Source: Minisyncoccota bacterium
GTDB lineage: Bacteria; Patescibacteriota; Minisyncoccia; Phycocordibacterales; CAJBRS01
Direction: 5' to 3'
Assembly (NCBI GenBank): GCA_035652395.1
Contig: DASRDX010000013.1
Span: 3,255 to 67,254 of the forward strand
Length of the DNA stretch: 64,000 nt
In this document: positions 1 to 64,000 of the stretch, in pieces
Numbering within the stretch: the first letter of the stretch is position 1
How the letters are laid out: the number at the start of each line of letters is the position of its first letter
Notes under the pieces: model-generated
Database searches by the model: none
What the model was told of the DNA's origin: nothing
Seen by the model: the letters and a program-made list of their open reading frames with translations, nothing else
Made by a program: the position numbers and the translations under genes

Positions 1-359
1 TCAAGAATTGTCTGATAGTTAGGAGCAACTCCGGCTGCAACGTTGCTCAAATACAACCCAACCTTACCAGTTGTAGAAGCTTCGCCCGCACCGAATAAAA
101 TATTTCCAGATGCCGTAACACGGAACAATTGGCCGTTCAACTCGTTATTACCCGGAACCTGCAAACCTCCGGCATTGCTGGTAGAACTTGGAGTTTGACC
201 CTGAGTCTGCGCTCCGCTCACTCCAGCATTAACTCCGCTGACTCCGCTGTTCCAATTGGCCGCGCCGGGAACGTTAGCGAAATACTTAATCGCCGTTCCT
301 ACTCCGCCAACAGTTACGGGGTTGCCGCCGTTAATAAGATACGATTTAATTACACCCAT
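1..359 (-). CDS. hypothetical structural protein, partial (continues past window start)
   Basis: ORF with ATG at 359-357 preceded by AAGGAGAAAAACAA RBS; Gly/Ala/Asn/Ser-rich, fibre-like composition. Confidence 0.45.
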   Translation of the reverse strand, partial: MGVIKSYLINGGNPVTVGGVGTAIKYFANVPGAANWNSGVSGVNAGVSGAQTQGQTPSSTSNAGGLQVPGNNELNGQLFRVTASGNILFGAGEASTTGKVGLYLSNVAAGVAPNYQTIL

Positions 360-527
360 TTTGTTTTTCTCCTTTATATACGAACAAGGCTACGATATTC
401 GAGTTACGATGTTCGCTCCCTGCCGCTTTAATAGAAAATGCCCTAAATGGGCATAATCTAAAGCACACTGTCTAAGTGCTCAATGTTTAAAGACAGTTGA
501 TTTTCTTCGGTTAAACCGAAAGAATAA

Positions 528-908
528 TTATGCGTATGTAATAGAAACGGACACGGAAAGGGCTGGCGATGTAGTTCCAGCCGTTCCTCCCGAAGTTACA
601 CAAGCCGCCGTAAGGGCCGTTGCAAAAGTCACTCCAACCGAAGCGCCAGTAAAATATGTACGAGTTACAACTGAGTTGGCTGGGACATAAATAATTTCAT
701 CGGGCGCAGTAGTGCCCACAACAACGCTTCCTGAAGTCGCATTATACAATTTCACATAAACGGGAGTTCCGTTAGCCGAATTATCGGCGCGAACCCCATA
801 CAAAACCGCACTAGATGCTTTAACTCCATCGGGAGAATTTCCCATCACGGAATCAGTGAATACAAACTGATTCGTTGGAGTTGACATATTCACTTGTGAT
901 ATAGCCAT
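528..908 (-). CDS. hypothetical protein (structural, Ig-like composition)
   Basis: 126-aa ORF in the minus-strand structural block. Confidence 0.4.
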   Translation of the reverse strand: MAISQVNMSTPTNQFVFTDSVMGNSPDGVKASSAVLYGVRADNSANGTPVYVKLYNATSGSVVVGTTAPDEIIYVPANSVVTRTYFTGASVGVTFATALTAACVTSGGTAGTTSPALSVSVSITYA

Positions 909-920
909 AATAAATCCTCT

Positions 921-1193
921 TTATTGAACAAAAGTTCCGGTTGGTAATTGAACTGGCTGCTGCGGCGGAGGCGGATTATTAATAAGTGCCTGATTTAACA
1001 TAATTGGCGCAATTAAATTTTTTACGGCTGCCATACCGCCCGATTGCGCCGCCTGTTTTATGGCACTCAACCAAATTTGAACTGTAACATCCACACCGTC
1101 TACAGTACCCACGATAGTTACTAGAGGGTCCGCATTAGGGTCGTTCAAAGGAACATAAGAAGCCGAACTAACTACATATGTATGTGTAGCCAT
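921..1193 (-). CDS. hypothetical protein
   Basis: 90-aa ORF packed between neighbouring ORFs. Confidence 0.35.
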   Translation of the reverse strand: MATHTYVVSSASYVPLNDPNADPLVTIVGTVDGVDVTVQIWLSAIKQAAQSGGMAAVKNLIAPIMLNQALINNPPPPQQPVQLPTGTFVQ

Positions 1194-1195
1194 TA

Positions 1196-2488
1196 TTATT
1201 CCTCTGTTCCCATTGCAATAATACGAACATGCCCTGATGTAAGAGCGGCGCTAAGATTAATGTTCAAAACATTGTTAGCCGCTGCCGATAAAATTCCATT
1301 ACCAAGGTCAAGATACGTATAATGGTCATCAGTAAATGTTATTCCGCCAGTACTCGGAACAAACGCACTAAAAGTGATATTTGTTGAAGTTACATTGTCT
1401 CGTAAATCTATTGTTAATATGCCTGCTGCGGCTTGCGCCGCATTTCCAGTAAGCTGAAAAACCAATCGCATCAAACGAAATTTCTTTCCGGCTGTTGGAG
1501 TCCAAAGAGCGGTATTTCCTGCCGCCGTGGCGATTGCGGTCTTAAATGTACTAGGCGTTCGGGCTTCAATCCAAGTGGGAGTTCCAACTGCGGATTGTAA
1601 AAGCATTTGCGCCGAACCCATAGGGCGGGCCGCGCCCCCTGAATTTTGAACATCTTCTCTAATATTATCAGGCGTGGCCCCAGAAACATTCGTTCCGGCT
1701 GCCACGACAATGGCGCCGGTTGTCGAAATTGATAAAGTGCCTTGATTTGGACTAATTTGAGGTTGGCTTCCATTTCCGCCAATTACTAAATTTGGAGGAA
1801 CTGTTGCCTCAAAGGCCGTCAAATTAAATGTGGTTTGCGGACTGCCGCCATTAATATAGTTAACACGCCAATACCTAGTTGGAATATAGGTTCCCCAAGT
1901 ATAAGTAGTGTTTGGAACCGCACTTCCGCCAGGTCCTAAAGTATTAAGAGTTGCTGTAAAATTTGGAACAGATGTATCATTTGTTCCCTGAATCGAAACC
2001 GTCCCGCTGGCAACATCAGCACGGTGCTGCAAAACAACCCAATTACCTCCAGTTGCCTGAGTATCCACCCAAGCCGACACAAAACTTGCTCCCGCTCCTA
2101 AAGGAGTAGAAGTAGAGATAGAGGCATATCTTCTCGGAATGGGCCTGTAAAATGGGGCAACCTGTGAGCCATCTCCTGAAATATTCGACGCCGCACCTAC
2201 TGCGGCTCCGCCCCATTGGGCCATGTTTTCACTAATGGGATTTGAAGGATTACCAAATAAATTTGTTCCATCCGAAAGTTCTACGGGCAGAGCATTTGAT
2301 ATTGTAACAGGCGACCCCGCAATTTCAGATATATTTACATTTGTAACAGCCGCACTGCTAGCGTTTGTAATCAATTTGCCGTCTTGCGTCACCTGCAACG
2401 GACAAACTTCTCCGTCTTGTAAATTAACGCCTGCGGCCTGATACTGCCCCAAAAATGCGATAGCTCTCAATTTATTATCGGTTGACAT
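1196..2488 (-). CDS. putative tail fibre / receptor-binding structural protein
   Basis: 430-aa ORF rich in Gly/Asn/Thr/Ser, typical of phage fibre proteins; no enzyme motifs. Confidence 0.45.
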   Translation of the reverse strand: MSTDNKLRAIAFLGQYQAAGVNLQDGEVCPLQVTQDGKLITNASSAAVTNVNISEIAGSPVTISNALPVELSDGTNLFGNPSNPISENMAQWGGAAVGAASNISGDGSQVAPFYRPIPRRYASISTSTPLGAGASFVSAWVDTQATGGNWVVLQHRADVASGTVSIQGTNDTSVPNFTATLNTLGPGGSAVPNTTYTWGTYIPTRYWRVNYINGGSPQTTFNLTAFEATVPPNLVIGGNGSQPQISPNQGTLSISTTGAIVVAAGTNVSGATPDNIREDVQNSGGAARPMGSAQMLLQSAVGTPTWIEARTPSTFKTAIATAAGNTALWTPTAGKKFRLMRLVFQLTGNAAQAAAGILTIDLRDNVTSTNITFSAFVPSTGGITFTDDHYTYLDLGNGILSAAANNVLNINLSAALTSGHVRIIAMGTEE

Positions 2489-2616
2489 TTACTTCCAAAT
2501 CCATCCGCATACACATTTAACTTCTTGACCGTGTTCGCGCTGTTCTAAAACACGTCCGCAACGAGGGCAAAGCCTTGTTGCTATAAAACGTAAAAGGCTC
2601 ATAAAAGCCTCACAGA

Positions 2617-2994
2617 TTAACTGCCGTGAGCTACACCCAAATAATCCAAATAATAGTGAATATTTCCGCCAGAGTTTATGACCTGCAAAATATCAAGTTT
2701 TGACGGATTAGAAAAAGCATCTGCGAACAACTGAGCGGTAGTGGCCGTCGAACTTAGGTGGGTTAAAAACTGTCCGATGCGGGTGCCATTTGTAAAGTTA
2801 GATGCAGGGTTATGAACCGTTCCTGTATAATCAACATTTAAGAGAACTTTACCGCCATTATTATCCACAATCTGAAGCAAATCCAAATTCTGCCCGCCAA
2901 CAGCATTGGGAGTGACTTGAGGCCACGCAGTAGCCACCGTCGAGCCGTTCTGAGAACTATTTTGTGAATACAAAGCCTGTTGTGTTGCTGTCAT
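2617..2994 (-). CDS. hypothetical structural protein
   Basis: ORF trimmed to ATG at 2994 (RBS GCGGAGAAAAC) so that it does not overlap tRNA 1. Confidence 0.4.
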   Translation of the reverse strand: MTATQQALYSQNSSQNGSTVATAWPQVTPNAVGGQNLDLLQIVDNNGGKVLLNVDYTGTVHNPASNFTNGTRIGQFLTHLSSTATTAQLFADAFSNPSKLDILQVINSGGNIHYYLDYLGVAHGS

Positions 2995-3013
2995 GTTTTC
3001 TCCGCTATAAATA

Positions 3014-3042
3014 CAAAACCCCGCCGTTTGAAACAGCGGGGT
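3014..3042 (-). terminator. intrinsic terminator downstream of the tRNA array
   Basis: minus-strand hairpin CCCCGCTG-TTTCAAA-CGGCGGGG followed by TTTTGTAT. Confidence 0.55.
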
Positions 3043-3049
3043 CAGAAAT

Positions 3050-3128
3050 TGGTCGAGAATCAAGGATTTGAACCTTGGACCTCCTGCTTCCGAAGCAGGC
3101 GAGAACAACCAGGCTTCTCTAATTCTCG
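3050..3128 (-). tRNA. tRNA-Pro (anticodon CGG)
   Basis: cloverleaf on minus strand: T-arm CAAGG-TTCAAAT-CCTTG, acceptor CGAGAAT/ATTCTCG, encoded CCA, anticodon loop TTCGGAA. Confidence 0.7.
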
Positions 3129-3137
3129 ATTAAAAAT

Positions 3138-3225
3138 TGGTCGAATCAGCAGGACTCGAACCTGCAAGGCCGTTAGGCACTGGTTTCCAAAACCAGAGGG
3201 CTTCCATTTACCCGCCTATGACTCG
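3138..3225 (-). tRNA. tRNA, anticodon UGG (Pro-like) with a long variable arm
   Basis: T-arm GCAGG-TTCGAGT-CCTGC, acceptor CGAGTCA/TGATTCG, A73, CCA, anticodon loop TTTGGAA; 14-nt variable arm is atypical for Pro. Confidence 0.55.
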
Positions 3226-3228
3226 AAA

Positions 3229-3519
3229 TTATTGCATTAAAGGAACCCAATATGTAGTTCCCGACAAAACTATTTTCAAAAAACCAACTATATCGCGTGG
3301 ATTAGACGGCCCGTCGCCAGTTCCTTTCTGAGGAGCACGTACTGTCTGAATACCCCCATTACCTACACCCAACTGATGCAACAAAACTAACTGATTTCCA
3401 GACGAAGTTCCGACATAAAGCTGAGCTTCATCTGTTGCAAAATACAACTCTCCCGTTTGCAATATGGGCATATTTGCTTTAATGCCGCGCAAAACTTGAA
3501 TACCTACATTTCTAGCCAT
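3229..3519 (-). CDS. tail-fibre-like protein (paralog of 3519-4040)
   Basis: N-terminal motif IQVLRG.K...L.TGE.YFATD...LYVGTSSG shared with the next ORF. Confidence 0.45.
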   Translation of the reverse strand: MARNVGIQVLRGIKANMPILQTGELYFATDEAQLYVGTSSGNQLVLLHQLGVGNGGIQTVRAPQKGTGDGPSNPRDIVGFLKIVLSGTTYWVPLMQ

Positions 3520-4040
3520 TAGAAGCTACCGCAATCTATATTCGTTAGGCTTGAGCCTGCTCCAATCGAAGTCGGTAATTGAGTTTGAGCGAGTAAGCCT
3601 GAAATATCAGCAAATGAAGGTTGTGCTAAATGCTGAACACCGTTATTATCAATATATGTCACAAACTGATGAGTTACAGGTGCCGATAAACCCTGAATAG
3701 TCGTTCCCGATGTAACTCCTATGGCTGTCCAATTTACATTATTCGACGCTGGCTCGTCAGTTAAAATGTATGTACGATTGTTATCGGCTTGTAAACACAA
3801 ATCTCCGATAAGAACACCAGTTAGCGCCAACCTAGATGTTTGGTCGGCTGCCGTAAAAACTTTTACATCATTGGCTAATCTAGACCAAGCGGCAGGTATT
3901 CCAGTTCCGCTTCCAGTATCAACATAAATTTCATTAGTGTCTGTTGTCCACGCAAGTACACCCGCAAAACCCGTGGACGGCAAAGTTGACAAACTAGATT
4001 TCGTTCCTCGATAAAGCTGAATAGATACATTAAGACTCAT
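3519..4040 (-). CDS. tail-fibre-like protein (paralog)
   Basis: N-terminal motif IQLYRGTK...TG...TTDTNEIYVDTGSG; 173 aa. Confidence 0.45.
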   Translation of the reverse strand: MSLNVSIQLYRGTKSSLSTLPSTGFAGVLAWTTDTNEIYVDTGSGTGIPAAWSRLANDVKVFTAADQTSRLALTGVLIGDLCLQADNNRTYILTDEPASNNVNWTAIGVTSGTTIQGLSAPVTHQFVTYIDNNGVQHLAQPSFADISGLLAQTQLPTSIGAGSSLTNIDCGSF

Positions 4041-4246
4041 TAAAAAGTACCCGCATCAATTGAAGTTTCGGTTATGGCAGCCGCCGATATTTGAGTAGTT
4101 CCGTCAAAAAACGTAATTCTTGGAGTGTGTACTGTGCCTTTTCCATCAATTGAGAAAAGTATTTCTCCATTCCTATTTATCAAATGAAGAAAATCCTCGC
4201 CATGAGAAAGATACTTTCCCATTGATGCTTGTTTTGATATGTTCAT
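4040..4246 (-). CDS. hypothetical protein
   Basis: ORF trimmed to ATG at 4246 to avoid overlapping tRNA-Gln. Confidence 0.3.
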   Translation of the reverse strand: MNISKQASMGKYLSHGEDFLHLINRNGEILFSIDGKGTVHTPRITFFDGTTQISAAAITETSIDAGTF

Positions 4247-4265
4247 CTGCTTAAAACTCAAATAT

Positions 4266-4339
4266 GGTTGCGGCGCTTGGACTCGAACCAAGATGACTAG
4301 TTTCAGAGACTAGCATCCTACCAATTGAATGACATCGCA
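4266..4339 (-). tRNA. tRNA-Gln (anticodon CUG)
   Basis: T-arm CTTGG-TTCGAGT-CCAAG, anticodon stem CTAGT/ACTAG with loop CTCTGAA, CCA encoded. Confidence 0.65.
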
Positions 4340-4355
4340 ATAAAATTTCAAAATT

Positions 4356-4429
4356 TGGTTGCTTCGTCAGGACTCGAACCTGAATAACAAGTTTCAAAGA
4401 CTTGCGAATTGCCAATTATTCGACAAAGC
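4356..4429 (-). tRNA. tRNA-Gln (anticodon UUG)
   Basis: T-arm TCAGG-TTCGAGT-CCTGA, acceptor TGCTTTG/CGAAGCA, loop CTTTGAA. Confidence 0.7.
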
Positions 4430-4431
4430 AA

Positions 4432-4509
4432 TTGGAGCACAAGGAGGGAATCGAACCCTTCGTATATTCGTTTTGCAGACGAATGCCTTGCCACTTGGCT
4501 ACTCGTGCT
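4432..4509 (-). tRNA. tRNA-Cys (anticodon GCA)
   Basis: acceptor GCACGAG/CTTGTGC, T-loop TTCGATT, anticodon stem TTCGT/ACGAA with loop CTGCAAA. Confidence 0.65.
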
Positions 4510-4512
4510 TAA

Positions 4513-4559
4513 GTGTCACATATTTCACTGTAAAACGCTTATGGTAAAATATGTGACAC
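4513..4559. repeat. 11-bp perfect inverted repeat GTGTCACATAT / ATATGTGACAC (25-nt spacer)
   Basis: seen directly between tRNA-Cys and tRNA-Ser; spacer contains TGGTAAAAT (extended -10-like). Confidence 0.8.
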
Positions 4560-4566
4560 TATAAAA

Positions 4567-4652
4567 TGGCAGAGGATAACCGAGTCGAACGATTAACCTT
4601 TCGGTTAGCCTAGTTTTCAAGACTAGTTGGGAACCATCTCCCGCTACCCTCT
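4567..4652 (-). tRNA. tRNA-Ser (anticodon UGA)
   Basis: type II: acceptor AGAGGGT/ATCCTCT, G73, 3-bp D-stem, loop CTTGAAA, variable arm TAACC-GAAA-GGTTA. Confidence 0.75.
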
Positions 4653-4657
4653 AAAAT

Positions 4658-4744
4658 TGGCGGAGTGCGAAGGATTTGAACCTCCACAACCTTTCGGTCG
4701 CTTGTTTAGCAAACAAGTGCGGCTACCAATTTCGCCAGCACTCC
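4658..4744 (-). tRNA. tRNA-Ser (anticodon GCU)
   Basis: type II: acceptor GGAGTGC/GCACTCC, G73, loop TTGCTAA, long variable arm, T-loop TTCAAAT. Confidence 0.75.
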
Positions 4745-4751
4745 GTATAAT

Positions 4752-5080
4752 GTGGTGAACAATAGCCAGGATTCTGTATAACGGCCATCATCCATCTAAG
4801 CTGCCTACCCGGCGTTCTGCGTGCTCAACTCACTCCCGCCCTATTTGGCATTGCACTCAGAGGGAGTTTCTCGACTCCAATGATTCTAACTATCCGCCAA
4901 TAATTAGAATATCGAGGCTTACCCGTCCAATTACTCGGCCCGCAACTTCCACGGTCTGATGTTGAGATGTGTCCTGAACTTCCTCGGAATTTCGCCCCCT
5001 GTAATACGATGCTCAAGGTACGCCTTGACGACACCTTACGGTTTGAGGGAGCCACCGTTCCGCGATAGCCTAGTTCACCA
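4752..5080 (-). ncRNA. rnpB: RNase P RNA, bacterial type A-like
   Basis: minus-strand sequence contains GCCAAATAGGG, CCGGGTAGGCAGCTTAGATGGATGA and ACAGAATCCTGGCTATTG...TTCACCA; these are collinear with E. coli M1 RNA blocks GCCAAATAGGGG, CCGGGTAGGCTGCTTGAG, CTAGATGAATGA and ACAGAACCCGGCTTATCGG...TTTCACCT; P4-like GAGGAAGTTCAGGAC; P1 pairing GGTGAAC/GTTCACC. Confidence 0.75.
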
Positions 5081-5411
5081 AATTCAATTTATTCTTTACG
5101 GCTTTTCCAATAAGATATGTAGCCACAAGAAAAGAAACAATCAGTCCCAAGAATCCTAAAACCAATAAAACGTCTCCGGGACTTGCTATCGTATCTCCGA
5201 TTGAAATATAGTCACATAAAATCTTCAAATGACTGTATGTTGCCATTGAAACGTGCTCATTGTCAAGAAAAATTTCTTGATTCGTCAATTTTCCTACATA
5301 AACGGGCATCATACCGTTGTTTGCCGATATGGCGGCAACGTTTAATAAACCACCTAATATATAACTCACGATAGACACGAGAGCACAAAGCATTACTTTT
5401 AACGGCCTCAT
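5070..5411 (-). CDS. small membrane protein
   Basis: 113-aa ORF with two hydrophobic segments; its stop abuts the rnpB 5' end. Confidence 0.4.
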   Translation of the reverse strand: MRPLKVMLCALVSIVSYILGGLLNVAAISANNGMMPVYVGKLTNQEIFLDNEHVSMATYSHLKILCDYISIGDTIASPGDVLLVLGFLGLIVSFLVATYLIGKAVKNKLNLVN

Positions 5412-5427
5412 ATTTGTGCCTCGATTT

Positions 5428-5503
5428 TGGACGACTCGGCGGGACTCGAACCCGCATAAGAAGTTTAGGAAACTTCTGTCTTATCCGATTAAACGACAAA
5501 TCG
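5428..5503 (-). tRNA. tRNA-Arg (anticodon CCU)
   Basis: T-arm GCGGG-TTCGAGT-CCCGC, acceptor CGATTTG/CGAGTCG, loop TTCCTAA. Confidence 0.6.
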
Positions 5504-5581
5504 TGGAGGCCCCGGCGAGAATCGAACTCGCATACGCTGATTAGAAGTCAGCGGTCCTGTCCGTTGAACGACAGAGCCTTA
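5504..5581 (-). tRNA. tRNA-Arg (anticodon UCU)
   Basis: T-arm GCGAG-TTCGATT-CTCGC, acceptor GGCTCTG/CGGGGCC, loop CTTCTAA. Confidence 0.65.
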
Positions 5582-5593
5582 AAAACTTTTTGG

Positions 5594-5666
5594 CGAGACA
5601 TGAGGGACTTGAACCCCCACCCTACGGTTTTGGAGACCGATATGCTGCCACTAACACCTATGACTC
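5594..5666 (-). tRNA. tRNA-Trp (anticodon CCA)
   Basis: anticodon arm CGGT-CTCCAAA-ACCG identical to the canonical tRNA-Trp arm; T-loop TTCAAGT; one acceptor mismatch. Confidence 0.6.
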
Positions 5667-5676
5667 GCGTTAAACT

Positions 5677-5751
5677 TGGAGCGGTCGGCGGGACTCGAAC
5701 CCGTCTTCTTCAGCTTGGAAGGCTGAGGCACAACCTTTATACCACGCCCGC
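5677..5751 (-). tRNA. tRNA-Gly (anticodon UCC)
   Basis: T-loop TTCGAGT, anticodon stem TCAGC/GCTGA with loop CTTCCAA. Confidence 0.6.
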
Positions 5752-5874
5752 TCGAAAAATTATTTTCTTGTCGGCACGTTCCTTTTCCAGACAAAAAATA
5801 GCGACGTAGAAAGTCAGCGTTCGACGACATTGTAACAAAGTCAGCGATTGGCGACTCGAAAAATTATTTTCTTG
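5751..5874. repeat. 21-bp direct repeat CTCGAAAAATTATTTTCTTG (5751-5770 and 5855-5874)
   Basis: two identical copies bracket a 100-bp spacer immediately upstream of tRNA-Gly; a 10-mer AAAGTCAGCG is also duplicated inside. Confidence 0.8.
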
Positions 5875-6298
5875 AAAGCCTAGCAATCCAATTGTCGGTA
5901 TGTTTCTGTCTTTCCAACATACAGTTTACAGCGAACTCAAAATCCCCATAATTCACATAAGCAAAAGGATTATTATACTGTGAATCCTTGGCCATGTAAA
6001 CTTGCTTTCCATCGCGGCTCCAATCCCAAACATCGTTATGACTGCACTCATACCTGTCGGGAATCAAAAACTCGTCCCAATCGCCACTCGATAAAACTTT
6101 CTTAATGGCTTGGTTTTGAGTGCGACGAACGGCTCTCGCTGCTTGTGTTTTATCCCAACGAGCACTATTGGAGCCGCAAACAAAACTAGCATACGGCTTT
6201 CTATATGAACGACTCATCAGAGACCTCACGGTTAAATCTAATGAATACTCATATACTACAAAAATGGAGCGAAGTACGATAATCGAAATCGTACTCAA
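5864..6298 (-). CDS. hypothetical protein embedded in the tRNA array
   Basis: 144-aa ORF (alternative start MSRSYRK at 6217); no recognisable motifs. Confidence 0.4.
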   Translation of the reverse strand: MSTISIIVLRSIFVVYEYSLDLTVRSLMSRSYRKPYASFVCGSNSARWDKTQAARAVRRTQNQAIKKVLSSGDWDEFLIPDRYECSHNDVWDWSRDGKQVYMAKDSQYNNPFAYVNYGDFEFAVNCMLERQKHTDNWIARLSRK

Positions 6299-6344
6299 AC
6301 CTTGGCAAGGTTTTGTTCTGCCACTAAACTAACTTCGCTAAAAT

Positions 6345-6426
6345 TGGTTGCGGGGGAGGGAATCGAACCCACTTTGGACAAGCCACAAGGTTATGAGTCT
6401 TGTGTGCACCCGGAGCACATCCCCGC
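6345..6426 (-). tRNA. tRNA with CAU anticodon (Met/Ile2-like), atypical
   Basis: acceptor GCGGGGA, T-loop TTCGATT, anticodon loop CTCATAA closed by an A.C pair, 13-nt variable segment; irregular. Confidence 0.5.
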
Positions 6427-6432
6427 TTCAAT

Positions 6433-6507
6433 TGGTCGTTCGGGTTGGAATCGAACCAACCATGCACGCTTTATGAGAACGCCGCCTAGCCGATTAGCTT
6501 CCGAACG
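6433..6507 (-). tRNA. tRNA-Met/fMet/Ile2 (anticodon CAU)
   Basis: acceptor CGTTCGG/CCGAACG perfect, T-arm GTTGG-TTCGATT-CCAAC, loop CTCATAA. Confidence 0.65.
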
Positions 6508-6519
6508 AAATCATAAATT

Positions 6520-6605
6520 TGGTGCGCCTGACAGGACTCGAACCTGTACGCCCGAAGGCACCAGTTTCTAAGACTGGCGTGTCTGCCCAATTCCATCCAC
6601 AGACG
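6520..6605 (-). tRNA. tRNA-Leu (anticodon UAG)
   Basis: type II: acceptor GCGTCTG/CAGGCGC, A73, loop CTTAGAA, variable arm TGCCTTCGGGCGT. Confidence 0.75.
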
Positions 6606-6609
6606 CAAA

Positions 6610-6685
6610 ATGGAGGCGTAGAAGGGAGTCGAACCCTCGTTCTCAGCTTGAAAGGCTGATGTCCTGGCCATTAGACGACTTCGCC
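6610..6685 (-). tRNA. tRNA-Glu (anticodon UUC)
   Basis: T-arm GAGGG-TTCGACT-CCCTT, anticodon stem TCAGC/GCTGA with loop CTTTCAA. Confidence 0.65.
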
Positions 6686-6695
6686 ATTATCCAAT

Positions 6696-6769
6696 TGGTG
6701 ACCCTGAGCGGTACTGACCCGCTGTTCTTAGATTGAGAATCTAATGTCCTGCCTTTAGACGACAGGGCC
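6696..6769 (-). tRNA. tRNA-Glu (anticodon CUC)
   Basis: acceptor GGCCCTG/CAGGGTC, D-arm TCGTCTAAAGGCAGGAC (Glu-like), loop TTCTCAA; unusual T-loop GTCAGTA. Confidence 0.55.
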
Positions 6770-6770
6770 T

Positions 6771-6845
6771 TGGCGGTGCTACTGGGAATCGAACCCAGAC
6801 TTCAGCCGTGACAGGGCCGTGTCGTTACCAACTGACCCTAGCACC
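6771..6845 (-). tRNA. tRNA-Asp (anticodon GUC)
   Basis: acceptor GGTGCTA/TAGCACC perfect, T-arm CTGGG-TTCGATT-CCCAG, loop CTGTCAC. Confidence 0.7.
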
Positions 6846-6847
6846 GT

Positions 6848-6923
6848 TGGAGCTTCGTGAAAGAATCGAACTTTCACTTCACCCTTACCAAGGGCGCGTT
6901 CTACCATTGAACTAACAAAGCGT
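6848..6923 (-). tRNA. tRNA-Thr (anticodon GGU)
   Basis: acceptor GCTTTGT/ACGAAGC, D-arm GTTC-AATGGTA-GAAC, loop TTGGTAA. Confidence 0.7.
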
Positions 6924-6966
6924 ACCATGAAACTTTTATTTTGTCAACTAAAAACTTAGCGATTTT

Positions 6967-7040
6967 TGGAGCTTCGTCGTGGAATCGAACCACGGCTCGC
7001 GGTTTACGAAACCGCTGTCATGCCACTAGACCAACAAAGC
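6967..7040 (-). tRNA. tRNA-Thr (anticodon CGU)
   Basis: acceptor GCTTTGT/ACGAAGC, T-arm CGTGG-TTCGATT-CCACG, loop TTCGTAA. Confidence 0.7.
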
Positions 7041-7052
7041 AAACTTAAAAAT

Positions 7053-7127
7053 TGGAGCACAATGTTGGATTTGAACCAACTCCCGCCGTTTACAAAACGG
7101 CCATTCTACCAATTAAACTAATCGTGC
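7053..7127 (-). tRNA. tRNA-Thr (anticodon UGU)
   Basis: acceptor GCACGAT/ATTGTGC, T-arm GTTGG-TTCAAAT-CCAAC, loop TTTGTAA. Confidence 0.7.
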
Positions 7128-7160
7128 ATTATTTTACGACACTTTAAAAATTTCAAAATT

Positions 7161-7237
7161 TGGCTCCAGCCCTGGGACTCGAACCCAGACCTTCATGGTT
7201 AACAGCCAAGCGTCCTGCCAAATTGGACCAGACTGGA
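7161..7237 (-). tRNA. tRNA-Asn (anticodon GUU)
   Basis: acceptor TCCAGTC/GGCTGGA, D-arm GTCC-AATTTGGCA-GGAC, T-arm CTGGG-TTCGAGT-CCCAG, loop CTGTTAA. Confidence 0.65.
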
Positions 7238-7341
7238 ATAAAAAGCAAGGCAACAAGCGTTATAAGTCTTTTTTCACACTAGAAGAAGTATCTCATAACT
7301 ACGGCACTTGCTATTTCTCTGCACTGCTGCATTATAACTAT

Positions 7342-7416
7342 TGGAGGACCGCAAGGGATTTGAACCCTTAATTATGCGTTCGAAGCGCATTGGTTTATCC
7401 GTTAGCCTAACAGTCC
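7342..7416 (-). tRNA. tRNA-Arg (anticodon UCG)
   Basis: acceptor GGACTGT/GCGGTCC, T-arm AAGGG-TTCAAAT-CCCTT, anticodon stem ATGCG/CGCAT with loop CTTCGAA. Confidence 0.65.
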
Positions 7417-7423
7417 TAAAAAT

Positions 7424-7498
7424 TGGAAGGCCGTGCGGGAGTCGGACCCGCGTCTGCGGATTCGTAGTCCGCTGTCTTTTCCTCTAAACGAACAGCCT
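7424..7498 (-). tRNA. tRNA-Arg (anticodon ACG)
   Basis: acceptor AGGCTGT/ACGGCCT, T-arm GCGGG-TCCGACT-CCCGC, loop CTACGAA. Confidence 0.6.
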
Positions 7499-7500
7499 TT

Positions 7501-7576
7501 TGGTACGCCGTAATGGAATCGAACCATTCCTTCTGGTTTGTAGGACCAGCGCATACTACCAGTTTGCTAACAGCGT
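7501..7576 (-). tRNA. tRNA-Val (anticodon UAC)
   Basis: acceptor ACGCTGT/ACGGCGT, T-arm AATGG-TTCGATT-CCATT, loop CCTACAA (C33 is unusual). Confidence 0.55.
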
Positions 7577-7577
7577 A

Positions 7578-7653
7578 TGGTGGACGAAACAGGCTCTGCC
7601 CCTGCCGCCTCCGCATTGCAAGTGCGGCGCTCTCCTGAATGAGCTACTCGCCC
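7578..7653 (-). tRNA. tRNA-Ala (anticodon UGC) with non-canonical T-loop
   Basis: perfect 76-nt cloverleaf: acceptor GGGCGAG/TTCGTCC with G3:U70, D-arm GCTC-ATTCAGGA-GAGC, anticodon arm CCGCA-CTTGCAA-TGCGG, T-arm GCAGG-GGCAGAG-CCTGT, A73, CCA; no GTTCGA motif. Confidence 0.6.
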
Positions 7654-7762
7654 AAAATGAATCTCCTCTATAATAAGCTTGAGTCCCAAACAACAAGATT
7701 CGGACTCTCCACACCTAACACAAGAATACGCCCGTTTGTATTCCTGAGTGTAATCCCAAACT

Positions 7763-7836
7763 TGGTACTCCACCAAGGACTCGAACCTTGACGAGACGCT
7801 AATCAGGCATCCATGCTACCACTACATCAGCGGAGT
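7763..7836 (-). tRNA. tRNA-Ile (anticodon GAU)
   Basis: acceptor ACTCCGC/GTGGAGT, T-arm CAAGG-TTCGAGT-CCTTG, anticodon stem GATGC/GCGTC with loop CTGATTA. Confidence 0.65.
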
Positions 7837-7965
7837 ACGAAAAATTCAAGCCGATACTTTTTACGCCTCGGACTAATTGAACGACTTCCTCTCAACGGGC
7901 GCTGCGCGGTCTGCACACTAACTTTCTCAAAAAATATTTAATCAAGCAAACCCAACGCCAGAATA

Positions 7966-8280
7966 TTACTGGCCAAGGAAACGGGCGTTGGTTACAGGGT
8001 TTGGGACTGGCTGTGTCAGCGTAAAAGTCAAAAACACCGGACTTGATTTCTGAGCCAGATTATCAACCGCATAAATAGCGACCGCCTTACCGCCTGGGTT
8101 CGCGTATTGAAGAACCAACGGCGCGGCATCGGTAGGAGTAGTTTTTACGTCCGCTCCGTCAGGTCTCGGCGCTGTTCCTACAACATTATTTGACAAATCC
8201 GCATCCCAAACTTCAAAATGGTCAAAAACAATTTGCGGGTCGGATGCGGTCCAATCCCACGCTATTTTAGCATTTAACAT
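7966..8280 (-). CDS. hypothetical protein embedded in the tRNA array
   Basis: 104-aa ORF with RBS GAGGGAAAC; hairpin CCAACGCC...GGCGTTGG plus T-run downstream. Confidence 0.4.
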   Translation of the reverse strand: MLNAKIAWDWTASDPQIVFDHFEVWDADLSNNVVGTAPRPDGADVKTTPTDAAPLVLQYANPGGKAVAIYAVDNLAQKSSPVFLTFTLTQPVPNPVTNARFLGQ

Positions 8281-8335
8281 GTTTCCCTCAGCCCTTTTGT
8301 AAAGGGGACTTTTTAAAAATGACTGCGAAACAAAT

Positions 8336-8427
8336 TGGTGGAGAAGGCAGGATTCGAACCTACAGTATCCACATTGGGATGCCGGGGGTTACAGCCCGGT
8401 AGGGCGACCTGTTGCCCCAACCTCTCC
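8336..8427 (-). tRNA. tRNA-Tyr (anticodon GUA)
   Basis: type II, 92 nt: acceptor GGAGAGG/CTTCTCC, A73, T-arm GTAGG-TTCGAAT-CCTGC, loop CTGTAAC. Confidence 0.65.
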
Positions 8428-8498
8428 ATTAAACTTGCTTTACGTAAATTTTATAAACCAAAGTTCCATTCGGAATATAACGGCTCGCGCTTAAAATT

Positions 8499-8578
8499 TG
8501 GTCGCCCTGGGAAGATTTGGATACTTCCAACCCCGACGCTTAAAAGGCGTGTGCTCTTACCAATTGAGCTACAAGGCG
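8499..8578 (-). tRNA. tRNA-Lys (anticodon UUU)
   Basis: acceptor CGCCTTG/CAGGGCG, D-arm GCTC-AATTGGTAA-GAGC, loop CTTTTAA; enlarged T-loop. Confidence 0.55.
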
Positions 8579-8584
8579 AAAAAT

Positions 8585-8659
8585 TGGTAGTCCGCGACGG
8601 ATTCAAACCGTCACCTATCTCCTTAAGAGGGAGTAATGCCGTCATAACACCTGCGGACT
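8585..8659 (-). tRNA. tRNA-Lys (anticodon CUU)
   Basis: acceptor AGTCCGC/GCGGACT perfect, T-arm GACGG-TTTGAAT-CCGTC, loop CTCTTAA. Confidence 0.65.
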
Positions 8660-8710
8660 AAAAATTTTGTTGGGAACAACTCTCCGTTTGTTCCTTCTAT
8701 CACACAAAAT

Positions 8711-8799
8711 TGGTACTCGATGAAGGAATCGAACCTTCCAGCAAGGGTAATCTGCCCCGACGCTTTATAAGAGCGTGCTGCGGACCGCCGCTATCGAGT
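8711..8799 (-). tRNA. type II tRNA with anticodon UAU (atypical; identity unclear)
   Basis: acceptor ACTCGAT/ATCGAGT perfect, A73, T-arm GAAGG-TTCGATT-CCTTC, perfect anticodon stem ACGCT/AGCGT with loop CTTATAA, about 21-nt variable arm. Confidence 0.55.
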
Positions 8800-8803
8800 A
8801 AAC

Positions 8804-9040
8804 TTAAATTTGCTGTACAGGAGCGGGCTTACCGCGCAAAATTCCTTTCTGAATCATCTGCTCCGGCGTAAAAACATTTGGGTCAAATCTATTTTCATGG
8901 CCCAATAAATACTTCGGAGTTAAAGTGTGCCTGTCCGATTCGGGCAACTTACCCGACCTCATTTGCCTGGGTATATTGTAATGCGGCATATTGCCTCTTG
9001 ATAATCGAATTGGTGCGCTGCGAGAGAATCGAACTCCCAC
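8804..9040 (-). CDS. hypothetical protein
   Basis: 78-aa ORF between tRNAs; start uncertain (internal ATG at 8989). Confidence 0.25.
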   Translation of the reverse strand: MGVRFSRSAPIRLSRGNMPHYNIPRQMRSGKLPESDRHTLTPKYLLGHENRFDPNVFTPEQMIQKGILRGKPAPVQQI

Positions 9041-9098
9041 GCCGTTTTAAGGCCGAAGATTTTAAGTCTCCTGCGTCTGCCTGTTCCGCCAGCAGCGC
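9011..9098 (-). tRNA. tRNA-Leu (anticodon UAA)
   Basis: type II: acceptor GCGCTGC/GCAGCGC perfect, A73, T-arm GGGAG-TTCGATT-CTCTC, loop CTTAAAA. Confidence 0.75.
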
Positions 9099-9104
9099 AA
9101 AATT

Positions 9105-9191
9105 TGGTGCCTTTGGAGGGAATCGAACCCCCACGGGACTGTGCCCACCGCGTTTTGAGTGCGGCGCGTCTGCCTGTTCCACCACAAAAGC
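9105..9191 (-). tRNA. tRNA-Leu (anticodon CAA)
   Basis: type II: acceptor GCTTTTG/CAAAGGC, A73, T-arm GGGGG-TTCGATT-CCCTC, loop CTCAAAA. Confidence 0.65.
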
Positions 9192-9192
9192 A

Positions 9193-9266
9193 TGGCCCCT
9201 ATCCGTGGAATCGAACCACGACTACCTGTTCTTCAGACAGGGGTGCGGCCACTACACCAAACAGGG
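9193..9266 (-). tRNA. tRNA-Phe (anticodon GAA)
   Basis: acceptor CCCTGTT/GATAGGG, T-arm CGTGG-TTCGATT-CCACG, anticodon stem CCTGT/ACAGG with loop CTGAAGA. Confidence 0.65.
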
Positions 9267-9336
9267 ACAGAAACTTTGACTTTCTGAGAATCTAGAATGG
9301 CCCGCTTCATGCAGCAAGCCGAATACGGGCGACTGC

Positions 9337-9564
9337 TTAAAGCTTTCTTCGGGCCTTTCTTCCACCATATAATTCCGCATGGCCTCCCCAAACACTTTCG
9401 CGTGCCTCATGTGCCCCAAGGCCCGTTTCCAAAAGACGGCAGTACTTACGAAGGGCAACAATTGCTACTGCCGCGCTCTCTGGGTCATCCATGATTTCCG
9501 ACTCTAACGCCGATGCTTCTTGACGTTCTTCAAAATCAAGCTCAGCTACGGATTCCGTAATCAT
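9337..9564 (-). CDS. hypothetical acidic protein
   Basis: 75-aa ORF with RBS AAGGGG; preceded by a 26-aa ORF (9574-9651) with RBS AAGGAAG. Confidence 0.3.
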   Translation of the reverse strand: MITESVAELDFEERQEASALESEIMDDPESAAVAIVALRKYCRLLETGLGAHEARESVWGGHAELYGGRKARRKL

Positions 9565-9895
9565 CATTGGCCCCTTAACTCTTTTCCTTCAAAAGGCGAA
9601 CCAACTCCGAGTCCGACGTTGGAACGTGCTCGAATTGTTTACGGTCTGCCATGCCTTAAACTTCCTTAACGCTGTAATTATCAGGCTCGAACTTGCGGCC
9701 CTCAACCTGAGATTTTGCTTGCTGCAAAGCGGCTTGAGGGGTTTCGGCCTCGGCTTCAATCTTTATCTTCTGAGTCAAGGTAATTTTATACGTTTTCAAT
9801 TTTTTATCCTTTCAGCCTTGAGGGCCGTGGGTTGAAGGTAAGGAGTAGTAGAAAACCTCACGGCCCTCACTCTGCGCTTTACTTTACCACGCAAC

Positions 9896-9937
9896 CCGAA
9901 AACTTGTCAAGAACTATTTTCGGGTTTTTTCCCGCTG
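9896..9937 (+). terminator. intrinsic terminator-like hairpin
   Basis: ACCCGAAAA-loop-TTTTCGGGT followed by TTTTTT; a second hairpin CCCGCTGGCGCGGG and a T10 run lie just downstream. Confidence 0.4.
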
Positions 9938-10040
9938 GCGCGGGCTTAAACCGGGCATGTTTTTTTTTTAATTGTAGCCTCGACTACGCCCAGCATAACT
10001 CTTCGATAAAAAATCTACAACAACTCTTAAAATTTGTCAA

Positions 10041-10116
10041 CAGTTTTTTTTGGGGTGAAGAGTGGGAATCGAACCCTACACTGACTCTTTCACAGAGAGC
10101 CATGCTGCCGTTACAT
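10041..10116 (-). tRNA. tRNA-His-like (anticodon GUG), degenerate
   Basis: T-loop GGG-TTCGATT-CCC, anticodon stem GCTCT/AGAGT with loop CTGTGAA, C at discriminator as expected for His; weak T-stem and acceptor pairing. Confidence 0.45.
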
Positions 10117-10137
10117 CATCCACACCTCGGTTTAATT

Positions 10138-10314
10138 AAATGTGCTGCTTAATTTTATTTATAACGCTTTTCGCGTCGGCTATAAGACCCGATTCAAATT
10201 TTGAAACAACTTCACGTATTTTTGAAAGCTTGGCCGCGTTCTTGATACGACCCACGCCAAAACCGACAGCAAAACCTACCACAACTAGAACAAATTTTAG
10301 CATGCTCATGTTCT
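10138..10314 (-). CDS. small membrane-anchored protein
   Basis: 58-aa ORF MSMLKFVLVVVGFAVGFGVG..., not in the supplied track because it is under 60 aa. Confidence 0.35.
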
Positions 10315-10349
10315 CCTGTCAACCAATTTTTCAAAACTCAATTGCTTTC

Positions 10350-10775
10350 TTAGTTTCTTCCTGCCGTGCCATACTGCTTTTCGGCTGCCTTAAGAGCGGC
10401 GTTTGGCCGAACCGTGGCTTCGCCATGATTAGATTTAAGCGGCATGGGGCGCTGTGGATATGCCTCATCCGAACACATATCCGTTTTCTTTTCGGCGGGA
10501 ATTACTTTTTCTCCGGCATGTAATTTATATAAGCCTGTGCGAGGAACCGTGCCGCCATGCTTATAAGAACCTAAGACTTGGCCTAAAGCCTGTTTTGTTT
10601 CCTCGCCTTGAGTCTTTTGCATCAATTCGGCGTAGTCGGTGTCTTTTCCGCCCCTTCTATCTACTTCGCCTTGTTCGGCAATAAATTTTCGGCGCTGTTC
10701 GGGGTCTTTAATTCCTGCGGCCAATCTGCCGCGAGTTTTAGATAGAGCGGCTTTTTCTTGTTCGTTTAGAGGCAT
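10350..10775 (-). CDS. hypothetical protein
   Basis: ORF trimmed to MPLNEQEK start; basic, no motifs. Confidence 0.4.
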   Translation of the reverse strand: MPLNEQEKAALSKTRGRLAAGIKDPEQRRKFIAEQGEVDRRGGKDTDYAELMQKTQGEETKQALGQVLGSYKHGGTVPRTGLYKLHAGEKVIPAEKKTDMCSDEAYPQRPMPLKSNHGEATVRPNAALKAAEKQYGTAGRN

Positions 10776-10776
10776 G

Positions 10777-11061
10777 TTACTCTCCGAAAAACTTTCTTGT
10801 ATCAAGTCCCAAATGTTTGAACGCTTTTATTACTTGCTGCCGAAACTCAAGGTCTTTGGCCGATTTTTTAAAATCAATAAACGACCTCAAATCTTTTTCC
10901 ATATCGGTATAAGCCGTTGGGTCTATATCGGGTTCGGTTAAGGCGGCTAAATCGGCTTGGTCGGACGCCGAATCAGTTGTGTCTTTGTCCTCTTCTTTTA
11001 AAAGATTGGCTTCTTTCATCATACCCCAACTTGGACGTGTTTTATTTATTATGTCGGTCAT
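10777..11061 (-). CDS. hypothetical acidic protein
   Basis: 94-aa ORF tightly packed with neighbours. Confidence 0.4.
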   Translation of the reverse strand: MTDIINKTRPSWGMMKEANLLKEEDKDTTDSASDQADLAALTEPDIDPTAYTDMEKDLRSFIDFKKSAKDLEFRQQVIKAFKHLGLDTRKFFGE

Positions 11062-11704
11062 TAAGTTTCCTTTGAATTTGTATTAATTCCAAAGCAGGCG
11101 ACAACAAACACATCTCATCAAATGTAAGGTTGTGTATGTGTCTAATTTCACGGCAGCGTTGGCATGCCGCAATAGCATTATAGGCCATTCCGACTTCCGA
11201 ATCAATCCAATCTACGGAACAGCCTTCGGGTTCTAGCTCGGCTTTACAATAATAACAGCCGTCCTTTAAAAGTTGCTCATAAAAGTTAATGTGCCAAAGC
11301 AAGTCAGTTTTAGGGGTATGCTTTTCTATGAGGACTGACTTTAATAGCCTATGCTTATACCCTATAGAACCCGTCCGAAAGGAATTAGACTTTTTAATTG
11401 TGGTCCTTAAAGTCCTAAGTTTAAAGTCAACCTGCTTCTGACGTTCGGCCAATCGGTCTAATTTCTCTAAATGCCTTTTCAAATTAAGTTCGGCCCGCAA
11501 ACAGCCGCAACTCTTCTTTCGGCCCGATACAAGTTTATCTTCACGGGCCAATACAAGTTTATTCTGACCTGTCTCATTTGAGCAATCACAGTCGCAAAGC
11601 CAATACCGCTTATTCTTCTCACTATGAGAAAACTGTCTCACTTTGAGACGCCCATAGGTGTTGCCAATTAAAGTCTGTGTCATAATGAGAACTGTTTGTC
11701 TCAA
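11042..11704 (-). CDS. HNH homing-endonuclease-like protein
   Basis: N-terminal YGRLKV...W.CDCDC...L.SG...SCGC block typical of phage HNH endonucleases, plus a C-terminal Cys/His cluster. Confidence 0.55.
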   Translation of the reverse strand: MRQTVLIMTQTLIGNTYGRLKVRQFSHSEKNKRYWLCDCDCSNETGQNKLVLAREDKLVSGRKKSCGCLRAELNLKRHLEKLDRLAERQKQVDFKLRTLRTTIKKSNSFRTGSIGYKHRLLKSVLIEKHTPKTDLLWHINFYEQLLKDGCYYCKAELEPEGCSVDWIDSEVGMAYNAIAACQRCREIRHIHNLTFDEMCLLSPALELIQIQRKLNDRHNK

Positions 11705-11712
11705 ATTGAGAC
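11607..11712. promoter_or_regulatory. operator-like palindromes GTCTCA-N3/4-TGAGAC (three copies)
   Basis: TCTCActaTGAGA 11607-11619, GTCTCActtTGAGAC 11635-11650, GTCTCAAATTGAGAC 11698-11712, straddling the HNH gene start. Confidence 0.5.
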
Positions 11713-12252
11713 GATTTTCGGTTCGTTCTAAAATCGGGTGTGGTTCTTTTACAACACCGAGTCATATACCCCATTTTTAGAAACAGGTCTGTTTGGTCAG
11801 TTGGGAAGGGTCATTTACCCCTAGTACCTTTGTTTTCTGTAATTTATGAACCAACGTCCACGTCCACGGCCACGAAGGGGCCTTGGGGCGTTTCACACCC
11901 CCTTAAAAGCCGCCTCGTACTATGAGTACTAGTAATACTATGAGTACTATTACCATTGAAAATAAAGGACTTATGTCGTCTCGATTTGCGGCCTGGACTG
12001 CCGTTCGGACTCACTTGCAGCGCGCTACTTTTCCGCCGTTTTTCTTGCTCGTTTTTCTTGCAAATTATTGTAAATACTAGACTTGTAAGCTTGAAATGTA
12101 AGGTTATCTTACATGTCAATGATTAGTACTAGTACCGCAAAACCGAATTTTGTAACATTTTTACCCGTTTTGTGGTAAAAATACAACATTTTTTGCGAAA
12201 TTGTGGCAAAAATGCCACAAAAAATGAGAATCGTCGCAAGTGTCGAGCATAT

Positions 12253-12313
12253 GTCTCAATTATGAGACTATCTCAGTATCATATTGAGACTGTCTCAATC
12301 TAATATTGAGAGA
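12253..12313. promoter_or_regulatory. second cluster of the same palindrome (three copies)
   Basis: GTCTCAattaTGAGAC 12253-12268, ATTGAGACtGTCTCAAT 12283-12299, CTCAATctaatATTGAG 12294-12313; then palindrome GAACGTGttcgcgCACGTTC. Confidence 0.5.
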
Positions 12314-12455
12314 ACGTGTTCGCGCACGTTCCCGTAAGGTCCGAATCCTAAACCGTCCACCAGGGCCGTCTCTTACCAGCCGCATTGTTTCCTCAGTCTC
12401 CAGCGGCCCCGCATGGACTCTCTCTCATAAGATGACTGTATGGCCCCGCAAGTAT

Positions 12456-12470
12456 TGACAAAAAGTGTCA
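12456..12470. promoter_or_regulatory. palindrome TGACAaaaagTGTCA (copy 1; second copy at 13321-13335)
   Basis: TTGACAAAAAGTGTCA occurs twice; copy 1 doubles as a -35 TTGACA followed 18 bp later by TAAATT. Confidence 0.45.
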
Positions 12471-12539
12471 CTTTTAGCTAAATTTTTATCATAACTATAA
12501 TAAAATCAATAACTTAATAAAATGCATATTCCGCGTTTC

Positions 12540-12620
12540 TTCGGGTTTTATGCCTGTTTCGTCCGCAACCTATAAGGTCAATATATAGGCTTTTTATAGG
12601 TGTTTCGTCGGACCTTACGG
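12540..12620. repeat. iteron-like direct repeats TTT(T)AT.GG.GTTTCGTC(C/G)G
   Basis: two to three imperfect copies in an AT-rich stretch of the non-coding region. Confidence 0.35.
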
Positions 12621-12654
12621 GCTTTTATTGGGTTTTGCAGGAAATTGACTGCAA

Positions 12655-12710
12655 GGTAGTAACTAGAAAATTAACAGTGGTGGCCAACTAGTAATTTTCT
12701 AGTTACTACC
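12655..12710. repeat. 19-bp perfect inverted repeat GGTAGTAACTAGAAAATTA / TAATTTTCTAGTTACTACC (18-nt spacer)
   Basis: seen directly; the largest perfect palindrome in the window, inside the 1.7-kb non-coding region. Confidence 0.85.
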
Positions 12711-13381
12711 CACTCCGACCGCGCCAGTGACAGCATTTTGATGTTAAGTCTTTTATTTTCAGTAACCGAATTCTGTCACAAAATGCCGTCAGTAGTGTGG
12801 GAGACACACTTTCCAATATCCCTATCATCATTTATTAATAGGCGAAGAAAAAACGAAAATAATAGTAAACATATTTATTTGCAATTACTTACAGACGATA
12901 AAATTTGCATATGGGTGCCATTTTTATATAAAAAATAATTGATTTTTTGGTCAAAAAATAGGTGTCTGTCTCCCTCTTAGGACAGAATCTTGGGACAGAA
13001 TTTGTACGTTGAAAACAAAAGACTTAATTCTGTCCAAGCATTTCCAAAAATTGACCAATTTTCGCAATCAGAAAATTTCACATTTTTCTATCGAAGGGCG
13101 GTCTCGATTCGATGTGGCAAAACTCGCCACCAAATTAGTAACCGTTTAGACACATTCGTTATCCACCGATTGCTGCGCTTCGCCTAACAGCGGGCATCAG
13201 GATGTTCGCCAGGACGGGCACCATCGGCCAAAAGAGCGCCTAGGACGTTCGTAATTCTGTTTTAAGCGCTCTCCCTTCATTCGCCTGTCGCAATCGTTCT
13301 AATAGGCTCTAATTGCGTTTTGACAAAAAGTGTCATGTTCGGGAAATAGAAGTACTATCAAAAATCAGTACCAAAGTACTA

Positions 13382-13410
13382 TTTACAATTAAATCTTCCT
13401 ACGATATTCT
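13382..13410 (+). promoter_or_regulatory. sigma70-like promoter TTTACA-17-TATTCT with upstream AGTACT elements
   Basis: hexamers spaced 17 bp; AAGTACTAT...AAAGTACTATT at 13351-13384; drives the first plus-strand gene. Confidence 0.5.
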
Positions 13411-13452
13411 CAGCGCAGAAGGAATGGAAACCGTGGAAAAAGGAGGGAGTCA

Positions 13453-13674
13453 ATGAAAGAATCTCAGTACACGCAAGATTATCTTGAGACGACCGCATCA
13501 GGCCGTTTTTACACCATCCAGACCTACTTGCACTATCAATTAAAGGGCACGGCCAAGTCTTATGCTGGTCGCTATGCCGAGGCGCTACGCAATTCCGTCA
13601 TTCGTCGCGGCGCAGTGCCCGTCCGTTCTTTGCATGGTGGCGTAGCCTACCGCATGCCCGAAGGGACGCGATAG
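13453..13674 (+). CDS. hypothetical protein
   Basis: 73-aa ORF with RBS AAGGAGGGAG. Confidence 0.45.
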   Translation: MKESQYTQDYLETTASGRFYTIQTYLHYQLKGTAKSYAGRYAEALRNSVIRRGAVPVRSLHGGVAYRMPEGTR

Positions 13675-13867
13675 CACGCTCTGCCGCGTCTGTGTTTTAT
13701 CCATCTTTAATAAGCCGTTTTGGCACGGACGCTTATTATACGCATAGACCGATATGTAAAATAAGCGACAGGACACGGCAGAAGTACCACCAAAAAATCG
13801 GTACCAAAGTACTATTTACAAAATTAAATTCCTATCGCATCATTCACATCGGCAGGGAGAAACAGCA

Positions 13868-14071
13868 ATGAACAAGGAAAAGTATATCAAGATTTTGGTG
13901 CTTTTGGATAGGTCAAGGGAATTATGCGCAAGAGAGGACAAGCATCTTTGGGAAGAACTCTTCTATGTGAGCATGGTAGTAGAGAAAAAGATTGATTCAT
14001 ACGGTGGATTCACCAAAAAAGAATACCGCAAAGTAAGCGAAGAGCTCGCCGCGACCGTCATGCCATTCTGA
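13868..14071 (+). CDS. hypothetical protein
   Basis: 67-aa ORF with RBS GGGAGAAAC, preceded by a promoter-like AGTACT module at 13783-13830. Confidence 0.4.
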   Translation: MNKEKYIKILVLLDRSRELCAREDKHLWEELFYVSMVVEKKIDSYGGFTKKEYRKVSEELAATVMPF

Positions 14072-14145
14072 CGGACCTTGGACTCAAGCGCGTCCGTGGT
14101 GCTTTGGGCGGAGTTTATTACGAGTAAAAAAAGGATGGGCGGCAA

Positions 14146-14355
14146 ATGAAAACCTATACGCTAAATCCAATTGATAATGTCGTTGAAAGAGTAGTAGGCG
14201 AGTACGACGAGATTATCCCCGATGTTGAATTATCGGACTTGCTTGCGGAAGAGTATGCTCAGGTTTTTCATAGGGATTACAGCCAATCAACCTATGCAAA
14301 GGTCTGCCAAAGGCTGAACGGCCTAGGCATTCGTGTTGTAAGGTCTGCTGGATAA
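14146..14355 (+). CDS. hypothetical protein
   Basis: 69-aa ORF. Confidence 0.4.
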   Translation: MKTYTLNPIDNVVERVVGEYDEIIPDVELSDLLAEEYAQVFHRDYSQSTYAKVCQRLNGLGIRVVRSAG

Positions 14356-14376
14356 AAACCTAGAAAGGATAGAACA

Positions 14377-14631
14377 ATGCAAGCAAAACCTGCCGTTGAA
14401 GTGATTCGTGAAGCCTACAGCAATCCTGCCAATCCTCAAAATCTGAGGCTTGCGCATAACGGCAAGCAAAATGCGATTGCTGCGTGGGACGCGGAACTTA
14501 ACCGTTTCGTGATGGTTGCGTCTGCCACCATAGATGGAAAGTGGGTGACCGTGCCTTACGAACTGCTTGTTAACGGCGAGCGTGTTGTTAGCGAGTGGTT
14601 TGAAGTAGAAAGGCAGGATGAAGCGCGATAG
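14377..14631 (+). CDS. hypothetical protein
   Basis: 84-aa ORF with RBS AAAGGATAGAACA. Confidence 0.4.
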   Translation: MQAKPAVEVIREAYSNPANPQNLRLAHNGKQNAIAAWDAELNRFVMVASATIDGKWVTVPYELLVNGERVVSEWFEVERQDEAR

Positions 14632-14683
14632 CCGTACTATCGCGTCCACGGAGTCCTAGACAAGAGTCCGACAGGAGGAACAA

Positions 14684-14977
14684 ATGAAAGTAGAAGTAGT
14701 CAAGAAAGTCAAGACCATACCTCCAGCGCACAAGTTGAGCGTGCTGTCAGCGGATGGCACGCTCAGCACAGTTGACATCACGTGGGAGAAACTCCGCTTT
14801 TCGCCTATTGGTGAGAAGTGGAGCGCCAAGGGAGTTGGCATGACGTGGAACGAGATGCTCACGGCAACGCTAGTCTATCGTGATGAGCATCAGGCCGTGA
14901 TTCTTGAATCGCGCGAGTACTTGCAAGAGGGGCACGACGCGCACTACGAGCATTGCTTGCTAGGCTTCGTGTTCTAG
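14684..14977 (+). CDS. hypothetical protein
   Basis: 97-aa ORF with RBS ACAGGAGGAACA. Confidence 0.45.
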   Translation: MKVEVVKKVKTIPPAHKLSVLSADGTLSTVDITWEKLRFSPIGEKWSAKGVGMTWNEMLTATLVYRDEHQAVILESREYLQEGHDAHYEHCLLGFVF

Positions 14978-15094
14978 GCTGATGAGTGGAAGGTATCTTT
15001 GTCCGTTTGTCGCGGCTGAAATGAATGCGATTCAAAAGGCAGGTCCCAGAAACATTTGGCTTCTTTTGGCCTATTAGACGCGAAAGGCAATAAG

Positions 15095-15313
15095 ATGACA
15101 TACGGCGAATCTGTCAGAATTTTGGTAGAAGCCGATTGCGTTGAACGCGGTCAAGCCGGACGCGGCGGCAAACCTTGTGGAACGGTCGAACCTGGACAAT
15201 TGGGATTATATCTGTATCCATGTCCAGGTACGTTTAAGCGCAGCGGCTGGCACGTTATTGCTTTCGGAGGATGGGACGTTTGTTTGCGCGAAGGACAATT
15301 TGAAAAAATTTAG
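15095..15313 (+). CDS. hypothetical protein
   Basis: ORF; start ambiguous (15056 or 15095). Confidence 0.3.
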   Translation: MTYGESVRILVEADCVERGQAGRGGKPCGTVEPGQLGLYLYPCPGTFKRSGWHVIAFGGWDVCLREGQFEKI

Positions 15314-15369
15314 TAATAGAACTTTCGTACCATTGACTATTTTCCTGAAGAATTGCTAAACTGCCAGCT

Positions 15370-17241
15370 ATGAAATTAACCTATCACGCGGAACGCAATC
15401 GCTTTGAGGCCGTGCTTGCCACGGGCAATGCTTGGCGAGCGGACTATCAGGCAGTCAAGGGTGCTGGTTTTCGGTGGGACGCGAATATAAAGAGCGTGTG
15501 GTTTACCACGGATTACAACGTGGCGGCGAAGATGGCGAAATATGCCGACGCGGCGGCGGCTAAAATTCTTAATGAAATGTCGCAGCGGGCCGCCGAAAGC
15601 CAAAAAGCCAGCCGTGCCACCGACGCGGCCGTTGAAATTCCTTCGCCTAGCGGTCTTAATTATCTTTCTTATCAAAAAGCGGGCATAGCCTACGCCATCC
15701 ATCGGCCACATACGCTCATTGCGGACGAGATGGGACTCGGCAAGACCATTCAAGCCATCGGCATTGCAAACGCCACTGAAGCAAAGCGTGTCCTAGTTGT
15801 TTGTCCCGCTAGTCTCAAACTTAATTGGATGCGTGAATTTACGAAATGGAACACGATTCCCAATCGAACGATTGCGGTCGCTAACGGTGAATTTCCTTCG
15901 GCTGACGTTGTTATAATCAATTACGACATTCTGAGAAAGCACGAATTCGCTATCCGCTCTATCAATTGGGATTTGCTAATTTGCGATGAGTGCCACTATC
16001 TCAAGAACTACAAAGCGGCGCGAACCCGTCAGGTTTTAGGCGGTGGCAAAGGTGGTGACCGCATAGAACCTATACCAGCGAAACGCAAAATTTTTCTGAC
16101 CGGTACCCCGATTGTCAATCGGCCAATCGAACTGTGGCCACTATTAAAATCTCTAGAACCAAACGGACTAGGACGAAATTGGAAGTACTACGTTTCACGT
16201 TATTGCGACGCGCACCATAATGGCTTTGCGTTGGACGTTTCTGGCGCGAGCAATCTAGAGGAATTGCAGCAAAAGCTTCGGTCGTCCATTATGATTCGTC
16301 GGCTGAAAAAGGATGTATTGGCAGACTTGCCTCCGAAGCGCCGTCAAATCATTGTGCTGGCGTCCGATGGTTTGGATGAAATTATCGAGCGTGAGAAAAA
16401 AGCCTACGAAGCTTTCGAACAGGCTGAATTGGAGTCCAAAACGGCGGCTTTCTCCGTATTGGCCAATCTTCGCCATGACACGGCGAAAGCAAAAATCCCG
16501 TTTGTCTTGGAGCACATTGAGCAAACTTTGGACGAGACAGACAAATTGGTGGTGATGTGCCATCATCATGATGTGGTGGACGCGATTGCCCAAAAATTCT
16601 CCGGTCAATGTGTAACGGTAGATGGCCGTACAGCGGCAGAAGATAGACAAATTGCCGTGGACAAATTTCAAAATGACAAGTCTTGCCGTTTGTTCGTCGG
16701 AACCATTAAAGCGGCTGGCGTCGGATTAACCTTGACGGCTGCATCTACCGTAATATTTGCGGAACTGGATTGGGTGCCCGGCAATGTCACACAGGCTGAA
16801 GACAGATTGCATCGCATCGGGCAAACCAACCCTGTATTGGTGCAACATCTTGTTTTGGACAAATCCTTGGACGCCAGAATGGTCGAAATAATCGTAGAGA
16901 AGCAAGCCAACATCGAACAGGCTCTCGATAAAGTAATTCCTTCGGAGCCACAAATTTATTCGTTCGCGCCAACAGAGAATAATGCTGCTCCAAAGCAAGA
17001 TACGCCAAATTTAACGGATGCCCAAATTGATGCTATTCATCGAGCACTCAAAATATTGGCTAATGCGTGTGACGGGGCACATTTGCTTGATGAATGTGGT
17101 TTTAACAAATTGGACAGCGCGTTTGGCAAGTCTTTGGCAAATGCGCCTCGCCTCACGCAAAAGATGGCACATTGTGGACTTAAGCTAGTTCGTAAATATC
17201 ATCGTCAAATACCACAAGATATTTTGTGTGTACTAGCTTGA
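15370..17241 (+). CDS. SNF2/RAD54-family DEAD-like helicase
   Basis: motifs LIADEMGLGKTIQAIG (I), DECHYLKN (II), LTGTP (III) and a helicase-C block with QAEDRLHRIGQ. Confidence 0.85.
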   Translation: MKLTYHAERNRFEAVLATGNAWRADYQAVKGAGFRWDANIKSVWFTTDYNVAAKMAKYADAAAAKILNEMSQRAAESQKASRATDAAVEIPSPSGLNYLSYQKAGIAYAIHRPHTLIADEMGLGKTIQAIGIANATEAKRVLVVCPASLKLNWMREFTKWNTIPNRTIAVANGEFPSADVVIINYDILRKHEFAIRSINWDLLICDECHYLKNYKAARTRQVLGGGKGGDRIEPIPAKRKIFLTGTPIVNRPIELWPLLKSLEPNGLGRNWKYYVSRYCDAHHNGFALDVSGASNLEELQQKLRSSIMIRRLKKDVLADLPPKRRQIIVLASDGLDEIIEREKKAYEAFEQAELESKTAAFSVLANLRHDTAKAKIPFVLEHIEQTLDETDKLVVMCHHHDVVDAIAQKFSGQCVTVDGRTAAEDRQIAVDKFQNDKSCRLFVGTIKAAGVGLTLTAASTVIFAELDWVPGNVTQAEDRLHRIGQTNPVLVQHLVLDKSLDARMVEIIVEKQANIEQALDKVIPSEPQIYSFAPTENNAAPKQDTPNLTDAQIDAIHRALKILANACDGAHLLDECGFNKLDSAFGKSLANAPRLTQKMAHCGLKLVRKYHRQIPQDILCVLA

Positions 17242-17308
17242 CAAGCGTGGGGCATTGCGCGAAGTTATGTACAATGGCGAATCCACACAGGAGATTATAT
17301 AACACGAA

Positions 17309-17521
17309 ATGGCTAAAACGGAAACCGCCTTGAAAATTGCATTCGATTCCAATCCGAATGGCTGGACACTACAATCTTTTGTTAATGCTGTACGAGAGGG
17401 TTACAAACTTATTTATAAGAATCGGCTGAAATTTGGAGTGTGGGGGCATTCTATCGCAGATTTGGCATTAGAAGGTTTCCGCAGGAGAGGCAATAAATTT
17501 TTTCTTTTTGTAGGGTCGTAA
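17309..17521 (+). CDS. hypothetical protein
   Basis: 70-aa ORF. Confidence 0.35.
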   Translation: MAKTETALKIAFDSNPNGWTLQSFVNAVREGYKLIYKNRLKFGVWGHSIADLALEGFRRRGNKFFLFVGS

Positions 17522-17555
17522 AAGAGCCGAACAGGTTGGAAAAAGGCAAAGAGGT

Positions 17556-17861
17556 TTGACAATGAGCGCAGATAACGGAATTTATATCGGGTGTTTTGCT
17601 GACGGTGAAATTCGAGTGATTCATGCTCAGGCAATCGAGAACCTTTGGTATCCTGACGGAGAGAATCCGAAGTATATAGTGGATTACTTTAGGCACGCGC
17701 CTGTTTTCCATAATATCGGAAAAGCCCGTCAAAAAGCTTTTGAGATGGAACAAGAGATTTTGTCGGATGATTTTTGCCCCGTCCTTGAGTACGGTATTAG
17801 TACTTTGAGATTTTCAAAATCTTTTGCGGAATACGCTAGATTGGAGCGCGAGGCGCGGTAA
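17556..17861 (+). CDS. hypothetical protein
   Basis: 101-aa ORF with RBS AAAGAGG. Confidence 0.4.
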   Translation: MTMSADNGIYIGCFADGEIRVIHAQAIENLWYPDGENPKYIVDYFRHAPVFHNIGKARQKAFEMEQEILSDDFCPVLEYGISTLRFSKSFAEYARLEREAR

Positions 17862-17898
17862 TTTCGGAAAGGGCCTAAAAATCAGTACTAAAGTACTA

Positions 17899-17927
17899 TT
17901 GATTTTAATCGAGAATCGGTTTATTCT
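17899..17927 (+). promoter_or_regulatory. promoter TTGATT-17-TATTCT with upstream AGTACT pair
   Basis: same architecture as the other AGTACT-associated promoters; upstream of the DUF932 gene. Confidence 0.5.
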
Positions 17928-17994
17928 TGTTTCACCACGCAGGGAAGCGGAAAAACATTGAAAGAGCCGAACAGGCTGGAAAGGAAGTTAAAAA

Positions 17995-18798
17995 ATGATT
18001 AGAAACGGCAACCGCAATTACACCCCACTGACCGACGAACAGATACAGGTATTCGCTCCGAGTGCTTTTGCTGGGCAAGCTTGGCGGGAGCGTAGTGAGC
18101 GGTATGCATTTATTCCCACTTCCGAAGTGATTGACGCGATGCGAAATAACGGGTTTTATCCTATTCAAGCCAGCCAATCTAATTCTCGCATCGAAGAAAA
18201 GCATTTTTTCACAAAACATATGATACGTTTCCAATCCCAAGCCGGCGATATGACAAAGGTCGGTGATTCCAAGTTAGAGTTGGTTTTGGTCAATTCCCAT
18301 GACGGTACTTCAGCGTATAAGCTTATGCTTGGGGTATTTCGTCTAGTTTGTTCTAATGGAATGATTGTAAGTGATGGTATGGCGGAATCAATCCATGTTC
18401 GTCACATGGGGAATATCGTCCAAGATGTTTTGACGGGAAGCTTTGAGTTGATTAAGCGTGCTCCTATAGTTGAATCGGCAATTGCGGCATGGCGGCAAAT
18501 TACATTGACTGAAGCAGAACAGCAATCCTTTGCCGAACAAGCCTTGACACTTCGTTATCCCGAAGGTTCGCCTATTACAGCGGAAAAAGCCCTTCGCGTT
18601 CGCCGTTATGACGACAACGGCAGCGACCTGTGGCATGTGTTTAATCGTGTGCAAGAGGCGGTCGTTCGTGGCGGAGACCGTTACTATAATAATGGCCGAC
18701 GCAATAAAACAAGAGAAGTTCGCGGCATAGACCAAAATATCAACCTTAACAGGTCCCTTTGGTCCTTGGCTGAGCAAGTAGCCATATCGAAAATGTAA
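17995..18798 (+). CDS. DUF932 (phage/plasmid-like) protein
   Basis: motifs LVNSHDGTSAYKL and FRLVCSNGM characteristic of the DUF932/TIGR03299 family. Confidence 0.65.
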   Translation: MIRNGNRNYTPLTDEQIQVFAPSAFAGQAWRERSERYAFIPTSEVIDAMRNNGFYPIQASQSNSRIEEKHFFTKHMIRFQSQAGDMTKVGDSKLELVLVNSHDGTSAYKLMLGVFRLVCSNGMIVSDGMAESIHVRHMGNIVQDVLTGSFELIKRAPIVESAIAAWRQITLTEAEQQSFAEQALTLRYPEGSPITAEKALRVRRYDDNGSDLWHVFNRVQEAVVRGGDRYYNNGRRNKTREVRGIDQNINLNRSLWSLAEQVAISKM

Positions 18799-18859
18799 CT
18801 CTCTTCTCACGGCAGGCGCTAGCCGAGAATAGTGCCAAAAAATTTTAGGAATAAAAAAT

Positions 18860-19057
18860 ATGAATAACGGAACTTTTTGTGGTCTTTTAACCTTATTGTT
18901 TATTGCGCTTAAAATTCTTGGGTACATTCATTGGAGTTGGTGGTGGGTGCTCTCCCCATTGTGGATTCCGTTGGTGCTTTTCGTTGTGGTTACGGTTATA
19001 ACACTCGTCTTTATGGGCGTAAGTGTCTCTAAATTACACAAATGGATGAAAAAATGA
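18860..19057 (+). CDS. small two-TM membrane protein
   Basis: 65 aa, two hydrophobic helices, Trp-rich. Confidence 0.45.
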   Translation: MNNGTFCGLLTLLFIALKILGYIHWSWWWVLSPLWIPLVLFVVVTVITLVFMGVSVSKLHKWMKK

Positions 19058-19491
19058 AGATTACAATCAAATCCCAAACAGGCGAAGTGCTCTATACATG
19101 CGAAGCTGAAAGTGTACGGGATGCAGTAGAAGACGCGATTAAGGCGGGTGTGAAATTTGCTAATGCAAATTTTAGGGGCGCAAACTTCAGGGGTGCGGAC
19201 CTTAGCGGCGCACACTTCAAGGGTGCGGACTTCAGGAACGCAAATCTTAGGGGCACAAACTTCAGGGGTGCGGACCTTAGAGACGCGGACATCAGAGGCG
19301 CAAACCTTATCGGCGCAAACCTTAGCGATGCAAATCTCAGAGATGCGGACCTCAGTGACTCGAATCTCATTGGCGCAAACCTTATTGGCGCAAATCTTAG
19401 CGGTGTATATTTCAGGTTTGCGAACCTCAGTGGTGCAAATCTCAGTGACGCAGACCTTAGCGACGCAGACTTCAGCGGCGCAGACTTTTAG
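19042..19491 (+). CDS. pentapeptide-repeat protein
   Basis: about 20 tandem A(N/D)(L/F)xx pentapeptides (ANFRGANFRGADLSGAHFKGADFRNANLRG...). Confidence 0.85.
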   Translation: MDEKMKITIKSQTGEVLYTCEAESVRDAVEDAIKAGVKFANANFRGANFRGADLSGAHFKGADFRNANLRGTNFRGADLRDADIRGANLIGANLSDANLRDADLSDSNLIGANLIGANLSGVYFRFANLSGANLSDADLSDADFSGADF

Positions 19492-19518
19492 GCGCATATT
19501 TTTTGAAAGAGACGAAAA

Positions 19519-19824
19519 ATGAAGATTACAATTAAATCTCAAACGGGTGAAGTGCTCTATACATGCAAAGCTGAGAATATACGGGACGCAGTAGAGACCG
19601 CCATTAAGGCGGGTGTGAAATTAGTTAATGCAAACCTTAGAGGCACACATTTAAATGGTGCGGACCTAAGCGGTGCAAATCTTAGAGGCGTAAATCTCAG
19701 CGGCACATATCTCAGTGGGGCAATCGTCGAAATTGTTCCGCGCATTTCCGTGTTGGAATTAATCATCCACGGTAAGCGGATTGGAGAAGGGCAGATTGCA
19801 TCGGCTTTAAAGCAATTGCGTTAA
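19519..19824 (+). CDS. pentapeptide-repeat protein (shorter paralog)
   Basis: N-terminus MKITIKSQTGEVLYTC.AE..RDAVE.AIKAGVK is nearly identical to the previous ORF, followed by pentapeptide repeats. Confidence 0.8.
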   Translation: MKITIKSQTGEVLYTCKAENIRDAVETAIKAGVKLVNANLRGTHLNGADLSGANLRGVNLSGTYLSGAIVEIVPRISVLELIIHGKRIGEGQIASALKQLR

Positions 19825-19834
19825 GGAAAGGCGG

Positions 19835-20059
19835 ATGGTAAAAATGCGTTCAAGAAACATGAAAAGTCTGATTGGTATGGCGAAGCTTATTCGGGCCGAA
19901 AGGATGCGATTTGAGAGCGAGTATCGGGAAAGATTGCGGCAAATTCGTGAGCGGCAGATAGCCGCCGAACTTCGAGAAGAGGGAGACGATTGCACGGCAA
20001 GCGTAAGTGAAATGACACGCGAATTTATTGAAGCGGACCATTTTGGGAGAGACCATTGA
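19835..20059 (+). CDS. hypothetical protein
   Basis: 74-aa charged, coiled-coil-like ORF. Confidence 0.4.
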   Translation: MVKMRSRNMKSLIGMAKLIRAERMRFESEYRERLRQIRERQIAAELREEGDDCTASVSEMTREFIEADHFGRDH

Positions 20060-20316
20060 TTACTTCTGAAAGAGTACAAGAATGGTTAGAGGAGTACGGC
20101 GAAGTTGATTTGCTAAACGAAGCAGCTTGCCGTTCTTTGGCCGAAAAATTGGCCAAACGCATTAACAGCGAGATTTTGCATCTTGAGAATGATAATAAGA
20201 AAAAACACATTCAAGAGAGCGGACCTAGGTGTAAAAATTGTGGGGCATTTACAACCTATATGCGTGTTTATACACACGGGTTGTGTATGCGATGTGAAAA
20301 TTTCAAAGGAAAGTAG
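20056..20316 (+). CDS. hypothetical zinc-ribbon protein
   Basis: C-terminal CKNCG...CMRC. Confidence 0.4.
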   Translation: MITSERVQEWLEEYGEVDLLNEAACRSLAEKLAKRINSEILHLENDNKKKHIQESGPRCKNCGAFTTYMRVYTHGLCMRCENFKGK

Positions 20317-20336
20317 GTATTGGTTTTGGGAGGAAA

Positions 20337-20832
20337 AGTACTATTAAAAAATGAAACTAAAGTACTATTGTATTTAATCCTAGATTGGTGTACTATGGTT
20401 TTAATAAGTGGTATCAACCCGCTAGACCTCGTACGAGTCATAAGTGCGGGATATGATGGCCGGAAGCGGAAGGCCCAAGACCGCTTATTAAGTGGGGCGG
20501 GGTAGATGCCCGCCCTACTTAAAATGGGAAAAATGTAAAAGTCTGATTGGGTATGCGTATTTATTGTGTATATGCGATGGGATGAAAAGTACTATTAAAA
20601 AATGAAACTAAAGTACTATTGTATTTAATTCGAGATTGATATATTATGGTTTTTGAGAACGACACCTTTACCGAAATTCAAAGGGGTTTTCGGACGCTAC
20701 TTAAAAGTACCGAAACGCGGGCGTAGCGTTGGATGCGGGTTCGACTCCCGCCGTTCTTAAAAAATTTTTGCTGTGACGCGTTTTAGTAGGGTGGGGACGC
20801 TCACCCTACTTAAAATGGGAAAAATATAAAAG
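20337..20832 (+). promoter_or_regulatory. tandemly duplicated promoter-leader module (two copies of about 250 bp)
   Basis: near-identical 55-bp AAAAGTACTATTAAAAAATGAAACTAAAGTACTATTGTATTTAAT at 20337 and 20586; promoters TTGTAT-17-TACTAT (20368-20396) and TTGTAT-17-TATTAT (20619-20647); each leader ends in a covarying hairpin (20490-20520, 20785-20810) followed by CTTAAAATGGGAAAAATNTAAAAG. Confidence 0.55.
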
Positions 20833-20839
20833 AGGTGAA

Positions 20840-21085
20840 ATGAAAACTCAATATAGCGTATCAGAAGAAGTTAGAGCCGCCGTGGAACATTTAATTCAAG
20901 TAGGCGTTAAGCACAAAATGCTAGTGGCAGGTTTTGTTTTTTCGGCTAATCCGCCGTCCATCATAAACTTTGGTAATTGTACAGATTACAGTAAGGCGAG
21001 CCTATATAATTCACTTTGCGAATTGGCGGAACGCCAACGCAATTCCGGCCATTTTTGTACGGAAACGGTTGGTGTGGTACAATAA
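20840..21085 (+). CDS. hypothetical protein
   Basis: 81-aa ORF with RBS AAAGAGGTGAA. Confidence 0.45.
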   Translation: MKTQYSVSEEVRAAVEHLIQVGVKHKMLVAGFVFSANPPSIINFGNCTDYSKASLYNSLCELAERQRNSGHFCTETVGVVQ

Positions 21086-21116
21086 GTTTGTAAAAAATGA
21101 AGGGAGATAAAAGAAA

Positions 21117-21800
21117 ATGTTGAATAAGCATAATTTGAATGTGGCTAAGTTCATATGCAAAGATTCTTCTAGATATAATCTTAGTGCAATTTATGTGAAG
21201 CCCGAAGCTACGGTAGCCACCAATGGGCATTATTTGGTGTGGTGTTCGTCCGATTCTGTTTCGAGCAAGCATTTTCCTGTTGTTCCGAATTTTGCTGGTG
21301 CACAGGATACTTTCAAGCCTTTTTTGCTCGACGCGGCAAAAGCCAATGAGATTGCCAAGGCTGTTCCGAAGAAGTCAAAGATTGAGAATGTCGCGGTTAA
21401 CGTGGAACAAAACGAATTAGGAGAGACGCAAGCAACATTTGCTGTAACCGATTTAGAGAGTCCTCAAGTGTTTTCGGCTAAGTCTGAATCAGGCCAATTT
21501 CCAAATTATGATACGGTTGTGCCGAAGTGGGAAAACGCAAAATTTCGCATTGCGTTAAATGCGGCGTATCTTGCTAAAATTGCGAAGGCTTTCGAACAGT
21601 TTTCTGAAAAGCCGTCAAATTTAGTTGTGTTGTCATTCTATGGAAGCGACGAAGCAATGCGCTTTGACGGTACGCGGAACGGGCAAGGTATGACGGCTGT
21701 ATTTGATGCCCATCCGTGGGGCCGACGACCAACCCGGAACATACGGTTGGGCCGAAAGAGAGGAGCAACGGAAAGCCGAGGCACAAAGAAAAAAGCCTAA
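21117..21800 (+). CDS. hypothetical protein, possible sliding-clamp-like fold
   Basis: segment TVATNGHYLVW resembles the beta-clamp ATDGHRLAV motif (weak); basic C-terminal tail. Confidence 0.3.
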   Translation: MLNKHNLNVAKFICKDSSRYNLSAIYVKPEATVATNGHYLVWCSSDSVSSKHFPVVPNFAGAQDTFKPFLLDAAKANEIAKAVPKKSKIENVAVNVEQNELGETQATFAVTDLESPQVFSAKSESGQFPNYDTVVPKWENAKFRIALNAAYLAKIAKAFEQFSEKPSNLVVLSFYGSDEAMRFDGTRNGQGMTAVFDAHPWGRRPTRNIRLGRKRGATESRGTKKKA

Positions 21801-21903
21801 TAATAAGGCAAATAAAGAGTAAAAATGGCCCCAATTATTTTAATTTTTTGCTTGCTTTTTCTGATTCCTTTGAGTAGAATATTGGAAGTTTTAGGGAGGC
21901 GAA

Positions 21904-22299
21904 ATGACAGAATACGAAAACGTTAAATGCCAATTGCAATTTAAGGGCTGCAAAGGCCCGGCGGGATATTTACGTCGCAGGCAGTTTGCTCAATCGGGAC
22001 CTTGGTTGGATGCTTGCGAAAATTGTGCGCGGGTGCCATATGAAGTGCCGAAGCAGTTTCAGCAAACCGAGCCTACGGCGGAGCCTAATACGGCAGAGCC
22101 TAATACGGCAGAGCCTAACACGGCAGAGCCTAACACGGCAGAGCCTAACACTACAGAGCCTAACACGGCGGAGCCTAATACTAGTCCTACTTCTAAACTT
22201 ATCCAATGTTCTGTGGAGGGGTGCAAAAATCAGTTTCCGCGCAGTCGGGGCAGGTATCCTCAAAAATTTTGTCTCGAACATAGGAGTATGCCGCGATGA
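21904..22299 (+). CDS. Cys-rich (zinc-finger-like) protein with internal (TAEPN)n repeat
   Basis: CxxC pairs at both ends; central 7.5 x 15-bp tandem repeat. Confidence 0.5.
   Translation: MTEYENVKCQLQFKGCKGPAGYLRRRQFAQSGPWLDACENCARVPYEVPKQFQQTEPTAEPNTAEPNTAEPNTAEPNTAEPNTTEPNTAEPNTSPTSKLIQCSVEGCKNQFPRSRGRYPQKFCLEHRSMPR
22069..22182 (+). repeat. 15-bp tandem repeat GAGCCTAA(T/C)ACGGCA, about 7.5 copies
   Basis: seen directly; in-frame within CDS 21904-22299. Confidence 0.9.
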
Positions 22300-22529
22300 A
22301 ATTTCGTTTGATAGATGTGCACAACGCTCGAATTATCGGGCGCGCTCAAACGAAAATTAAAGAGCCGCAACCTCTAAGTGTGCCGCCGTCGGGTTTGACC
22401 GACCTTGTTATTAACGGCGAAAAATGTACTCACGGAGTTTACATTCCAGAAAATTCGAAATTTCCGCGCGGCATTGCACCTTATTGTTCGATTTGCAGAC
22501 CGTTTGAAATTATCTCTAAAGAGCGTTGA
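22296..22529 (+). CDS. hypothetical protein
   Basis: 77-aa ORF. Confidence 0.35.
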   Translation: MKFRLIDVHNARIIGRAQTKIKEPQPLSVPPSGLTDLVINGEKCTHGVYIPENSKFPRGIAPYCSICRPFEIISKER

Positions 22530-22559
22530 AAATTCTTAACCGAGGGAGAGAGGGAGGAC

Positions 22560-22754
22560 GTGCCAACATACGAACAAACATACGAACGGTACAAGGCATT
22601 CAAATACTTTACTGTTGGTGTGTTTGGATATAATAATAAACGACCTGATAAAGTAATAATTGAAGATATTGATTATTATATAAGTTGCGACAAGCGGCCT
22701 AAGGCTGCGGCAAAGGAATTGAGACGTATTGCAGATTGGTTGGATACTCTATGA
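22560..22754 (+). CDS. hypothetical protein
   Basis: 64-aa ORF with RBS GAGGGAGGACG. Confidence 0.4.
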   Translation: MPTYEQTYERYKAFKYFTVGVFGYNNKRPDKVIIEDIDYYISCDKRPKAAAKELRRIADWLDTL

Positions 22755-22939
22755 AAAATAATGTTGATGACGGGTTGGAAATTAAAGTTATAAATTTTTT
22801 TCGGCTATTTCCTGACGGAGCGTCCAAAGAAGAATTGGATGCCTTACGACGTATTACTGATTATGCCGTGGAACAGGACAGGAAAGGACGAGATGATTAC
22901 AATCTTGGAAAAAATACTTTCAAGACTGTTTCCTCCTAA
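22736..22939 (+). CDS. hypothetical protein
   Basis: 67-aa ORF. Confidence 0.3.
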   Translation: MVGYSMKNNVDDGLEIKVINFFRLFPDGASKEELDALRRITDYAVEQDRKGRDDYNLGKNTFKTVSS

Positions 22940-23170
22940 ATTGGGCGCTATTTTACATTATAGAGATGTTCAAAGAAGTCTAGATTTTCAGACACGATGT
23001 GCTAGACATGGAAACGGTATTGTTTATTCGTCCATTGGAAATATTAAAGAGTACCCAAAGGTTGAACCGACGACGCCAAAAGAAAGAAGGTTGTATGCGA
23101 TTTATTCTGATAGATGCCAAAAAGCTACTAAAGTTATATAGCTCGAAATGTACGGGCTTGCGGTGATGCG

Positions 23171-23491
23171 GTGAATTTCCCATTCTCCACGCAACACTGC
23201 ATAGCACCGTCCGTTGTGATGGGAGCAGGTGGTCATTGTAAGTCACGGCTCGTTTCGTTTCCCGCCAAGGACACGCTAAAGGAAGCAAAGAAACACGAAC
23301 GTCCAAAAGCACAAGGCAGTTTGTGGTTTACTGCTAGAAAACTTAAAATAGAACGAATATTAGTCGGCCTTATAGGTGTAATGATTTGTTCGCTTGCGAT
23401 GGCGGAGGCCAAGCCAATTCAAAAAATGCCCGATGCAAAGCGAAGAAATGAAATAAGGCAAGCTCTTATAAGCAAGGGCTACGACCCCTGA
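23171..23491 (+). CDS. hypothetical protein
   Basis: 106-aa ORF with one TM-like segment. Confidence 0.35.
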   Translation: MNFPFSTQHCIAPSVVMGAGGHCKSRLVSFPAKDTLKEAKKHERPKAQGSLWFTARKLKIERILVGLIGVMICSLAMAEAKPIQKMPDAKRRNEIRQALISKGYDP

Positions 23492-23672
23492 AAAGATTGG
23501 AAAGATACATTAATCGTGCTGCGACGAATTGCTGAAGAACACCATTGGCAGCATCATTACGTGCCCGATGCGCGTGTTTTGATTCTCTTGGGTTTGGGAA
23601 ACGAACATTCGGATTCAAGCATATTAAATGAACCGCTTTCTCGTTTGGAGAAACCAAATTAAGGAGAATGTG

Positions 23673-24371
23673 ATGACGCTCTACAAAGTTCTGAATGAGG
23701 ACGGAACTCCGTTTTGGGGTGGCAGAGGCAGGTGGCATCTGCCTAGTGGCAAACGAAAGGGCAAATGGATGCCGCCCATCAAGCGTCTTTTGCCGTGCAG
23801 GCGTGGGTATCACGTTCTGAAGCCGGAGCAACTAATTGAGTGGCTTGGTCCTGCCATCTTTGAGGCGGAAGTACGAGGCAAGCAAATTTGGAGGGACGAC
23901 AAAGGTGTGGTGGAACAGGCTAGATTGGTCCGTAAGCTAAAATGGGACGAACAGATAGCGAGACTTTTCGCATGCGATTGCGCCGAATCGGTTGTACACT
24001 TAGTTAAAGATGAGCGCAGCATTAACGCAATTCGCGTATCACGTAGATTTGCGTTCGGTTTGGCTAGCGAAGAAGAATTGGCGGCGTCTCACGAAGGGGC
24101 GTGGAAGGCAGCGTGTGGTGCGGCGGGGGCGGCATGGGAGGCAGCGCGGTTGGCGGGGGAGGCGTGCGCGTCGGCATGGGCAGCGTGGTCGGCGGCGCGC
24201 GCCGCCAGAGAGGCGGCGCATGCCGCAAGGACGGCGTTGCCGTTGGGGGATGCGATGTTGGCGGCATCCCGCGCCGCATCGGCGGCGTTGGTGGATGCAC
24301 AAACAAAGCGTTTATTTCAGTATCTGAATGGCGAAGTGGACTTGAAAGAAATTCGTAGGAGTGTGGCATGA
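23673..24371 (+). CDS. hypothetical protein with Ala/Trp-rich C-terminal low-complexity region
   Basis: start set at MTLYKV (RBS AAGGAGAATGTG); the C-terminus is encoded by a GC-rich island. Confidence 0.45.
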   Translation: MTLYKVLNEDGTPFWGGRGRWHLPSGKRKGKWMPPIKRLLPCRRGYHVLKPEQLIEWLGPAIFEAEVRGKQIWRDDKGVVEQARLVRKLKWDEQIARLFACDCAESVVHLVKDERSINAIRVSRRFAFGLASEEELAASHEGAWKAACGAAGAAWEAARLAGEACASAWAAWSAARAAREAAHAARTALPLGDAMLAASRAASAALVDAQTKRLFQYLNGEVDLKEIRRSVA

Positions 24372-24586
24372 GGGATGGTGCGGCGTAGGTTGCCCAAATC
24401 GAGAGAGCACACAAAAAGAAAATGGGTTCGACATTTGAAAAGATTATGCGTTTTCTATTACAAAGCTGGCAGATGATAATGAGAGGGTTAGTCTATGTCC
24501 TGTACATTCTTGGAAGTCTTTGCTTTCTTGCAGGAAGCATTATTAGTCTTGTCAAAAATGTTAAAAGAAATTGAGAGAGCATCCGA

Positions 24587-24973
24587 ATGACTAAACCTAA
24601 GAAACGAGCCGACCAATTACAAGCAAAAGATAGAAGACTGAAAAGAAAATATGGAATTACTCTCGATGAAATGATAAAAATTTACAAATATCAAAAAGGT
24701 TTGTGTGCCATTTGTAAAAAACCATTAAGAGCCGTAATTCCAAGCTCTAAATCAGAAAATGGGTTGAGAATCGAAATAGACCATGACCACCGAAAAAAAT
24801 CGAAAGAGGCAGTGAGAGGATTGCTTTGCGGCGGAAGGTGGGCAGGCTGTAACAGGAAATTAGGGCGCATTGACCGACCTGATTGGCTCAGAGCGGTCAT
24901 TGCTTACTTAGAGAATCCGCCTGCACAAGCAGTATTAAATAGCGAGGCCAACGGAGATAAAAATGAAATTTGA
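24587..24973 (+). CDS. recombination endonuclease VII (Holliday-junction resolvase)
   Basis: YGITLDEM...QKGLCAIC...IDHDH...VRGLLC..CN..LG matches the T4 gp49 / Endonuclease_7 family. Confidence 0.8.
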   Translation: MTKPKKRADQLQAKDRRLKRKYGITLDEMIKIYKYQKGLCAICKKPLRAVIPSSKSENGLRIEIDHDHRKKSKEAVRGLLCGGRWAGCNRKLGRIDRPDWLRAVIAYLENPPAQAVLNSEANGDKNEI

Positions 24974-25685
24974 TTATTATACGTGGTTTAAGACTCACGA
25001 GCGTTTGGTCTTATTTTTAGTTATCGGCTTTTTTGTCGTGCATTTTTATAATAGAGGCTTAGATTATATGATAAGCCGAGACCGAACAGCGGCAGAGGCG
25101 GCTAAACAAAATGCCTTAGAAGCCTCCAATAAATTCAATCAAGATGACCAAAAAAATAAAGTTTTGTTGGCGCAATTAGACGTGCTGCGACAGCAATTCA
25201 TTACGCAACAAAAGCAATTAGACCAAATTAGACAACAACGCGCAGAACAAACTCAAAAACAAAAACAAATTAACGACCAAAGTGCCCCAACGGAATTAGC
25301 CGAGAGAATCCGGCAGTTGTTAGGTGTTGGAACTATAACAGTTCAAACCCAAGAATCACCACTGCCTGACACTTTGGTTTTCTCTTTGGATGCGGCTCAT
25401 GCCGATGCGGACATGCTAGAGGACATGCAGCAGCTTCGTGGGGATGTTAAAGATTTGAATACGGAATTAGTTAGTTGTAAGGCTTTAACGGACAAACAAG
25501 CGGACACTATAACGGGATTAAATGCTCAAATATTAAGCGGAAAAGAAGCGTTAACGGCAGAACAGAAGAGTCACGAAAAAGACGTAAAAGAACTGAAGGC
25601 CGAAAAAAGAAAGTCTTGGCTAAACGGATTTAAGTGGGGTAGTATAGCGGGATTTGTCGGTGGTTTGTTCGCGCACAAATTATAA
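24963..25685 (+). CDS. coiled-coil membrane protein
   Basis: N-terminal TM, long Q/K-rich coiled coil, C-terminal hydrophobic segment. Confidence 0.45.
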   Translation: MKFDYYTWFKTHERLVLFLVIGFFVVHFYNRGLDYMISRDRTAAEAAKQNALEASNKFNQDDQKNKVLLAQLDVLRQQFITQQKQLDQIRQQRAEQTQKQKQINDQSAPTELAERIRQLLGVGTITVQTQESPLPDTLVFSLDAAHADADMLEDMQQLRGDVKDLNTELVSCKALTDKQADTITGLNAQILSGKEALTAEQKSHEKDVKELKAEKRKSWLNGFKWGSIAGFVGGLFAHKL

Positions 25686-25694
25686 AAAAGAGGG

Positions 25695-26342
25695 TTGGGA
25701 ATGTTAATAATTGGTTTTGGGAATAAAGCCCGTCAGGGCAAGGATACCGCCGTCGCCGCAATTAAGCAATGGCACGATGCTCAGAATAGTTTGAGACAAA
25801 AACACGGAATAAAACACGTGACTAGGTGTGAAATAACTAGATTTGCGGAAGGCTTATATAAGGAAGTCAGCGATTGGTTAAAAACCGAGCAAGGCCAATT
25901 ATGGCTAGGCGGCAGCCGGGGCTTCACGGAAGGCCGAGAAATACCGTCCAATATTAGTCGGAGTCACGACAACGGAAAATATTCTCATCTTTTGCAATGG
26001 TGGGGAACCGAATTCAGGCGTTCTCAAAATCCGAATTATTGGGCGGATAAGACATTTGAAAACATTTCTAAAGATACGGATTTTTTGCTAATATCGGATG
26101 TTAGATTTTTGAACGAAGCCGAAGCAATAAAAAAGCGCGGAGGGTATTTGGTTAATGTACAAAGATATTATCCCGATGGCTCTTTGTTTGTGACCAAAGA
26201 CCGTGACCCCAAACATATTTCAGAAACAGAGTTGGATGATTATAATTGGGATTTTTATTTGCGAATACCGGACGGCCACGCCGCATTAACTTCGGAGTTT
26301 GCCATAACCCTTTTCGAGTATTTGAGGAAATTGCATGAGTAA
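25695..26342 (+). CDS. deoxynucleoside monophosphate kinase-like (P-loop)
   Basis: IGFGNKARQGKDT P-loop and LISDVRFLNEAEAIKKRGG resemble T4 Dnk. Confidence 0.55.
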   Translation: MGMLIIGFGNKARQGKDTAVAAIKQWHDAQNSLRQKHGIKHVTRCEITRFAEGLYKEVSDWLKTEQGQLWLGGSRGFTEGREIPSNISRSHDNGKYSHLLQWWGTEFRRSQNPNYWADKTFENISKDTDFLLISDVRFLNEAEAIKKRGGYLVNVQRYYPDGSLFVTKDRDPKHISETELDDYNWDFYLRIPDGHAALTSEFAITLFEYLRKLHE

Positions 26343-26499
26343 ACAAACGTCTTTAGACGGAATGATTAAATGTGCGAACGGTCACGTTTGGGAAGTTAAA
26401 GTTTTGAATCCTAAAAGAATTACCGTTTTGTGTCCCGTATGCGGAACGCGCACGGCAATTAAAGATGGAGTATATTCGGTAACGGGAACTAAAAAATGA
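26335..26499 (+). CDS. small zinc-ribbon protein
   Basis: 54-aa ORF with CANGH...CPVCG, absent from the supplied track; start overlaps the previous stop. Confidence 0.35.
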   Translation: MSKQTSLDGMIKCANGHVWEVKVLNPKRITVLCPVCGTRTAIKDGVYSVTGTKK

Positions 26500-27050
26500 A
26501 TAATCTTGAAAAAGCTTACATAATAACTTATGTGGGTAGGCAGTTCTTTCTTTTGAAGCCAAATATAGAAGATATAAATATTTTAGACATTGGGCACTCT
26601 TTAGCCATGCAATGTCGTTGGACGGGGCACACGAAATATCATTATAGTATAGCGCAACACAGTTGGTATTGCAGTTACATAGGTTCCGAAGAAGAGGCTT
26701 TGTACAGATTGTTGCACGATGCTTCTGAGGCATATCTTGGGGATATGAACAGACCTTTAAAGCATTTTACGGAAGCGGGAGATGCGTATAGAGAAGTTGA
26801 AAAACCCCTTCAAAGTATGATATATAAAAAATTTGGGCTAGAAGAGACCGAACCCGAATCAGTTAAAATAGCTGATAACATGATGTTATATGCTGAGAAA
26901 GCCCAATTATTAAATACGAAGTGCCCGGAGGCTGAGATTTGGCTTCCCGGCGAAATATCGGCAGATGTTTGTATTCATAAGTGGTTACCCGAACAGGCCG
27001 AAGAAAAATTTTTGCAGCGTTTTTACGAACTATATACAAAGGAGAAATAA
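26496..27050 (+). CDS. HD-domain phosphohydrolase (YfbR-like 5'-deoxynucleotidase)
   Basis: H...HS...LLHDASEAYLGD motif set. Confidence 0.6.
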   Translation: MNNLEKAYIITYVGRQFFLLKPNIEDINILDIGHSLAMQCRWTGHTKYHYSIAQHSWYCSYIGSEEEALYRLLHDASEAYLGDMNRPLKHFTEAGDAYREVEKPLQSMIYKKFGLEETEPESVKIADNMMLYAEKAQLLNTKCPEAEIWLPGEISADVCIHKWLPEQAEEKFLQRFYELYTKEK

Positions 27051-27391
27051 TGATTACTAAAATTACTTTTGTCACGATAAAATGCGATGGTCCCGACTGC
27101 GAAAGAGAAGCAACATTTCAAGCCGACCAAGAATCTGAGAAGGACGCAACGCGGCAAAATCCTTGGATAGCCGCAGTGCGAAATGTTGGTACTTTGGATA
27201 ATCGTACCTTTACCTACTGTTCCGATGAATGTGAGATAAAGGGAGCGGCGGAAGGAAGGCACAATAAAGAAGAACGGAGAGTAATTTCAGCCGCATCTCC
27301 CCAACAAATTGATTTAGCCGCTAAGGCAGCGGAAGCGGCAAGGAAAGCAAACAAGGCGTTGCATGATGGGGCGTCTGTAACTTTAGGTTAA
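27050..27391 (+). CDS. hypothetical Cys-containing protein
   Basis: start ATGA overlaps the preceding stop; CDGPDCE...CSDEC. Confidence 0.4.
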   Translation: MITKITFVTIKCDGPDCEREATFQADQESEKDATRQNPWIAAVRNVGTLDNRTFTYCSDECEIKGAAEGRHNKEERRVISAASPQQIDLAAKAAEAARKANKALHDGASVTLG

Positions 27392-27397
27392 AAAATA

Positions 27398-27646
27398 ATG
27401 GCAAATGTTGAAGAATTTACCAAACGGTGCGCGGAAAATGGAATTGAGGCTCGCGTACAATTTTTTCCGAATCCTGGAAACCCTATGCAGGCTCTGCAAA
27501 TTTTTTCTTTGAAAAACTATAACAAAACAATTGTTACTGTTACTCAAAGAAATAAAAAGTTTCAAAAAATTATTATTCCTGAAGGTGGAACCGCAGAAAT
27601 AATGATTACGCCAGACGAAGAAATACCCGAAATCATAAAAGGATAA
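27398..27646 (+). CDS. hypothetical protein
   Basis: 82-aa ORF. Confidence 0.4.
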   Translation: MANVEEFTKRCAENGIEARVQFFPNPGNPMQALQIFSLKNYNKTIVTVTQRNKKFQKIIIPEGGTAEIMITPDEEIPEIIKG

Positions 27647-27653
27647 AACTAAA

Positions 27654-27992
27654 GTGGACTACCTAATCGAGTTTGAGGCACATATTGATGAGCGAAAAAG
27701 ACCCGACGGTTTCCCGCACTCGGTATTCGTCAGGGAAACATATCCTGAAATTTCTTCCGAACAGGAACTGAAAGAAATTTTTAATTCCCGATTTAAGAAT
27801 CTTGTTATGAATCCCGGCCTAGTTGTCTTTCGAGACGATTCTATAATAGATAAAAACGATTATGGCCAAAGAATGTATGTTCCGTGGCATATGATAACCC
27901 ATCTTCATGGTAGAATTAGTCCGATTACTTCTACGAAATCAGAGTTTATAGACCCTGATTTAGAGATGAAAAAGAATGGTGTAGTCACATGA
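27654..27992 (+). CDS. hypothetical protein
   Basis: 112-aa ORF. Confidence 0.4.
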   Translation: MDYLIEFEAHIDERKRPDGFPHSVFVRETYPEISSEQELKEIFNSRFKNLVMNPGLVVFRDDSIIDKNDYGQRMYVPWHMITHLHGRISPITSTKSEFIDPDLEMKKNGVVT

Positions 27993-28702
27993 TATTGTGT
28001 TCATTGGATTTTGAGACGACTGGAACGGAGCCTTTGAGAGACGAACCAACGGAATTTGGAGGCGTATTATATAGTACTAAACAACATAGGTGTTTAGATA
28101 GTTTAGGCGTACTACTTAAAACAGAGGTGCCGATTTCATCAGAGATTACGGAGAAGACGGGAATCACAAAACAGGCATTGAATAGGTTCGGATACGTTCC
28201 AAGTGAGATTCTTCCAACAATAGTAGAAATGATAGAATCGGCAGACGCGGTTATTGGATATAACTGCCGAAGATTCGACCAAAAAGTTCTTATTGAATGG
28301 GCAAAACGAGAAAATGTAGAAATCCCAAACAAACCTTGGATTGATTTGTATTATGATTTACCGTATAATGTACCCGTGGGTAAGCTTAGTCACGTCATGG
28401 CCGACCACGGTTTTCTTAATTATTTTCCTCACAGCGCGTTATCCGATGCTATGGGGGTACTTTTGATAGCAAGTAAGTACGATTCTAATTTATTGCTGCA
28501 ACGGTCGCAATCACCAACGGTAATTATTAGGAGTTTAGTGGATAGAAGTCAAAACGACCTAGTAAAACAGGCAAAATTCAGGTGGAATCCATCATTTAAG
28601 ATTTGGTGGAAGGCCGTTAAGGAACAGGATATAGAAGAGTTTACAAAATCTTTGCCATTCAAAACAGAATTGAGCAATTTGACACAGGAGGAACTAGAAT
28701 AG
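27989..28702 (+). CDS. DnaQ-like 3'-5' exonuclease (DEDDh)
   Basis: Exo I LDFETTG, Exo II GYNCRRFD, Exo III HSALSDAMG. Confidence 0.8.
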   Translation: MILCSLDFETTGTEPLRDEPTEFGGVLYSTKQHRCLDSLGVLLKTEVPISSEITEKTGITKQALNRFGYVPSEILPTIVEMIESADAVIGYNCRRFDQKVLIEWAKRENVEIPNKPWIDLYYDLPYNVPVGKLSHVMADHGFLNYFPHSALSDAMGVLLIASKYDSNLLLQRSQSPTVIIRSLVDRSQNDLVKQAKFRWNPSFKIWWKAVKEQDIEEFTKSLPFKTELSNLTQEELE

Positions 28703-29265
28703 TGACAAATAGTGGTGGTGATGTATTGGCTCGCGGAGGTATTTCGGCGCAATTCCGCGCATCGGAATCTACCGTTAGTCAAGAAAAATGGAATGAGGCT
28801 TTCGGAGACCAACTTTCTGCTTTTGAAGAAAGACTTAGGCAGAAGGCCATTGCCGAAGGCTTGACGGAAGAACAATTTAGAGAAATGAAACAGCAGGTTG
28901 ACCAACGTTTGCAGCAAGAAATAGAAGAGAAAAAACGTGAATCAAAAGAAGTGCAATTGAAGAATTTGAAGATTCGACCGATACAAGATAGGATTATCGT
29001 GTGTCGGGAGGAAATTCAAGAAAAAAGCGGCGATGTTTATCTGCCCGATGAGGCGAAAGAAAAGCCAGCCGAAGGAATCGTAATTGCGGTAGGACCCGGA
29101 CGATTTCTTGCAAATGGGGAGTTTGTCCCCACCAGCGTAAAAGTTGGAGAACGAGTCCTGTTCGGAAAATATTCAGGAGCGGAAGTAAGAGTTGGATTGG
29201 TTGATTTAACCGTCCTGAGAGAAGAAGATATATTTTTTGTAAAGGAGAAAGAAAACAATGAGTGA
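28702..29265 (+). CDS. GroES-like co-chaperonin fused to an N-terminal extension
   Basis: C-terminal 95 aa (IRPIQDRIIV...SGDVYLPDEAKEKPAEGIVIAVGPGRFLANGEFVP..VKVGERVLFGKYSGAEV) aligns with Cpn10. Confidence 0.75.
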   Translation: MTNSGGDVLARGGISAQFRASESTVSQEKWNEAFGDQLSAFEERLRQKAIAEGLTEEQFREMKQQVDQRLQQEIEEKKRESKEVQLKNLKIRPIQDRIIVCREEIQEKSGDVYLPDEAKEKPAEGIVIAVGPGRFLANGEFVPTSVKVGERVLFGKYSGAEVRVGLVDLTVLREEDIFFVKEKENNE

Positions 29266-29824
29266 ATTAATGTTTACTACCCGAAGCGGCGGAAATTTTG
29301 AGAAGCCGAAAACTGGGATGTATAACGCGGTGTTAGCAGATATTGTTGATTTGGGCGAAGTAACTACCGTTTATAATGGCCAAGCAAAAGTTCAGCCTAT
29401 GGTCAGGTTTGTTTGGATTTTGGATGCAAAAGGCAAAGACGGTCGGCCTTTGTTGGTCACGGCAAGATACTCAACTAATTTGCACGAGCGTTCTAATCTT
29501 TATAAGGCCGTGAAACAAATTTTGAACGCCCCGCCTCCGACCGTTCTTAATCCAGAAAGTTTAATTGGATTAACCCGTCGTTTATTTATCCAAACCGACG
29601 TTGTTATGGTTGGGCAAGAGCAGCGCGAATATGCTAATATTTTGGGCATTACCCCAGCAGACCCTGGTGTTGTTGTGAAAGTTCCGAGCGATTTTGTTCG
29701 AGACCGTAACAAGCCAGTGGCGGAACAGGCCAAGAACCGACGAAAAACTCAGAATCAGGCCGTCAATTCCGCGTCAGCGCCGCCCGTTTCGTCGTCGCAA
29801 GCAACCCCTGACGTTGTATTTTGA
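29258..29824 (+). CDS. hypothetical protein
   Basis: 188-aa ORF; no motif recognised. Confidence 0.4.
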   Translation: MSELMFTTRSGGNFEKPKTGMYNAVLADIVDLGEVTTVYNGQAKVQPMVRFVWILDAKGKDGRPLLVTARYSTNLHERSNLYKAVKQILNAPPPTVLNPESLIGLTRRLFIQTDVVMVGQEQREYANILGITPADPGVVVKVPSDFVRDRNKPVAEQAKNRRKTQNQAVNSASAPPVSSSQATPDVVF

Positions 29825-29940
29825 GAGTGAACAGGCCGCAGAAAGAAAATTCAAAAAATTTTTGCGGCTTGTTCTTTTTTTTTGTTGATAAAAAAGTAAA
29901 TGATGTACACAAATCTCGCAGTTCAAAAAGGAACACGACG

Positions 29941-30324
29941 ATGCGAGAACTCGTCAGAAATCCTGTTGTGATTGATTATGGAAGTTTAGAGGGTGTGCTG
30001 CCAGGCCCTAATTTATTTCCTTGCGACATTGACGGAATTTTGGAAGTTAGTGGAAATTTTCTTCTCATAGAAACTAAATTTCACGATGGTCCTTTGCCGA
30101 TTGGACAGAGATTATGGTTGGAGCGATTATCTAAATTACCCAATACGACAGTTTTAATTGTAGTTATAGAAGAAGTAAAAACATCAAAAAAAGGTTGTTA
30201 TTTTTTCCTCCCTAAAAAGTATATGAAAGTCGGCAGAGATTTAATGTATAAGAATATAAGTCTAGAAGAATTCAAAGCTTTATACAAAGATTGGTACTTT
30301 GCATCACGGAGAAACCCAAAATAA
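29941..30324 (+). CDS. hypothetical protein, possible PD-(D/E)XK fold
   Basis: start at MRELV (RBS AAAGGAA); CDIDGILE...LLIETK resembles a D..E.K nuclease core. Confidence 0.35.
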   Translation: MRELVRNPVVIDYGSLEGVLPGPNLFPCDIDGILEVSGNFLLIETKFHDGPLPIGQRLWLERLSKLPNTTVLIVVIEEVKTSKKGCYFFLPKKYMKVGRDLMYKNISLEEFKALYKDWYFASRRNPK

Positions 30325-30328
30325 AAAG

Positions 30329-32341
30329 ATGGGACTATTAAAAGAAATTGCGGCTCCTCTCATTTCGCGTGGTGTCCCTGTAATCCCTCTGCGGCCCAAA
30401 ACAAAAGTAGCTTTTCTGTCTAATTGGCAAGACTTGGCTACGACCGACGAAAAAATAATAGAGGAATGGGACCGTCAAGACGAAAATTACAATGCAGCGT
30501 GTGTTGCATTTGCTAAGATAGGAGGAGTGTGGTTCCTCGAAATAGACCAAGCAGGATTTGCCAAAAAAATCGAAGAACAAACAGGACAAAAGATACCTCC
30601 TACTTTTGCTGTTCGTAGCTCTCCCGGAAGAGGCCATTTTTATTTTCGGCAGACTCCTGCCAGCATACGACTAGGAAACGTCCAAGGAAAGGACGCTTCA
30701 GGAAAAGAATGTTGGTCAGCCAGAGTTGATAATCGTTATGTTGTAGCGCCGGGAAGCTATCATCCCACGTCGGGCGGACGTTATGAGATATTGCGAGACT
30801 CAGAGATATTAGAAGCCCCAAATTGGCTAGTAGAATGGTGCGCGAAATCTAGCAAAGAAGAAAAAATTAAAGTTGCCGCCGACAGCGACGAGATTTTTTT
30901 TGAGGGAAACCGAAATGTGGCATTAACTAGTATTCTGGGAAAAGCCAGACAAACCCTGAAAATGGGCTACGATGAGTTGTTTGCTTACGGAATGGCCGTA
31001 AATCAGCGTAAGTGTCGGCCTCCTCTATCAGAACAAGAAGTTAGGACAATAGCGAATTCCATAAGTAAATATGTTATAAAAGAATCGGGAAGTCTTGTTT
31101 TTCCTCCTGTTTCTGTGTCGGAGACGGAGCCTTTAGAGATACCTAGAATTCCATACCCAATGTTTCCGAGATGGGCTATGGAAGGCACTAGTATTTACGA
31201 GGGTTTTGTCAAGCCAATTTGTGATGCTAACAGCAGGTATCCAGAATTTATGTTTATTCCTGCTATGGTTATAGTATTAAATTATTTGGCTCTCAAGGTC
31301 AGAGTTGAAGACAAACAAATAATACCCAGTTTCTATACAATTAACATAGGAAGAAAAGGCCGAGTCATAAAGTCTAGCAGCGTATTGGACGCGATAGACT
31401 ATTTACAGTCGGCTGGAATTGTGGAGCACGGCGGCGCAGCGACTAGGAACGCTTCCGGTAAATCTTTAATTTGGACTCCTGGCTCTCCTGAAGGTTTGGG
31501 GTTGGAGATGTCTAGAACAAATAATAGAAATGCTGTAATGTTCTACGATGAATTGAGTAATCTAACGAATAAAGCCAGTATTGAAAGCAGCACTCTAGTT
31601 TCTAGTCTTCTTACTATGTATGAATCGGGTAAATTTTCCAATACCATTAAAAGTCGTAGAGAGAGTTACAGCTTCGAGCCTAGAACATACTGTGCATCGT
31701 TGATTGCCTGTACCACCGATAAAAATTTTCATTCTTTGTGGTCAAAAATGTCGGCGGGAAGCAGCGGATTAGATGAGCGGTTTTTCTTTCTATATCAACC
31801 TGAAATTTTGGTTGATTTAACTCCATATAAGTTTGTTAATACCGTACAGGCCGCGCAAAAGACGCGGCAGCTAATTGAAAGGGCTGTGCAGAAAGGATTG
31901 TATAAGATTGTTGACGATACTTTGTTTGAAATGAATATCAATCGTTTGGGAAATCGCGTTGAGAATCGAGCAGAGAAAATGTCCCTATTTTTTGCTGTGG
32001 ACTTAGGAAAAGACGAAATAGACGAAAGCTGCATGGAGCGGGCATTGGCTATAGCTAACTATGAGTTGGCAGTTAAGAAATATTTGGCTGCTTTTGAAAG
32101 TACCACCAAAGAAGGCGCGTTGCAGGGTGAAATCATTCAGATTTTGCAGCGCAACGGCGGAAAGCTTAATTTGCGTGATTTGGAGAGGGCTTTACGACCT
32201 TTGAAGCACGGCACATATTTATGGGACCGAGTTTATAAAGGGCTGCTCAATGCAGGATGGATTTGTGAATCTGGTTCAGGCGTAAAAGGCGACCCGAAAC
32301 AGGTTATATTGATGAGAATACCTCCAGAGGAAGACGAATGA
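30329..32341 (+). CDS. DNA primase/helicase (PrimPol-type N-terminus, PriCT/D5-like C-terminus)
   Basis: bifunctional primase-polymerase N-terminal region (VIPL..K.K...W, SSPGRGHFYF, RYVVAPGSYHPTSG) and a large C-terminal region. Confidence 0.6.
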   Translation: MGLLKEIAAPLISRGVPVIPLRPKTKVAFLSNWQDLATTDEKIIEEWDRQDENYNAACVAFAKIGGVWFLEIDQAGFAKKIEEQTGQKIPPTFAVRSSPGRGHFYFRQTPASIRLGNVQGKDASGKECWSARVDNRYVVAPGSYHPTSGGRYEILRDSEILEAPNWLVEWCAKSSKEEKIKVAADSDEIFFEGNRNVALTSILGKARQTLKMGYDELFAYGMAVNQRKCRPPLSEQEVRTIANSISKYVIKESGSLVFPPVSVSETEPLEIPRIPYPMFPRWAMEGTSIYEGFVKPICDANSRYPEFMFIPAMVIVLNYLALKVRVEDKQIIPSFYTINIGRKGRVIKSSSVLDAIDYLQSAGIVEHGGAATRNASGKSLIWTPGSPEGLGLEMSRTNNRNAVMFYDELSNLTNKASIESSTLVSSLLTMYESGKFSNTIKSRRESYSFEPRTYCASLIACTTDKNFHSLWSKMSAGSSGLDERFFFLYQPEILVDLTPYKFVNTVQAAQKTRQLIERAVQKGLYKIVDDTLFEMNINRLGNRVENRAEKMSLFFAVDLGKDEIDESCMERALAIANYELAVKKYLAAFESTTKEGALQGEIIQILQRNGGKLNLRDLERALRPLKHGTYLWDRVYKGLLNAGWICESGSGVKGDPKQVILMRIPPEEDE

Positions 32342-33000
32342 AGATTATAGAGCCTAATTTTTATCTACTTAATCCATATAGCGGGGAAAAATTAACTCCA
32401 GAAGACGGCATAAAATTGCTTTGGCACATAGAATCAATGGCTAGAATAAGTCATAGAAGCGAAAGTAAGCAAACACCGGAGTCTTGGCGCAGGTTCATTG
32501 AGGCTGTTGTAATAAGTCACGGGGATTGGTCTGTTACAGAACACGCATCTGTGACGGCGGTTATTAGGACAGATAGGGGAGTTACACACGAGTTAGTTCG
32601 CCATAGGCTATTTTCTTTTACACAAGAAAGTACTAGATTCGTTCGTTATGGCGAAATTGAATTTATTCGTCCCGTTGAATTGAATCAAACCACAGAAGTA
32701 GCTTGGCTTCGTTCTGTACAACAAGCGGAAGAAAATTATTTTGATATGCTTGAATGGGGGGCGAAACCGCAAACGGCTCGTGCCGTATTGCCTAATTCGA
32801 TGGCCGCAACAATTGCCGTAACAGGAAATTTGAGGAATTGGAGAAATTTTTTCTTGATGAGGACTTCCAAAGAAACGCATCCTGATTTTAGAAGAATATC
32901 CATATCAATGTTAGAGGAATTCAAGCGAATCATTCCGATATTGTATGACGATATTGTGCCAGAACAAAGACAGATAGACAATTTAAGGAAAGGGAAATAA
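32338..33000 (+). CDS. thyX: FAD-dependent thymidylate synthase
   Basis: ThyX signature ELVRHRLFSFTQESTRF (RHR...S.R). Confidence 0.85.
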   Translation: MKIIEPNFYLLNPYSGEKLTPEDGIKLLWHIESMARISHRSESKQTPESWRRFIEAVVISHGDWSVTEHASVTAVIRTDRGVTHELVRHRLFSFTQESTRFVRYGEIEFIRPVELNQTTEVAWLRSVQQAEENYFDMLEWGAKPQTARAVLPNSMAATIAVTGNLRNWRNFFLMRTSKETHPDFRRISISMLEEFKRIIPILYDDIVPEQRQIDNLRKGK

Positions 33001-33003
33001 AAA

Positions 33004-33285
33004 ATGTGTGAAATTTGCAATAACGAATCAGGCGGAATAGACGTAGGAGTTGCAAGTATTCCGGGCGTTCCTTGTTCTATTGAATGGTGCTCGGAATGTC
33101 TAAAGCAGAACGCGGCCCCTGTTTGGGTATTCGAGCATGATTTTATTTTCGTGGCCGAAGGAAATTTAGAAAATCTCGCGCCGTGGGCGCGAGAACGAGT
33201 TACGTGGTGCGATGGAAAATACGTTCCTTTCTCAAGAAAGGGTATCAGAAGAATTAAGCAAGTACGAAAAATATATGCGGGGTGA
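33004..33285 (+). CDS. hypothetical Cys-cluster protein
   Basis: MCEICNNE...CSIEWCSEC. Confidence 0.4.
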   Translation: MCEICNNESGGIDVGVASIPGVPCSIEWCSECLKQNAAPVWVFEHDFIFVAEGNLENLAPWARERVTWCDGKYVPFSRKGIRRIKQVRKIYAG

Positions 33286-33291
33286 GACTGC

Positions 33292-36200
33292 ATGACTGTT
33301 GAAATGAGTAAATTCGCAAGCGATATAATGAAGCAAAAATACAGCCATCTTAATAAAGAAGGCGAGGTGGAAAATTGGCAAAACATTGCTTATCGAGTGA
33401 GCAAAAAAGTTTTACAAGCTGTTCGTGCGCCTCATAGCCAAATAGAGGCTACTAGGAAGATAATTGAAAACCGAAAGTTTATTCCCGGCGGCAGGTATTT
33501 GGCTAGTACTGGCAGACTCTTTCACCAAGTGAATAATTGCGGCGCAGGAGAAACTAGGGTAGTTACCAAAGAAGGAGTCAAGACCCTTAAAGAATTGTCA
33601 GGAACTAAACCTACTCTTATGACCACAAATGGGACATGGGTAGAGGCAGACGTGAAAAGTTTTGGAAAGCAGCCTTTACTTAGAGTGCGTATTCGCAGAG
33701 ACAAGTATGAAAAAGATTTGTACATGACCCCCGAACATTCTTGGAGAATAGCCAAGTATTATAGCAATGGTAGGTGTGCCCACAAGGTAGAAGTATTGAC
33801 AAAAGACCTGAAACCAGGAGATATGTTGTGGCAGGTTTTCGGATACGGAGCGAAAAGAACGCCGATTAGTATTGATGGAATTAGGCACGGCATTGTTTTC
33901 GGGAGTAGCGGTTCTGAAGTCGTGTTATGTGGAAAGAAGAACCTTGAGATTTTGAAGTTTTTCAAGGGTTATAAATTAAAAAAACACGAATCGGGAGTGA
34001 AAGTTTCGGGACTCCCAAAAACTTATAAGGATTTACCGTCTCTTCAAAATGATAGGTCATATCTTTTAGGCTGGCTGTGTGGATACTTTGCCGCAGACGG
34101 ATGCGTGTCTAAAGACGGGAAAATTGAATTAGCTTCTACAAATCTAAAAAATTTGGAGCGTGTTAGAGAAATTTGTTACGTTATCGGCATCGGCACTAAA
34201 AATATTAGGAAGCAGGTAAGAATTTCTAATCTAACTAAAAAGACATCTGTTATTTATTATTTACCATTTATACCTAGTACACTTTCAAAAAAATTCTTTT
34301 TAATTTCTAAGCACAGGGAAAATTTCAAAATTAAAAAGACCCCAATTTGGTCTGTTGTTTCAGTAAATAAAACCAACAGATTTGAAGAAGTGTTCTGTGC
34401 AATTGTTCCTGAAACTCACGAGTTTGTGCTAGAAGATAACATCCTTACGGGTAATTGTTTCTTGTTCAGGGCTGAAGATTCGCGCGAAGGTTGGGCGGAT
34501 TTAATGCACAAAATTACCTTAGCTCTAATGACAGGCGGAGGAATCGGAGTTGACTATTCCGATGTGCGGGAAGAAGGACGTATAATCAGAAAAACAGGCG
34601 GTAAGTCAACAGGCCCGTTGGCTCTTATGCAAATGGTCAATGAAGCTGGGCGATTTATTATGCAAGGCGGAAGCCGACGTTCGGCTATTTGGGCTGGACT
34701 TAATTGGAAACATCCCGACATACAGAAGTTTATAAGAATGAAAGATTGGTCAGAAGTTGTAAAGTTGGAAAAAACTAAAAATTTCAATTTTCCGGCTGTC
34801 TTGGATATGACCAATATATCAGTTCTTTTGGATGATGAGTTTTTTGAGGCTTACCATAATGAAAAACACGAACAACATGTTTTGGCAACGTCGGTATATT
34901 GGTCAGCAATCAGGCACATGCTTGAAACGGGCGAGCCTGGATTTTCAATTGACGTCGGAAAAAATTCCCGCGAAACGCTTCGTAACGCGCCAATATGCGG
35001 GGATGTTTGGGTTCTGACTTCCGAAGGATATAAAGAAGTAAAAGCCATAATAAATAAGCCAGTGACAATATGGACAGGAAAGCGGTGGGCGTTGAATGTC
35101 GTGTTTCAAAAAACAAAGTCCGATGCTCCCATTGTTAAAGTAAAAATGACTGGCGGGCGATATATTCGTTGCGATGAAAGCCATGAATTTCTAACGGGCA
35201 GCGAAGGATTTTTTAGGGTTCCTGCCAAGGACCTCAAACCCGGAGATGTTTTGTACACAGCCTTGAACTATCCCGAACAAAAAACTAAGTTTCATTTAGA
35301 TTCTTATATTTTGGGTTATATGTATGGAGACGGAACATTTAATAAAAATGGAACGGCAGAGATAACTTTTTGCACTGAAAAGTCCATAAAATGTGCTAAA
35401 CCCATGTCGCGGTCTAGTATTTTTTCGAGCATGAACCGCAACTCCAAAGGATATTTAAGAGCTTATTTTAAGAAAAGTGATTTTTGGTCGGGCAGAAACA
35501 AATCAACATTTCCAAAGGATGTGTACGCTTATGACCAACATAAGGCATTAAGTTTCGTGGCTGGTTTGTTTGATTCTGATGGAAATTATGAATCTAAACA
35601 GAATCGTATTCGATTAGCATCTAAGCACGAAAGTTTTTTGAGGGGCGTAGCTAGATTATTGGAACAATTTGGAATTTTTGCTGGAGTTACAAAAGCGGGC
35701 ATTTCTACTTTTGGCAAGTCTCAAGGCTATCAGCTTGTGGTAATGTCTGAGTACAATGATATGTTTTCTAAATTGATTCCCACAATTAGAGTAAGGCCGA
35801 GAAAACAGAAACAGAGCAACCGCCACTCTGTTATTAAAGTAGTGAGTGTCGAATCGGATGGAGTGGAGGATGTATATTGCGCCGATGTTCGTGTGGATGA
35901 ACACAGTTTTCAAGCCGAGGGTGTTATAATTTCCAATTGTACGGAGATTACTAGCTCTGACGATTCCGACGTTTGTAATTTAGGTTCAATTAACATGGCT
36001 AGAATTGAATCGCTAGAGGAAATGGAGCGTGTAGTTGAACTTGGTTCGGCATTTCTCTTGGCGGGAACTGTGTATTCCGACGTTCCATTTGCTGCTATAG
36101 ATAAAGTGCGCAGCAAGAATCGTCGTCTTGGCCTAGGACTTATGGGGCTGCACGAATGGCTCCTAAAGAAAGGAAAGAAGTACGGGCCGGATGAAGAATT

Positions 36201-36801
36201 AGCAAAATATTTGGAAATTTATGCGAAATCAGGAAAGATGGTAGCACCTTATGTCAAAAAATGGGAGCTAAGTCAGCCTGTAAAAACTAGAGCAATAGCG
36301 CCGAACGGGACGATAGGAATCATAGCTGAAACTACTACAGGCATCGAACCTATATTTTGTGCCGCCTATAAGCGACGATATTTGAAAGGGGATGTTTGGC
36401 ACTTTCAATATGTCGTTGACCCGACAGCCAAGAGGCTCTTAGATTCAGGAGTGCCGTTGGAATTGATTGAAGATGCTTACGACTTGGCTAAAGATGTCGA
36501 AAGAAGAGTGGCATTTCAAGCATGGGTTCAAGAGTATGTGGACCATAGTATCAGTAGTACAATTAATCTTCCAAAATGGGGTTCTGAACTAAACAATGAA
36601 AATAAAGTCAGGAATTTTGGTGACATGCTAATAAAATATCTTCCGAAATTAAGAGGAATAACAGTGTATCCCGACGGCTCAAGACCGGGACAACCGTTAA
36701 ATCCTGTTCCTTTGGCTGTTGCTTTGTCTCAAGAAGGACATGTATTCGAGGAATCTGGCAGTACAGTTTGCGACATAACAAAAGGAGGAGAATGCGGATG
36801 A
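33292..36801 (+). CDS. ribonucleotide reductase catalytic subunit (class II-like) interrupted by two inteins
   Basis: extein blocks GGGIGVDYS, catalytic Cys (NAPIC|...|TEI) and CNLGSINMA; 1169 aa is about 549 aa after intein removal. Confidence 0.75.
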   Translation: MTVEMSKFASDIMKQKYSHLNKEGEVENWQNIAYRVSKKVLQAVRAPHSQIEATRKIIENRKFIPGGRYLASTGRLFHQVNNCGAGETRVVTKEGVKTLKELSGTKPTLMTTNGTWVEADVKSFGKQPLLRVRIRRDKYEKDLYMTPEHSWRIAKYYSNGRCAHKVEVLTKDLKPGDMLWQVFGYGAKRTPISIDGIRHGIVFGSSGSEVVLCGKKNLEILKFFKGYKLKKHESGVKVSGLPKTYKDLPSLQNDRSYLLGWLCGYFAADGCVSKDGKIELASTNLKNLERVREICYVIGIGTKNIRKQVRISNLTKKTSVIYYLPFIPSTLSKKFFLISKHRENFKIKKTPIWSVVSVNKTNRFEEVFCAIVPETHEFVLEDNILTGNCFLFRAEDSREGWADLMHKITLALMTGGGIGVDYSDVREEGRIIRKTGGKSTGPLALMQMVNEAGRFIMQGGSRRSAIWAGLNWKHPDIQKFIRMKDWSEVVKLEKTKNFNFPAVLDMTNISVLLDDEFFEAYHNEKHEQHVLATSVYWSAIRHMLETGEPGFSIDVGKNSRETLRNAPICGDVWVLTSEGYKEVKAIINKPVTIWTGKRWALNVVFQKTKSDAPIVKVKMTGGRYIRCDESHEFLTGSEGFFRVPAKDLKPGDVLYTALNYPEQKTKFHLDSYILGYMYGDGTFNKNGTAEITFCTEKSIKCAKPMSRSSIFSSMNRNSKGYLRAYFKKSDFWSGRNKSTFPKDVYAYDQHKALSFVAGLFDSDGNYESKQNRIRLASKHESFLRGVARLLEQFGIFAGVTKAGISTFGKSQGYQLVVMSEYNDMFSKLIPTIRVRPRKQKQSNRHSVIKVVSVESDGVEDVYCADVRVDEHSFQAEGVIISNCTEITSSDDSDVCNLGSINMARIESLEEMERVVELGSAFLLAGTVYSDVPFAAIDKVRSKNRRLGLGLMGLHEWLLKKGKKYGPDEELAKYLEIYAKSGKMVAPYVKKWELSQPVKTRAIAPNGTIGIIAETTTGIEPIFCAAYKRRYLKGDVWHFQYVVDPTAKRLLDSGVPLELIEDAYDLAKDVERRVAFQAWVQEYVDHSISSTINLPKWGSELNNENKVRNFGDMLIKYLPKLRGITVYPDGSRPGQPLNPVPLAVALSQEGHVFEESGSTVCDITKGGECG
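33538..34455 (+). mobile_element. intein 1 (306 aa) with LAGLIDADG-type block
   Basis: begins with Cys after FHQVNN, ends ...ILTGN followed by Cys; internal LLGWLCGYFAADGCV. Confidence 0.6.
34996..35937 (+). mobile_element. intein 2 (314 aa) with two LAGLIDADG motifs, inserted at the catalytic cysteine
   Basis: begins with Cys after NAPI, ends ...VIISN followed by CTEI; motifs ILGYMYGDGTF and VAGLFDSDGNY. Confidence 0.65.
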
Positions 36802-37202
36802 ACATTAATGAGTATCAAAAATTAGCGGAAACAACCGAATCTAAGGATTTCGATAAGATTTCCGAACGGCTGACAGTGGATAACATACGTTTTCTTCACG
36901 CAATTTTGGGTTTGGCTAGCGAATTGGGGGAGCTAGCGGACCAATTGAAGAAACATATTTTCTACGGCAGGCCACTAGATAAAATCAATCTGTCGGAAGA
37001 AGCGGGGGACCTTGTGTGGTATTTGGCTCTTGTGTCCAATGTGCCCGGTATGCTATCATTGGAAGAAACACTAGAAAGAAATATAGCGAAGCTAAAGGCT
37101 AGATATGGAGAGAAATTCTCTGAATTTTATGCCGCGAACAGAAATTTAGATAGTGAAAGAAAAATTCTAGAAGGTGGCAATCGAGGAATCTGCGTAAGAT
37201 AG
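36798..37202 (+). CDS. MazG-like nucleotide pyrophosphohydrolase
   Basis: LGLASELGELADQLKK and EEAGDLVWYL motifs; RBS AGGAGGA. Confidence 0.75.
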   Translation: MNINEYQKLAETTESKDFDKISERLTVDNIRFLHAILGLASELGELADQLKKHIFYGRPLDKINLSEEAGDLVWYLALVSNVPGMLSLEETLERNIAKLKARYGEKFSEFYAANRNLDSERKILEGGNRGICVR

Positions 37203-37205
37203 AAA

Positions 37206-39446
37206 ATGTGCCTATATATTGACTTCGAGACTAAATCGGAAGCAGACTTAGAAGAAGTCGGCTTGCACAACTATGCCACACACAAAAGTACTAGTGTGTT
37301 AATGTTGGCATGGGCTGTCGGTGATGAAGAACCGAATATTTGGGAGCCTCCATCAGATATGCCCGAACGGCTCCGTTCCATGTTGTTAGACCCGAAAGTT
37401 GATATTGTGGCATATAATTCTTCGTTTGAACGGTATATTCTGAAGTATGTTCTTGGAATCGAGATTCCGATTTCTCGGTTCCAAGACCCCCAAGCCAGTG
37501 CTAGATATTTATCATTACCCGCGTCCTTGGAAGACGTGGGAATCGTTTTAAATCTACCAGCAGAACTTCAAAAAAATAAGCGCGGAGAAGCCTTGATTGA
37601 ACTATTCTCATATCCCAAAAAGAAAAAGAAAAGCGACGCGGTGTTTTTTTATGACAAAACAACTCATCCTAACGAATGGGAAGAATTTAAGAATTATGCC
37701 AAACAGGATATACGAGCGGAACGAGAGATAGCACGTCGAGAGTCTTTGTTGGGAGCCTATCCGCTACCTAAAAAAGAAAGAGAAGTGTGGATATTGGACC
37801 AAAAAATAAACGACCGAGGTATTCCCTTAGATTTGAATTTTGTGTCCAATGCTTTTTCCATAGCCGAAAAAGATAAACAGAAAAAAATCGAAGAACAAAA
37901 TAGATTAACTGGACTAGAGAACGCCAATTCGCCTATACAACTTCTTAAATGGGTGCAAAATCTTGGCTATCCTTTGAATAATCTCAGAAAATCTAACATA
38001 GAAATTATTCTTAAAAATAAACAGGAACGCGCTCCAAATTTACAGCCGTTAGCGGAAAAAGTGTTGCAGGCAAGAATGGAAGCGGGGAGCACAACCTATA
38101 AAAAACTGCAATCCATGATTAGAAATGTTTCATCGGATGGTGTTTTAAGAAATCAATTTGTCTATATGGGCAGTTCTAGATGCGGAAGATGGTCGGGAAA
38201 TTCTGTTCAGCTTCAAAATTTAGCTAGACCTGATTCGGTATTTGAGAACATAGACAACGTAAATAAAGCCAGAAAATATATTTACGACAACGACTATGAG
38301 TCTCTTCTAAAGGAGTTTCCGTCGCATACGCCCCTTCTAGTGATAAAAAATCTTATTAGAACGGTATTTTCTGCTCCCGACGGATACAGATTTAATGTAT
38401 GCGACCTTAATGCTATTGAAACTAGAGTGGCTGCATGGGTGTCTCAATGTTCGCCTCTTTTGAAAGTTTTTGAAGATAAAAGAGACCCGTATATAGATTT
38501 CGCAAGTAAAATTTTTAACGTGACATATGATAGTATTTGGCATGATTTGAAGATTCTTCCAAAAACACCTGAAGGACAAACATCCGACGGAAAGGCTAGA
38601 ACCGCTAAGGCAAAACAAATGCGGCAAATTGCCAAGCCAGGCGTATTGGGTGCCGTATATCGTTTGAGCGGAGGGGATTGGGGAGAAGATAAAAATGGCG
38701 ACGTGATTAAGATGGGACTTTGGGGATACGCCGAAAATATGGGCGTTGATATGACCAAAGAGCAGGCCCAACAAGTCGTGAAAGTGTTTAGGGAAGCCTA
38801 TAAGGAAATAGGCGGCCAACCCGACCTTAACATTGGCTTTTCTGGCGGCATATGGTACTTGCTAGAAAACGCGGTTCGGGACGTTCTAAAAGGAAGTAGG
38901 ACAGTTCGTAAACTTGGACCCGATGACTGTATTGTAATTGATAAACTAACCATAAAAAACCGAAATCCTATTCTTAGAATTAAACTTCCTTCGGGTAGAT
39001 ACTTACATTATTTTGACTCGTCTTTGCAAGAAGTTAAAATGCCGTGGAAAAAGAAAAAAGAAATCGCGGTTGAGTTTGATGAAAGTGGCGAAGGAACAAA
39101 ATTTGAAATTAAAGATGTGGATGTATATAAATTAGGGTTTACCTATTACGGAAAAAATCAGCAAACAGGACAATGGGGTTTAATAATCAGTCACGGAGGG
39201 AAGATTTTTGAAAATATTGTACAAGCTATCGCAAGGGACGTTTTGGCCGAGAAGCTGCTAGAACTCGACGCTAAGGGGTTAAATATAATCGGTCATGTAC
39301 ATGACGAAGGCATTAGCTTAACTTCTGCCGACCCATTTTCTCCGGGGGCCGCCGAAATGGAAAAAATAATGAGTCGTCCTGTATCTTGGGCACTAAGTCT
39401 GCCGTTAGGCGCTGAAGGTTTTGAAGATACATTTTATCACAAATAA
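37206..39446 (+). CDS. family A DNA polymerase
   Basis: exo-like DFETKS, motif A CDLNAIETRVAAW, motif B RQIAKPGVLGAVYRLSG, motif C HVHDE. Confidence 0.85.
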   Translation: MCLYIDFETKSEADLEEVGLHNYATHKSTSVLMLAWAVGDEEPNIWEPPSDMPERLRSMLLDPKVDIVAYNSSFERYILKYVLGIEIPISRFQDPQASARYLSLPASLEDVGIVLNLPAELQKNKRGEALIELFSYPKKKKKSDAVFFYDKTTHPNEWEEFKNYAKQDIRAEREIARRESLLGAYPLPKKEREVWILDQKINDRGIPLDLNFVSNAFSIAEKDKQKKIEEQNRLTGLENANSPIQLLKWVQNLGYPLNNLRKSNIEIILKNKQERAPNLQPLAEKVLQARMEAGSTTYKKLQSMIRNVSSDGVLRNQFVYMGSSRCGRWSGNSVQLQNLARPDSVFENIDNVNKARKYIYDNDYESLLKEFPSHTPLLVIKNLIRTVFSAPDGYRFNVCDLNAIETRVAAWVSQCSPLLKVFEDKRDPYIDFASKIFNVTYDSIWHDLKILPKTPEGQTSDGKARTAKAKQMRQIAKPGVLGAVYRLSGGDWGEDKNGDVIKMGLWGYAENMGVDMTKEQAQQVVKVFREAYKEIGGQPDLNIGFSGGIWYLLENAVRDVLKGSRTVRKLGPDDCIVIDKLTIKNRNPILRIKLPSGRYLHYFDSSLQEVKMPWKKKKEIAVEFDESGEGTKFEIKDVDVYKLGFTYYGKNQQTGQWGLIISHGGKIFENIVQAIARDVLAEKLLELDAKGLNIIGHVHDEGISLTSADPFSPGAAEMEKIMSRPVSWALSLPLGAEGFEDTFYHK

Positions 39447-39498
39447 AATCTTGACAATAATATTAACATTATGATATTATTATGTTTTGAGGAGCGTT

Positions 39499-40470
39499 AT
39501 GCTAGACAGTCCTGAGTTTATTCCCATATATAACCTTGATGCTTTGAGTGAACAGCAAAGACAAGATTATATAAAAGCAGTTTGTAATTACATCGGCGTG
39601 CCGCCAGAACTTAATTTAGTTATGTTGGCGTATATTGATGAGGGCGACGGCCCCAAGCGTCTAGTCGCTTATGCTAAAAGAGGCGCAACCGAAATTATAC
39701 GGAACAGCAGAGGTATTAACATCATAAATCTTACGCATGATGTGGTGGGCGGCTCTATCGTGTTTACCGCCACGGCAAAAGACAGCAACGGACGCCAAGA
39801 AATATCCACTGGGGCGAAATGGATTAAAGACCTCAGCGGAAAAGCCCTAGACGATGCGATTATGACGGCACAAACAAGGGCATGCCGCAGAGTAACTTTG
39901 CAGTTTGTTGGCGCTGGAATTTTGGATGAGTCCGAAATTAATCCTAGTATATCAGTATCATCAATCGAGACTAAATTCGGTGAAATGTCAAATTTTTCTC
40001 AACCCACTTTAGCCCCTAATTCCGAACCAGCAAAAGCAACGCGACACGATGATTCGGAATTTGAAAGAAAAACGGAAAGCAAAAAACGCGGACGTAAGCC
40101 TCGGATAGTGGATATGGAGTCGTCTTCTGTTTCGTCTCCTGTTCCGCCAATTCCGCCTCCGTCCGTTCCGCCTCCGTCCGTTCCGAAATCTAATCTTAAA
40201 TTATCTGTAGAACAAGTTAAGCCTTTCCGGCAACGTTTATTTAGGATTATAAATGATTATTTGGAGCCAAACGGATTTTTGCCTAAGCTTGGGATGGGCA
40301 ATTCGGATAAAATGAGATTATTTGCATCTTCTATGTTTCCTGAAGTAGAAAATTTATCGGAATTAACAGCCGAACAATGGGAAAGTTTTTTGTCGGCGCT
40401 AGAAAATAAAATTAAAAGTGAGGGAACTGAATCTACAATCAAATACATAGAGAGTGTGGTCGGGCTATGA
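39499..40470 (+). CDS. hypothetical protein with Pro-rich linker, possible single-strand annealing protein
   Basis: start at MLDSPEF (RBS GAGGAGCG); no diagnostic motif; PPIPPPSVPPPSVP linker. Confidence 0.35.
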   Translation: MLDSPEFIPIYNLDALSEQQRQDYIKAVCNYIGVPPELNLVMLAYIDEGDGPKRLVAYAKRGATEIIRNSRGINIINLTHDVVGGSIVFTATAKDSNGRQEISTGAKWIKDLSGKALDDAIMTAQTRACRRVTLQFVGAGILDESEINPSISVSSIETKFGEMSNFSQPTLAPNSEPAKATRHDDSEFERKTESKKRGRKPRIVDMESSSVSSPVPPIPPPSVPPPSVPKSNLKLSVEQVKPFRQRLFRIINDYLEPNGFLPKLGMGNSDKMRLFASSMFPEVENLSELTAEQWESFLSALENKIKSEGTESTIKYIESVVGL

Positions 40471-42077
40471 AATTAAACGTCCAACAACAAGCCGTTGTAG
40501 AAGCGATAGACGGAGTTTGGGTTGTCATAGCAGGCCCTGGCTCAGGAAAAACTCATTGCTTAGTTGAGCGGCACCTAAATATGTTGTCAAAGGGAATATC
40601 TCATAAAGATATTCTTAATCTTTCTTTCACTAATGCGGCAGCCACGGAAATGGTAAACCGTGTAGGACTTGTGAACGCGGAACAGATTTTTCGCACATTT
40701 CATAGTTATGCGTTGGATTTAATGAAGCGTGAAAGAAGATTCGTTCCATTCCAAATGACAGATGAAATAATTCCCGTCAGAGGAGAAGATTATCAACTGC
40801 TTTTCGAGTTAGTGGATATTTATAAATCAAGAGGAGTAACTAATTTTAGAACTCTGCAAACAGCCATATCTTCATGGAAAAGAGACGGAATAGAGCCTGA
40901 ACAAGCTCTGCGAGAAGCCGTAGGACGTGAGTATTATTTGGCGTTGGCTTACGAAGAGTATGAAAAAAAGTGTCGAGAACGCGGTTGGTTGGATTTCGAT
41001 TCTTTGATTAGAGAAGCGGTTCGCCTTTTGGAAACGAATGAAGAGGTGCGAAATCGAAATAAAAAGAAGTATATTTCCGTGGATGAATGTCAAGATACGG
41101 ATGTGCTTCAGTTTCGGCTCTTGCAACTATTATTTAATGGCAACATTCTTGTAGTAGGAGACGAAAATCAATGCATCTACGAATGGCGTTCGGCCCAATC
41201 AGGAAATTTAAGCAACTTTGCAAGGCTTTTTCCTGGAGCCAAAACGTTGTACCTAGGAAAAAATTATAGAAGCACAAAGAGACTTGTAGAGTTTTTTAAG
41301 TTCATTCTTCCGGTTGATAACGGTATCGCGTCTCATATGATAACCGAAAACGATGAAGGCAAAGACCCAATTCTTATACAATATCCTGATACCGACATAG
41401 AAATAAGAAGAGTATTGGATAAGGCAGTAGAGGACCCTGAAAATTCGGTAATCATAGCTCGAACTAACAGACAGCTTTTTGACGTTCAAAGAATAGCTGC
41501 CGCTAGAAACATAAAATATAAGAATCTAGGCAAAAAAGATTTTTGGGAGCAGAACGAAGTTAAAGTTTTATTGAATTTGGCTAAGACGGTGAACCAACAA
41601 CAAGACGCAAGTTCTGCTTTGAGACAAATTATTGCCGATAACAATTTGTATTACCGATATAGAGATACGGGCGATTTAATGAATAGCGACCCCATAGAAA
41701 ATCTTAATAACGTGGTAAAATTAGCGGCTCAGAAAAACATGAATGTGACCGAATTTCTTAATTACATACGAAAGTTAACGTATGGAAGAAAGAGCCGAAA
41801 AGAAAAAGATTTAACTTTGGCCACCGTCCATCAAGCTAAGGGACGGGAATGGGATAATGTTTTCATTATCGGAGCGGAACAGGGTATAATGCCCCATAAA
41901 AACGGAGAATTGCCCGAAGAAAAACGAATTTTCTTCGTTGCTTGTAGTCGCGCCGCCAAGCATTTGCATATAAGTTGGAGCGGAAGTAAAAGCATGTTTT
42001 TGGAAGATGTGCCGTTCAAATTTTATGAGCCCGAAGAAGATTCGGTAGAGAGGAGTAATGCCTTATTTATACATTAA
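40467..42077 (+). CDS. UvrD/PcrA/Rep-family SF1 DNA helicase
   Basis: motif I AGPGSGKT, motif II VDECQDT, motif VI TVHQAKGREWD. Confidence 0.85.
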   Translation: MKLNVQQQAVVEAIDGVWVVIAGPGSGKTHCLVERHLNMLSKGISHKDILNLSFTNAAATEMVNRVGLVNAEQIFRTFHSYALDLMKRERRFVPFQMTDEIIPVRGEDYQLLFELVDIYKSRGVTNFRTLQTAISSWKRDGIEPEQALREAVGREYYLALAYEEYEKKCRERGWLDFDSLIREAVRLLETNEEVRNRNKKKYISVDECQDTDVLQFRLLQLLFNGNILVVGDENQCIYEWRSAQSGNLSNFARLFPGAKTLYLGKNYRSTKRLVEFFKFILPVDNGIASHMITENDEGKDPILIQYPDTDIEIRRVLDKAVEDPENSVIIARTNRQLFDVQRIAAARNIKYKNLGKKDFWEQNEVKVLLNLAKTVNQQQDASSALRQIIADNNLYYRYRDTGDLMNSDPIENLNNVVKLAAQKNMNVTEFLNYIRKLTYGRKSRKEKDLTLATVHQAKGREWDNVFIIGAEQGIMPHKNGELPEEKRIFFVACSRAAKHLHISWSGSKSMFLEDVPFKFYEPEEDSVERSNALFIH

Positions 42078-43194
42078 TTCAAAAGGTGTACCTTGGAAAA
42101 AACACAGTTATTCGGCGGGGAACGATTTCGACCAATGCCCCTACAAATATTATTTACGCCGAGTTTTAGGATGGAAGGAAAAAGATAATAAGGCTAGATT
42201 TTTATTTGGCCGAGCGTTAGAAGAAAGTATTGAATTTTATCATAGCCATAATGGAGAAGGCGCGGTTCAAGATTTTTCTCGACGTTGGGCTGAATATAAA
42301 GATGCCCAAAATATAGCCTACACTGATGTTGAAAAAAATTGGGAGACTTGCCTGAAAATTGGAACGGATATGATTAGGTTGTACTCAGCCGTTCAACCAA
42401 AACTTCCGATACCGATAGGGGCAAATTCTATTTTCCAACGTGAATATGCAAAAGAAGTCTTTCCAGGAGACCCGAATTACGGAGAAATTGAAGATGCGGG
42501 CAAAGTTGATATAGTATGCTATACCGACCCGAAACATCCCGCTCTTATTGATAATGGGTGCCAAGCCGCCGTCAGGCCGCTTATTGTTGACATTAAAACA
42601 AGCGCAGTAGATTTTCCCGAGCAGCAAGGAATCGCCGCCTTCGACTCTCAACTTAGAAGGTATTCTTGGCTAACAGGCATTCGGGATGTGGCGTTCCTTT
42701 GGTTCAAGAAATCGCCATTGGGGATAAAACGAGGAAGTAATGTTACACTTTTAGAATCTTTCGGAAATTTGGAAGTCGGAAAAGAATACATCACAGCTAA
42801 AATTGATGACGATTTCGTTTGGCTAGTTATGGCGGATTTCCTAATCAGGGAAACGGATAAAGTTAAAGCCGACGAACAGCAGGCTTGGCTAGAAAAAAAT
42901 GCCGTTCGTGTTCCCAAATCTTCCGTGACCAAACAACGGCTGCAATTTAATTCGGGAATTGTTACAGAGCAATCCGCTGAAGATGCGGGCCGAAACGCGG
43001 CTCGACAGATTGTTCAAATTGTAAACTGTTGGAAAACTGGAAATTGGCCACAAACTTTTGGAATTAGATACCCACGAAACGATAGAGATGACGCATATTT
43101 TAGAGCGTTCGTGCTTGGGGACGAAGTTTTCAAACAGCATAATTTCGTCAAATTAGATGAACAATCATTTGACGAACTGTTTCAAGAGGATTAG
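42058..43194 (+). CDS. PD-(D/E)XK family nuclease (RecB/Cas4-like)
   Basis: GKVDIVCYT...IVDIKTS core; co-oriented and overlapping with the UvrD helicase gene. Confidence 0.55.
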   Translation: MPYLYINSKGVPWKKHSYSAGNDFDQCPYKYYLRRVLGWKEKDNKARFLFGRALEESIEFYHSHNGEGAVQDFSRRWAEYKDAQNIAYTDVEKNWETCLKIGTDMIRLYSAVQPKLPIPIGANSIFQREYAKEVFPGDPNYGEIEDAGKVDIVCYTDPKHPALIDNGCQAAVRPLIVDIKTSAVDFPEQQGIAAFDSQLRRYSWLTGIRDVAFLWFKKSPLGIKRGSNVTLLESFGNLEVGKEYITAKIDDDFVWLVMADFLIRETDKVKADEQQAWLEKNAVRVPKSSVTKQRLQFNSGIVTEQSAEDAGRNAARQIVQIVNCWKTGNWPQTFGIRYPRNDRDDAYFRAFVLGDEVFKQHNFVKLDEQSFDELFQED

Positions 43195-43459
43195 CAATAA
43201 AATGAAAATGAACACTTTTGTAGTATTCCCTACAGGCGAAAAATTATCAGGGAACGCTCCACATAGTTCTGTATTGGGGGAGACCGTTTTTGGGCCGCGG
43301 TGCGCCGAAGATGAGCTTATAGAATCCATTGACGAAGAAATTATAATCAAAAAATTTCTTGAGTTTTTGGTTAATTGTGGGTATGATTGGGAATCTTTTC
43401 AATTTCTTTCTAAGACAGAACAAAATAAATTAAAAACGGAGTTTTTTAGAGATGTCTAA
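43157..43459 (+). CDS. hypothetical protein
   Basis: 100-aa ORF. Confidence 0.35.
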   Translation: MNNHLTNCFKRISNKMKMNTFVVFPTGEKLSGNAPHSSVLGETVFGPRCAEDELIESIDEEIIIKKFLEFLVNCGYDWESFQFLSKTEQNKLKTEFFRDV

Positions 43460-43835
43460 AGAAAGAGAGGCTCTTTCTAAACTTAGAACGTCTTTAGATG
43501 GCGCAGACTCATTCGTAAATGGCGGCCACAGCATTATTAATGTAGGAGGGGCCACGAAACATGCAGAAAGAATGATGAAGGTGCCGACTTGGGTATTAAG
43601 CGATACAAAAGTGAAAGAGTTAATACAGAAACGATTTCCTAGATTAAATACTAATCGTCGTGAGCATAAAGCGGCCCGTAAAACTGTTTGCGTCATTTAC
43701 TTATATTATCGAGTAGGACTGACCGCTGCCGCCACAGCCGAAGTAATGGGGATGTCAAGAAAAGCAGTAAAGAGGATATTAGAAAGACTAAATGGGTGGA
43801 TAAAAAGTAACAAAACTACACGGTCCGCCTATTGA
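43452..43835 (+). CDS. sigma-70 region-4-like / HTH transcription regulator
   Basis: C-terminal HTH TAAATAEVMGMSRKAVKRILERL. Confidence 0.5.
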   Translation: MSKEREALSKLRTSLDGADSFVNGGHSIINVGGATKHAERMMKVPTWVLSDTKVKELIQKRFPRLNTNRREHKAARKTVCVIYLYYRVGLTAAATAEVMGMSRKAVKRILERLNGWIKSNKTTRSAY

Positions 43836-43889
43836 AGATTTAATTTTTGGGGCGCGAAATTTACGTCCAAAGGAGCTATTTGGGGATAA

Positions 43890-44528
43890 ATGGAAAAAGA
43901 TACTGTACTTGTGCATACATGTTTTCAGCACAAGAAAGGTTTTGAAAAAGATACGCCTGCAAGTCCTGAGAAATGCCGATGCCGCAAGCGTATATCATCG
44001 GAAAAAGCCGCTGAAGAAGTGAAACTCGGCTTGGCCAAATACACAGAAGTTAAAAAGACAATAGAAAAAATTGTTGTCTGCTTAAATTGTTGTTTGGACG
44101 GAAAAAGTTTCAAAAAATCTTGTAAAAATTGTTTGGGTACTGGGCGAGTCATTGTTAAAAAATTTACTAAGATTTTTGGCCCCGATATAATACGCACAAT
44201 TTCACGAGATGGAAAAAGAAACATAACTACGGTTAAAGTCAAGAAGTCTCCAACTATAGAAGCTAAGCACATTCTCAGAGCGTTGGGACTTTACGGTGGC
44301 GGCCAAAACGCGGCAAGAGAGAGATGGGAAGAGTATAATCTTCTCACCAAAAAGTGTTTTGTCCAACTTTTGACTGATTATATTAATGTTAAGGAATTCG
44401 ACCGAATATGGGCCGAGTGGATAAAATCTCCCGATGAAACTCCGTTTCCTCTTTCATTGAGATTAGAGCCAAAAAATGATTTGACAACAATGGTTGGACG
44501 GAAGTACGATTATGGCAGGTCCGTATGA
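43890..44528 (+). CDS. hypothetical protein with CxxC..CxxC zinc-finger
   Basis: LNCCLDGKSFKKSCKNCLGTG. Confidence 0.4.
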   Translation: MEKDTVLVHTCFQHKKGFEKDTPASPEKCRCRKRISSEKAAEEVKLGLAKYTEVKKTIEKIVVCLNCCLDGKSFKKSCKNCLGTGRVIVKKFTKIFGPDIIRTISRDGKRNITTVKVKKSPTIEAKHILRALGLYGGGQNAARERWEEYNLLTKKCFVQLLTDYINVKEFDRIWAEWIKSPDETPFPLSLRLEPKNDLTTMVGRKYDYGRSV

Positions 44529-44694
44529 ATGAAGATAAGACAAAAGTGAAGATTGTGGCGGATATAGCATTAAAAGAAATCAGGTCTCGTTCTTTTTCGG
44601 GCAGACACCCAGAATTGGGAAAAATGATAAAGTGTCAAATTTGCGGAACGCGCCACAGAAGCAGTAAAATTTGTAAATTTAGGTACGCAAAATA

Positions 44695-45530
44695 ATGGAT
44701 ATAATTATATATCATAATAACTGTCCAGACGGTTTTTCTGCCGCTTACGTGGCGAAAATGAAATATCCCGAAGCGGAATTATTACCATTAGACTACGGTA
44801 CGGAGCCTCCGTATAATCGAGTCTCTGGAAGAGATGTTTTAGTTGTGGATTTTTCTTGGAGAAAAAGAGAACAAAATAGAAAATTAGCCGAATTGTCGAA
44901 AAGCTTTCTTATTCTTGACCACCATAAAACCGCACAGGCGGAACTCGAAAATGAACCGTATGCTGTTTTTGACATGAATAAGAGCGGAGTCGGAATTACT
45001 TGGGATTATTTTTTAATGGGCCGCGCCCTTGGTGGGTGAATTATGTCGAAGACAGAGATTTGTGGAGATGGAAACTTCCGTATTCACGATATGTAAATGC
45101 TTTTATTATGACATTTCCGCGCTCGTTGGAAGCTTGGGACCGTCTTGTAAAATACGACGAGGAACAAGCAATTTTTATAGGAAGATACATAACTTTACAA
45201 ATAGAACATTATGTTAATGATGTAGCAAAACAATCTAAGCGAGGAAAAATTAAGGTCGGAGAAAACGAACTAGATTTGATGATTCTGAATGTCCCTTATA
45301 TAAATTGCAGTGAAGTAGGAGAAAAATTAACTGAAGAGACGGGATTAAGTTTGACTTGGTTTGAACGGGCCGACAATAAAATTCAATTTTCATTGAGAAG
45401 CAGGGGAGATTTAGACGTTAGCGAAATTGCAAGACAGTTTGGTGGCGGCGGGCATAAAAATGCCGCTGGATTCGTACTACCGATTTCGGAAGGCCGCGCT
45501 GTAATTGATGGAATTAGTTATGGCCGTTGA
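44695..45530 (+). pseudogene. DHH-family phosphoesterase (NrnA/RecJ-like) split by a frameshift near a T6 run
   Basis: DHH motif LILDHHKT in the first frame (44695-45039), DHHA1 GGGHKNAAG in the second frame (45000-45530); frames overlap at TTTTTT 45009-45014. Confidence 0.6.
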
Positions 45531-46206
45531 ACACATGTTGATAGCCGTTAAAAGCTGTCAACAGCATCAATCGTACCATCAAGCTATCAGGGATACTTGG
45601 GGCAAACAAGTATCCCGAATGGTATTTTTTATGGGTGGTTTAACGGGGGTGGTTCCCTCTTCCGATGAGGTTCTGCTTGATTGTCCTGACGATTATCTTA
45701 GTTTGCCGCTCAAGACAAAGAAAATTTTAGAATGGGCGGGAGATAGATTTGAATATATTTATCTCTGTGATAACGACACTTTTATAATACCAACACGATT
45801 AATGTCCTTGGATTATGATAGGTATGACTATTCGGGTTCAATGGATAGACACTGCCCCATAGGGCAGACAAAAGATTATAGAGACCATATAGGATATTAT
45901 CCAAATTGCCATCCTTGGGCTAGTGGTGGAGTCGGATATTTTTTGTCTAAAAAAGCAGCGCAATTTATAGCGAAGAAAACTCCCGATGTTTGGGCGGAAG
46001 ATTTATGGGTAGGCCAAGTTCTAGGTCCTGAGATACAATCGGGAAGAATGACGGCGGCTCATCTTCCCAAATTAGAAAATTATTCCGCTTGGCATTTTAA
46101 GAGAACGCGGAAATACAGATTTTATTGTCCTGAAATGATGTACCGAAGTTTTCGCTTGGGGAATCCAGATTTAATGTATAAGGAAGATAATGACAATAGT
46201 AACTAG
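45505..46206 (+). CDS. GT-A fold glycosyltransferase (Fringe/beta-1,3-galactosyltransferase-like)
   Basis: DxD-like LCDNDTFI, hydrophobic core, 233 aa. Confidence 0.45.
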   Translation: MMELVMAVEHMLIAVKSCQQHQSYHQAIRDTWGKQVSRMVFFMGGLTGVVPSSDEVLLDCPDDYLSLPLKTKKILEWAGDRFEYIYLCDNDTFIIPTRLMSLDYDRYDYSGSMDRHCPIGQTKDYRDHIGYYPNCHPWASGGVGYFLSKKAAQFIAKKTPDVWAEDLWVGQVLGPEIQSGRMTAAHLPKLENYSAWHFKRTRKYRFYCPEMMYRSFRLGNPDLMYKEDNDNSN

Positions 46207-47038
46207 ACTGCGGGGCGGCATTGGAAATCAAATGTTCCAATATGCTATGGGATTGGCCCAAGCAAAAAGGTGGCAGACTGATTTATTGTTGGATATTTCA
46301 TCATTTGTGGGAGATTCTTTAAGGCGTTTCAATCTTAATTTGTTTCCACGAGTGAATGAAAAAACGGTAATAGGATACGTGAAGGCCACAATTTCCGAAT
46401 CGGGCATGCCGTATAATAAAGCCATAGTTGATTCCATAAAGTGCGACGAAATTTTAAGCGGATATTGGCAAACCGAAAAGTATTTTTCTTGGGATGCGCT
46501 CGGTTCGTCCGTTCCTTTTGGGGACATAAAGCAAGATTTGTTTTCAATTTTTACTGATGTTTCTATACAAGGAGATTATTATCACAGGCTAAACCGAATA
46601 AAAAGCGTTGAAAACAGCATCGCAGTTTGCATACGCCGCACGGATTATTTGAAATCTGATTTTCACGGCGTCTTACCCGCCGAATACTACAGGACAGCAG
46701 CCAAATTTATAAATGCCGAAAATCCTACGTTTTTCGTGTTCTCTGACGAACCGAAATGGTGCGAACAAAATTTTACGAATATTATTCCCGATGTTCCGTT
46801 TGAAATCATGGGTAGCTTTGACCAAACAACGCCGGAACATTTAGGCACTGAACATTTAGACATTAATTTAATGTCTTGGTGTAGGCATCACATTATAGCT
46901 AATTCTACATTTGCTTGGTGGGGCGCATGGCTCGGAGAAATCAGACAAAAAGGAATTATTTGTGCCCCGTCCCAATGGTTCTTAAATGCGCCAGAAAATC
47001 CAAAAGATATAATTCCTGAAAGGTGGATTAAACTATGA
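46190..47038 (+). CDS. alpha-1,2-fucosyltransferase (GT11, FutC-like)
   Basis: GT11 motifs RLRGGIGNQMFQYA and CIRRTDY, C-terminal IANSTFAWWGAWL. Confidence 0.7.
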   Translation: MTIVTRLRGGIGNQMFQYAMGLAQAKRWQTDLLLDISSFVGDSLRRFNLNLFPRVNEKTVIGYVKATISESGMPYNKAIVDSIKCDEILSGYWQTEKYFSWDALGSSVPFGDIKQDLFSIFTDVSIQGDYYHRLNRIKSVENSIAVCIRRTDYLKSDFHGVLPAEYYRTAAKFINAENPTFFVFSDEPKWCEQNFTNIIPDVPFEIMGSFDQTTPEHLGTEHLDINLMSWCRHHIIANSTFAWWGAWLGEIRQKGIICAPSQWFLNAPENPKDIIPERWIKL

Positions 47039-47586
47039 TTGATTTGAATAATCCTAAATTTGTGTCGTTTTTATCCCCGCAAGCTGAGTGGAAGCACGCT
47101 CTACTTATAGAATTGGGGGAAAGATTCAATCTTCAGATTCTAGTGGAAACTGGAACGTGTTATGGCGGCACAATTAATGCGGTTAAACATTGCTTTTCTG
47201 AGATACACAGTATTGAGATTCAAAAATCCATATATGATAGTGTTGTGAGACGGTTTGCGGAAGACAGACATGTTAAATTGTATCATGGTTCTAGTCGGCG
47301 TATTTTAAGAGGCGTATTATCAAATGTTCCCTCAGGACCTCTGCTATTTTGGCTAGATGCTCATATAACAGGCGGAACAACCGAAAACGACGGAGACCAA
47401 ATAAACGAGGAATTGAAAATCATTACTGAGGAACGGCCCGATTCTTTAATTGTGATAGACGACGTGAAACCTGACCGATGCAATGGATACGAAGGACCCG
47501 ATGCGGCTATTACAATACCTGAAGGTTATAAAGCTGTATTTTTACACGGCGTATTAATTGTGCACGATGGTAGATATAATATCTAA
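47035..47586 (+). CDS. class I SAM-dependent methyltransferase (sugar O-methyltransferase-like)
   Basis: motif I LVETGTCYGG, acidic motif II, LFWLDAH. Confidence 0.45.
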   Translation: MIDLNNPKFVSFLSPQAEWKHALLIELGERFNLQILVETGTCYGGTINAVKHCFSEIHSIEIQKSIYDSVVRRFAEDRHVKLYHGSSRRILRGVLSNVPSGPLLFWLDAHITGGTTENDGDQINEELKIITEERPDSLIVIDDVKPDRCNGYEGPDAAITIPEGYKAVFLHGVLIVHDGRYNI

Positions 47587-47603
47587 TACCGGAGAAATTC
47601 TAA

Positions 47604-49235
47604 ATGAAAATTTTAGTGACGGGAAGCGGCGGATTAATTGGAGGCGAAGCAGTAGAATATTTTGGTTCTCGCGGCCACGAAATCGTAGGTGTGGACAATA
47701 ACATGCGAAAGAAGTTTTTCGGAGATTCGGCGGATATTTTATGGAATTTGCATCGCGTGGTTCATAAAGTTATCAGATATGCACATCACGAAGCCGATAT
47801 TCAGGATATGAATGCGCTGCAAAATTATGTTTTTCAAGGCGCACCATACGACGCGGTTATTCATTGCGCCGCTCAGCCTTCGCATGATTATGCCGAAAAG
47901 AATCCTGAAATAGATTACGGCGTCAACGTTCAGGGCACCAAGAATTTATTGGAATGTACGTTAAAGCATAGTCCGAACGCTGTCTTTATATTTATGAGCA
48001 CCAATAAAGTTTACGATAATGCCGTTAACAGTATGGAATTTGAAGAATTTCAAACTCGTTTTGATAAAAGAGCGTGGCGAGGATTCGATGAGACGACTTC
48101 AATCGGAGCCAATAATACATTTGGACGGCATAAACTCGAAGCAGATTTAACGGTTCAAATTTATGCGGCGAAAGGCTTAAAAACCGTAGTTCTTAGAGGC
48201 GGTTGTTTGACGGGTCCGGGGCATTCGGGTGTTGAAATGCACGGCTTTCTTTCGCACTTAATTAAAACAGCCGCTACAGACGGCGTGTATAAAATTTTTG
48301 GTTATGAAGGAAAGCAAGTTCGAGATAATATCCATTCCTATGACGTTATGCGAGCCGTGGAAGAGATAATCAAAAATCCTATAGCAGGAGAAATTTATAA
48401 TATTGGCGGAGGCAGAGGAAACAGCATATCAATACTTGAGGCCATTGCCAAGGTGGAAGGCATCATAGGAAAACCCGTAAAACGAGAATATGTAAATGTT
48501 CCTCGTTCGGGAGACCACAAATGCTACATTACGGATTTTTCCAAATTAAAAAAACATTATCCGAATTGGGGCATAACAAAGAATTTAGATTATATATTCG
48601 ATGACATATTAAGGCAGATTTATTGGGGGCAGTATTCCGACCACGAAGATACGAAAAACTATCCTCTTAATGAAAACAGTGTCGTGATAGATGTTGGTGG
48701 ATATAGAGGAGCGTTTACGGACGATATTGTAAAAAGATATAATTGTTTTGTTCACGTAATAGAACCAATAGAGGATTTTTATCATGCATGCGTTTTTAGA
48801 TTCAAAAACAATCCTAAAGTGACGCTGCATAATATAGGATTGTCGCATAAAAATGGAAATAGAACCATTGCTAGCCAAGGTCAAAACAGCAGCTTGTTTC
48901 GCGGCGGACAAAATCAACCGGAGCTTCCGCCGGACCCTGTTTACGGAAAACCCGTTCCGATAATTGCTAATGTTGTAGATGCAGCCGAATTTTTTGAACG
49001 AAACATAATTGAAGCCGATTTGATAAGTCTTAACGCAGAAGGCGCGGAGTTTGAGATATTGCCTCGTCTCATAGAAACGGGATACATTCAAAAGTGCCGA
49101 AATGTTCAAATTCAATTTCACAAATTTTACCCTAATGCCGAGATTCTTAGAGAAGCAATTAGAACAGAGCTTAGAAAAACCCATGTCGAGAGTTTCAATT
49201 ATCCTTGGGTGTGGGAGTCGTGGAAATTAAAATGA
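47604..49235 (+). CDS. NAD-dependent sugar epimerase/dehydratase fused to FkbM-family methyltransferase
   Basis: N-terminal Rossmann MKILVTGSGGLIGGEAVEYF and YxxxK-type core; C-terminal about 190 aa VVIDVGGYRGAFTDDI...FkbM-like. Confidence 0.65.
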   Translation: MKILVTGSGGLIGGEAVEYFGSRGHEIVGVDNNMRKKFFGDSADILWNLHRVVHKVIRYAHHEADIQDMNALQNYVFQGAPYDAVIHCAAQPSHDYAEKNPEIDYGVNVQGTKNLLECTLKHSPNAVFIFMSTNKVYDNAVNSMEFEEFQTRFDKRAWRGFDETTSIGANNTFGRHKLEADLTVQIYAAKGLKTVVLRGGCLTGPGHSGVEMHGFLSHLIKTAATDGVYKIFGYEGKQVRDNIHSYDVMRAVEEIIKNPIAGEIYNIGGGRGNSISILEAIAKVEGIIGKPVKREYVNVPRSGDHKCYITDFSKLKKHYPNWGITKNLDYIFDDILRQIYWGQYSDHEDTKNYPLNENSVVIDVGGYRGAFTDDIVKRYNCFVHVIEPIEDFYHACVFRFKNNPKVTLHNIGLSHKNGNRTIASQGQNSSLFRGGQNQPELPPDPVYGKPVPIIANVVDAAEFFERNIIEADLISLNAEGAEFEILPRLIETGYIQKCRNVQIQFHKFYPNAEILREAIRTELRKTHVESFNYPWVWESWKLK

Positions 49236-49975
49236 ATCTTTCTAATATAACTATAGGCATAACATCATTTCTTCGTCACGGATATTTGCGACAATCTTTG
49301 CATGGTATCAGAATAAATTTCTCTGATTGCAGGTGGCTTGTGGCGGACGATTCAGACGTTCCGCCGCCTTTGTCTAGTGAAGAAATGGTACGTTTAAGCT
49401 TCGATTCGGGCTTAGGCGCAAAAAGAAACGCTCTAATTGAAAATACCAAGACTGAATATTTACTTCTAGCGAGCGACGATTTTGTTTTCGATGAAGAATC
49501 TAGAATGGGCGTTGAGTTACTCAAAATGACTTTAGACCGAAATCCCGAAGTGAGCGTAGCGGCAGGCAGAGTAAATGATAGACCGTATGAGGGGTTTCTT
49601 GAGTATTCTAGAGGAACTTACCTAAAAGAGATTTTGTTTGATGGCGATAAAAATCCGCTTTACAATACCGACCCCAACTGCTATAAGGTAGATATTGCAG
49701 CTAACTATTTTTTGGCGCGAACGCATCGGTTGATTCATTGGCCCGAATCAATTAAAATAGGCGGAGAGCATGGTCTGTGGTTTTTAAGAATGAAGCAGGC
49801 GGGCAGAATAGTTGTTTGGGTTCCCGGAGTGAACATACAAACACAGGAAAATAATCCTAGCAAAAAAGATTCAAGATATGATATGCTTCGTCGTAGATGT
49901 TGGGACGGCCACAATAAAATGAAGCAAATTTTGGAGATAAAGAAATACATAGATTTTTTTGGTATCGAGACATAG
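49232..49975 (+). CDS. glycosyltransferase (GT2-like)
   Basis: ITIGITSF.R...L and LVADDSD (DxD) pattern. Confidence 0.45.
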   Translation: MNLSNITIGITSFLRHGYLRQSLHGIRINFSDCRWLVADDSDVPPPLSSEEMVRLSFDSGLGAKRNALIENTKTEYLLLASDDFVFDEESRMGVELLKMTLDRNPEVSVAAGRVNDRPYEGFLEYSRGTYLKEILFDGDKNPLYNTDPNCYKVDIAANYFLARTHRLIHWPESIKIGGEHGLWFLRMKQAGRIVVWVPGVNIQTQENNPSKKDSRYDMLRRRCWDGHNKMKQILEIKKYIDFFGIET

Positions 49976-49982
49976 AAAAAAA

Positions 49983-50537
49983 ATGAAAACTTGGCTAATT
50001 ACTGATACTCACTTGAACCACAACAATATTAAGACCTATTGTCAGCGACCGGATGACCATACGGAACGTATTGATGCCAACATTCGTCGAATGGTGAGTC
50101 CGAATGATATTTTGATTCATTTGGGCGATATAGGAATAGGCAAAACTGACGTATTTATGCCGACTGTGCAAAAATGGCCGGGCAAGAAGTGGCTCATTCG
50201 CGGGAACCACGACACAAAATCGTGCCAATGGTATGTACAAAATGGATTCGATATGGCTTGCGACGGACTGATTTATCGCGGCGCTTGGCTTACGCATAAA
50301 CCGTGGCGAGCGCCTTTGCCTCGCGGTACTCATATCAATATTCACGGACATTTACACAATGTTTGGGATGGATTTCTTGCCGACGACCCCGAAAAACAAA
50401 AAGATGAGTTTTTTATTTCGGCCAAAAAAGGAAAACTTTTATATCCTTGGCAAAGATTGCTTGCCGTGGAGTACACCAATTATATGCCCGTAGAATTTGA
50501 TAAATTCGTGGCGAAAGGATGGGCGTGGAGAAGATGA
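49983..50537 (+). CDS. calcineurin-like metallophosphoesterase
   Basis: ITDTHLNH, HLGDIGIGK, GNHD, HGHLH motif series. Confidence 0.75.
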   Translation: MKTWLITDTHLNHNNIKTYCQRPDDHTERIDANIRRMVSPNDILIHLGDIGIGKTDVFMPTVQKWPGKKWLIRGNHDTKSCQWYVQNGFDMACDGLIYRGAWLTHKPWRAPLPRGTHINIHGHLHNVWDGFLADDPEKQKDEFFISAKKGKLLYPWQRLLAVEYTNYMPVEFDKFVAKGWAWRR

Positions 50538-51077
50538 ATGGCCGACTTTGAACCTATTGTTAGGTGGGTTCTTTTCCAAGAAGACGATAAAAAAGAACCA
50601 GGTAAAATCGTGGATTTAGGGGACGGGGCAGGATTAACTCGGCTTGGAATTACTCAGCGTTATCATGCTAATGATGTTCCTTCCGAATACTTTACTACAA
50701 TGCCGTTTGCCCAAGCCGTAGCTTACGCCAAATCGGTGTACAAGAAATTTTATTGGGTGCCCATACGAGGAGATGAAATTCAATCCGATATTGTGGCCGC
50801 TCCCGTGTTTAGTTTGGCTGTAAATAATTCTCCATCCGGTGCCGTTCGTGTTTTACAAAAAGTTTTGGACATAAAACAGGATGGAATTTGCGGACCGATT
50901 ACCATTAACACTTGTAACTCCAAACAGCCTGAAATAGTGGCTTCAATGTTTCGAGCGGAGTGGGAGGATTTTTATAGACAGATAGCCGCATATAATAATC
51001 AAAATAAATTTTTATCGGGTTGGCTTGCCAGAGTTTATTTTCCGTATCCGTCGCCCGTGCCCCAAATTTATGATTAA
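50538..51077 (+). CDS. GH108-family lysozyme with peptidoglycan-binding domain (putative endolysin)
   Basis: N-terminal GH108-like region and C-terminal PG_binding_3-like segment (GICGPIT). Confidence 0.5.
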   Translation: MADFEPIVRWVLFQEDDKKEPGKIVDLGDGAGLTRLGITQRYHANDVPSEYFTTMPFAQAVAYAKSVYKKFYWVPIRGDEIQSDIVAAPVFSLAVNNSPSGAVRVLQKVLDIKQDGICGPITINTCNSKQPEIVASMFRAEWEDFYRQIAAYNNQNKFLSGWLARVYFPYPSPVPQIYD

Positions 51078-51348
51078 ATTTTGTTACATGTGTCGCCATA
51101 AAGGTTGCCCCAATCCTTACTTTTGGAGTTATAGCGAAAAAGGTTTGGACATTTTGATTCGCCTGCATGAGGCGGACCATTTTCTTGAAATTCAAGAAAG
51201 CATGAAAAGATATGATGAACAGAACAAATTTAAAAACAAGGATTATAATAAATTATACTGTAATTGGCAGGACATACTTTTTCTGAAGACGAGGGGAATT
51301 TCCATAGACGAGGATATTATTTATGTCGGTAAAGGTAGTGAACATTAA
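51070..51348 (+). CDS. hypothetical Cys-rich protein
   Basis: MIKFCYMCRHKGC... Confidence 0.35.
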   Translation: MIKFCYMCRHKGCPNPYFWSYSEKGLDILIRLHEADHFLEIQESMKRYDEQNKFKNKDYNKLYCNWQDILFLKTRGISIDEDIIYVGKGSEH

Positions 51349-51634
51349 AAAAGAGTCTTGCGATATTCCCGTGTGCCGACCCACAATTTTTGGTAATTTT
51401 ATGGGTTTTGGAAACCCTAGAAAAAACGCGGTGGAAGCCTTTGCTTTATACTTTTATTCGGAAGACGGACGTAAATTGCGAGAAAAGGCATTAAAGGAAA
51501 TACCGGAAAATGCCAAAATAGGGTGCTACTGTTCGCCGGAACCGTGTCATGCCGACATCATTGCGGGCTATTTAAATTGGAAGCGGAGCCTTCAGTTCTT
51601 TTGTTATGCCCTAAGAGGACGATTGGAGAAATAA
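51323..51634 (+). CDS. DUF4326 domain protein
   Basis: GCYCSPEPCHADII signature of DUF4326. Confidence 0.55.
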   Translation: MSVKVVNIKKESCDIPVCRPTIFGNFMGFGNPRKNAVEAFALYFYSEDGRKLREKALKEIPENAKIGCYCSPEPCHADIIAGYLNWKRSLQFFCYALRGRLEK

Positions 51635-51639
51635 TAAAT

Positions 51640-51975
51640 ATGGAAGTCGAAGAGAAAGATTTTGCCTATAGTTTGGGTTTTTTGGAAGAATGGTTAAAAG
51701 GACATCCGAAACAAGTGTCGGAACATTTGAAGACCGTGGCCGATGCCATATCTTTTTATAGAAATCGGTATCAAGCTGTTAAAGATAAATTTGACGAACT
51801 AATACAAGAAAACAACCAATTAAAGAAACAATATAACGAAACCGTGGCAAGTGCCGCGAAACTTTTGGATTTTGCTCGCTCGCAGGCCGAAAGAATTTCT
51901 GAAACGGAGCAATTAATAGAAGAACAGCGGCCTTTTTATCGGGTACACAAGGAAGGGCTTGACAAGCCACAGTAA
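51640..51975 (+). CDS. hypothetical coiled-coil protein
   Basis: start at MEVEEKD (RBS GGAGAAATAA). Confidence 0.4.
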   Translation: MEVEEKDFAYSLGFLEEWLKGHPKQVSEHLKTVADAISFYRNRYQAVKDKFDELIQENNQLKKQYNETVASAAKLLDFARSQAERISETEQLIEEQRPFYRVHKEGLDKPQ

Positions 51976-52457
51976 ATATGAGATTATTTTGAAGCAAAAG
52001 GAGGCTTTCGGCGTGATTTTTGAAATTAGTATTTATGCTCCCGGAATTTCGGATTTTCATCCAAAAACGGATGAACCGGTTCCATTCCCTCCAATTGTGG
52101 AGACTTTTGAGGCTAGTTGCAATCAAGAAGCGAAAGCAATCGCTGAAAAAATTTATGGTCAATATGGATTCGGCCATGTCGGACATTACAACATCTTCCG
52201 AGCATAATTGCTTTTCGCAAGGAAAAGGCGGAGAATATTTATTTCTCTGCTCTCGTTGTGGAGGATGTTATGCATGTAATCACCGAGCGGTATTCATTGG
52301 AAAGAAATGGTGGTGGATTTCAGGATTGACAAATAAATACGAGCGCATCATAAATGACGGCAGATTATACGAGCTTCAGGCCGTGCCTGCCCCGTTCGTC
52401 GCGGCAGGGGCGAAGATGGCGACTTAATCTGGCGCGGCCTGAGGAAATGAGGATAAT

Positions 52458-52697
52458 ATGAAAAATAAATCTGAAATTACAGAAAAGAATATTCAAACGA
52501 TGCCCGCCAAACAGCTTCGCGGTCGCTTGCGAAGGAAGGCCCGACAGAAAACGGGAGCTTTAATTGACCAAGCTTGGGCCGTTATTCTAAATGTCATTTA
52601 CGAAAATACCGCGCCTCAAAAATTTGATGACAATAATAAATTTATGAAAACCGAGGCATCGAAAAATTTTGGAACTGTAAATCCTGGAATACGATAA
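52458..52697 (+). CDS. hypothetical basic protein
   Basis: 79-aa ORF with RBS GAGGAAATGAGGA. Confidence 0.4.
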   Translation: MKNKSEITEKNIQTMPAKQLRGRLRRKARQKTGALIDQAWAVILNVIYENTAPQKFDDNNKFMKTEASKNFGTVNPGIR

Positions 52698-52746
52698 TAG
52701 GAGTTTATCGCATGATGTCGAAAGCAAGAAAAGCCTTCTTCTTAAT

Positions 52747-53238
52747 ATGGTTTTTGTTAGACGTATTATTGTTTATAACTTTATATTTATTGTCATTATA
52801 TGGGATTTTATGAACTTAATCAAGAAAATCATAATCATATTCGGATTGGCCTTAATAACATCGTATTTATTGGGGGCGTCTCCGAAGTACAATCTTCAAA
52901 ACGATTTCGATTATTATAACGAACAATACTTTTACGGAGCGTTGCCAAACAACACAAAAGTTATATGGTCGGATTTGTCGCGCTATAATGATATGGCTAG
53001 AATGGATAAAAGACCCGACGGCTCAGTTCTTATATCCATAGACCCTCGGCTCAATCCTGACTTAAGAGAAGCCGACATGAGTCTATTGCACGAAATGTGC
53101 CACGAGAAATTGGAATTACGCATAAACGTTCCTGCGGGTTATACGGCAATCGAATCTAGCCTAGACCCTCATGGGCCTGCCCACGAACAATGCATGATTG
53201 ATTTGGCAGAGCGACACGCTTTCCATGATTTGTGGTGA
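52747..53238 (+). CDS. secreted/membrane HExxH metallopeptidase-like protein
   Basis: N-terminal hydrophobic helix; LLHEMCHE zinc-binding motif. Confidence 0.45.
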   Translation: MVFVRRIIVYNFIFIVIIWDFMNLIKKIIIIFGLALITSYLLGASPKYNLQNDFDYYNEQYFYGALPNNTKVIWSDLSRYNDMARMDKRPDGSVLISIDPRLNPDLREADMSLLHEMCHEKLELRINVPAGYTAIESSLDPHGPAHEQCMIDLAERHAFHDLW

Positions 53239-53260
53239 ATTAATTGAAATGAGATAAAAA

Positions 53261-54016
53261 ATGGAGACCCTTAATGAGTTGGCACTTTTCGCGGGCGCTG
53301 GTGGAGGAATACTTGGCGGAAAACTCCTGGGATGGAAAACTGTCTGCGCTGTTGAAATCGAACCCTACCCTGCAAGTATTCTTATCAAAAGACAGAATGA
53401 AGGATTTCTCAAATCCTTCCCTATTTGGGACGACGTTAGAAGTTTTGACGGACGACCTTGGAAAGAAATTGTTGACGTGGTTTCTGCGGGCTTCCCGTGT
53501 CAGGATATTAGTGTCGCAGGAAAAGGAGCGGGAATCTCAGGAAAACAAAGCGGCTTGTGGAAAGAAGCAGCCAGAATTGTTGGTGAAGTACGACCTGGAT
53601 TCGCGTTCTTGGAAAACAGTCCCGCGCTTACCAGTCGAGGACTCGACGTTGTTCTTGGGGACTTGGCCGAAATGGGGTACGATGCGGAATGGTGTGTGCT
53701 CGGAGGCTCCGATGTTGGAGCTTGGCATCAAAGAAAACGCATCTGGATTCTCGCTGCCGACAATAGGCAAGAACGAGTTCAAAGGTTCGTCTCGAAAAAG
53801 ATACCGTGGAAGCACAGAGTACCGTGGTGCCAAGATGTCCGAGGGATTGAGGATTTGCGAAAACGAACCGATATATACTCACCCCAACTTTGCAGAGGAA
53901 GCAATGGGGTGGCCGATTACGTGGACAGAATCTCGGCCATTGGAAACGGACAGATTCCAACAGTGGCTGCGAGCGCATTCAGTATTTTAATCAATAGATT
54001 TGTCAGGGAACGGTGA
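53261..54016 (+). CDS. C-5 cytosine DNA methyltransferase
   Basis: motif I FAGAGGG, motif IV GFPCQDIS, motif VI ENSPAL. Confidence 0.8.
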   Translation: METLNELALFAGAGGGILGGKLLGWKTVCAVEIEPYPASILIKRQNEGFLKSFPIWDDVRSFDGRPWKEIVDVVSAGFPCQDISVAGKGAGISGKQSGLWKEAARIVGEVRPGFAFLENSPALTSRGLDVVLGDLAEMGYDAEWCVLGGSDVGAWHQRKRIWILAADNRQERVQRFVSKKIPWKHRVPWCQDVRGIEDLRKRTDIYSPQLCRGSNGVADYVDRISAIGNGQIPTVAASAFSILINRFVRER

Positions 54017-54410
54017 GTATATGCTGTACTGTGAAGATTGTCGAATATACAACAATTTGAAATTACCGCCGTCCTATCCCTATGTTGACATATTTAAGGC
54101 CACGTGTGAGCTATGCCATAAGATGAAGGATTGCTACGATATTCCCGCCATTTACGCCAAACACAGATATAATTGGACGACAGAAGAAAAAATACTTGAC
54201 ACAATGCTCCAAAAAGAGTATCGTGGTAAAGCCGAGGAAATGATTATTCCTATAACAAAGGGAAAGCATGCCGGGGCCGTGAATCACGAATATACCGATA
54301 TGCTCTTAGGCGTCCTAGTGCAAGTTGAAGGTCAAATAGATTGGTTTGCAACGTATGAAATGAGAAGAAAACTCCGAGATGCGATTGTTAAAAAACAGAA
54401 AGGAGGATAG
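54000..54410 (+). CDS. hypothetical Cys-containing protein
   Basis: 136-aa ORF. Confidence 0.4.
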   Translation: MSGNGEYMLYCEDCRIYNNLKLPPSYPYVDIFKATCELCHKMKDCYDIPAIYAKHRYNWTTEEKILDTMLQKEYRGKAEEMIIPITKGKHAGAVNHEYTDMLLGVLVQVEGQIDWFATYEMRRKLRDAIVKKQKGG

Positions 54411-54411
54411 C

Positions 54412-54636
54412 GTGGGATTTATTGGGTTTGATAAAAACGGCGAAGCTTTGTACGACACAAAAGATGCCGCCATAGAAAGGGCACTTATGATGGCCAAATT
54501 CCGAAATTTCAAGGGAAAAATTCTAATACAAAGAAATGTTCCGATGTGGTTTGCTCATTTGGTCAAAGGCACGATATTTGAAAAATTAGGGTATAGATGT
54601 TTGAATTTGAACGAACAGAAAGGAAAACTTGCATGA
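54412..54636 (+). CDS. hypothetical protein
   Basis: GTG start 4-5 nt after AGGAGGA. Confidence 0.4.
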   Translation: MGFIGFDKNGEALYDTKDAAIERALMMAKFRNFKGKILIQRNVPMWFAHLVKGTIFEKLGYRCLNLNEQKGKLA

Positions 54637-55127
54637 AAAACACATTAAAAGTGGGTGACGAAGTTTACGTGACACGAAAGGCCAAAAGCTATGAAAATGG
54701 TTGGAACAATGTTTGGGTTCCGAGCGCGATGAATTGTTACGTAGGTAAGATTGGGCGCGTTAAAGCAATTTATGAAGATATAGGAATCGAGCTAGATTTC
54801 GGAGATGGCATGCCTGAATATTTGTTCCCCTCTTTTGTTTTAAAGAAAATTTCTCCAATTCAGGAAGCCAGAGACATTGCTAAAAAAATATCTAAACGAA
54901 ACGGCTTTGTTACAATTGATGAAGTCCAATCGGCCATGAAAGAGACTAAATTCGGGCCTATAACGAAGGGAGCGGCTGGAGCGGTTTTTAATACGCCCGA
55001 ATTTATAAATACGGGAGTGACGGTCAAGAGCGTCAGACCCGAAAATCGGGGCAGGAGAATTTCTATTTGGAAGCTTAAAACAAGGGATAGGCATGGAAAA
55101 AAGACAGCTTTACGTAGTGGTGGCTAA
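54633..55127 (+). CDS. hypothetical protein
   Basis: start at MKNTLKV (RBS GGAAAAC). Confidence 0.4.
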   Translation: MKNTLKVGDEVYVTRKAKSYENGWNNVWVPSAMNCYVGKIGRVKAIYEDIGIELDFGDGMPEYLFPSFVLKKISPIQEARDIAKKISKRNGFVTIDEVQSAMKETKFGPITKGAAGAVFNTPEFINTGVTVKSVRPENRGRRISIWKLKTRDRHGKKTALRSGG

Positions 55128-55452
55128 TTCAATAGAAACGGATTTCGGGAAGATAAAGCAACCCAAAGGACGGCAAACGGCTCAGGCCGCGCATGCCGCT
55201 GCGGCTTTTTGTTTTGAATATGGTAAATTATTAAATGCTTATACTACAACAATAATAATTTTACAAGCAAGAGATTCGGCAGAATTGCAGCATATTATGC
55301 GTTTAGCCAAAACAAAAAAGCTGCGTCACGTCGCATTTTATGACGAAAATTTATCCGCCTACGGCGACGGACAGTTTTTAACTGCCGTGGCCATATGCGG
55401 ATTGCCAAAACAGGTTCAGGGTGTCATCGATTATTTGCCGCTTTGGAGTTAA
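55093..55452 (+). CDS. PTH2-family peptidyl-tRNA hydrolase-like protein
   Basis: LYVVVANSIETDFGKIKQPKGRQTAQAAHAAAA parallels the PTH2 VVR.DL.MGKGKIAAQCAHAA motif. Confidence 0.55.
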   Translation: MEKRQLYVVVANSIETDFGKIKQPKGRQTAQAAHAAAAFCFEYGKLLNAYTTTIIILQARDSAELQHIMRLAKTKKLRHVAFYDENLSAYGDGQFLTAVAICGLPKQVQGVIDYLPLWS

Positions 55453-55454
55453 AG

Positions 55455-56423
55455 GTGAGATTAATACAAGACACAAAATTGGATTTTCAAGATGTGCTTC
55501 TAGTTCCGAAACGCTCTACAATTCAGAGTCGGAAAGAAATAAATCTGTTGCGAACCTTTAAATTTCGCTACGTTGATTGGACGTGGACAGGAGTGCCAAT
55601 CATTTCGTCCAATATGACTTCGGTCACGACTATTGAAGTTGCGCGGGTTATGTCGGAGCGCGGCATGTTAGCCTGTATGCCGAAGAATTTTAACGGCTCA
55701 TCTTCGATTAATTCGGATTTTCTAATCAAAAGTATAGGTCTCAATTCCTTTGTTTCTAATATTAATTACGATTGTTGTTTTTTATGTTTGGATGTACCGA
55801 ACGGCTACATAGAATCGGTTGTGGATAAAGTTCGTGAAATCAGGTCTGAATTTAGAGATGTTGTAATCATGGCTGGAAATGTCGTCACTCCAGAAATGAC
55901 CGAAGCCTTAATTCTAGCGGGAGCCGACATCGTGAAAGTAGGAATAGGAAGCGGAGCAGCTTGTTCGACCCGTATTAAAACTGGCGTCGGGTACCCACAA
56001 TTAAGCGCAGTAATTGAATGTGCCGATGCGGCCCACGGTCTCGGCGGCCACATCATCTCGGACGGCGGATGTGGTACACCAGGAGATGTCGTGAAAGCTT
56101 TTGCCGCTGGAGCGGATTTTGTTATGCTTGGCGCAATGCTGGCCAGTCACGATGAAAACGGCACCGAATTTTACGGTATGGCATCAGAAAAAGGCGCTAC
56201 CGAGATAGCTGGTGGCCTTAAAAACTACAGGGCTTCGGAAGGATGGGAATTTAATTTACCTCGGCGCGGTCCGCTAGAAAACACTCTTCAAGAAATTACA
56301 GGCGGCATTCGGTCGGCCTGTGCCTATGTCGGGGCTAAAAACATAAAAGACTTGCCTAAATGCGCGACATTTGTTAGGGTAAATAGGATAGCCAACAGCA
56401 GTTTGTGGGAACACCGAATTTAA
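55455..56423 (+). CDS. guaC: GMP reductase (IMPDH/GMPR family)
   Basis: GTG start after GGAG; N-terminus RLIQDTKLDFQDVLLVPKRST and the GSGAACSTR / GGCGTPGDVVKA core. Confidence 0.75.
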   Translation: MRLIQDTKLDFQDVLLVPKRSTIQSRKEINLLRTFKFRYVDWTWTGVPIISSNMTSVTTIEVARVMSERGMLACMPKNFNGSSSINSDFLIKSIGLNSFVSNINYDCCFLCLDVPNGYIESVVDKVREIRSEFRDVVIMAGNVVTPEMTEALILAGADIVKVGIGSGAACSTRIKTGVGYPQLSAVIECADAAHGLGGHIISDGGCGTPGDVVKAFAAGADFVMLGAMLASHDENGTEFYGMASEKGATEIAGGLKNYRASEGWEFNLPRRGPLENTLQEITGGIRSACAYVGAKNIKDLPKCATFVRVNRIANSSLWEHRI

Positions 56424-56426
56424 GAG

Positions 56427-56520
56427 TTGACAAACAATTGCCGCTCAAGTACACTTTCAGAATTGCCAGTTTGCTTAGGAACGCGCTAGGGTTGGCGGAC
56501 AATTGCCGCTCAAGTACACT
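56427..56520 (+). promoter_or_regulatory. promoter TTGACA-17-TACACT embedded in a 21-bp direct repeat CAATTGCCGCTCAAGTACACT (56435-56455, 56500-56520)
   Basis: seen directly, upstream of CDS 56583-57206. Confidence 0.5.
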
Positions 56521-56582
56521 GCTCAGCCCGCAACTCCTTTTTGACTAAGGTGTTGGGGGCTGAGCCGCTGACTAATACAAAA

Positions 56583-57206
56583 ATGAAACTATATAAATTA
56601 ACAAACGAAAACGGCTATACTTACAATAAAACCCTGTGGGGCGAAGGCGTATCACATTCAGGAACGGGAAAGGGACCGATTTGTAGCGAGGGATGGATTC
56701 ACGCTTACGAACACCCATTTATTGCCGTATTTCTTAACCCGATACACGCATACTTTAAAAATCCTAGAATGTGGGAAGCGGAAGGCAAAATTGACATACG
56801 CGACGGACAATTAAAAGTAGGATGTAAAACTTTAAAGACCATAAAAGAAATCCCGCTGCCTAAGGTACAAGACAAACATTTTATTATTTTCGGAGCTTTA
56901 GCCCTCGTCCAAGCTAGCAGTACTGTGTTTAATAGTGATGAAATAGTACGGTTTAACAACGGCGAACTTTTAAATCTTCTTTTAAATTATTTCACGACGA
57001 TTTCCTCTAATTCTCGACTACGTATGCCAGCGTCATTATTATATCAAGCGGCATCTGCACTACGCAATTCTTCTTCTACATTCGACAAGTCTTTAATAAT
57101 TAGATATATGTCCGCTAAAGCCGTATATTATTGTAATACGGCCAGACCTCCTTTGGATTTAATTTCGATTGCCGAAAAGAACCGCGAATATCTGACCGAT
57201 GCATAA
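56583..57206 (+). CDS. hypothetical protein
   Basis: start at MKLYKLT. Confidence 0.4.
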   Translation: MKLYKLTNENGYTYNKTLWGEGVSHSGTGKGPICSEGWIHAYEHPFIAVFLNPIHAYFKNPRMWEAEGKIDIRDGQLKVGCKTLKTIKEIPLPKVQDKHFIIFGALALVQASSTVFNSDEIVRFNNGELLNLLLNYFTTISSNSRLRMPASLLYQAASALRNSSSTFDKSLIIRYMSAKAVYYCNTARPPLDLISIAEKNREYLTDA

Positions 57207-57334
57207 AATTGTATCGAGCCTGAGAAACAATGTAAAAAAGAACATCGAATCCGTCCTTAAAAATGATAATGTAATATAGCATTACTTTCAAAATGTATAA
57301 AACTCATCGAGTAGTACTAAAACTTTTTTTGGTC

Positions 57335-57363
57335 TTGACAGCCATGATTTTTTACGGTATGCT
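57335..57363 (+). promoter_or_regulatory. integrase promoter TTGACA-17-TATGCT overlapped by an imperfect inverted repeat
   Basis: TTTTACGGTAT...TATCGTAAAA flanks the -10 element. Confidence 0.5.
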
Positions 57364-57405
57364 GCTGTATCGTAAAATCAAAAACAGACTGAAAGGGTTT
57401 GTCCG

Positions 57406-58383
57406 ATGATAACAAAAGTAAAGAACAAGACAACTCCTTCATTCAGGGAACAGGCCGAAGTGTGGCTACGAAATGGACAAAAGCGTAAAAGAAATCCGCT
57501 TCGTCCCGAAACAGTCAAGACCTATAAATCGCAAATTGAAACCAATTTGAATCCGAATATAGGCGTACTTGCCGTAGATTCCGTTGGAAATAAAGAAGTT
57601 AAAGAACTTGTGGCAATCTTGGCCGCCAAAGGACTATCGGCCAGCACGATTCAGCTTAACGTCAATATTATCAAGCAGATACGAAGTTCTATCGTTAATT
57701 CAGAGGGTGAGCAAGTCTATCCGTATAAATGGAACACGGAATTTATGGACTTGCCCATTGTAGATAAGAATCAACAGAAAAGGCCCGTGGCTAGCGCACA
57801 GACGGTTCAAGACGCATTTAAATGCACTTCCAAGGCCCCAAGCCATACCCAAGCCCTTTTGGTCGTTCTAGCGGGTTCTGGGCTGCGAATTCAAGAGGCT
57901 TTGGCATTGACTATGGCCACGAATGAGGAAAGACTGCCTAATTTTAATTATTGGGTGCCGTCCGAATCAAAAATAGTCGTATTCGGACAACGAGATGGCC
58001 AAAGAATGATGCCGCCGAAAACGAAGGCAGGAATTAGAGAAGTAGACTTGCCTAGCGAGCTTAATGACTATCTAAAGCGGCATTTTAGGATTGAAAACGG
58101 ATTAATGTTTCCTGAATCCGAAAGCTTTTACCGACGTGAATTTGCAAAATGCGGCATTTTAGGCGGATTCCACAGTCTACGGCGATTCAGGGTTACACAT
58201 TTGCGTATGCAGGGGGTTCCCGACAGTCTAGTTCATTTTTGGATTGGACATGAAGATTCTACCGTAACAGGCAGGTACACCGAAGTCGGAACAGAAATCG
58301 AAGCAAGAAGAGAAGCGGCCAATAAAGCAGGTTTAGGTTTTAATTTGGATGAACCGATACGCGGGCGCAATCCCGGACTTTAG
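57406..58383 (+). CDS. int: tyrosine site-specific integrase
   Basis: catalytic box HSLRRFRVTHL...HFWIGHEDSTVTGRYTEV (R..H.R.Y); N-terminal SAM-like domain. Confidence 0.85.
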   Translation: MITKVKNKTTPSFREQAEVWLRNGQKRKRNPLRPETVKTYKSQIETNLNPNIGVLAVDSVGNKEVKELVAILAAKGLSASTIQLNVNIIKQIRSSIVNSEGEQVYPYKWNTEFMDLPIVDKNQQKRPVASAQTVQDAFKCTSKAPSHTQALLVVLAGSGLRIQEALALTMATNEERLPNFNYWVPSESKIVVFGQRDGQRMMPPKTKAGIREVDLPSELNDYLKRHFRIENGLMFPESESFYRREFAKCGILGGFHSLRRFRVTHLRMQGVPDSLVHFWIGHEDSTVTGRYTEVGTEIEARREAANKAGLGFNLDEPIRGRNPGL

Positions 58384-58389
58384 TCTGGG

Positions 58390-58860
58390 TTAGCCGCGTC
58401 CTTGTTGACTGACATACGTTTTGAGAATTTCTAACGTCGCTCCACCTACGGAGCAAAGGAAGAAACCGCTAGACCAAAGAGTACGAGCATGACGACCCCA
58501 ATAGAAGGAACCAAATCGGCTGAGATAGGCGGAAGCACTCTTACTTTTGAGAGTGCCAACAACTGCGCTCAAGTTAGCCGTGGGAGGGTAGCGGAGAAGA
58601 AAGTGGATGTGGTCGGCATCGCCACCAAACTCAACAACCGCACAGCCGATGCTATCAACAACGCCAGTAAGCATCTCACGAATAAACGGAAGGTCGGCAA
58701 GAAGCTTCCTGCGGAACTTCGTGCAAAAGACGACGCGCACACAAAGATGGTAGACACAGTGACTTGCTGTATCAAAATCAAGTGCCCCGATTTTCTTCGT
58801 CCCGTACTTGATTCCTTGGTACCCAAGGCTCGTGCCTGCGTTGATAGAATGCTCGCTCAT
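58390..58860 (-). CDS. tnpA: IS200-like transposase TnpA (HuH, Y1)
   Basis: HuH motif DHIHFLL, conserved CVYHLCVRVVFCTKFRRK block; start trimmed to the MSEHS Met. Confidence 0.7.
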   Translation of the reverse strand: MSEHSINAGTSLGYQGIKYGTKKIGALDFDTASHCVYHLCVRVVFCTKFRRKLLADLPFIREMLTGVVDSIGCAVVEFGGDADHIHFLLRYPPTANLSAVVGTLKSKSASAYLSRFGSFYWGRHARTLWSSGFFLCSVGGATLEILKTYVSQQGRG

Positions 58861-59811
58861 CGCGACCAGTCCTCTAGTAAATATTATCACGAGATACCGA
58901 GCGCAATCAGCAAGAGTCTGATTGCGAAGTACCAAAGAAATAAGAAATGCAAATCGGTAACCAACCTCGTGTTGCCTATCTCCGGAGACAAAGGCAGGCA
59001 GATTAAGTTGGAAGCAGGCGGGTTGAGAATCCCTGCACTATTCAAAAAAGAAATTCTGCCCGTTATATGGTTGCGACTGCCTGTAGGATTCATCCGTAGT
59101 GCAGAATTTTTTATGCGCAAAGGCGGGTGGTACGCAGCAGTTTGCTACAACGCAAAAGCGGATAAGCAGTTCGTGTGCACGGGAACAGTGGGCGTTGACC
59201 GTAACTCGGTTGGTGCTGTCGCAACGTTGGCAGACCCACAAAGCGGGAAAGTTTTGCATCTTGGTTTCAACCCAGCAAAGACAAAAGAAGTCTGGAGGGG
59301 GCGGAAAGCAAATTTGCAGGGTCTTGGGAAGAAGCGTCTTCTTCACGAGATTCGTAATAAGCAATCAAGACGCACGAAGTACGAAAATCATGTCGTGTCC
59401 AAGCAGATTGTGGACTACGCCGCGAAACATCGTCGGTGCATTAACGTAGAGAAATTGGAGAACGTCAGGAAGGGGAAGATTCGCCGTTATAGCGAGTCGT
59501 CTCAGTGGTCTTTCTATCAGTTGCTTCAATTCATTCTCTACAAAGCCGCTTTGCGCGGGGTAATGGTGCTGGAAGTAGATTCTGCGTATACATCGCAGGA
59601 GTGCTCCCGATGCCATCAGTTAACCAAGCCCAACGGTAAGTCATATCGTTGTGGACATTGCGGACACAATGACCACCGAGACGCTAACGCGGCATTTAAC
59701 GTCGCAGGACGCGCGATGCCTATCGGTGGAGTAGTCGGAGACTCAGTGCGCTCCGATTCGGGCCTATTGGTAGTCCCGTTTCTGGGAACCGAGGTGCAGC
59801 AATGCAACTAG
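58852..59811 (+). CDS. tnpB: TnpB (OrfB) RuvC-like protein with zinc finger
   Basis: RuvC-I GVDRNSV, C-terminal CSRCH...CGHCGH zinc finger; start uncertain (58489, 58744 or 58852). Confidence 0.65.
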   Translation, partial: LAHRDQSSSKYYHEIPSAISKSLIAKYQRNKKCKSVTNLVLPISGDKGRQIKLEAGGLRIPALFKKEILPVIWLRLPVGFIRSAEFFMRKGGWYAAVCYNAKADKQFVCTGTVGVDRNSVGAVATLADPQSGKVLHLGFNPAKTKEVWRGRKANLQGLGKKRLLHEIRNKQSRRTKYENHVVSKQIVDYAAKHRRCINVEKLENVRKGKIRRYSESSQWSFYQLLQFILYKAALRGVMVLEVDSAYTSQECSRCHQLTKPNGKSYRCGHCGHNDHRDANAAFNVAGRAMPIGGVVGDSVRSDSGLLVVPFLGTEVQQCN

Positions 59812-60202
59812 GCAAACAGAATCCCAGGGTTTGCCCTGGGAGTATCAAACTAACTGTGCCTAAAAAACAAAATGGAGACGGTTTTTGTAAAATTTTTTAC
59901 GTGTCGTCCGAATCCGACCCTACGGAAGTTCACATTGTGACTCGCGTAGGCCATCTTTTTGCTAGATATTTCTGCGATTGCAAAGATTTTATGGTTCGTA
60001 AATTAACTGACTCGTCCACTGTGCCCGGAATCGTACTTATGCAAACACGGCAGCTTCGTAAAAAATTTTGAGAATCGTAAAAGAAAGAAAAATGAAAAAA
60101 CAAGAAGAATCAAACGCAACGGTTGAAGAGCAGACTACGCTTTTAAACCCAACGCCAAATAAGGCTTGGGACGAAATCGAAACCGAGCCGCTTTTAGAGC
60201 AC

Positions 60203-60994
60203 TCAAGAGAGTAAAATCGGCTCAAAGTCTCCGGTAAACCTGTTATTGGGGTCTATTTCAGATAGCATGGTCCTGAGTTTTGAAATTCTTTGCTCTATGT
60301 TCCCTGTATTAACCCAATCCATGTAATGATTATATGCTCTGAACCCGATATGCGCGCATTGTGGCGTGTCGGGGTAAAGAACGGATAGGCCATAAAATTT
60401 AGCTATGCGTCTAATCAATCCGTCATCTAAATCGGATACTTCAGGCATCGGCCCAAAGGTGCGGTCCATATAGGCTTGCCTGTTTTCAAATAGACTGTCA
60501 TTTATGTGTTCCACTACCAAAGACAAAGAACCGCGCTTAAAACAACTTCCAGGATTAGTGTACTGATTATAGCTTGGCAGATGCCGCATTCTTCGACCGC
60601 ACGTAGCAAAATAATCATTGGCGGCCTGCGCCGTAAAATGCCAATTGAAAAAATTTCGGCCCACCAATACGTCTTCTTCAATAAGAAACACGTATTCGGC
60701 TTTAGTCTCGTATCCAGCTTTTAGGGCTTGAAGTATGTTCCACATTCCCGAAGGAACGGAAACATGCGGACGGGCATGAAAAATTAACGCTCTTGGACAA
60801 TACTCATCTCTGACAAATTCTACTTCCTCAATATTACAGTCAGTATCTGCAAATATTCTTACGTCATCAACTTGATTTTCCGAATTAGAGATTTTCTCCA
60901 AGGCCAAGGCCAACATTTCGGGTCGTTTGTGAGTCGGCATAACGACGCAAGAGACGCTCGAATTCTTCTGTAGCCAACTGCTGTCGCTGTTCAT
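60203..60994 (-). CDS. glycosyltransferase-like protein (GT-A fold)
   Basis: 263 aa with an E-E-D acidic motif after a hydrophobic beta-strand. Confidence 0.4.
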   Translation of the reverse strand: MNSDSSWLQKNSSVSCVVMPTHKRPEMLALALEKISNSENQVDDVRIFADTDCNIEEVEFVRDEYCPRALIFHARPHVSVPSGMWNILQALKAGYETKAEYVFLIEEDVLVGRNFFNWHFTAQAANDYFATCGRRMRHLPSYNQYTNPGSCFKRGSLSLVVEHINDSLFENRQAYMDRTFGPMPEVSDLDDGLIRRIAKFYGLSVLYPDTPQCAHIGFRAYNHYMDWVNTGNIEQRISKLRTMLSEIDPNNRFTGDFEPILLS

Positions 60995-61235
60995 TGGTTA
61001 AATCCTCTATGGGAACGGCTATTTTTCCAGGAATAATTTTCGCATCCACATAAGCAAAGTCACTCATCTGAATTCTCCTCCGACATTTTTCTAAATTGTT
61101 CGGGCAATTCGGCCTCTTCTTCGGCACTTAATTCATCTGGCGGATTACCAAAATAAGCTAATTCCAAATAGTTTTTACGAGTAAGAGGAATTTTGTCTTG
61201 CTTCATTTTTTTTTCAAGAACAATGTCTTTTTCCA

Positions 61236-61424
61236 TTATTTTAATCCTTTCGACAGAGTTTCTAGTCCTGTTTTAGTATATTTGGTTTCAGGCTGTTTGT
61301 CAATATTTGCTTTTCGGGCCATATCCATAATTTTTTGTCGGGTGGTTTCCGCAGACTGTTTGCCGTCTTCGTACTTTTCCCATTCCTTTTTAACCGCTTT
61401 TTTAAGTTTTGTTTTGTCTTCCAC
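61236..61424 (-). CDS. hypothetical Lys/Glu-rich protein
   Basis: 62-aa ORF followed in tandem by two more small minus-strand ORFs (61068-61238 and 60885-61076). Confidence 0.35.
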   Translation of the reverse strand: MEDKTKLKKAVKKEWEKYEDGKQSAETTRQKIMDMARKANIDKQPETKYTKTGLETLSKGLK

Positions 61425-61458
61425 TCAGTCGGAAATAATTTCCTTATTTTTTCCCATA

Positions 61459-61650
61459 CTACGGATTGCAATTCAGAAGGCCAAGTTCTTTAGCGGCTCG
61501 GCGATATGCTTCAACGTATAACGGATAATTTCCGACAACACCAGTGTAATTAGATTCTCCCGCAGCGCCGAAGTTATCTTTAACTTCCGGGGAATCAGCA
61601 CCTAAAGGCATCAGCGTGGCCGCAGCAACCGCATGAGTATCCACGGTCAC
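61459..61650 (-). CDS. hypothetical protein
   Basis: 63-aa ORF. Confidence 0.3.
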   Translation of the reverse strand: MTVDTHAVAAATLMPLGADSPEVKDNFGAAGESNYTGVVGNYPLYVEAYRRAAKELGLLNCNP

Positions 61651-61767
61651 GTCATCAGGATTTTAGACGGGTCTATAATATTGTTATAAAAACTTCTTAC
61701 TTTGTGACCATTTCCTATATTGCGGCGGCTTGGTCATATTTGCTCAATTCACTAATTTTCTTTTCTT

Positions 61768-64000
61768 CTATTTTTTCGCATATTGGGCACGGCTGTCTTC
61801 TAGTTTTCGACGTACTTTTTCAGAGTCTATTCCATCCGCCGTTTTCAGGGCTAAGGTAGTTCCTGTTTGCGGGTCGTGGAATAAGGTTAATTCAGGAAGT
61901 CCTATCTGAGGGTCGCCGCGCATAACTCCAGCAGGCACGCCTCCGCCTTCCTTAATTGCAGCGTCGTGTTCGGGGTTTCCCGTGGTTCTTTCTTTTGGAA
62001 TTGAAAAAGCAGGAGACTCAGGTCTTACCGATTCAGTTCTTTGTCTATTTGCTGCCTCACTTGCCGCTTCTGTTCGGGCGACATCCGTTTTGCGCTCTCT
62101 ATCGCCTTCTCCATTAGTTCTTCCGTAGTCAGCGTTTTGTTCTGCTGGTCCTGCTGCTTGTTCTGCATTCTGCCTCCTCACAATTTCATTATACATCTGT
62201 TGTATGCGTTGCGGGCTGTAATGATATTGCTCGGATAAGCCCTCTTCTCTTACTCCTGCATTCTCATTAATTATGTCCGATACGTGCTTGTTTGTCAAGA
62301 ACTGTTTATTTTCATCTATGGCTTTATTTATTACATCTAGGGCTGAGGTATTATCGTATCCTACCTCTTTTAGAAATCTTAGAGCCATGCCTCCATCAGA
62401 ATCCTGTCTCGTAAGCATTGAATTAAAATTATGATTTTCATTTCGTGGAATGTTGTTAAAAACTTCATCCGCAGCTATGCCGCCCATAACGGCCCTTATT
62501 ACAGGCATAACCTTGTCAGGTTTTAATATAGGGCCGTGCGGGCCGGGTTCAAAAAGACCTTCGGTTTTCCAATCAACGGCGGCGATAAAATTCTTGCCCA
62601 TTTTTGGATACGTATGCCTTAGCATGCCATTTAAACCCACGCCTTCTTTAGTTCCCACAAGAGCATGACCTAGTTCGTGTTTTATAATTTCTATTGGGAT
62701 TCTTGAGGGAATACGATGCATAGGCAACGAAAGAATTTTTTTCTTAGGTACCGCGTATTTATCTTCAAATGCTGGTGGCTTCGGCTCTCCCACATCAATA
62801 GCTACGGCATCGGGATATTTTTCTCTAGCAATATCAAATACTTCATGGCTAGAATGGGCAGGAATAATTTCAATTATGGGTTTTTCTTCTCCCTGCCTTT
62901 TTATCTGCGCTCGATACTCGTGCTTCAACGGAAGTTCCGCTACTCTAGAAAAGGCGGGTTGTTCGGGCTTGGCAATGCTGGCGCTGGGGCCTCCTGTTGT
63001 TTCAGCAGTCCCTTCTCCTGTCCTAGAGGTTTCGGGAGATTGGTCTGACTCTTCAGTAGGGCGTCCTTGAACACCTGTTTCTGCTTCGGCTCCGCCTGTT
63101 TTAGTTGTTGGCTCAACTTTTTCAGCATGTCGCTCAGGCTGCCCTGCAAGCTGCTTGTTACTTGGTTCATTTTTCTCTCCTAATCCCAAATCTTTGTAAA
63201 TTTGATTCATTCTATCTTTGCTGATATGTAAACTTCTGTCAAGGCCGGGTTCTCTTACTGATGCGTGGCTTTCAACGAATTCTTTCATTCCCGGTCTAGA
63301 CAAGTCAGCACGAACCCTTTCCGCAGCAGCCGCTATAACTCTAGAAGCTTCCGCATCTGACAATCCCGCGTCTTGAAGAAATTTTCTCAAAGCCGCTATA
63401 TCTGCGCCAGCATGTTCGTTCTCTGTAAACGGAACGTCATGCCACAAATCATTGGCTACAGCGCCCGCCACATACACATCTGCGATGTCGTCTATTCTCT
63501 TAGCGGCTTTTTCTAAGTCGAAGCCGCCTTGCCTGTCCCCGAATTCCGCGTCCCAATCAACGGGCGCAAGCATTACATTGTCCCCAATTTCGGGATGCTC
63601 GTGCGACCAAACTTCATCGAGCATAGGAATACCGCGCATTTTCGCAATGATATTATGCACTATATCATGCGCTAACGCAGATTGAGTATCAAGATTGTTA
63701 TGAAATTCAATATCAGGATGCAATAACGGTTCGGCGTTCTTAGGCAGCGTAGCAGTAGGAACGGTCTGTTCAGCGGCATTTTCTTGTGCTTTTTGTGTGG
63801 CCTTTCTAATCAGTTCGTCATCCGCCAAATTTTGATTATTGAAATTTGACAGCAATTTTTTCTCGGCAGAATCTAACTCGACGCCGTGTAATTTTTTGTT
63901 GGCTACATCCTCTAAAAATCTCTGTTCTAAATCTGCGTAACTAGTATCTCCGACATATTCGCCATAATGAGATGCTAAATCCGCGTGTAATTGAGAGGAT
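61768..64000 (-). CDS. large multidomain protein with HExxH metallopeptidase motif, partial (continues past window end)
   Basis: reading frame stays open upstream of the TTG at 63855 to the window edge; IIKHELGHALVG zinc-binding motif; Pro/Glu/Thr-rich linkers. Confidence 0.55.
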   Translation of the reverse strand, partial: SSQLHADLASHYGEYVGDTSYADLEQRFLEDVANKKLHGVELDSAEKKLLSNFNNQNLADDELIRKATQKAQENAAEQTVPTATLPKNAEPLLHPDIEFHNNLDTQSALAHDIVHNIIAKMRGIPMLDEVWSHEHPEIGDNVMLAPVDWDAEFGDRQGGFDLEKAAKRIDDIADVYVAGAVANDLWHDVPFTENEHAGADIAALRKFLQDAGLSDAEASRVIAAAAERVRADLSRPGMKEFVESHASVREPGLDRSLHISKDRMNQIYKDLGLGEKNEPSNKQLAGQPERHAEKVEPTTKTGGAEAETGVQGRPTEESDQSPETSRTGEGTAETTGGPSASIAKPEQPAFSRVAELPLKHEYRAQIKRQGEEKPIIEIIPAHSSHEVFDIAREKYPDAVAIDVGEPKPPAFEDKYAVPKKKILSLPMHRIPSRIPIEIIKHELGHALVGTKEGVGLNGMLRHTYPKMGKNFIAAVDWKTEGLFEPGPHGPILKPDKVMPVIRAVMGGIAADEVFNNIPRNENHNFNSMLTRQDSDGGMALRFLKEVGYDNTSALDVINKAIDENKQFLTNKHVSDIINENAGVREEGLSEQYHYSPQRIQQMYNEIVRRQNAEQAAGPAEQNADYGRTNGEGDRERKTDVARTEAASEAANRQRTESVRPESPAFSIPKERTTGNPEHDAAIKEGGGVPAGVMRGDPQIGLPELTLFHDPQTGTTLALKTADGIDSEKVRRKLEDSRAQYAKK

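Follow-up and report, generated by a model that had tools for sequence, protein, structure and literature searches.

Large tRNA arrays are already known in phages. RNase P is the RNA enzyme that trims tRNAs; the specificity domain of the bacterial enzyme reads the tRNA elbow, and a GGU in its RNA pairs with the tRNA CCA. The locus described here belongs to an uncultured soil phage with a genome of ~94 kb, 43% G+C and an SU10-type portal. It was analysed in a stretch of 64 kb, referred to as the window. A region of ~7.1 kb held a complete set of tRNA genes and, among them, a gene for RNase P RNA. Comparison of relatives showed that both kinds of RNA have kept their structures throughout a large family of phages. 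The region probably supplies the phage with tRNAs and matures them as one self-contained module.

Gene content and decoding capacity of the array

The union of ARAGORN and Rfam searches yielded 35 tRNA genes, forming a single block on the minus strand at window positions 3050-10125. ARAGORN called 32 genes, all on the minus strand of this block; the rest of the 64 kb yielded none. The Rfam tRNA model found 29 genes at or above its gathering score of 29 bits. Non-canonical T-loops caused ARAGORN to miss Glu-CUC (6696-6769), Ala-UGC (7578-7653) and Lys-UUU (8499-8578), which Rfam found; Ser-UGA and Lys-CUU were called by ARAGORN only. The original prediction of a tRNA array was confirmed, with 35 genes carrying 34 distinct anticodons against the 34 genes counted originally.

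tRNA genes of the array (coordinates, strand, identity, support):
3050-3128, minus, tRNA-Pro(CGG): ARAGORN; Rfam 57.7 bits; 79 nt, enlarged D arm
3138-3225, minus, tRNA-Pro(UGG): ARAGORN; Rfam 28.4 bits; fold; 88 nt, extra variable arm, atypical
4265-4339, minus, tRNA-Gln(CUG): ARAGORN; Rfam 52.2 bits
4356-4430, minus, tRNA-Gln(UUG): ARAGORN; Rfam 58.6 bits
4433-4508, minus, tRNA-Cys(GCA): ARAGORN; Rfam 55.8 bits
4567-4652, minus, tRNA-Ser(UGA): ARAGORN only; fold
4658-4744, minus, tRNA-Ser(GCU): ARAGORN; Rfam 51.6 bits; 5' end 3 nt after RNase P RNA
5428-5503, minus, tRNA-Arg(CCU): ARAGORN; Rfam 52.8 bits; 0-nt spacer to Arg(UCU)
5504-5578, minus, tRNA-Arg(UCU): ARAGORN; Rfam 52.9 bits
5591-5666, minus, tRNA-Trp(CCA): ARAGORN; Rfam 44.5 bits
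5677-5751, minus, tRNA-Gly(UCC): ARAGORN; Rfam 45.8 bits
6265-6338, minus, tRNA-Gly(GCC): ARAGORN; Rfam 60.7 bits
6345-6427, minus, tRNA(CAU) with extra arm: ARAGORN; Sec model 28.6 bits; fold
6433-6507, minus, tRNA(CAU), class I, C1-G72: ARAGORN; Rfam 40.4 bits
6520-6606, minus, tRNA-Leu(UAG): ARAGORN; Rfam 43.8 bits
6611-6685, minus, tRNA-Glu(UUC): ARAGORN; Rfam 60.6 bits
6696-6769, minus, tRNA-Glu(CUC): Rfam 48.8 bits; T-loop GUCAGUA
6771-6845, minus, tRNA-Asp(GUC): ARAGORN; Rfam 52.8 bits
6848-6921, minus, tRNA-Thr(GGU): ARAGORN; Rfam 65.1 bits
6967-7040, minus, tRNA-Thr(CGU): ARAGORN; Rfam 57.5 bits
7053-7127, minus, tRNA-Thr(UGU): ARAGORN; Rfam 62.2 bits
7161-7237, minus, tRNA-Asn(GUU): ARAGORN; Rfam 57 bits
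7342-7416, minus, tRNA-Arg(UCG): ARAGORN; Rfam 52.7 bits
7424-7498, minus, tRNA-Arg(ACG): ARAGORN; Rfam 52 bits
7501-7576, minus, tRNA-Val(UAC): ARAGORN; Rfam 52.4 bits
7578-7653, minus, tRNA-Ala(UGC), G3:U70: Rfam 44.3 bits; T-loop GGCAGAG
7763-7836, minus, tRNA-Ile(GAU): ARAGORN; Rfam 46.1 bits
8336-8427, minus, tRNA-Tyr(GUA), class II: ARAGORN '(gtaa)'; fold
8499-8578, minus, tRNA-Lys(UUU), 9-nt T-loop: Rfam 48 bits
8585-8659, minus, tRNA-Lys(CUU): ARAGORN only; minimum-energy fold is a cloverleaf
8711-8799, minus, tRNA(UAU), reads AUA: ARAGORN; Sec model 39.8 bits
9011-9098, minus, tRNA-Leu(UAA): ARAGORN; Rfam 46.5 bits
9105-9191, minus, tRNA-Leu(CAA): ARAGORN; Rfam 42.7 bits
9193-9266, minus, tRNA-Phe(GAA): ARAGORN; Rfam 46.9 bits
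10051-10125, minus, tRNA-His(GUG), first gene of the array: ARAGORN; Rfam 40.4 bits; encoded G-1 opposite C73

The anticodons bore out the predicted coverage of all 20 amino acids. The predicted isoacceptor counts were right as well (Arg 4, Thr 3, Leu 3, Ser, Gln, Glu, Lys and Pro 2 each, and two CAU tRNAs), with Gly 2 and Ile 2 (GAU and UAU) to be added. Seven tRNAs carried C34 for G-ending codons (CUG, CUC, CUU, CAA, CGG, CGU and CCU). A canonical initiator tRNA was not present among the 35 genes. Given U34 wobble in four-codon boxes, all 61 sense codons can be read by the array; the set is complete, not selective. The 3' CCA was encoded in every gene. Successive RNA genes of the array are separated by 34 gaps, of which 20 measured 0-12 nt, one of these being 0.

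Protein genes were interspersed. The four small ORFs predicted to interrupt the array (5070-5411, 5864-6298, 7966-8280 and 8804-9040) all exist, but at least ten ORFs lie in the span, including:
3229-3519, 3519-4040 and 4040-4246, minus, three ORFs splitting the array: tail-fibre-like, weak Mtd_N match
5070-5411, minus, DUF5317 membrane protein: Pfam PF17248, E 2e-10
5864-6217, minus, 117-aa basic protein: phrog_20038
7966-8280, minus, 104-aa ORF: no family match; also predicted as a gene on a different contig from this phage
8804-8992, minus, ORF of ~62 aa: no family match
9337-9799, minus, small ORFs between tRNA-His and tRNA-Phe: 9337-9567 (76 aa) and 9656-9799 (47 aa)

The family of the 117-aa protein has homologues in or beside phage tRNA arrays; its AlphaFold model (pLDDT 70) gave no PDB fold match. 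A PTH2-like peptidyl-tRNA hydrolase, which had been linked to the array, does exist (55093-55452, plus strand; Pfam PF01981, 24.7 bits, cut-off 23). The link is weak: 45 kb separate the gene from the array, it is on the opposite strand, and it scored 17.6 bits where the cut-off of the NCBIfam equivalog is 126 bits.

Structural conservation and atypical tRNAs

In a comparison of 32 isoacceptor families with eight related phage loci, orthologous tRNAs had mean identities of 0.53-0.74, canonical pairs occupied 96.2% of the stem cells, and compensatory change was found at 483 of 665 stem pairs. The array and that of L064, the closest relative (a 100.8-kb contig), were colinear. Since orthologues only 53-74% identical still pair in 96% of their stems, the tRNAs appear to be working genes under clear structural selection and not relics. 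About nine of the 35 were atypical, with extra arms, odd T-loops or an 8-nt anticodon loop, as might be expected if the array consisted mostly of decayed, hitch-hiking pseudo-tRNAs. This reading, which would have refuted the original prediction, is extremely unlikely in view of the pairing statistics, the 29 genes reaching the Rfam gathering score and the retention of CCA throughout.

Several atypical genes bear on coverage. Pro-UGG fell just below the gathering score. Ser(UGA) had a D arm like that of tRNA-Sec, with a 5-bp stem and a 4-nt loop, and can be drawn as 7/5 or 8/4; its orthologue in L059 and L064 scored 45 bits on the tRNA-Sec model. Besides its extra arm, the tRNA(CAU) at 6345-6427 had a mismatch at A1xA72 and an acceptor stem resembling that of fMet tRNA; its identity is uncertain. 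The second tRNA(CAU) is elongator Met or Ile2. The tRNA(UAU) formed a 7/5 cloverleaf with A73; its D arm was Sec-like and its extra arm long. It was present in every relative examined, with conservation and compensatory changes among them, and is most likely an Ile tRNA. ATA sites behaved as Ile: the residues in relatives were 53% Ile, 19% Val and 7.5% Leu there, and 64% Ile, 14% Val and 9% Leu at ATT/ATC sites. Coverage of Tyr depends on a tRNA whose anticodon loop has 8 nt (CUGUAACC) unless a C is bulged out of the anticodon stem; the loops of its relatives have 7 nt. Coverage of Ala depends on a single tRNA with an odd T-loop. The T-loops of Glu-CUC, Ala-UGC and Lys-UUU lacked the T54/A58 pair that their orthologues have, and these three tRNAs may work poorly.

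Non-standard extra or D arms recurred family-wide in the Ile-UAU, CAU, Pro-UGG, Asn and Ser-UGA tRNAs. Such shapes could be escape variants in an array that replaces or shields tRNAs destroyed by anticodon nucleases (PrrC, RloC, VapC, PARIS, Septu or retron types), a counter-defence role that the complete tRNA set would also suit. A nearby HNH endonuclease would then spread or amplify the locus, in likeness to SegB of T-even phages. PMC13096335 reports a precedent in which SegB drives the amplification of a tRNA locus that counters Septu. The HNH gene that had been predicted to precede the array was confirmed as an ORF, but one lying 0.9 kb upstream and beyond the coordinates originally given (3050-10116):
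11042-11704, minus, HNH-endonuclease-like ORF: phrog_374, E 2e-14

PHROG 374 was its only match, with none in Pfam or NCBIfam. The anticodon loops of Lys-UUU and Lys-CUU looked ordinary, no feature of the array was specific to defence evasion, and the need for an RNase P RNA is left unexplained. Counter-defence against tRNA nucleases, also suggested originally, thus found no support either way, and we regard it as rather improbable.

RNase P RNA gene within the array

The rnpB gene predicted within the array was recovered at full model length:
4748-5081, minus, RNase P RNA (rnpB): Rfam RF00010, 78 bits, E 1e-22; 334 nt

Its score was below the RF00010 gathering threshold of 100 bits. P13/P14 and P18 were missing, much of the specificity domain was absent and P3 carried a 68-nt insertion. 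P1-P5 and P15-P17 were retained, including the bulged U of P4, as was the GGU in J16/15. The 3' end was 3 nt from tRNA-Ser(GCU), and the last codons of the DUF5317 ORF, which is not at this place in L064, overlapped the 5' end.

Covariation was assessed over 11 distinct phage homologues. Pairing was found in 98.5% of cells, compared with 32-39% in slid controls, and compensatory change at 39 of 67 pairs of the type-A core; none of 500 shuffles matched the observed values. The P4 pseudoknot was fully paired in all homologues. Invariant parts were GAGGAA-R-UUCAGG, AAAUAGG, CGGGU (J16/15) with the CCA-binding GGU, the 3' P4 strand and the P4 helix with its bulged U. The gene lay inside the tRNA array in every relative, in most of them 2-9 nt from the neighbouring tRNA. 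These alignments argue for a real, type-A-derived RNase P RNA gene, and we infer that the RNA is catalytically competent.

The low Rfam score, the lost helices and the P3 insertion could instead point to an RNA that does not work as RNase P and titrates host RnpA, redirects tRNA processing or serves as another stable RNA. An RnpA-like protein was likewise not found in the window and 10 kb beyond (74 kb of the ~94-kb genome). This alternative is also rather improbable, since the invariant parts are exactly those of the catalytic core, an RnpA decoy would not need the CCA-binding GGU, and the gene is always located among its presumed substrates.

Codon usage, putative host and proposed role

Third codon positions of the phage genes were A/T-rich (GC3 0.39). 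AUA made up 35% of the Ile codons, and AGA, UUA/UUG and GGA were preferred. The phage TnpB had close relatives (83% and 66%) on MAG contigs of Acidobacteria only, where the flanking DNA has 53-64% G+C; judging from this single mobile gene, the host is probably a soil member of the Acidobacteriota. Codon usage, the G+C-rich putative host and the dedicated UAU tRNA for AUA kept in every relative examined lend indirect support to the codon-usage compensation suggested originally. As the sole explanation, with the RNase P RNA a passenger acquired with host tRNA genes and without a special role, compensation appears unlikely. The set is complete, and its seven C34 tRNAs read G-ending codons, for which a G+C-rich host should itself have tRNAs; together with the tRNA-processing ribozyme, this makes compensation alone insufficient. 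A passenger would not keep its pairing and 39 compensatory pairs over 11 diverged lineages, nor would its P4 sequence be absent from all bacterial genomes searched: the phage P4 signature had no match in 185,579 bacterial species genomes and matched 12 metagenome contigs. The original interpretation is, overall, partly supported.

The signals by which such a module could be transcribed are listed below; the terminator, directly 3' of the last tRNA, had been correctly predicted:
10294-10322, minus, promoter-like site upstream of the array: TTGACA-17-TAAAAT with TG, 11/12 matches, consensus only
10012-10040, minus, promoter-like site: TTGACA-17-TAGATT, consensus match only
9881-9910, minus, promoter-like site: TTGACA-18-TAAAGT with TG, consensus match only
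7128-7156, minus, internal promoter-like site: TTGAAA-17-AATAAT, consensus match only
3017-3043, minus, intrinsic terminator at the end of the array: stem of 12 bp (7 G-C pairs) and a T-run

Long precursors would start at the sigma-70-like promoters at ~10.3, 10.0 and 9.9 kb and end at the terminator. RNase P would cut the 5' end of each tRNA and, because of the short gaps and the encoded CCA, each cut would leave the upstream tRNA a few bases from its mature 3' end. The same cuts would free the RNase P RNA, which presumably partners the host RnpA protein because none is encoded in the 74 kb examined. The module would allow an A/T-rich phage to translate its own genes in a G+C-rich host, and could sustain translation if host tRNAs or tRNA processing became limiting late in infection.

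The complete set and the ribozyme fit a phage that replaces the tRNA system of its host, or does without it, better than one that tops up a few rare codons. No paper describing an RNase P RNA in a virus was found in the literature, and its presence in a phage appears previously undescribed. It is widespread in tRNA arrays of IMG/VR, where other contigs carried RNase P RNAs of 118-266 bits inside arrays of 13-36 tRNAs.

Content and shape of the tRNA array

ARAGORN called 32 tRNA genes, all on the minus strand at 3050-10125 and none elsewhere in the window. The Rfam tRNA model passed its gathering score at 29 places. Three genes missed by ARAGORN were found by Rfam (Glu-CUC 6696-6769, Ala-UGC 7578-7653 and Lys-UUU 8499-8578), and Lys-CUU was called by ARAGORN alone and went unreported by the Rfam tRNA model. 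The union of both methods comprised 35 tRNA genes in 7.1 kb with 34 different anticodons (CAU twice), representing all 20 amino acids. The 3' CCA was encoded in 35 of 35 genes and tRNA-His held the bacterial-type G-1 facing C73. Under standard wobble rules, with U34 reading whole four-codon boxes, the array would be able to read all 61 sense codons. About nine of the tRNAs were atypical in shape, including the following.

Array tRNA genes with an extra variable arm or an atypical anticodon loop
3138-3225, minus strand: tRNA-Pro(UGG), 88 nt, extra variable arm
6345-6427, minus strand: CAU tRNA, 83 nt, extra variable arm
8336-8427, minus strand: tRNA-Tyr, anticodon loop of 8 nt (CUGUAACC) or an anticodon stem with a bulged C; normal 7-nt loops in relatives
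8711-8799, minus strand: UAU tRNA, 89 nt, extra variable arm, Sec-like D arm with 4-nt loop

Ser-UGA of the window also had a Sec-like D arm with a 4-nt loop; its acceptor/T arrangement was ambiguous, and the orthologue in L064, the closest related locus, was read by hand as 7/5. The T54/A58 pair was missing from the T-loops of Glu-CUC, Ala-UGC and Lys-UUU, the orthologues of related phages being canonical. Sporadic long extra arms on class-I-type tRNAs were a feature of the phage family, affecting Pro-UGG, CAU, UAU and Asn-GUU, each with a short form in other members. Long-armed examples were the three listed genes of the window and Asn-GUU in the related loci L009, L064, L069 and L204. One relative's array held a tRNA with a CUA anticodon, the amber-suppressor type (L069, 2090-2164, minus strand). 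Two gaps of about 105 nt on the minus strand, 7654-7762 and 7238-7341, received neither a tRNA nor an Rfam call; the former, holding the T-arm-like GAGAGUCCGAAUCUUGU, may be a tRNA remnant.

Structural selection on the tRNA genes

Related loci were located via a small in-array protein and a motif of the RNase P RNA described below. L064 lay on a 100.8-kb contig and its array was colinear with that of the window. Mean identity among orthologues was only 0.53-0.74 across 32 isoacceptor families, taken from the window and eight related loci. In the same comparison, stem positions held canonical pairs in 96.2% of cases and 483 of 665 pairs showed compensatory change; the stem structures were taken from the same alignments, which somewhat favours them, and the signal was far beyond chance. 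The reading of the array as mostly pseudogenes, which the original prediction had named as its refutation, was rejected on these values. With 29 genes passing the Rfam gathering score and structural selection among orthologues, sequence comparison indicates that the array is real and functional.

An RNase P RNA gene inside the array

At gathering thresholds, Rfam reported no RNase P in the window. With E-value reporting, 334 nt within the array (4748-5081, minus strand) matched the full model of bacterial type-A RNase P RNA, RF00010, with 78 bits (E 1e-22). The gathering threshold of 100 bits was reached neither here nor by ten relatives, which scored 72.7-92.8 bits, with E values of 1e-20 to 1e-27. 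Because the scores fall under this threshold, routine annotation would miss the family.

Eleven distinct sequences were aligned with MAFFT, folded with RNAalifold and subjected to pair counting over P1, P2, P3, the P4 pseudoknot, P5/7, P8, P9, P10-12, P15, P16 and P17. Among the cells counted, 98.5% were paired, compared with 32-39% when partners were slid by 1-3 columns. Changes on both sides occurred in 39 of 67 pairs, and none of 500 shuffles reached the observed values. The eight pairs of the P4 pseudoknot were paired in all eleven sequences, with compensatory change in two and an invariant bulged U. Invariant stretches coincided with the catalytic core. In P4 they were GAGGAA-R-UUCAGG on the 5' side, bulged U included, and the CCUG-containing 3' strand; elsewhere they were AAAUAGG and CGGGU. 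The last of these, located between P16 and P15, contains GGU. In type-A enzymes such as M1 RNA, the GGU of the P16/P15 loop pairs with the CCA of the tRNA. The presence of rnpB inside the array, as originally predicted, is thus borne out by the RF00010 match together with the covariation across the eleven phage sequences.

The specificity domain was incomplete, with covariation support for P7-P12 only. P13/P14 were absent and the model positions from J11/12 through P14 were largely deleted in the Rfam alignment. P18 was absent in most members and present in three relatives only, and P3 of the window gene carried a 68-nt insertion.

Homologues were found in IMG/VR and JGI metagenome contigs, always within large tRNA arrays. 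A 27-nt pattern of the family's P4 signature gave no match in 185,579 bacterial and archaeal species genomes. The RNA is of a phage lineage and was not captured recently from a host. A blastn search with rnpB against INPHARED gave no match.

Predicted release from the precursor and possible protein partner

The 3' end of the RNase P RNA was separated by 3 nt from tRNA-Ser(GCU) in the window, and the next tRNA followed within 3-9 nt in the related loci L001, L047, L064, L068 and L009. In L029 and L062, the RNase P RNA started 2 nt after tRNA-Cys. Neighbouring RNA genes in the array lay 12 nt or less apart in 20 of 34 cases, in one of them with no gap at all. A common precursor could be diced by RNase P cuts at the tRNA 5' ends; the same cuts would nearly complete the 3' ends of the upstream tRNAs and free the ribozyme.

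RnpA (PF00825) was not detected among window ORFs of at least 75 aa, nor in the precomputed Pfam hits of the locus L084; the search covered the window plus 10 kb on the far side of its start, together 74 kb of a genome of about 94 kb. Since no RnpA-like protein was found, a host protein, or none, is the expected partner, and the phage RNA would rely on host RnpA or act protein-free.

Taken as a whole, the 334-nt RNA is tentatively proposed to be an RNase P RNA specific to phages, active in catalysis despite its trimmed specificity domain, which matures the phage's 35 tRNAs, including those with non-canonical elbows, is released from the same precursor and belongs to a widespread viral class in the tRNA arrays of uncultured phages. 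We regard this full reading as a serious possibility that falls slightly short of probable.

Flanks and neighbouring genes

Signals flanking or within the array
3017-3043: strong terminator, directly after the last tRNA
9881-9910: putative sigma-70-like promoter
10012-10040: putative sigma-70-like promoter
10294-10322: putative sigma-70-like promoter

Interrupting ORFs were present as predicted, but the count of four was too low, with at least ten in the span. Family matches of in-array ORFs were limited to DUF5317 and phrog_20038. The DUF5317 membrane-protein gene (5070-5411, minus strand) separated tRNA-Arg(CCU) from the RNase P RNA, whose first bases it overlapped. L064 held only 8 nt at this position, and a DUF5317-based search for related loci gave no match.

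A small basic protein family (MSRSYRKPY...DK..A.R..RR.QN...DWDEF..P..YEC..NDVWGWSRDG) was observed in or beside the phage tRNA arrays of several lineages. Its members included the window protein of 117 aa (5864-6217, minus strand), the proteins P0121-P0176 and those of the loci L204 and L205. The family matched no Pfam family, and an AlphaFold model (pLDDT 70) had no Foldseek match in the PDB. By tblastn, it was found in the loci of L001, L047/L067 and L068 and was missing from those of L009 and L064; the 117-aa protein is therefore not an obligate partner of rnpB.

Two further genes of the original prediction were recovered. An HNH-like ORF exists at 11042-11704, outside the stated span of 3050-10116; its only match was phrog_374 (E 2e-14, over residues 9-79), with none in Pfam or NCBIfam. 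The PTH2-like gene (55093-55452) also exists, but on the strand opposite to the array. It passed the Pfam cut-off for PF01981 (24.7 bits versus 23) and failed that of the NCBIfam equivalog (17.6 versus 126).

Extra-armed tRNAs with UAU and CAU anticodons

The extra-armed tRNA(UAU) was conserved with compensatory changes in the window, L001, L009, L064 and L204; those of L047 and L068 were ordinary tRNAs of 73-75 nt. Its best score with the tRNA-Sec model RF01852 was 39.8 bits against a threshold of 47, and its anticodon was UAU, not UCA. In the window, L001, L009 and L064, the acceptor/T arrangement was 7/5, and A73 was present. Assignment as an allo-tRNA or tRNA-Sec was rejected on the 7/5 arrangement, A73 and the wrong anticodon.

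Recoding of AUA to Leu or Ser by this tRNA was assessed at the 18 ATA sites of the UvrD helicase in an alignment with 114 homologues from its family. The homologues held I, V and L at ATA sites with 53%, 19% and 7.5%, and at ATT/ATC sites with 64%, 14% and 9%. In the same alignment, Leu sites were 76% L and Ser sites 58% S. Recoding was rejected because ATA sites share the I > V > L spectrum of ATT/ATC sites and are unlike Leu or Ser sites, which indicates that AUA is read as Ile in this phage.

The extra-armed CAU tRNA (6345-6427, minus strand) showed A1xA72, G2-C71, C3-G70, G4-C69 and A73, with the anticodon stem CAAGA/CCUUG. Its acceptor stem differs from the one in E. coli tRNA-fMet at nucleotide 1 only, and the three anticodon-stem G-C pairs are missing. 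Its relatives had U1-A72 and a GGG/CCC run shifted by one pair, and the orthologues of L009, L047 and L068 measured 87-88 nt. This tRNA could be an initiator-like tRNA of the phage.

Phage, probable host and proposed purpose of the array

The phage context comprised a terminase, an SU10-type portal, PolA, a primase-polymerase and a GH108 endolysin, with the large terminase and the portal located beyond the window start. Among the other proteins encoded in the window were helicases, ThyX, GroES, TnpB and a ribonucleotide reductase with an intein.

Further genes of the window
33292-36801, plus strand: ribonucleotide reductase large subunit, split by an intein with LAGLIDADG homing endonuclease
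45500-50000, plus strand: sugar-modification block with galactosyltransferase, GT11 fucosyltransferase-like protein, epimerase/dehydratase-FkbM methyltransferase fusion and other glycosyltransferase-like ORFs
57406-59811, plus strand: TnpB (Cas12f-like TNB domain) downstream of an integrase-family ORF

At least 24 public contigs, none longer than 95 kb, carried the exact helicase protein; helicase homologues with at least 58% identity numbered more than 120 and lay on contigs of about 100 kb. A megablast of the array found no relative in INPHARED. The phage family is large and uncultured. Relatives of TnpB, 83% and 66% identical, occurred only on contigs of Acidobacteria MAGs with flanks of 53-64% G+C; G+C was 43% in the window and 50% in the TnpB gene. 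This kinship is a lead to an Acidobacteria host, suggested by sequence similarity, and not a proof.

Phage genes had a GC3 of 0.39; AUA accounted for 35% of Ile codons, and the preferred codons were AGA, UUA/UUG and GGA. This codon usage fits a need for tRNAs that are scarce in a G+C-rich host and lends indirect support to the codon compensation put forward in the original prediction. The array also holds seven C34 tRNAs for G-ending codons. Together with the putative processing ribozyme, these favour wholesale self-sufficiency over selective compensation as the explanation of the array. Counter-defence against tRNA nucleases, the second role proposed, is possible, but nothing in the window specifically supports it.

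RNase P RNAs in other viral arrays

In IMG/VR, the canonical P4 motif was matched by 119 stretches. The 3' P4 motif followed 160-420 nt downstream in 67 of them, and 29 of these 67 had at least 10 tRNAs (maximum 36) in the same locus. Rfam confirmed RNase P in six of seven loci checked, with 118-266 bits, all above the gathering threshold; one of these RNAs measured 207 nt and another lay on a 463-kb contig. Array-embedded RNase P RNAs were observed on unrelated IMG/VR contigs of 7 kb-463 kb, namely L085, L094, L099, L114, L133, L153 and around 25 more. Some were very short, such as those of L153 (207 nt) and L114 (269 nt), and in L099 a tmRNA-like match adjoined the RNase P RNA. Contigs with such arrays spanned about 60 kb to more than 460 kb. 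INPHARED contributed three records only, all unannotated gut 'Bacteriophage sp.' and no isolate. Searches of open-access papers and of bioRxiv preprints found no RNase P RNA reported as encoded by a phage or another virus, and the class is provisionally considered undescribed.

Comparison with known systems

The tRNA cluster of T4 comprises eight tRNAs and two stable RNAs; the T5 cluster and large arrays of jumbo or huge phages are also known. Such clusters give rise to polycistronic precursors, which RNase P matures, and T4 pre-tRNAs are among the classic substrates of this enzyme. The T4 tRNA cluster is accompanied by the homing endonuclease SegB (PMC13096335). Like these systems, the window has tRNAs clustered on one strand of a lytic-type genome, with small ORFs and putative genes of homing-endonuclease type in between. 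Unlike them, it has a complete array in a genome of only about 94 kb: 35 genes with 34 anticodons serve all 20 amino acids, each tRNA gene encodes CCA, and an RNase P RNA gene lies among them. Taken alone, the array is an ordinary, though unusually complete, case of something known from phages; what appears to be new is the diverged RNase P RNA embedded in it.

The phage RNA shares with E. coli M1 RNA and RF00010 the elements P1-P3, the P4 pseudoknot with bulged U, P5/P7, P8, P9, P10-12 and P15-P17, as well as the J16/15 GGU and the conserved regions AAAUAGG and ACARAA...CCUG. It differs from RF00010 in the 5' strand of P4, which is GAGGAARUUCAGG and not GAGGAAAGUCCGG, with compensation on the 3' side. 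It further differs from bacterial type A by scores below 100 bits, the absence of P13/P14 and mostly of P18, and being encoded by a phage. Minimal RNase P RNAs are known from Pyrobaculum (type T) and as the small RNAs of Mycoplasma, in which the catalytic domain is kept and specificity helices are trimmed. Such RNAs belong to cells and descend from archaeal or type-B forms, whereas the phage RNA derives from type A and has retained P7-P12. The phage versions, without P13/P14 and P18 and in some cases of about 207 nt, would represent natural minimal type-A ribozymes useful for probing the purpose of the specificity domain.

Allo-tRNA(UAU) is abundant in soil and acidobacterial data, and a phage (8/4) tRNA-Ser was also described (Mukai et al. 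2017, PMC5389517). Allo-tRNAs have an acceptor branch of 12 bp arranged as 8/4 or 9/3, and the published allo-tRNA(UAU) was inactive in translation tests (PMC5389517). The phage tRNA(UAU) shares the soil and Acidobacteria context, the anticodon, the long variable arm and the Sec-like D arm with 4-nt loop. It is unlike allo-tRNA in its 7/5 arrangement, in A73 and in AUA sites that behave as Ile. The extra-armed tRNA(UAU) and tRNA(CAU) gain a translational context here, which is relevant to the question of why UAU 'allo-tRNAs' abound in soil metagenomes.

RNase P is generally seen as a ribozyme universal to cells, which phages are assumed to take over from the host. An RNase P RNA encoded by phages would mean, if true, that viral 'translation autonomy' reaches beyond tRNAs to their maturation. 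The nearest concept in the literature is that of theta (HDV-like) ribozymes, which adjoin tRNAs of gut phages and are small, cis-acting and proposed to cut 3' trailers (PMC10879173). Like these, the phage RNA would be a phage-encoded ribozyme for the maturation of the phage's own tRNAs and would lessen the reliance on host RNases. In contrast to theta ribozymes, the phage RNA is of the trans-acting RNase P type, with a predicted activity on 5' leaders.

Follow-up and report, generated by a model that had tools for sequence, protein, structure and literature searches.

Genomic setting of the element

The window, that is the whole 64-kb stretch of DNA that was analysed, carries on its minus strand a co-oriented array of tRNA genes for all 20 amino acids. 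The array is dense: 35 tRNAs are packed in ~7 kb, with gaps down to 0–13 nt in places and a few small open reading frames (ORFs) in between. The count is made of 32 genes identified by ARAGORN and three that were detected only with Rfam (Glu(CUC), Ala(UGC) and Lys(UUU)), all on the same strand, in agreement with the original prediction of about 34 tRNAs. One of the ARAGORN calls has a four-base anticodon and is probably Tyr(GUA). The CCA end is encoded in every one of the 32 ARAGORN genes, and also in the extra Ala and Lys genes, which were folded.

Inside the array lies a 334-nt element homologous to the RNA subunit of RNase P (Table 1). It is placed, as originally described, between tRNA-Ser(GCU) and the gene of a small membrane protein. 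The latter is a DUF5317 gene whose TAG stop codon (5070–5072) overlaps P1/P2 of the element. The TATAAT box that was thought to abut the element does not stand as its promoter: the plus strand carries the hexamer (4746–4751), in antisense orientation with respect to the element and within the complement of the spacer that precedes tRNA-Ser(GCU). The promoter scan of the element's own strand gave no promoter-like site abutting the gene, the best site on the minus strand being found at 6000–5972. No terminator-like site was found between the element and its neighbours in the scan of this strand.

Table 1. Features of the RNase P RNA homologue and of its neighbourhood, in window coordinates (position i in the element corresponds to 5082 minus the window coordinate)
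Feature	Positions	Strand	Basis or remark
Co-oriented array, 35 tRNA genes, all 20 amino acids	3050–10125	-	ARAGORN and Rfam
tRNA-Ser(GCU), immediately downstream, CCA encoded	4658–4744	-	ARAGORN
Spacer CAUUAUAC between P1 and the tRNA-Ser(GCU) 5' end	4745–4752	-	9 nt, ACAUUAUAC, with A4753 unpaired
Whole RNase P RNA homologue	4748–5081	-	RF00010 model 1–367, 78 bits, and helix model
P1 3' strand GUUCACCA	4753–4760	-	Pairs with 5073–5080
CR-V: ACAGAA and P4 3' strand UCCUGGCU	4764–4777	-	8 P4 pairs, all standard
CR-IV UUAGAUGGAU, directly after P15	4790–4799	-	P18 absent: 0 nt versus consensus 24
P15-P16-P17 module; L15 GGU (4807–4809) is the 3'-CCA binding site by homology	4802–4850	-	Alignment and helix model
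P6 3' strand GUUGAG, P17 loop	4824–4829	-	Pairs with CUCAAC
J5/15 CAA (equivalent of E. coli C247–A249)	4851–4853	-	Invariant in the 13-RNA alignment
Reduced specificity domain: P7, P8, P9 (GUAA loop), P10, P11 (AAAC bulge strand), one P12-like hairpin	4857–4959	-	
P6 5' strand CUCAAC in J5/7	4961–4966	-	6 Watson-Crick pairs with GUUGAG
CR-I / P4 5' strand GAGGAAGUUCAGGAC, bulged U at 4977 (U105)	4971–4985	-	Helix model and alignment
P3 with 68-nt insertion, long irregular hairpin	4985–5062	-	Rfam alignment, 68 nt versus consensus 14
P2 5' strand GGCUAUC	5064–5070	-	7 standard pairs with 4783–4789
P1 5' strand UGGUGAAC	5073–5080	-	8 standard pairs with 4753–4760; overlaps the last codons of the DUF5317 ORF
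DUF5317 membrane-protein gene, 113 aa, immediately upstream	5070–5411	-	Pfam PF17248, E 2.3e-10

Identification of the element as a type-A RNase P RNA

The covariance model of the Rfam family RF00010 aligns with the element from end to end, at the place and on the strand for which a type-A RNase P RNA had been predicted, and the conserved blocks quoted with that prediction (GCCAAATAGGG, CCGGGTAGGCAGCTTAGATGGATGA, ACAGAATCCTGGCTATTGTTCACCA and GAGGAAGTTCAGGAC) all occur on that minus strand. The E-value is 6.5e-24 when a 651-nt region is searched and 6.4e-22 over the whole window, where the element is the top hit under an E-value threshold. Among the families of the RNase P clan RF00010 gives the best score on the element. 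The E-value upholds the prediction, whereas the score of 78 bits is lower than the curated gathering score of the family (100 bits). At the Rfam gathering thresholds only tRNAs, and no RNase P RNA, are reported for the whole window. The z-score of the minimum free energy (-1.4) is uninformative. Evidence independent of the score is provided by the formation of P4 and P6, because the Rfam structure line omits both pseudoknots. The full-length match to the model together with the presence of two pseudoknots that it does not reward supports the identity of the element as a true homologue of rnpB, a gene for a type-A RNase P RNA that is reduced in size and carried by a phage. Chance resemblance or a protein-coding region, which might be suspected from the two ORFs of 66–76 aa overlapping the element (4825–5055, minus strand; 4959–5159, plus strand), retains virtually no probability and is excluded by the full-length match at an E-value of that order and by the ORFs themselves, which are spurious as was proposed: Pfam gives no match to either of them, even at E ≤ 1, and the gene calls place nothing on the element in L124, a public contig identical to the window over the locus, or in the other public copies.

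Helical core, pseudoknots and conserved nucleotides

The helix model of the element features 15 helices in which 102 of 102 pairs are standard: P1 (8 bp), P2 (7), P3 (5), P4 (8), P5 (3), P6 (6), P7 (5), P8 (5), P9 (5), P10 (3), P11 (7), the P12-like hairpin (7), P15 (4), P16 (4) and P17 (3). The expected P1–P18 architecture is found for the P1–P12-type helices, for P15–P17 and for the P4 and P6 pseudoknots; P13, P14 and P18 are absent. P1, whose pairing GGTGAAC/GTTCACC had been recognised as closing the ends, stacks with P2 and with the five pairs of P3, from which the 68-nt extension emanates. The fold of this insertion has a predicted energy of -23.3 kcal/mol.

The P4-like block noted originally is part of a true P4 helix of eight standard pairs with its bulged U. 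Its sequence is AGU(U)CAGGA / UCCUG-GCU in the element and AAG(U)CCGGG / CCCGG-CUU in E. coli. The position of the bulged U is kept and four of the eight pairs differ on both sides from those of E. coli M1 RNA (67-359, 68-358, 71-356 and 74-353, in E. coli numbering). The changes affect the equivalents of A67, G68 and C71, three nucleotides that most of the 13 aligned RNase P RNAs share, and each of them is compensated. A unique C-G to A-U change is contributed to this alignment by the window sequence. In P4, P5 and P15 the pairing across the 13 RNAs is complete (100% of the cells), a value that none of 500 shuffles reaches, while slid controls give 24–47%.

The P6 helix CUCAAC/GUUGAG has a chance probability of 0.001–0.03 and its sequence is unrelated to that of E. 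coli P6. Its counterparts in three RNase P RNA loci from metagenomes also pair, as judged by eye: GAGC/GCUC in L342, GAGU/ACUC in L360 and CCAC/GUGG in L339.

The invariant columns of the alignment are kept in the element (GAGGAA, CAA, GGGUAGG, AGAUG.AU and ACAGAA). The single strands of the catalytic domain are all intact, namely GAGGAA in J3/4, CAA in J5/15, the L15 loop AAAUAG/GGGUA, CR-IV (UAGAUGGAUG) and ACAGAA in CR-V. The signature of type A is found both in the P15-P16-P17 module, with GGU in the GGGUA loop of L15, and in the P6 pseudoknot. Note that type-A RNAs without P18 are common, at least 119 such loci being found in a metagenome scan.

The specificity domain is the part of the molecule that is most reduced. 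The P7–P11 cruciform is present and all five P7 pairs differ from those of E. coli. CR-II (ACAGAAA), CR-III (GUGAAA), P13 and P14 are absent; they are deleted in the Rfam alignment, in which 13, 15 and 15 nt remain. The region that normally holds CR-II, CR-III and P12–P14 is reduced to the 7-bp P12-like hairpin and eight unpaired nucleotides. A bulged A after P9 and the P10/P11 strand AAACUCC are retained. We take them to be the equivalents of E. coli A118 and A232–A234, which contact the T-stem of the tRNA.

Source genome

The window codes for DNA polymerase, primase, helicases and RNR. Contig L124 continues beyond the locus into a terminase (Terminase_6C) and an SU10-type portal gene, found 8–11 kb away. 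The element is thus placed between phage structural genes (terminase, portal) and replication genes. The same proteins recur in Logan, JGI, ENA and NCBI data, on a minimum of 24 contigs of which the longest have 92–95 kb. Six copies of the element are available, from the window and five other assemblies, and all are 100% identical. Since the contig is that of a phage and the locus is identical in five other assemblies, the element is not a chimera. One contig with the opposite orientation (L401) was considered as a DNA inversion and rejected as a fold-back assembly artefact. We conclude from the gene content that the source genome is probably that of a tailed soil phage of roughly 92 kb.

In NCBI, the records of identical proteins carry the label “MAG TPA: Candidatus Paceibacterota bacterium”. 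Taken at face value, this label would make the contig cellular and the element an ordinary though diverged rnpB, either from a CPR (Candidatus Paceibacterota) bacterium or from a region flanking a prophage, instead of a viral gene. Such an origin would also account for features of the RNA, as RNase P RNAs of CPR bacteria score under the Rfam thresholds, lack P13, P14 and P18 and have extended helices (PMC8172020). It is nevertheless very unlikely. The locus has phage structural genes on one side and phage replication genes on the other, and independent assemblies yield discrete contigs of 92–95 kb. Relatives of the terminase with 55–65% identity are found on ~100-kb contigs that keep the same His_Phos_1-terminase-portal synteny, and no cellular housekeeping gene is present among the ORFs scanned. 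The density of the tRNA array argues in the same direction. In addition, two-thirds of the CPR RNAs do not have the CCA-binding motif (PMC8172020) that the element retains. For a phage genome, the CPR label of the contig would result from a binning error or else point to the host.

Proposed role in tRNA maturation

The reading that we favour, and hold to be probable, is that the element codes for a phage miniature type-A RNase P RNA that is co-transcribed with the tRNAs, pairs with the host RnpA protein and matures the phage's own pre-tRNAs. From the sequence we infer the following course of events. The element would be transcribed jointly with the surrounding tRNA genes as a polycistronic precursor, and the 3' end of the RNA would be freed by RNase P cutting at the 5' end of tRNA-Ser(GCU), 9 nt downstream. 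The RNA would fold to an intact catalytic domain composed of P1–P5, P15–P17, the P4 and P6 pseudoknots, CR-I, CR-IV, CR-V and J5/15, and would be bound by RnpA of the host. A host partner is proposed because nothing convincing was found for RnpA in the window or in L124 by tblastn with the E. coli and B. subtilis sequences, by a regular expression for the RNR motif or among small basic ORFs. The resulting holoenzyme is predicted to cleave the 5' leaders of the 35 phage pre-tRNAs.

Substrate binding would lean on the pairing of the L15 GGU with the 3'-CCA of the tRNA, since the part of the specificity domain that reads the T-loop is largely gone. A recognition focused on the acceptor end instead of the T-loop fits the intact catalytic domain, the degenerate specificity domain and the combination of GGU in the ribozyme with CCA in the tRNA genes. 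Constructs limited to the catalytic domain, as well as the archaeal type-T RNA that has no specificity domain, are active in the presence of protein.

The benefit to the phage may be a tRNA maturation that is independent of the amount or of the substrate preference of host RNase P. Three needs can be envisaged: the substrate load of 35 tRNAs, freedom from a host enzyme that might become scarce after shut-off and, in the case of a CPR host, a host enzyme mismatched to the phage tRNAs. [quoted passage not shown]

The main rival explanation is that the phage captured a copy of rnpB whose RNA has lost tRNA cleavage and persists as a relic, as a decoy or sponge for RnpA or pre-tRNAs, or as a spacer for folding or processing of the tRNA operon. 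Loss of CR-II/CR-III, P13/P14 and P18, a score under the threshold and substitutions at P4 positions that are normally constant would all be in line with this explanation, and plastid-encoded RNase P RNAs are reported as functionally defective (PMC4264200). However, decay would not leave all modelled pairs standard, nor would it be accompanied by the repair of P4 through four double-sided changes and of P6 through a wholly new 6-bp sequence. All single-stranded core blocks of the catalytic domain are intact, which argues against simple decay, and the match between GGU and CCA suggests that substrates are bound in the normal mode. A decoy would be compatible with the sequence. Loss of activity is considered unlikely, and an active, tRNA-maturing ribozyme remains the preferred reading.

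Comparison with known systems

The element has the helix order P1–P12 and P15–P17 of E. coli M1 RNA and of RF00010, with which it also shares the bulged U of P4, the P6 pseudoknot, CR-I, CR-IV and CR-V, the CAA and GGU motifs and a GNRA loop on P9. It is shorter (334 nt versus 377 nt for M1 RNA) and differs from type-A RNase P RNA by the absence of P13, P14, P18, CR-II and CR-III and by the 68-nt insertion in P3. The bacterial gene is single and chromosomal, whereas the element is a phage gene located within an array of tRNAs.

RNase P RNAs of CPR bacteria were detected only after lowering the RF00010 threshold; they are without P13, P14 and P18, have extended helices and in 23 of 35 cases do not carry the CCA-binding motif (Lui et al. 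2021, PMC8172020). The element resembles them in its sub-threshold score, in the missing P13, P14 and P18 and in having an extended helix. It differs from these chromosomal, cellular genes in being located on a phage genome and in keeping the CCA motif, next to tRNAs that end in CCA. Megaphages checked in the same study were found to carry only tRNAs and a tmRNA (PMC8172020).

A strongly reduced specificity domain combined with a conserved catalytic domain is a feature that the element shares with minimal RNase P RNAs, which can work with protein partners. They belong to type B, archaeal and organellar lineages, in contrast to the element, which keeps P7–P11 and a P12-like hairpin. The examples cited in PMC8172020 are those of Mycoplasma fermentans, of Thermoproteaceae (“type T”) and of plastid or cyanelle rnpB.

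Phage and mobile element tRNA clusters can also harbour GOLLD RNA and tmRNA (PMC6582537). The analogy with GOLLD lies in a large, structured non-coding RNA inserted in a mobile tRNA gene cluster with tRNAs on both sides. Sequence and fold are unrelated, and the element is a member of a ribozyme family that acts on tRNA precursors, whereas no catalytic function of GOLLD is known to us. The tRNA clusters of phages such as T4 are expressed as polycistronic pre-tRNAs whose 5' maturation needs host RNase P. Their pre-tRNAs and those of the window phage have the same requirement for RNase P, with the difference that the RNA subunit would here be supplied by the phage. As far as we are aware, known phages depend wholly on host RNase P, including those that carry tRNAs by the dozen, RNase P RNA counts as a hallmark of cells and none of the minimal RNAs from M. 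fermentans, type T or plastids and cyanelles is virus-encoded.

Full-text searches, which covered a minority of the subscription journals, gave no earlier account of an RNase P RNA encoded by a phage or another virus, in keeping with the initial view that such genes are at most very rarely described. The RNA belongs to a known family; what is new is that a virus carries it, that it is embedded among tRNA genes and that its architecture is reduced. If the proposed role is correct, the translational autonomy of a phage with tRNAs for all 20 amino acids would extend to RNA processing, and RNase P would join the ribozymes that viruses encode. The element also offers a natural experiment on how much of an RNase P RNA of the bacterial type can be lost, as it is devoid of CR-II/III, P13/14 and P18 and has rewired P4 pairs. 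Curated Rfam thresholds hide genes of this kind in viral and metagenomic data, and the context of tRNA clusters could reveal more of them.

Related RNAs in tRNA clusters

No orthologue of the element was found in related phages. The blastn searches of GenBank phages with the element and with 20 kb of the window gave no match. In IMG/VR there was no exact 25-mer and no match to a pattern without P18, and 14-mers gave chance-level matches only. General type-A patterns retrieved from IMG/VR only canonical RNAs (113–349 bits) on contigs that resemble host or prophage-flanking DNA, and these were rejected. Two further matches to M1 RNA, in records designated as phages, were also discarded as host DNA: the one in Microcystis phage MaAM05, where the region carries fabI, engB, mtgA and glyS, and the one in Acinetobacter MD-2021a, which is a prophage flank. 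The variant P4 3' strand is found at 37 loci of GTDB genomes from mixed taxa, none resembling the element. With regard to the neighbouring genes, no DUF5317 homologue was found outside its own cluster, relatives of a 430-aa neighbour protein (L130–L132) come without tRNAs within 10 kb, and relatives of the terminase (L125, L126 and L410–L412) have neither tRNAs nor RNase P within 10 kb.

A link between short RNase P RNAs and tRNA genes emerged from the metagenome matches without P18. A core was classified as short when CR-I to CR-V span at most 245 nt; this distance is 208 nt in the window element. Among the matches listed, two or more tRNAs were found within 1.5 kb of 7 of the 14 short-core loci and of none of the 85 normal-sized ones (Fisher's p = 2e-7 among these matches, three locus pairs being near-duplicates). 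Short RNase P RNAs in tRNA clusters thus seem to recur in mobile elements. Several unrelated phage or mobile element lineages may carry miniaturised RNase P ribozymes that mature the tRNA cluster in which they reside and free themselves by cutting the neighbouring tRNAs. This generalisation is put forward tentatively, with slightly less than even confidence; the window would then be its clearest example from a complete viral genome, and a natural minimal ribozyme largely without the specificity domain that reads the T-loop.

Three loci illustrate the recurrence, the phage nature of such short contigs being moderately supported. The RNA of L301 (246 nt, 119 bits) has a tRNA on either side at a distance of 0–12 nt, in a 20-tRNA array whose contig codes for proteins resembling an actinophage capsid-maturation protease and an exonuclease. 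L342 (302 nt, 172 bits) is found on a contig that shares one protein with jumbo phages. L339 (263 nt, 75 bits), whose neighbours are ORFans, TnpB and a ParB-like nuclease, displays unusual proximal P4 pairs and loss in the specificity domain, as does the window element.

Short RNase P RNAs in tRNA clusters of other contigs

The association of an RNase P RNA gene with tRNA genes extends beyond the window. Co-oriented tRNA clusters on further metagenomic contigs, retrieved by the RNase P RNA scan, also house short RNase P RNAs (246–302 nt), and two of these contigs, L301 and L342, code for phage-like proteins. In a sample of 119 RNase P RNAs without a P18 hairpin, out of at least that many matches, a setting in a tRNA cluster (two or more tRNAs within 1.5 kb) is found for 7 of the 14 that have a short core (CR-I to CR-V of at most 245 nt) versus none of 85 with a core of normal size.

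The RNase P RNA of contig L339 is flanked by a perfect inverted repeat of ~30 bp (L339 7246–7275 and 7517–7546) whose pairing would lengthen P1 and could provide a processing stem. The same RNase P segment is found in reversed orientation in L401 (positions 1–385). A true reversal was rejected because the flank is identical on both sides of the segment, which indicates a fold-back assembly artefact.

Features of the window and of related contigs
Feature	Sequence	Positions	Strand	Remark
tRNA called Ile(UAU), 89 nt	window	8711–8799	-	long variable arm, resembling class-II tRNA
tRNA with four-base anticodon "gtaa" (Tyr|Leu), 92 nt	window	8336–8427	-	ARAGORN call
TnpB/IS605 OrfB-like transposase gene	window	58489–59811	+	PHROG 506
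Short RNase P RNA in tRNA cluster	L301	132–377
Short RNase P RNA in tRNA cluster	L342 (= L382 1670–1971)	5147–5448
Short RNase P RNA in tRNA cluster	L360	914–1185
Short RNase P RNA in tRNA cluster	L387	1154–1425
Short RNase P RNA in tRNA cluster	L339	7267–7529
Short RNase P RNA in tRNA cluster	L350	2385–2682

The tRNA array and the TATAAT hexamer

The array of the window (3050–10125) comprises 35 tRNA genes in which all 20 amino acids are represented. The 3' CCA is encoded in all 32 genes called by ARAGORN and in the Ala and Lys genes checked by folding. Some genes follow each other with 0-nt spacers, for example Arg(UCU) (5504–5578) and Arg(CCU) (5428–5503). Two of the calls are atypical. The tRNA called Ile(UAU) matches the Rfam tRNA-Sec model at a sub-threshold 39.8 bits. 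For the one called with a four-base anticodon, the simplest reading is tRNA-Tyr(GUA) of class II, perhaps with an unusual anticodon loop.

The TATAAT that the original prediction saw adjoining the RNase P RNA gene is present (4746–4751), but on the plus strand, where it runs antisense to the short stretch that separates the RNase P RNA from tRNA-Ser. It was not scored as promoter-like in the promoter scan; if active, it would yield an antisense transcript over the ribozyme gene.

Other genes, deposit label and database records

The terminase encoded by L124 (15705–18473), a public contig identical to the window over the RNase P RNA locus, has 922 aa versus ~760 aa in its relatives. BLAST alignments span only ~51% of the protein, pointing to a large insertion that may be an intein. 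The matches to the RNR (window 33292–36801, 1169 aa) fall into three separate segments, and a piece resembling an endonuclease lies between them. The TnpB of the window is weakly similar to the TnpB adjoining the L339 RNase P RNA.

The phage contig was deposited at NCBI within a "Candidatus Paceibacterota bacterium" MAG (proteins HZS43350.1, HZS43397.1 and HZS43355.1), a label that reflects either a mis-binned phage or a pointer to a CPR host. An unannotated RNase P RNA-like stretch in the 274-kb GenBank record "Microcystis phage MaAM05" (MW495066.1) was not accepted as a phage gene: the region that holds it (111323–119518), which also carries fabI, engB, mtgA and glyS, looks like bacterial chromosome. 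A group I intron (59.5 bits) is found at positions 19301–19512 of L127, an IMG/VR contig with a distantly related terminase.

What the first reader, a model, noticed from the sequence alone, without database searches (positions are those of the whole stretch)
17995..19824. DUF932 protein followed by a small membrane protein and two pentapeptide-repeat paralogs
A DUF932 gene is followed by a 65-aa two-TM protein and then two pentapeptide-repeat proteins. The two PRPs share an almost identical 40-aa N-terminal domain but differ in repeat number (149 aa versus 101 aa). This is a recent duplication with divergence.

Pentapeptide-repeat proteins such as Qnr, MfpA, McbG and AlbG are DNA mimics that protect or inhibit gyrase. 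In a phage they are candidates for anti-restriction or anti-defence DNA mimicry, or for topoisomerase manipulation.

The module has its own promoter (17899-17927). That makes it an early or anti-defence candidate locus.
Basis: partly seen in the sequence, partly recalled or inferred. Interest (0 to 1): 0.55.

Follow-up and report, generated by a model that had tools for sequence, protein, structure and literature searches.

The report
Phage early operon with paired pentapeptide proteins
An uncultured ~93-kb phage carries a small promoter-headed operon encoding a DUF932 protein, a tiny membrane protein and two related beta-helix (pentapeptide-repeat) proteins; the genes are real but the grouping is specific to this phage and nothing shows that the repeat proteins are DNA mimics, so it is a fairly ordinary accessory-gene locus.

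Summary
All four genes exist at the stated coordinates. DUF932 is 17995-18798, a 65-aa two-TM protein is 18860-19057, and the two pentapeptide-repeat proteins (PRPs) are 19054-19491 and 19519-19824.

- PRP1 most likely starts at 19054 (145 aa), overlapping the TM gene's stop as ATGA.
- The shared N-terminus is 33/40 identical, with dS about 0.45, so the duplication is old rather than recent.
- PRP2 has only about 8 repeats plus an orphan 31-aa tail.

The proposed promoter is weak by the generic sigma-70 consensus. It is nevertheless one of five copies of a phage-specific promoter element, and a related phage has the same element upstream of its DUF932. The transcription unit probably has six genes (17995-20316).

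DUF932, TM65 and the PRPs are not linked anywhere else: 0 of 20 DUF932 loci and 0 of 14 TM65 loci have the partner genes.

The PRPs belong to a common "capped" PRP subfamily that usually carries C-terminal domains; both window copies lack them. They fall far below the Qnr and MfpA cut-offs. PRP1 is only mildly acidic and PRP2 is basic, so the beta-helix fold is supported but DNA mimicry and anti-defence are not.

Verdict: a lineage-specific early accessory operon, of low to moderate interest.

The parts
17876..17932 (+). Phage-specific promoter element: AAAAATCAGTACTAAAGTACTAT box, then -35 TTGATT (17899-17904), a 17-nt spacer and -10 TATTCT (17922-17927)
   Evidence: Repeat family D4/D6. The 15-mer GTACYAAAGTACTAT gives 9 hits at up to 3 mismatches against 2.4+-1.6 in shuffles, and 0 of 100 shuffles reach 9. 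Five + strand intergenic copies share the layout box | -35 | 17 nt | -10. The same architecture lies upstream of DUF932 in the related phage L044. The site fails the generic sigma-70 scan at 8/12.
17995..18798 (+). DUF932 protein, 267 aa, pI 9.0; first gene of the unit
   Evidence: PF06067 E 1.2e-44 and phrog_12094 E 1e-76. The AF2 model has pLDDT 90.9. It has no PDB fold neighbour (best E 0.078); in BFVD only DUF932, DUF945 and TIGR03299 proteins match. There are 33 invariant residues, including H75, E95, N100, H102, D103, C119, N121 and H137.
18860..19057 (+). TM65: 65-aa, two-TM, basic (pI 10) small membrane protein
   Evidence: phrog_1374 E 4e-18. Hydrophobic peaks at residues 5-23 and 28-55. 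Its stop overlaps the PRP1 start as ATGA.
19054..19491 (+). PRP1, 145 aa: N-terminal cap (19054-19143) plus 23 pentapeptide units (19144-19488), with no C-terminal domain
   Evidence: PF00805 E 1.6e-45. Repeat register. Solved PRPs match at E 1e-55. pI 4.75, net -5. The cap is shared with many PRPs.
19249..19263 (+). One 15-nt pentapeptide unit (RGTNF) that is polymorphic between strains; strain L001 lacks it, through a deletion between AGGGG direct repeats
   Evidence: DNA alignment of the window against L001. L001's PRP1 is called at 140 aa.
19519..19824 (+). PRP2, 101 aa: cap (19519-19608), about 8 pentapeptide units or two coils (19609-19728), and an orphan tail of ~31 aa (19729-19821)
   Evidence: PF00805 E 1.6e-13. 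In the AF2 model residues 1-70 have pLDDT 88-98 and the tail 44-57. Only PRP2 itself covers the tail in two database searches. pI 9.7.
19835..20059 (+). o74: 74-aa charged protein with no family; probably part of the same transcription unit
   Evidence: It starts 10 nt after the PRP2 stop and has a good SD sequence. No Pfam or PHROG hit.
20056..20316 (+). o86: 86-aa protein with CxxC...CxxC (zinc-ribbon-like); last gene of the unit
   Evidence: It overlaps o74 by 4 nt and is followed by a 523-nt gap that holds the next promoters. No family hit.

Best explanation
The locus is a lineage-specific accessory operon. It sits at the head of the replication and nucleotide-metabolism gene block of an uncultured ~93-kb, tRNA-rich phage.

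A phage-specific promoter (an AAGTACTAT box abutting TTGATT-17-TATTCT, at 17876-17932) most likely drives six tightly packed genes: DUF932, TM65, PRP1, PRP2, o74 and o86. These genes are neighbours by history, not a conserved system. DUF932 is the conserved, promoter-proximal gene. The slot downstream of it holds different small genes in each related phage.

[quoted passage not shown] In this phage both copies lack the C-terminal domain.

They arose by an old tandem duplication, and both copies have since been kept under purifying selection. Repeat number has changed by slippage in the 15-nt units, which is still visible as a one-unit polymorphism between strains.

Inferred mechanism: each PRP acts as a rigid protein-binding scaffold made early in infection. 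It would bind and sequester or modulate a host (or phage) protein by surface complementarity rather than by catalysis.
- PRP1 (about 5.75 coils, ~28 A, acidic C-terminal end) could occupy a nucleic-acid-binding groove. It is co-translated with the membrane protein TM65.
- PRP2 (two coils, basic) cannot be a DNA mimic and must have a different partner or a regulatory role.

Shown: gene structure, fold, family placement, promoter recurrence, lack of conserved linkage, and the selection pattern. Inferred: timing of expression, protein binding, and the targets.
For: **Gene structure and packing**
- Gaps within the unit are 61, -4, 27, 10 and -4 nt. It is flanked by 133-nt and 523-nt gaps that hold promoter elements.

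**Promoter class**
- The element recurs five times on the + strand in intergenic DNA and is enriched over shuffles.
- The same AGTACTAT-box promoter precedes DUF932 in the related phage L044, and TTGACA-17-TACACT precedes it in L046.

**Genomic context**
- SNF2 helicase lies upstream. A clamp-like protein, endonuclease VII, dNMP kinase, primase, RNR, a family A DNA polymerase (closest annotated hits: DNA polymerase I) and a helicase lie downstream, all on the + strand.

**No conserved linkage**
- 15 viral DUF932 loci, 5 metagenome loci at 54-59% identity and one further gene table have no TM65 or PRP gene.
- 14 TM65-homologue loci have no PRP.

**PRP family placement**
- The cap is conserved in many 200-250-aa PRPs with several types of C-terminal domain, including PF19062.
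- PRPs occur in 472 phage records.
- Capped PRPs lie as single genes among early small genes upstream of primase/helicase in Ralstonia phage RsoP1IDN and in the E. coli phage vB_EcoP_P64441.

**Fold:**

**Old duplication under purifying selection:** dS 0.44-0.58, dN/dS 0.13-0.26.

**Slippage polymorphism:**
Against: - No expression or interaction data exist, so 'early' and 'protein-binding scaffold' are inferences from position and from what PRPs generally do.
- The ATGA overlap of TM65 and PRP1 hints at a functional pairing, which the 'unrelated neighbours' view plays down.
- All strains in hand are near-identical, so within-lineage conservation of the arrangement says little.
- The dN/dS estimate rests on only 30-50 codons.
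- The generic sigma-70 scan does not call the promoter, and the host and its sigma factors are unknown.
Confidence: 0.55

Rival explanations
1. PRP1 and/or PRP2 are DNA-mimic anti-restriction or anti-defence proteins that occupy the DNA-binding site of a host nuclease or sensor early in infection.
For: - The PRP beta-helix has roughly the diameter of B-DNA (established for MfpA and Qnr; PMC7980463, PMC8145042).
- PRP1 is net acidic (pI 4.75), and its last 1.75 coils carry net -5.
- The genes lie in a promoter-proximal, variable accessory slot of the kind where anti-defence genes often sit.
Against: - PRP2 is basic (net +5), and the first two coils of PRP1 are net +4.
- Charge is not segregated in a DNA-like way across the four faces.
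- PRP1 is only ~28 A long and has no dimerisation helix. Qnr and MfpA act as ~100-A head-to-head dimers (PMC8145042).
- The canonical PRPs McbG and QnrB did not inhibit BREX, and the authors concluded that mimicry alone is not sufficient (PMC7261183).
- No phage PRP with a proven anti-defence role turned up in the literature searches.
Confidence: 0.15
2. The PRPs modulate or protect host DNA gyrase or topoisomerase IV in a Qnr/MfpA-like way, tuning supercoiling for phage replication.
For: - PRP1 matches QnrB1 and MfpA chains at E 8e-20 and 1e-12 through the repeats.
- The genes lie next to replication genes here and in other phages.
- Small phage-encoded gyrase inhibitors exist, such as Igy and Gip (PMC10886550).
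Against: - Curated family cut-offs are missed by a wide margin: Qnr 50.7 against 240 bits, MfpA 42.9 against 360.
- The best PDB matches are designed consensus (beta1) and cyanobacterial PRPs, not Qnr.
- PRP1 has no C-terminal dimerisation helix and 5.75 coils, PRP2 only 2, against the 8-10 coils of Qnr-type proteins.
- No Qnr-type loop interrupts the regular 23-unit repeat register of PRP1.
Confidence: 0.08
3. TM65 and PRP1 (possibly with PRP2) form a membrane-associated complex, for example for superinfection exclusion or envelope remodelling. The PRP would be tethered at the inner membrane.
For: - The ATGA overlap implies translational coupling of TM65 and PRP1.
- TM65 is a widespread small phage membrane protein family, phrog_1374.
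Against: - None of 14 TM65-homologue loci has a PRP within 4 kb.
- The capped PRPs inspected in cultured phages have no annotated membrane partner.
- 4-nt overlaps are common in tightly packed phage operons (o74/o86 also overlap by 4 nt).
Confidence: 0.07
4. PRP2 is a decaying remnant of the duplication, truncated and with a frameshift-derived tail, and has no function of its own.
For: - It has only about 8 repeats, and the tail is modelled at pLDDT 44-57.
- The tail has no relative in 1.8 to 5.8 billion proteins.
Against: - The ORF is intact and identical in all 10 contigs.
- The cap shows dN/dS of 0.13-0.26 despite dS of about 0.45.
- It has its own start codon with a plausible SD sequence.
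- No alternative frame continues the repeats.
Confidence: 0.1

Closest known systems
Capped phage/bacterial pentapeptide-repeat proteins (N-cap MK-x-x-IK-x-R-x-t-G-x-V-h-F..., PF00805 repeats, C-terminal domain such as PF19062/DUF5758); examples are Ralstonia phage RsoP1IDN gp4 and the PRP of Escherichia phage vB_EcoP_P64441
   Same: - They share the N-terminal beta-hairpin plus helix cap and the same consensus A(D/N)(L/F)xG repeats, at 45-55% identity over the full PRP1 length.
- In these two phages the gene likewise lies among small genes upstream of replication genes.
- Their function is equally unknown.
   Different: - Relatives are 200-250 aa and carry a C-terminal globular domain of at least four types. 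PRP1 stops at the last repeat, and PRP2 has two coils and an orphan tail.
- Here there are two tandem paralogues rather than the single gene seen in the four annotated phages inspected.
Qnr / MfpA / McbG / AlbG topoisomerase-protecting PRPs
   Same: They share the right-handed quadrilateral beta-helix built from pentapeptide repeats, and generic sequence similarity through those repeats.
   Different: - Scores are far below the family cut-offs.
- The window PRPs have no C-terminal dimerisation helix, fewer coils and no Qnr loops.
- PRP2 is basic.
- These families have no N-terminal hairpin-helix cap of this type.
DNA-mimic anti-restriction proteins (T7 Ocr, ArdA, T4 Arn)
   Same: They are small and are early expressed or early transferred. 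(T7 Ocr and T4 Arn are phage proteins; ArdA is plasmid- or transposon-borne.) The proposed mode of action, occupying a DNA-binding site, is also the same.
   Different: - The folds are unrelated.
- Those proteins are uniformly and strongly acidic, whereas PRP1 is net -5 with a basic half and PRP2 is net +5.
DUF932 (PF06067) / TIGR03299 'phage/plasmid-like protein' family
   Same: The window protein is a clear member (E 1.2e-44), with homologues in Rak2-like jumbo phages, Flavobacterium phages and many metagenomic phages.
   Different: Nothing distinguishes the window copy. The family has no known function or solved structure.

Membership tests
Pentapeptide-repeat protein superfamily (PF00805) | At least 8 contiguous A(D/N)LXX pentapeptides above the Pfam gathering score | tested here: met
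   PRP1 scores 152.7 bits against a cut-off of 20.2 and has 23 units. PRP2 scores 50.3 bits and has about 8 units, which is borderline for the 8-repeat criterion of PMC8145042.
Pentapeptide-repeat protein superfamily (PF00805) | Right-handed quadrilateral beta-helix fold | tested here: met
   In the PRP2 AF2 model, residues 31-70 have pLDDT 88-95 and superimpose on HetL, NP275, Rfr23 and NleL at rmsd 0.4-2.0 A. PRP1 was not modelled; its residues 37-144 align to solved PRP structures at E 1e-55.
Qnr family (NF033086) / MfpA (NF000349) | Score above the curated NCBIfam cut-off | tested here: not met
   Qnr 50.7 bits against 240; MfpA 42.9 against 360; every Qnr subfamily scores at most 47 bits against cut-offs of 425-500.
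Qnr / MfpA / AlbG / McbG | C-terminal alpha-helix mediating a head-to-head dimer; 8-10 coils | tested here: not met
   PRP1 ends on the repeat ...SGADF with no helix and has 5.75 coils. PRP2 has 2 coils, and its terminal helix 90-100 is modelled only at pLDDT 44-57. The feature definition comes from PMC8145042.
Qnr / MfpA / AlbG / McbG | Binds gyrase or topoisomerase IV and protects against or inhibits poisons | not testable with these tools
   This needs a biochemical assay.
DNA-mimic proteins (Ocr / ArdA-like) | Extended, predominantly negative surface imitating the phosphate backbone | tested here: not met
   PRP1 is net -5 but its coils 1-2 are net +4. Net charges of the four faces are -2, -4, +2 and +1. 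PRP2 is net +5 with pI 9.7. These are sequence-level charge counts only; no electrostatic surface was computed.
Capped PRP subfamily with C-terminal domain (e.g. PF19062 DUF5758) | N-terminal MK-x-x-IK...G-x-V-h-F hairpin plus helix cap | tested here: met
   Alignment A1. In the PRP2 model, strands 2-7 and 12-17 and helix 21-30 have pLDDT 97-98.
Capped PRP subfamily with C-terminal domain (e.g. PF19062 DUF5758) | C-terminal globular domain after the repeats | tested here: not met
   PRP1 has none. The PRP2 tail matches neither PF19062 nor the 'IGC...EW' domain profile (hhalign probability 0.14%).
DUF932 (PF06067) | Score above the Pfam gathering threshold over the full domain | tested here: met
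   153.2 bits against 23, covering profile positions 5-227 of 227.
Conserved DUF932-TM-PRP gene module | The same gene neighbourhood recurs in unrelated genomes | tested here: not met
   0 of 20 DUF932 loci and 0 of 14 TM65 loci have the partners. The arrangement occurs only in near-identical strains of this one phage.
Sigma-70-type promoter | Match to TTGACA-N16-18-TATAAT, supported by position or recurrence | tested here: inconclusive
   At 8/12 the site is below the scan threshold. It is, however, one of 5 same-strand intergenic copies of a conserved box | -35 | 17 nt | -10 element, which is also conserved upstream of DUF932 in L044. No transcript data exist.

The most novel reading that the evidence does not exclude
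PRP1 and PRP2 are minimal, C-domain-less derivatives of the capped phage PRP family. They would act as stand-alone decoys: PRP1 as a short DNA-shaped plug, and PRP2 as a basic partner or a regulator acting through the shared cap. The target would be a host DNA-binding defence protein or a topoisomerase. If so, this would be the first demonstrated phage PRP counter-defence pair, and it would give a function to a very large family of phage PRPs that currently has none.
Probability: 0.1. Interest if true: 0.6.

Novelty: new member of a known kind. Interest (0 to 1): 0.25.

Why it matters
PRPs are common in phages (472 of about 50,700 phage records match PRP1), yet none has an assigned role. A naturally minimised pair, cap plus bare beta-helix in two sizes and opposite charge, would be a convenient entry point for asking what the scaffold itself binds.

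The locus also shows ongoing repeat-number change by slippage. It further defines a phage-specific promoter element with a conserved AAGTACTAT box, which is useful for annotating this uncultured phage group.

As it stands, nothing here changes current understanding. The four genes are ordinary accessory genes of unknown function, and the DNA-mimic idea has no specific support.

Tried and rejected
1. **Close nucleotide relatives.** Megablast against the phage and plasmid collections found none.
2. **PRP2 tail as a frameshifted continuation of the repeats.** The other two frames hit stop codons within 1 and 28 codons and show no pentapeptide pattern.
3. **PRP2 tail as a remnant of the 'IGC...EW' C-terminal domain of relatives.** hhalign gives probability 0.14%.
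4. **PRP2 tail homologues.**
   - phmmer against the 254 proteins collected up to that point, and tblastn and blastn against the window, found only PRP2 itself.
   - The word-indexed search found only itself.
   - In the exhaustive search only PRP2 itself covers residues 1-101. Three repeat-rich hits run partly into the tail.
5. **DUF932 function from structure.** The model is confident, but there is no PDB fold match. BFVD returns only other proteins of unknown function.
6. **DUF932 function from literature.** Nothing mechanistic was found.
7. **Defence-system models.** PADLOC has no hit for any of the four proteins.
9. **The generic promoter/terminator scan as evidence.** Counts in 15-22 kb are no higher than in shuffles, so it was replaced by the recurrence analysis.
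10. **Literature on DUF5758.** No papers were found.
Full report
**1. What is in the sequence**

The window is most of an uncultured phage genome of about 93-95 kb. The same DUF932 protein is encoded on contigs of 92,461-94,778 bases from several metagenomes. It has no megablast relative among 50,697 phage records or 72,556 plasmids, and its DNA polymerase is at most 40% identical to that of any cultured phage.

A 32-gene tRNA array lies on the minus strand at 3050-10125. From about 13 kb to 58 kb almost everything is on the plus strand. That block includes an SNF2 helicase (15370-17241), a clamp-like protein, endonuclease VII, dNMP kinase, primase, ribonucleotide reductase, a family A DNA polymerase, a helicase and an exonuclease.

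The finding lies near the head of this replication block. All four ORFs are present as described:
- DUF932, 17995-18798 (PF06067, E 1.2e-44).
- A 65-aa protein, 18860-19057, with two hydrophobic segments, belonging to phrog_1374.
- Two pentapeptide-repeat proteins (PF00805, E 1.6e-45 and 1.6e-13).

**2. Corrections to the observation**

*PRP1 start.* PRP1 most likely starts at ATG 19054 (145 aa), not 19042. PRP2 and the homologues begin MK-x-x-IK. Gene callers chose 19054 in five of six strains. That ATG overlaps the TM65 stop codon as ATGA, which suggests translational coupling.

*Architecture.* PRP1 is a 30-residue cap followed by 23 uninterrupted pentapeptides, and it ends on a repeat. PRP2 is the same cap, about 8 pentapeptides, and a non-repeat tail of ~31 residues.

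*Similarity and age.* The first 40 residues are 33/40 identical, with 86% DNA identity. Synonymous divergence on the shared part is 0.44-0.58 and dN/dS is 0.13-0.26. The duplication is therefore old, and both caps have been under purifying selection. The estimate rests on only 30-50 codons.

*Ongoing repeat change.* Strain L001 lacks exactly one 15-nt unit (19249-19263). The deletion is flanked by AGGGG direct repeats, a slippage-type event.

**3. The promoter and the transcription unit**

That scan finds no more sites in 15-22 kb than in shuffled sequence.

The site is nevertheless embedded in a 42-57-nt element that recurs on the plus strand in intergenic DNA at 13368, 13801, 17885, 20354 and 20605. 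Each copy has an AAGTACTAT box (sometimes two, 15 nt apart) directly abutting a -35-like hexamer (TTTACA, TTGATT or TTGTAT). A 17-nt spacer and a -10-like hexamer (TATTCT, CATCAT, TACTAT or TATTAT) follow. The 15-mer core gives 9 hits at up to 3 mismatches against 2.4+-1.6 in shuffles, and no shuffle reaches 9.

Comparative data agree. In L044, a related 92.5-kb phage whose DUF932 is 54% identical, the same AGTACTAT-N15-AAGTACTAT | TGCGAA-17-TACACT arrangement lies upstream of DUF932. In L046 a TTGACA-17-TACACT site lies there. I therefore accept the promoter, on recurrence and conservation rather than on consensus strength.

| Junction | Gap (nt) |
|---|---|
| upstream gene (o101) -> DUF932 | 133 (contains the promoter) |
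| DUF932 -> TM65 | 61 |
| TM65 -> PRP1 | -4 |
| PRP1 -> PRP2 | 27 |
| PRP2 -> o74 | 10 |
| o74 -> o86 | -4 |
| o86 -> next gene (o81) | 523 (contains the next two promoter copies) |

The unit is thus DUF932, TM65, PRP1, PRP2, o74 (19835-20059) and o86 (20056-20316, CxxC...CxxC).

**4. Is it a module?**

No. The evidence against conserved linkage is as follows:
- Fifteen DUF932 loci from viral contigs (24-41% identity) have no TM65 or PRP homologue within 5 kb.
- Five loci from metagenomic contigs at 54-59% identity have none either. Three of those contigs are 92-101 kb and probably belong to the same phage group. Downstream of DUF932 each carries different small genes.
- One further contig, for which only a gene table was available, has no Pentapeptide hit.
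- Fourteen TM65-homologue loci have no PRP-like ORF within 4 kb.

The juxtaposition occurs only in near-identical strains of this one phage. DUF932 is a conserved, promoter-proximal gene that borders a variable accessory slot.

Strain-level variability is also visible just upstream. Other strains carry 1-2.3 kb of extra genes (phrog_18326 paralogues) between SNF2 and o70, and the window's o70 is a fusion ORF left by a deletion.

**5. What the PRPs are**

*How common they are.* PRP1 finds more than 7,200 PRPs in the protein database and PRP genes in 472 phage records.

*Subfamily.* The 30-residue cap is shared by many of them, in both phages and bacteria. Those relatives are typically 200-250 aa. 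After the repeats they carry a globular C-terminal domain of at least four types, including PF19062/DUF5758, an 'IGC...EW' type, a 'DGSTY.GECAC' type and a 'WHTC.T.HC' type. Both window PRPs lack any such domain.

*The PRP2 tail.* Only PRP2 itself covers it in the word-indexed search and in the exhaustive search of 1.84 billion representatives. It matches no frame-shifted repeat and not the 'IGC...EW' profile.

*Position in cultured phages.* In Ralstonia phage RsoP1IDN and in an E. coli phage of the Slopekvirinae, a capped PRP is a single gene among small early genes just upstream of primase and helicase. That is comparable to the position here.

*Tandem PRPs elsewhere.* A 244-kb viral contig has four adjacent PRP-like ORFs (L041).

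**6. Fold and charge**

*Fold.* PRP1 residues 37-144 align to solved PRP beta-helices at E 1e-55. The best matches are designed consensus (beta1) and cyanobacterial PRPs; QnrB1 comes at 8e-20 and MfpA at 1e-12. The AF2 model of PRP2 is confident for residues 1-70 (pLDDT 88-98). It shows a beta-hairpin (2-7, 12-17), a helix (21-30) and two coils. It is not confident for the tail (pLDDT 44-57). The confident part superimposes on HetL, NP275, Rfr23 and NleL at 0.4-2.0 A over 33-59 residues.

*Charge.* The second criterion, a DNA-like charge, is not met.
- PRP1 has pI 4.75 and net charge -5. Its first two coils are net +4, and only the last 1.75 coils are strongly acidic. Net charges of the four faces are -2, -4, +2 and +1.
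- PRP2 has pI 9.7 and net charge +5.

*Size.* PRP1's 5.75 coils correspond to about 28 A, taking 4.8 A per coil (established PRP geometry). Qnr and MfpA act as roughly 100-A head-to-head dimers held by C-terminal helices (PMC8145042), which PRP1 does not have.

*Family scores.* NCBIfam scores are far below the curated cut-offs: Qnr 50.7 against 240 bits and MfpA 42.9 against 360.

*Literature.* McbG and QnrB did not inhibit BREX, and the authors concluded that mimicry alone is insufficient (PMC7261183). The phage-encoded gyrase inhibitors reviewed in PMC10886550 (Igy, Gip) are ~50-aa peptides, discussed separately from the PRPs. I found no paper that assigns an anti-defence function to a phage PRP.

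**7. DUF932**

The family is abundant: 1,693 hits at E <= 1e-10, with members in Rak2-like jumbo phages and Flavobacterium phages.

The AF2 model is confident (pLDDT 90.9, pTM 0.87). It has no significant fold neighbour in the PDB (best E 0.078, TM <= 0.25). In BFVD it matches only DUF932, DUF945 and TIGR03299 proteins.

Thirty-three residues are invariant among 55 homologues, including H75, E95, N100, H102, D103, C119, N121 and H137. That pattern looks like a catalytic or metal-binding site, but this is inference only. The literature offers no mechanism.

**8. Best explanation and rivals**

*Best explanation (confidence 0.55).* This is a lineage-specific, promoter-headed accessory operon in a variable slot at the start of the replication block. 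Its PRPs are C-domain-less members of the common capped phage PRP subfamily, produced by an old tandem duplication and reshaped by repeat slippage. They most likely act as rigid protein-binding scaffolds on host or phage targets. Structure, family placement, promoter recurrence and non-linkage are shown. Expression timing and binding are inferred.

*Rivals.*

| Rival | Confidence |
|---|---|
| DNA-mimic anti-defence | 0.15 |
| PRP2 as a decaying relic | 0.10 |
| Qnr-like gyrase modulation | 0.08 |
| TM65-PRP1 membrane complex | 0.07 |

**9. Novelty and score**

The PRPs are new members of a known kind. The absence of a C-terminal domain and the paired, oppositely charged copies are a mild variation on that kind.

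Interest is 0.25. The locus is real and tidy, but nothing about it is surprising to a specialist, and the DNA-mimic idea has no specific support.

The most novel reading not excluded is a minimal PRP decoy pair acting against a host DNA-binding defence protein or a topoisomerase. I give it a probability of about 0.1.

Noticed in passing
window 20327-20832: Two tandem units without convincing ORFs. Each has a copy of the AAGTACTAT-box promoter (76 nt, 92% identical), a different insert of about 100 or 140 nt, and a strong terminal hairpin followed by the conserved box CCCTACTTAAAATGGGAAAAAT.
- Unit 1 folds with z = -4.2, and the 3' hairpin of unit 2 with z = -4.9.
- Unit 2 contains a tRNA-type T-arm (GCGGG-TTCGACT-CCCGC, 20727-20743) with a possible acceptor stem (GAGAACG / CGTTCTT), and a weak Rfam tmRNA hit (16.7 bits against a gathering score of 47).
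- ARAGORN calls nothing here.

These may be small RNAs or a degenerate tRNA-like gene.
   Followed up: partly
window 13360-13401, 13793-13834, 17876-17932, 20345-20401, 20596-20652; L044 ~4895-4960: A phage-specific promoter class with a conserved AAGTACTAT box (often duplicated 15 nt apart) abutting the -35 hexamer. It is conserved in a related phage whose DUF932 is only 54% identical. The box contains the palindrome AGTACT and may be an operator or activator site.
   Followed up: partly
window 17242-17521 versus L001/L002/L003/L005/L006: Strain polymorphism between SNF2 and o70. Other strains carry 1-2.3 kb of extra genes (170, 199, 96 and 106 aa; two are phrog_18326 paralogues). The window's 70-aa ORF (17309-17521) is a fusion left by a deletion, and strain L004 shares it.
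   Followed up: partly
window 3050-10125 (- strand): An array of 32 tRNA genes covering nearly all amino acids. One call (8336-8427) has a four-base anticodon (gtaa) and an undetermined identity.
   Followed up: no
window 17995-18798: The DUF932 model is confident (pLDDT 90.9) but has no structural neighbour in the PDB. A set of invariant H/E/N/H-D/C/N/H residues suggests an uncharacterised enzyme fold.
   Followed up: partly
window 22060-22194: A tandem repeat of period 15 nt (seven overlapping 45-nt windows in register, about nine units, encoding repeats of T-A-E-P-N) inside ORF 21904-22299. It is a second repeat-bearing gene close to the PRPs.
   Followed up: no
window 33292-36801: The ribonucleotide reductase large subunit is unusually long (1169 aa). 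It matches the RNR profiles in 2-3 separate stretches and has a weak match to an endonuclease family (phrog_4645) at residues 668-688. It may carry an intein or a homing-endonuclease insertion.
   Followed up: no
window 58489-59811: A 440-aa ORF matches transposase families (phrog_506, E 6e-30) at the point where GC skew and strand bias change.
   Followed up: no
window 15370-17241: The SNF2 helicase upstream of the locus resembles the helicase components of defence systems (ZorD, DpdE, DrmD) in PADLOC, at E down to 1.5e-47. This probably reflects the shared SNF2 core rather than a defence role.
   Followed up: no
P0001 / P0135 (database names): NCBI holds the identical PRP2 and DUF932 proteins under 'MAG TPA... 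[Candidatus Paceibacterota bacterium]'. That is most likely a phage contig binned into a bacterial MAG.
   Followed up: no
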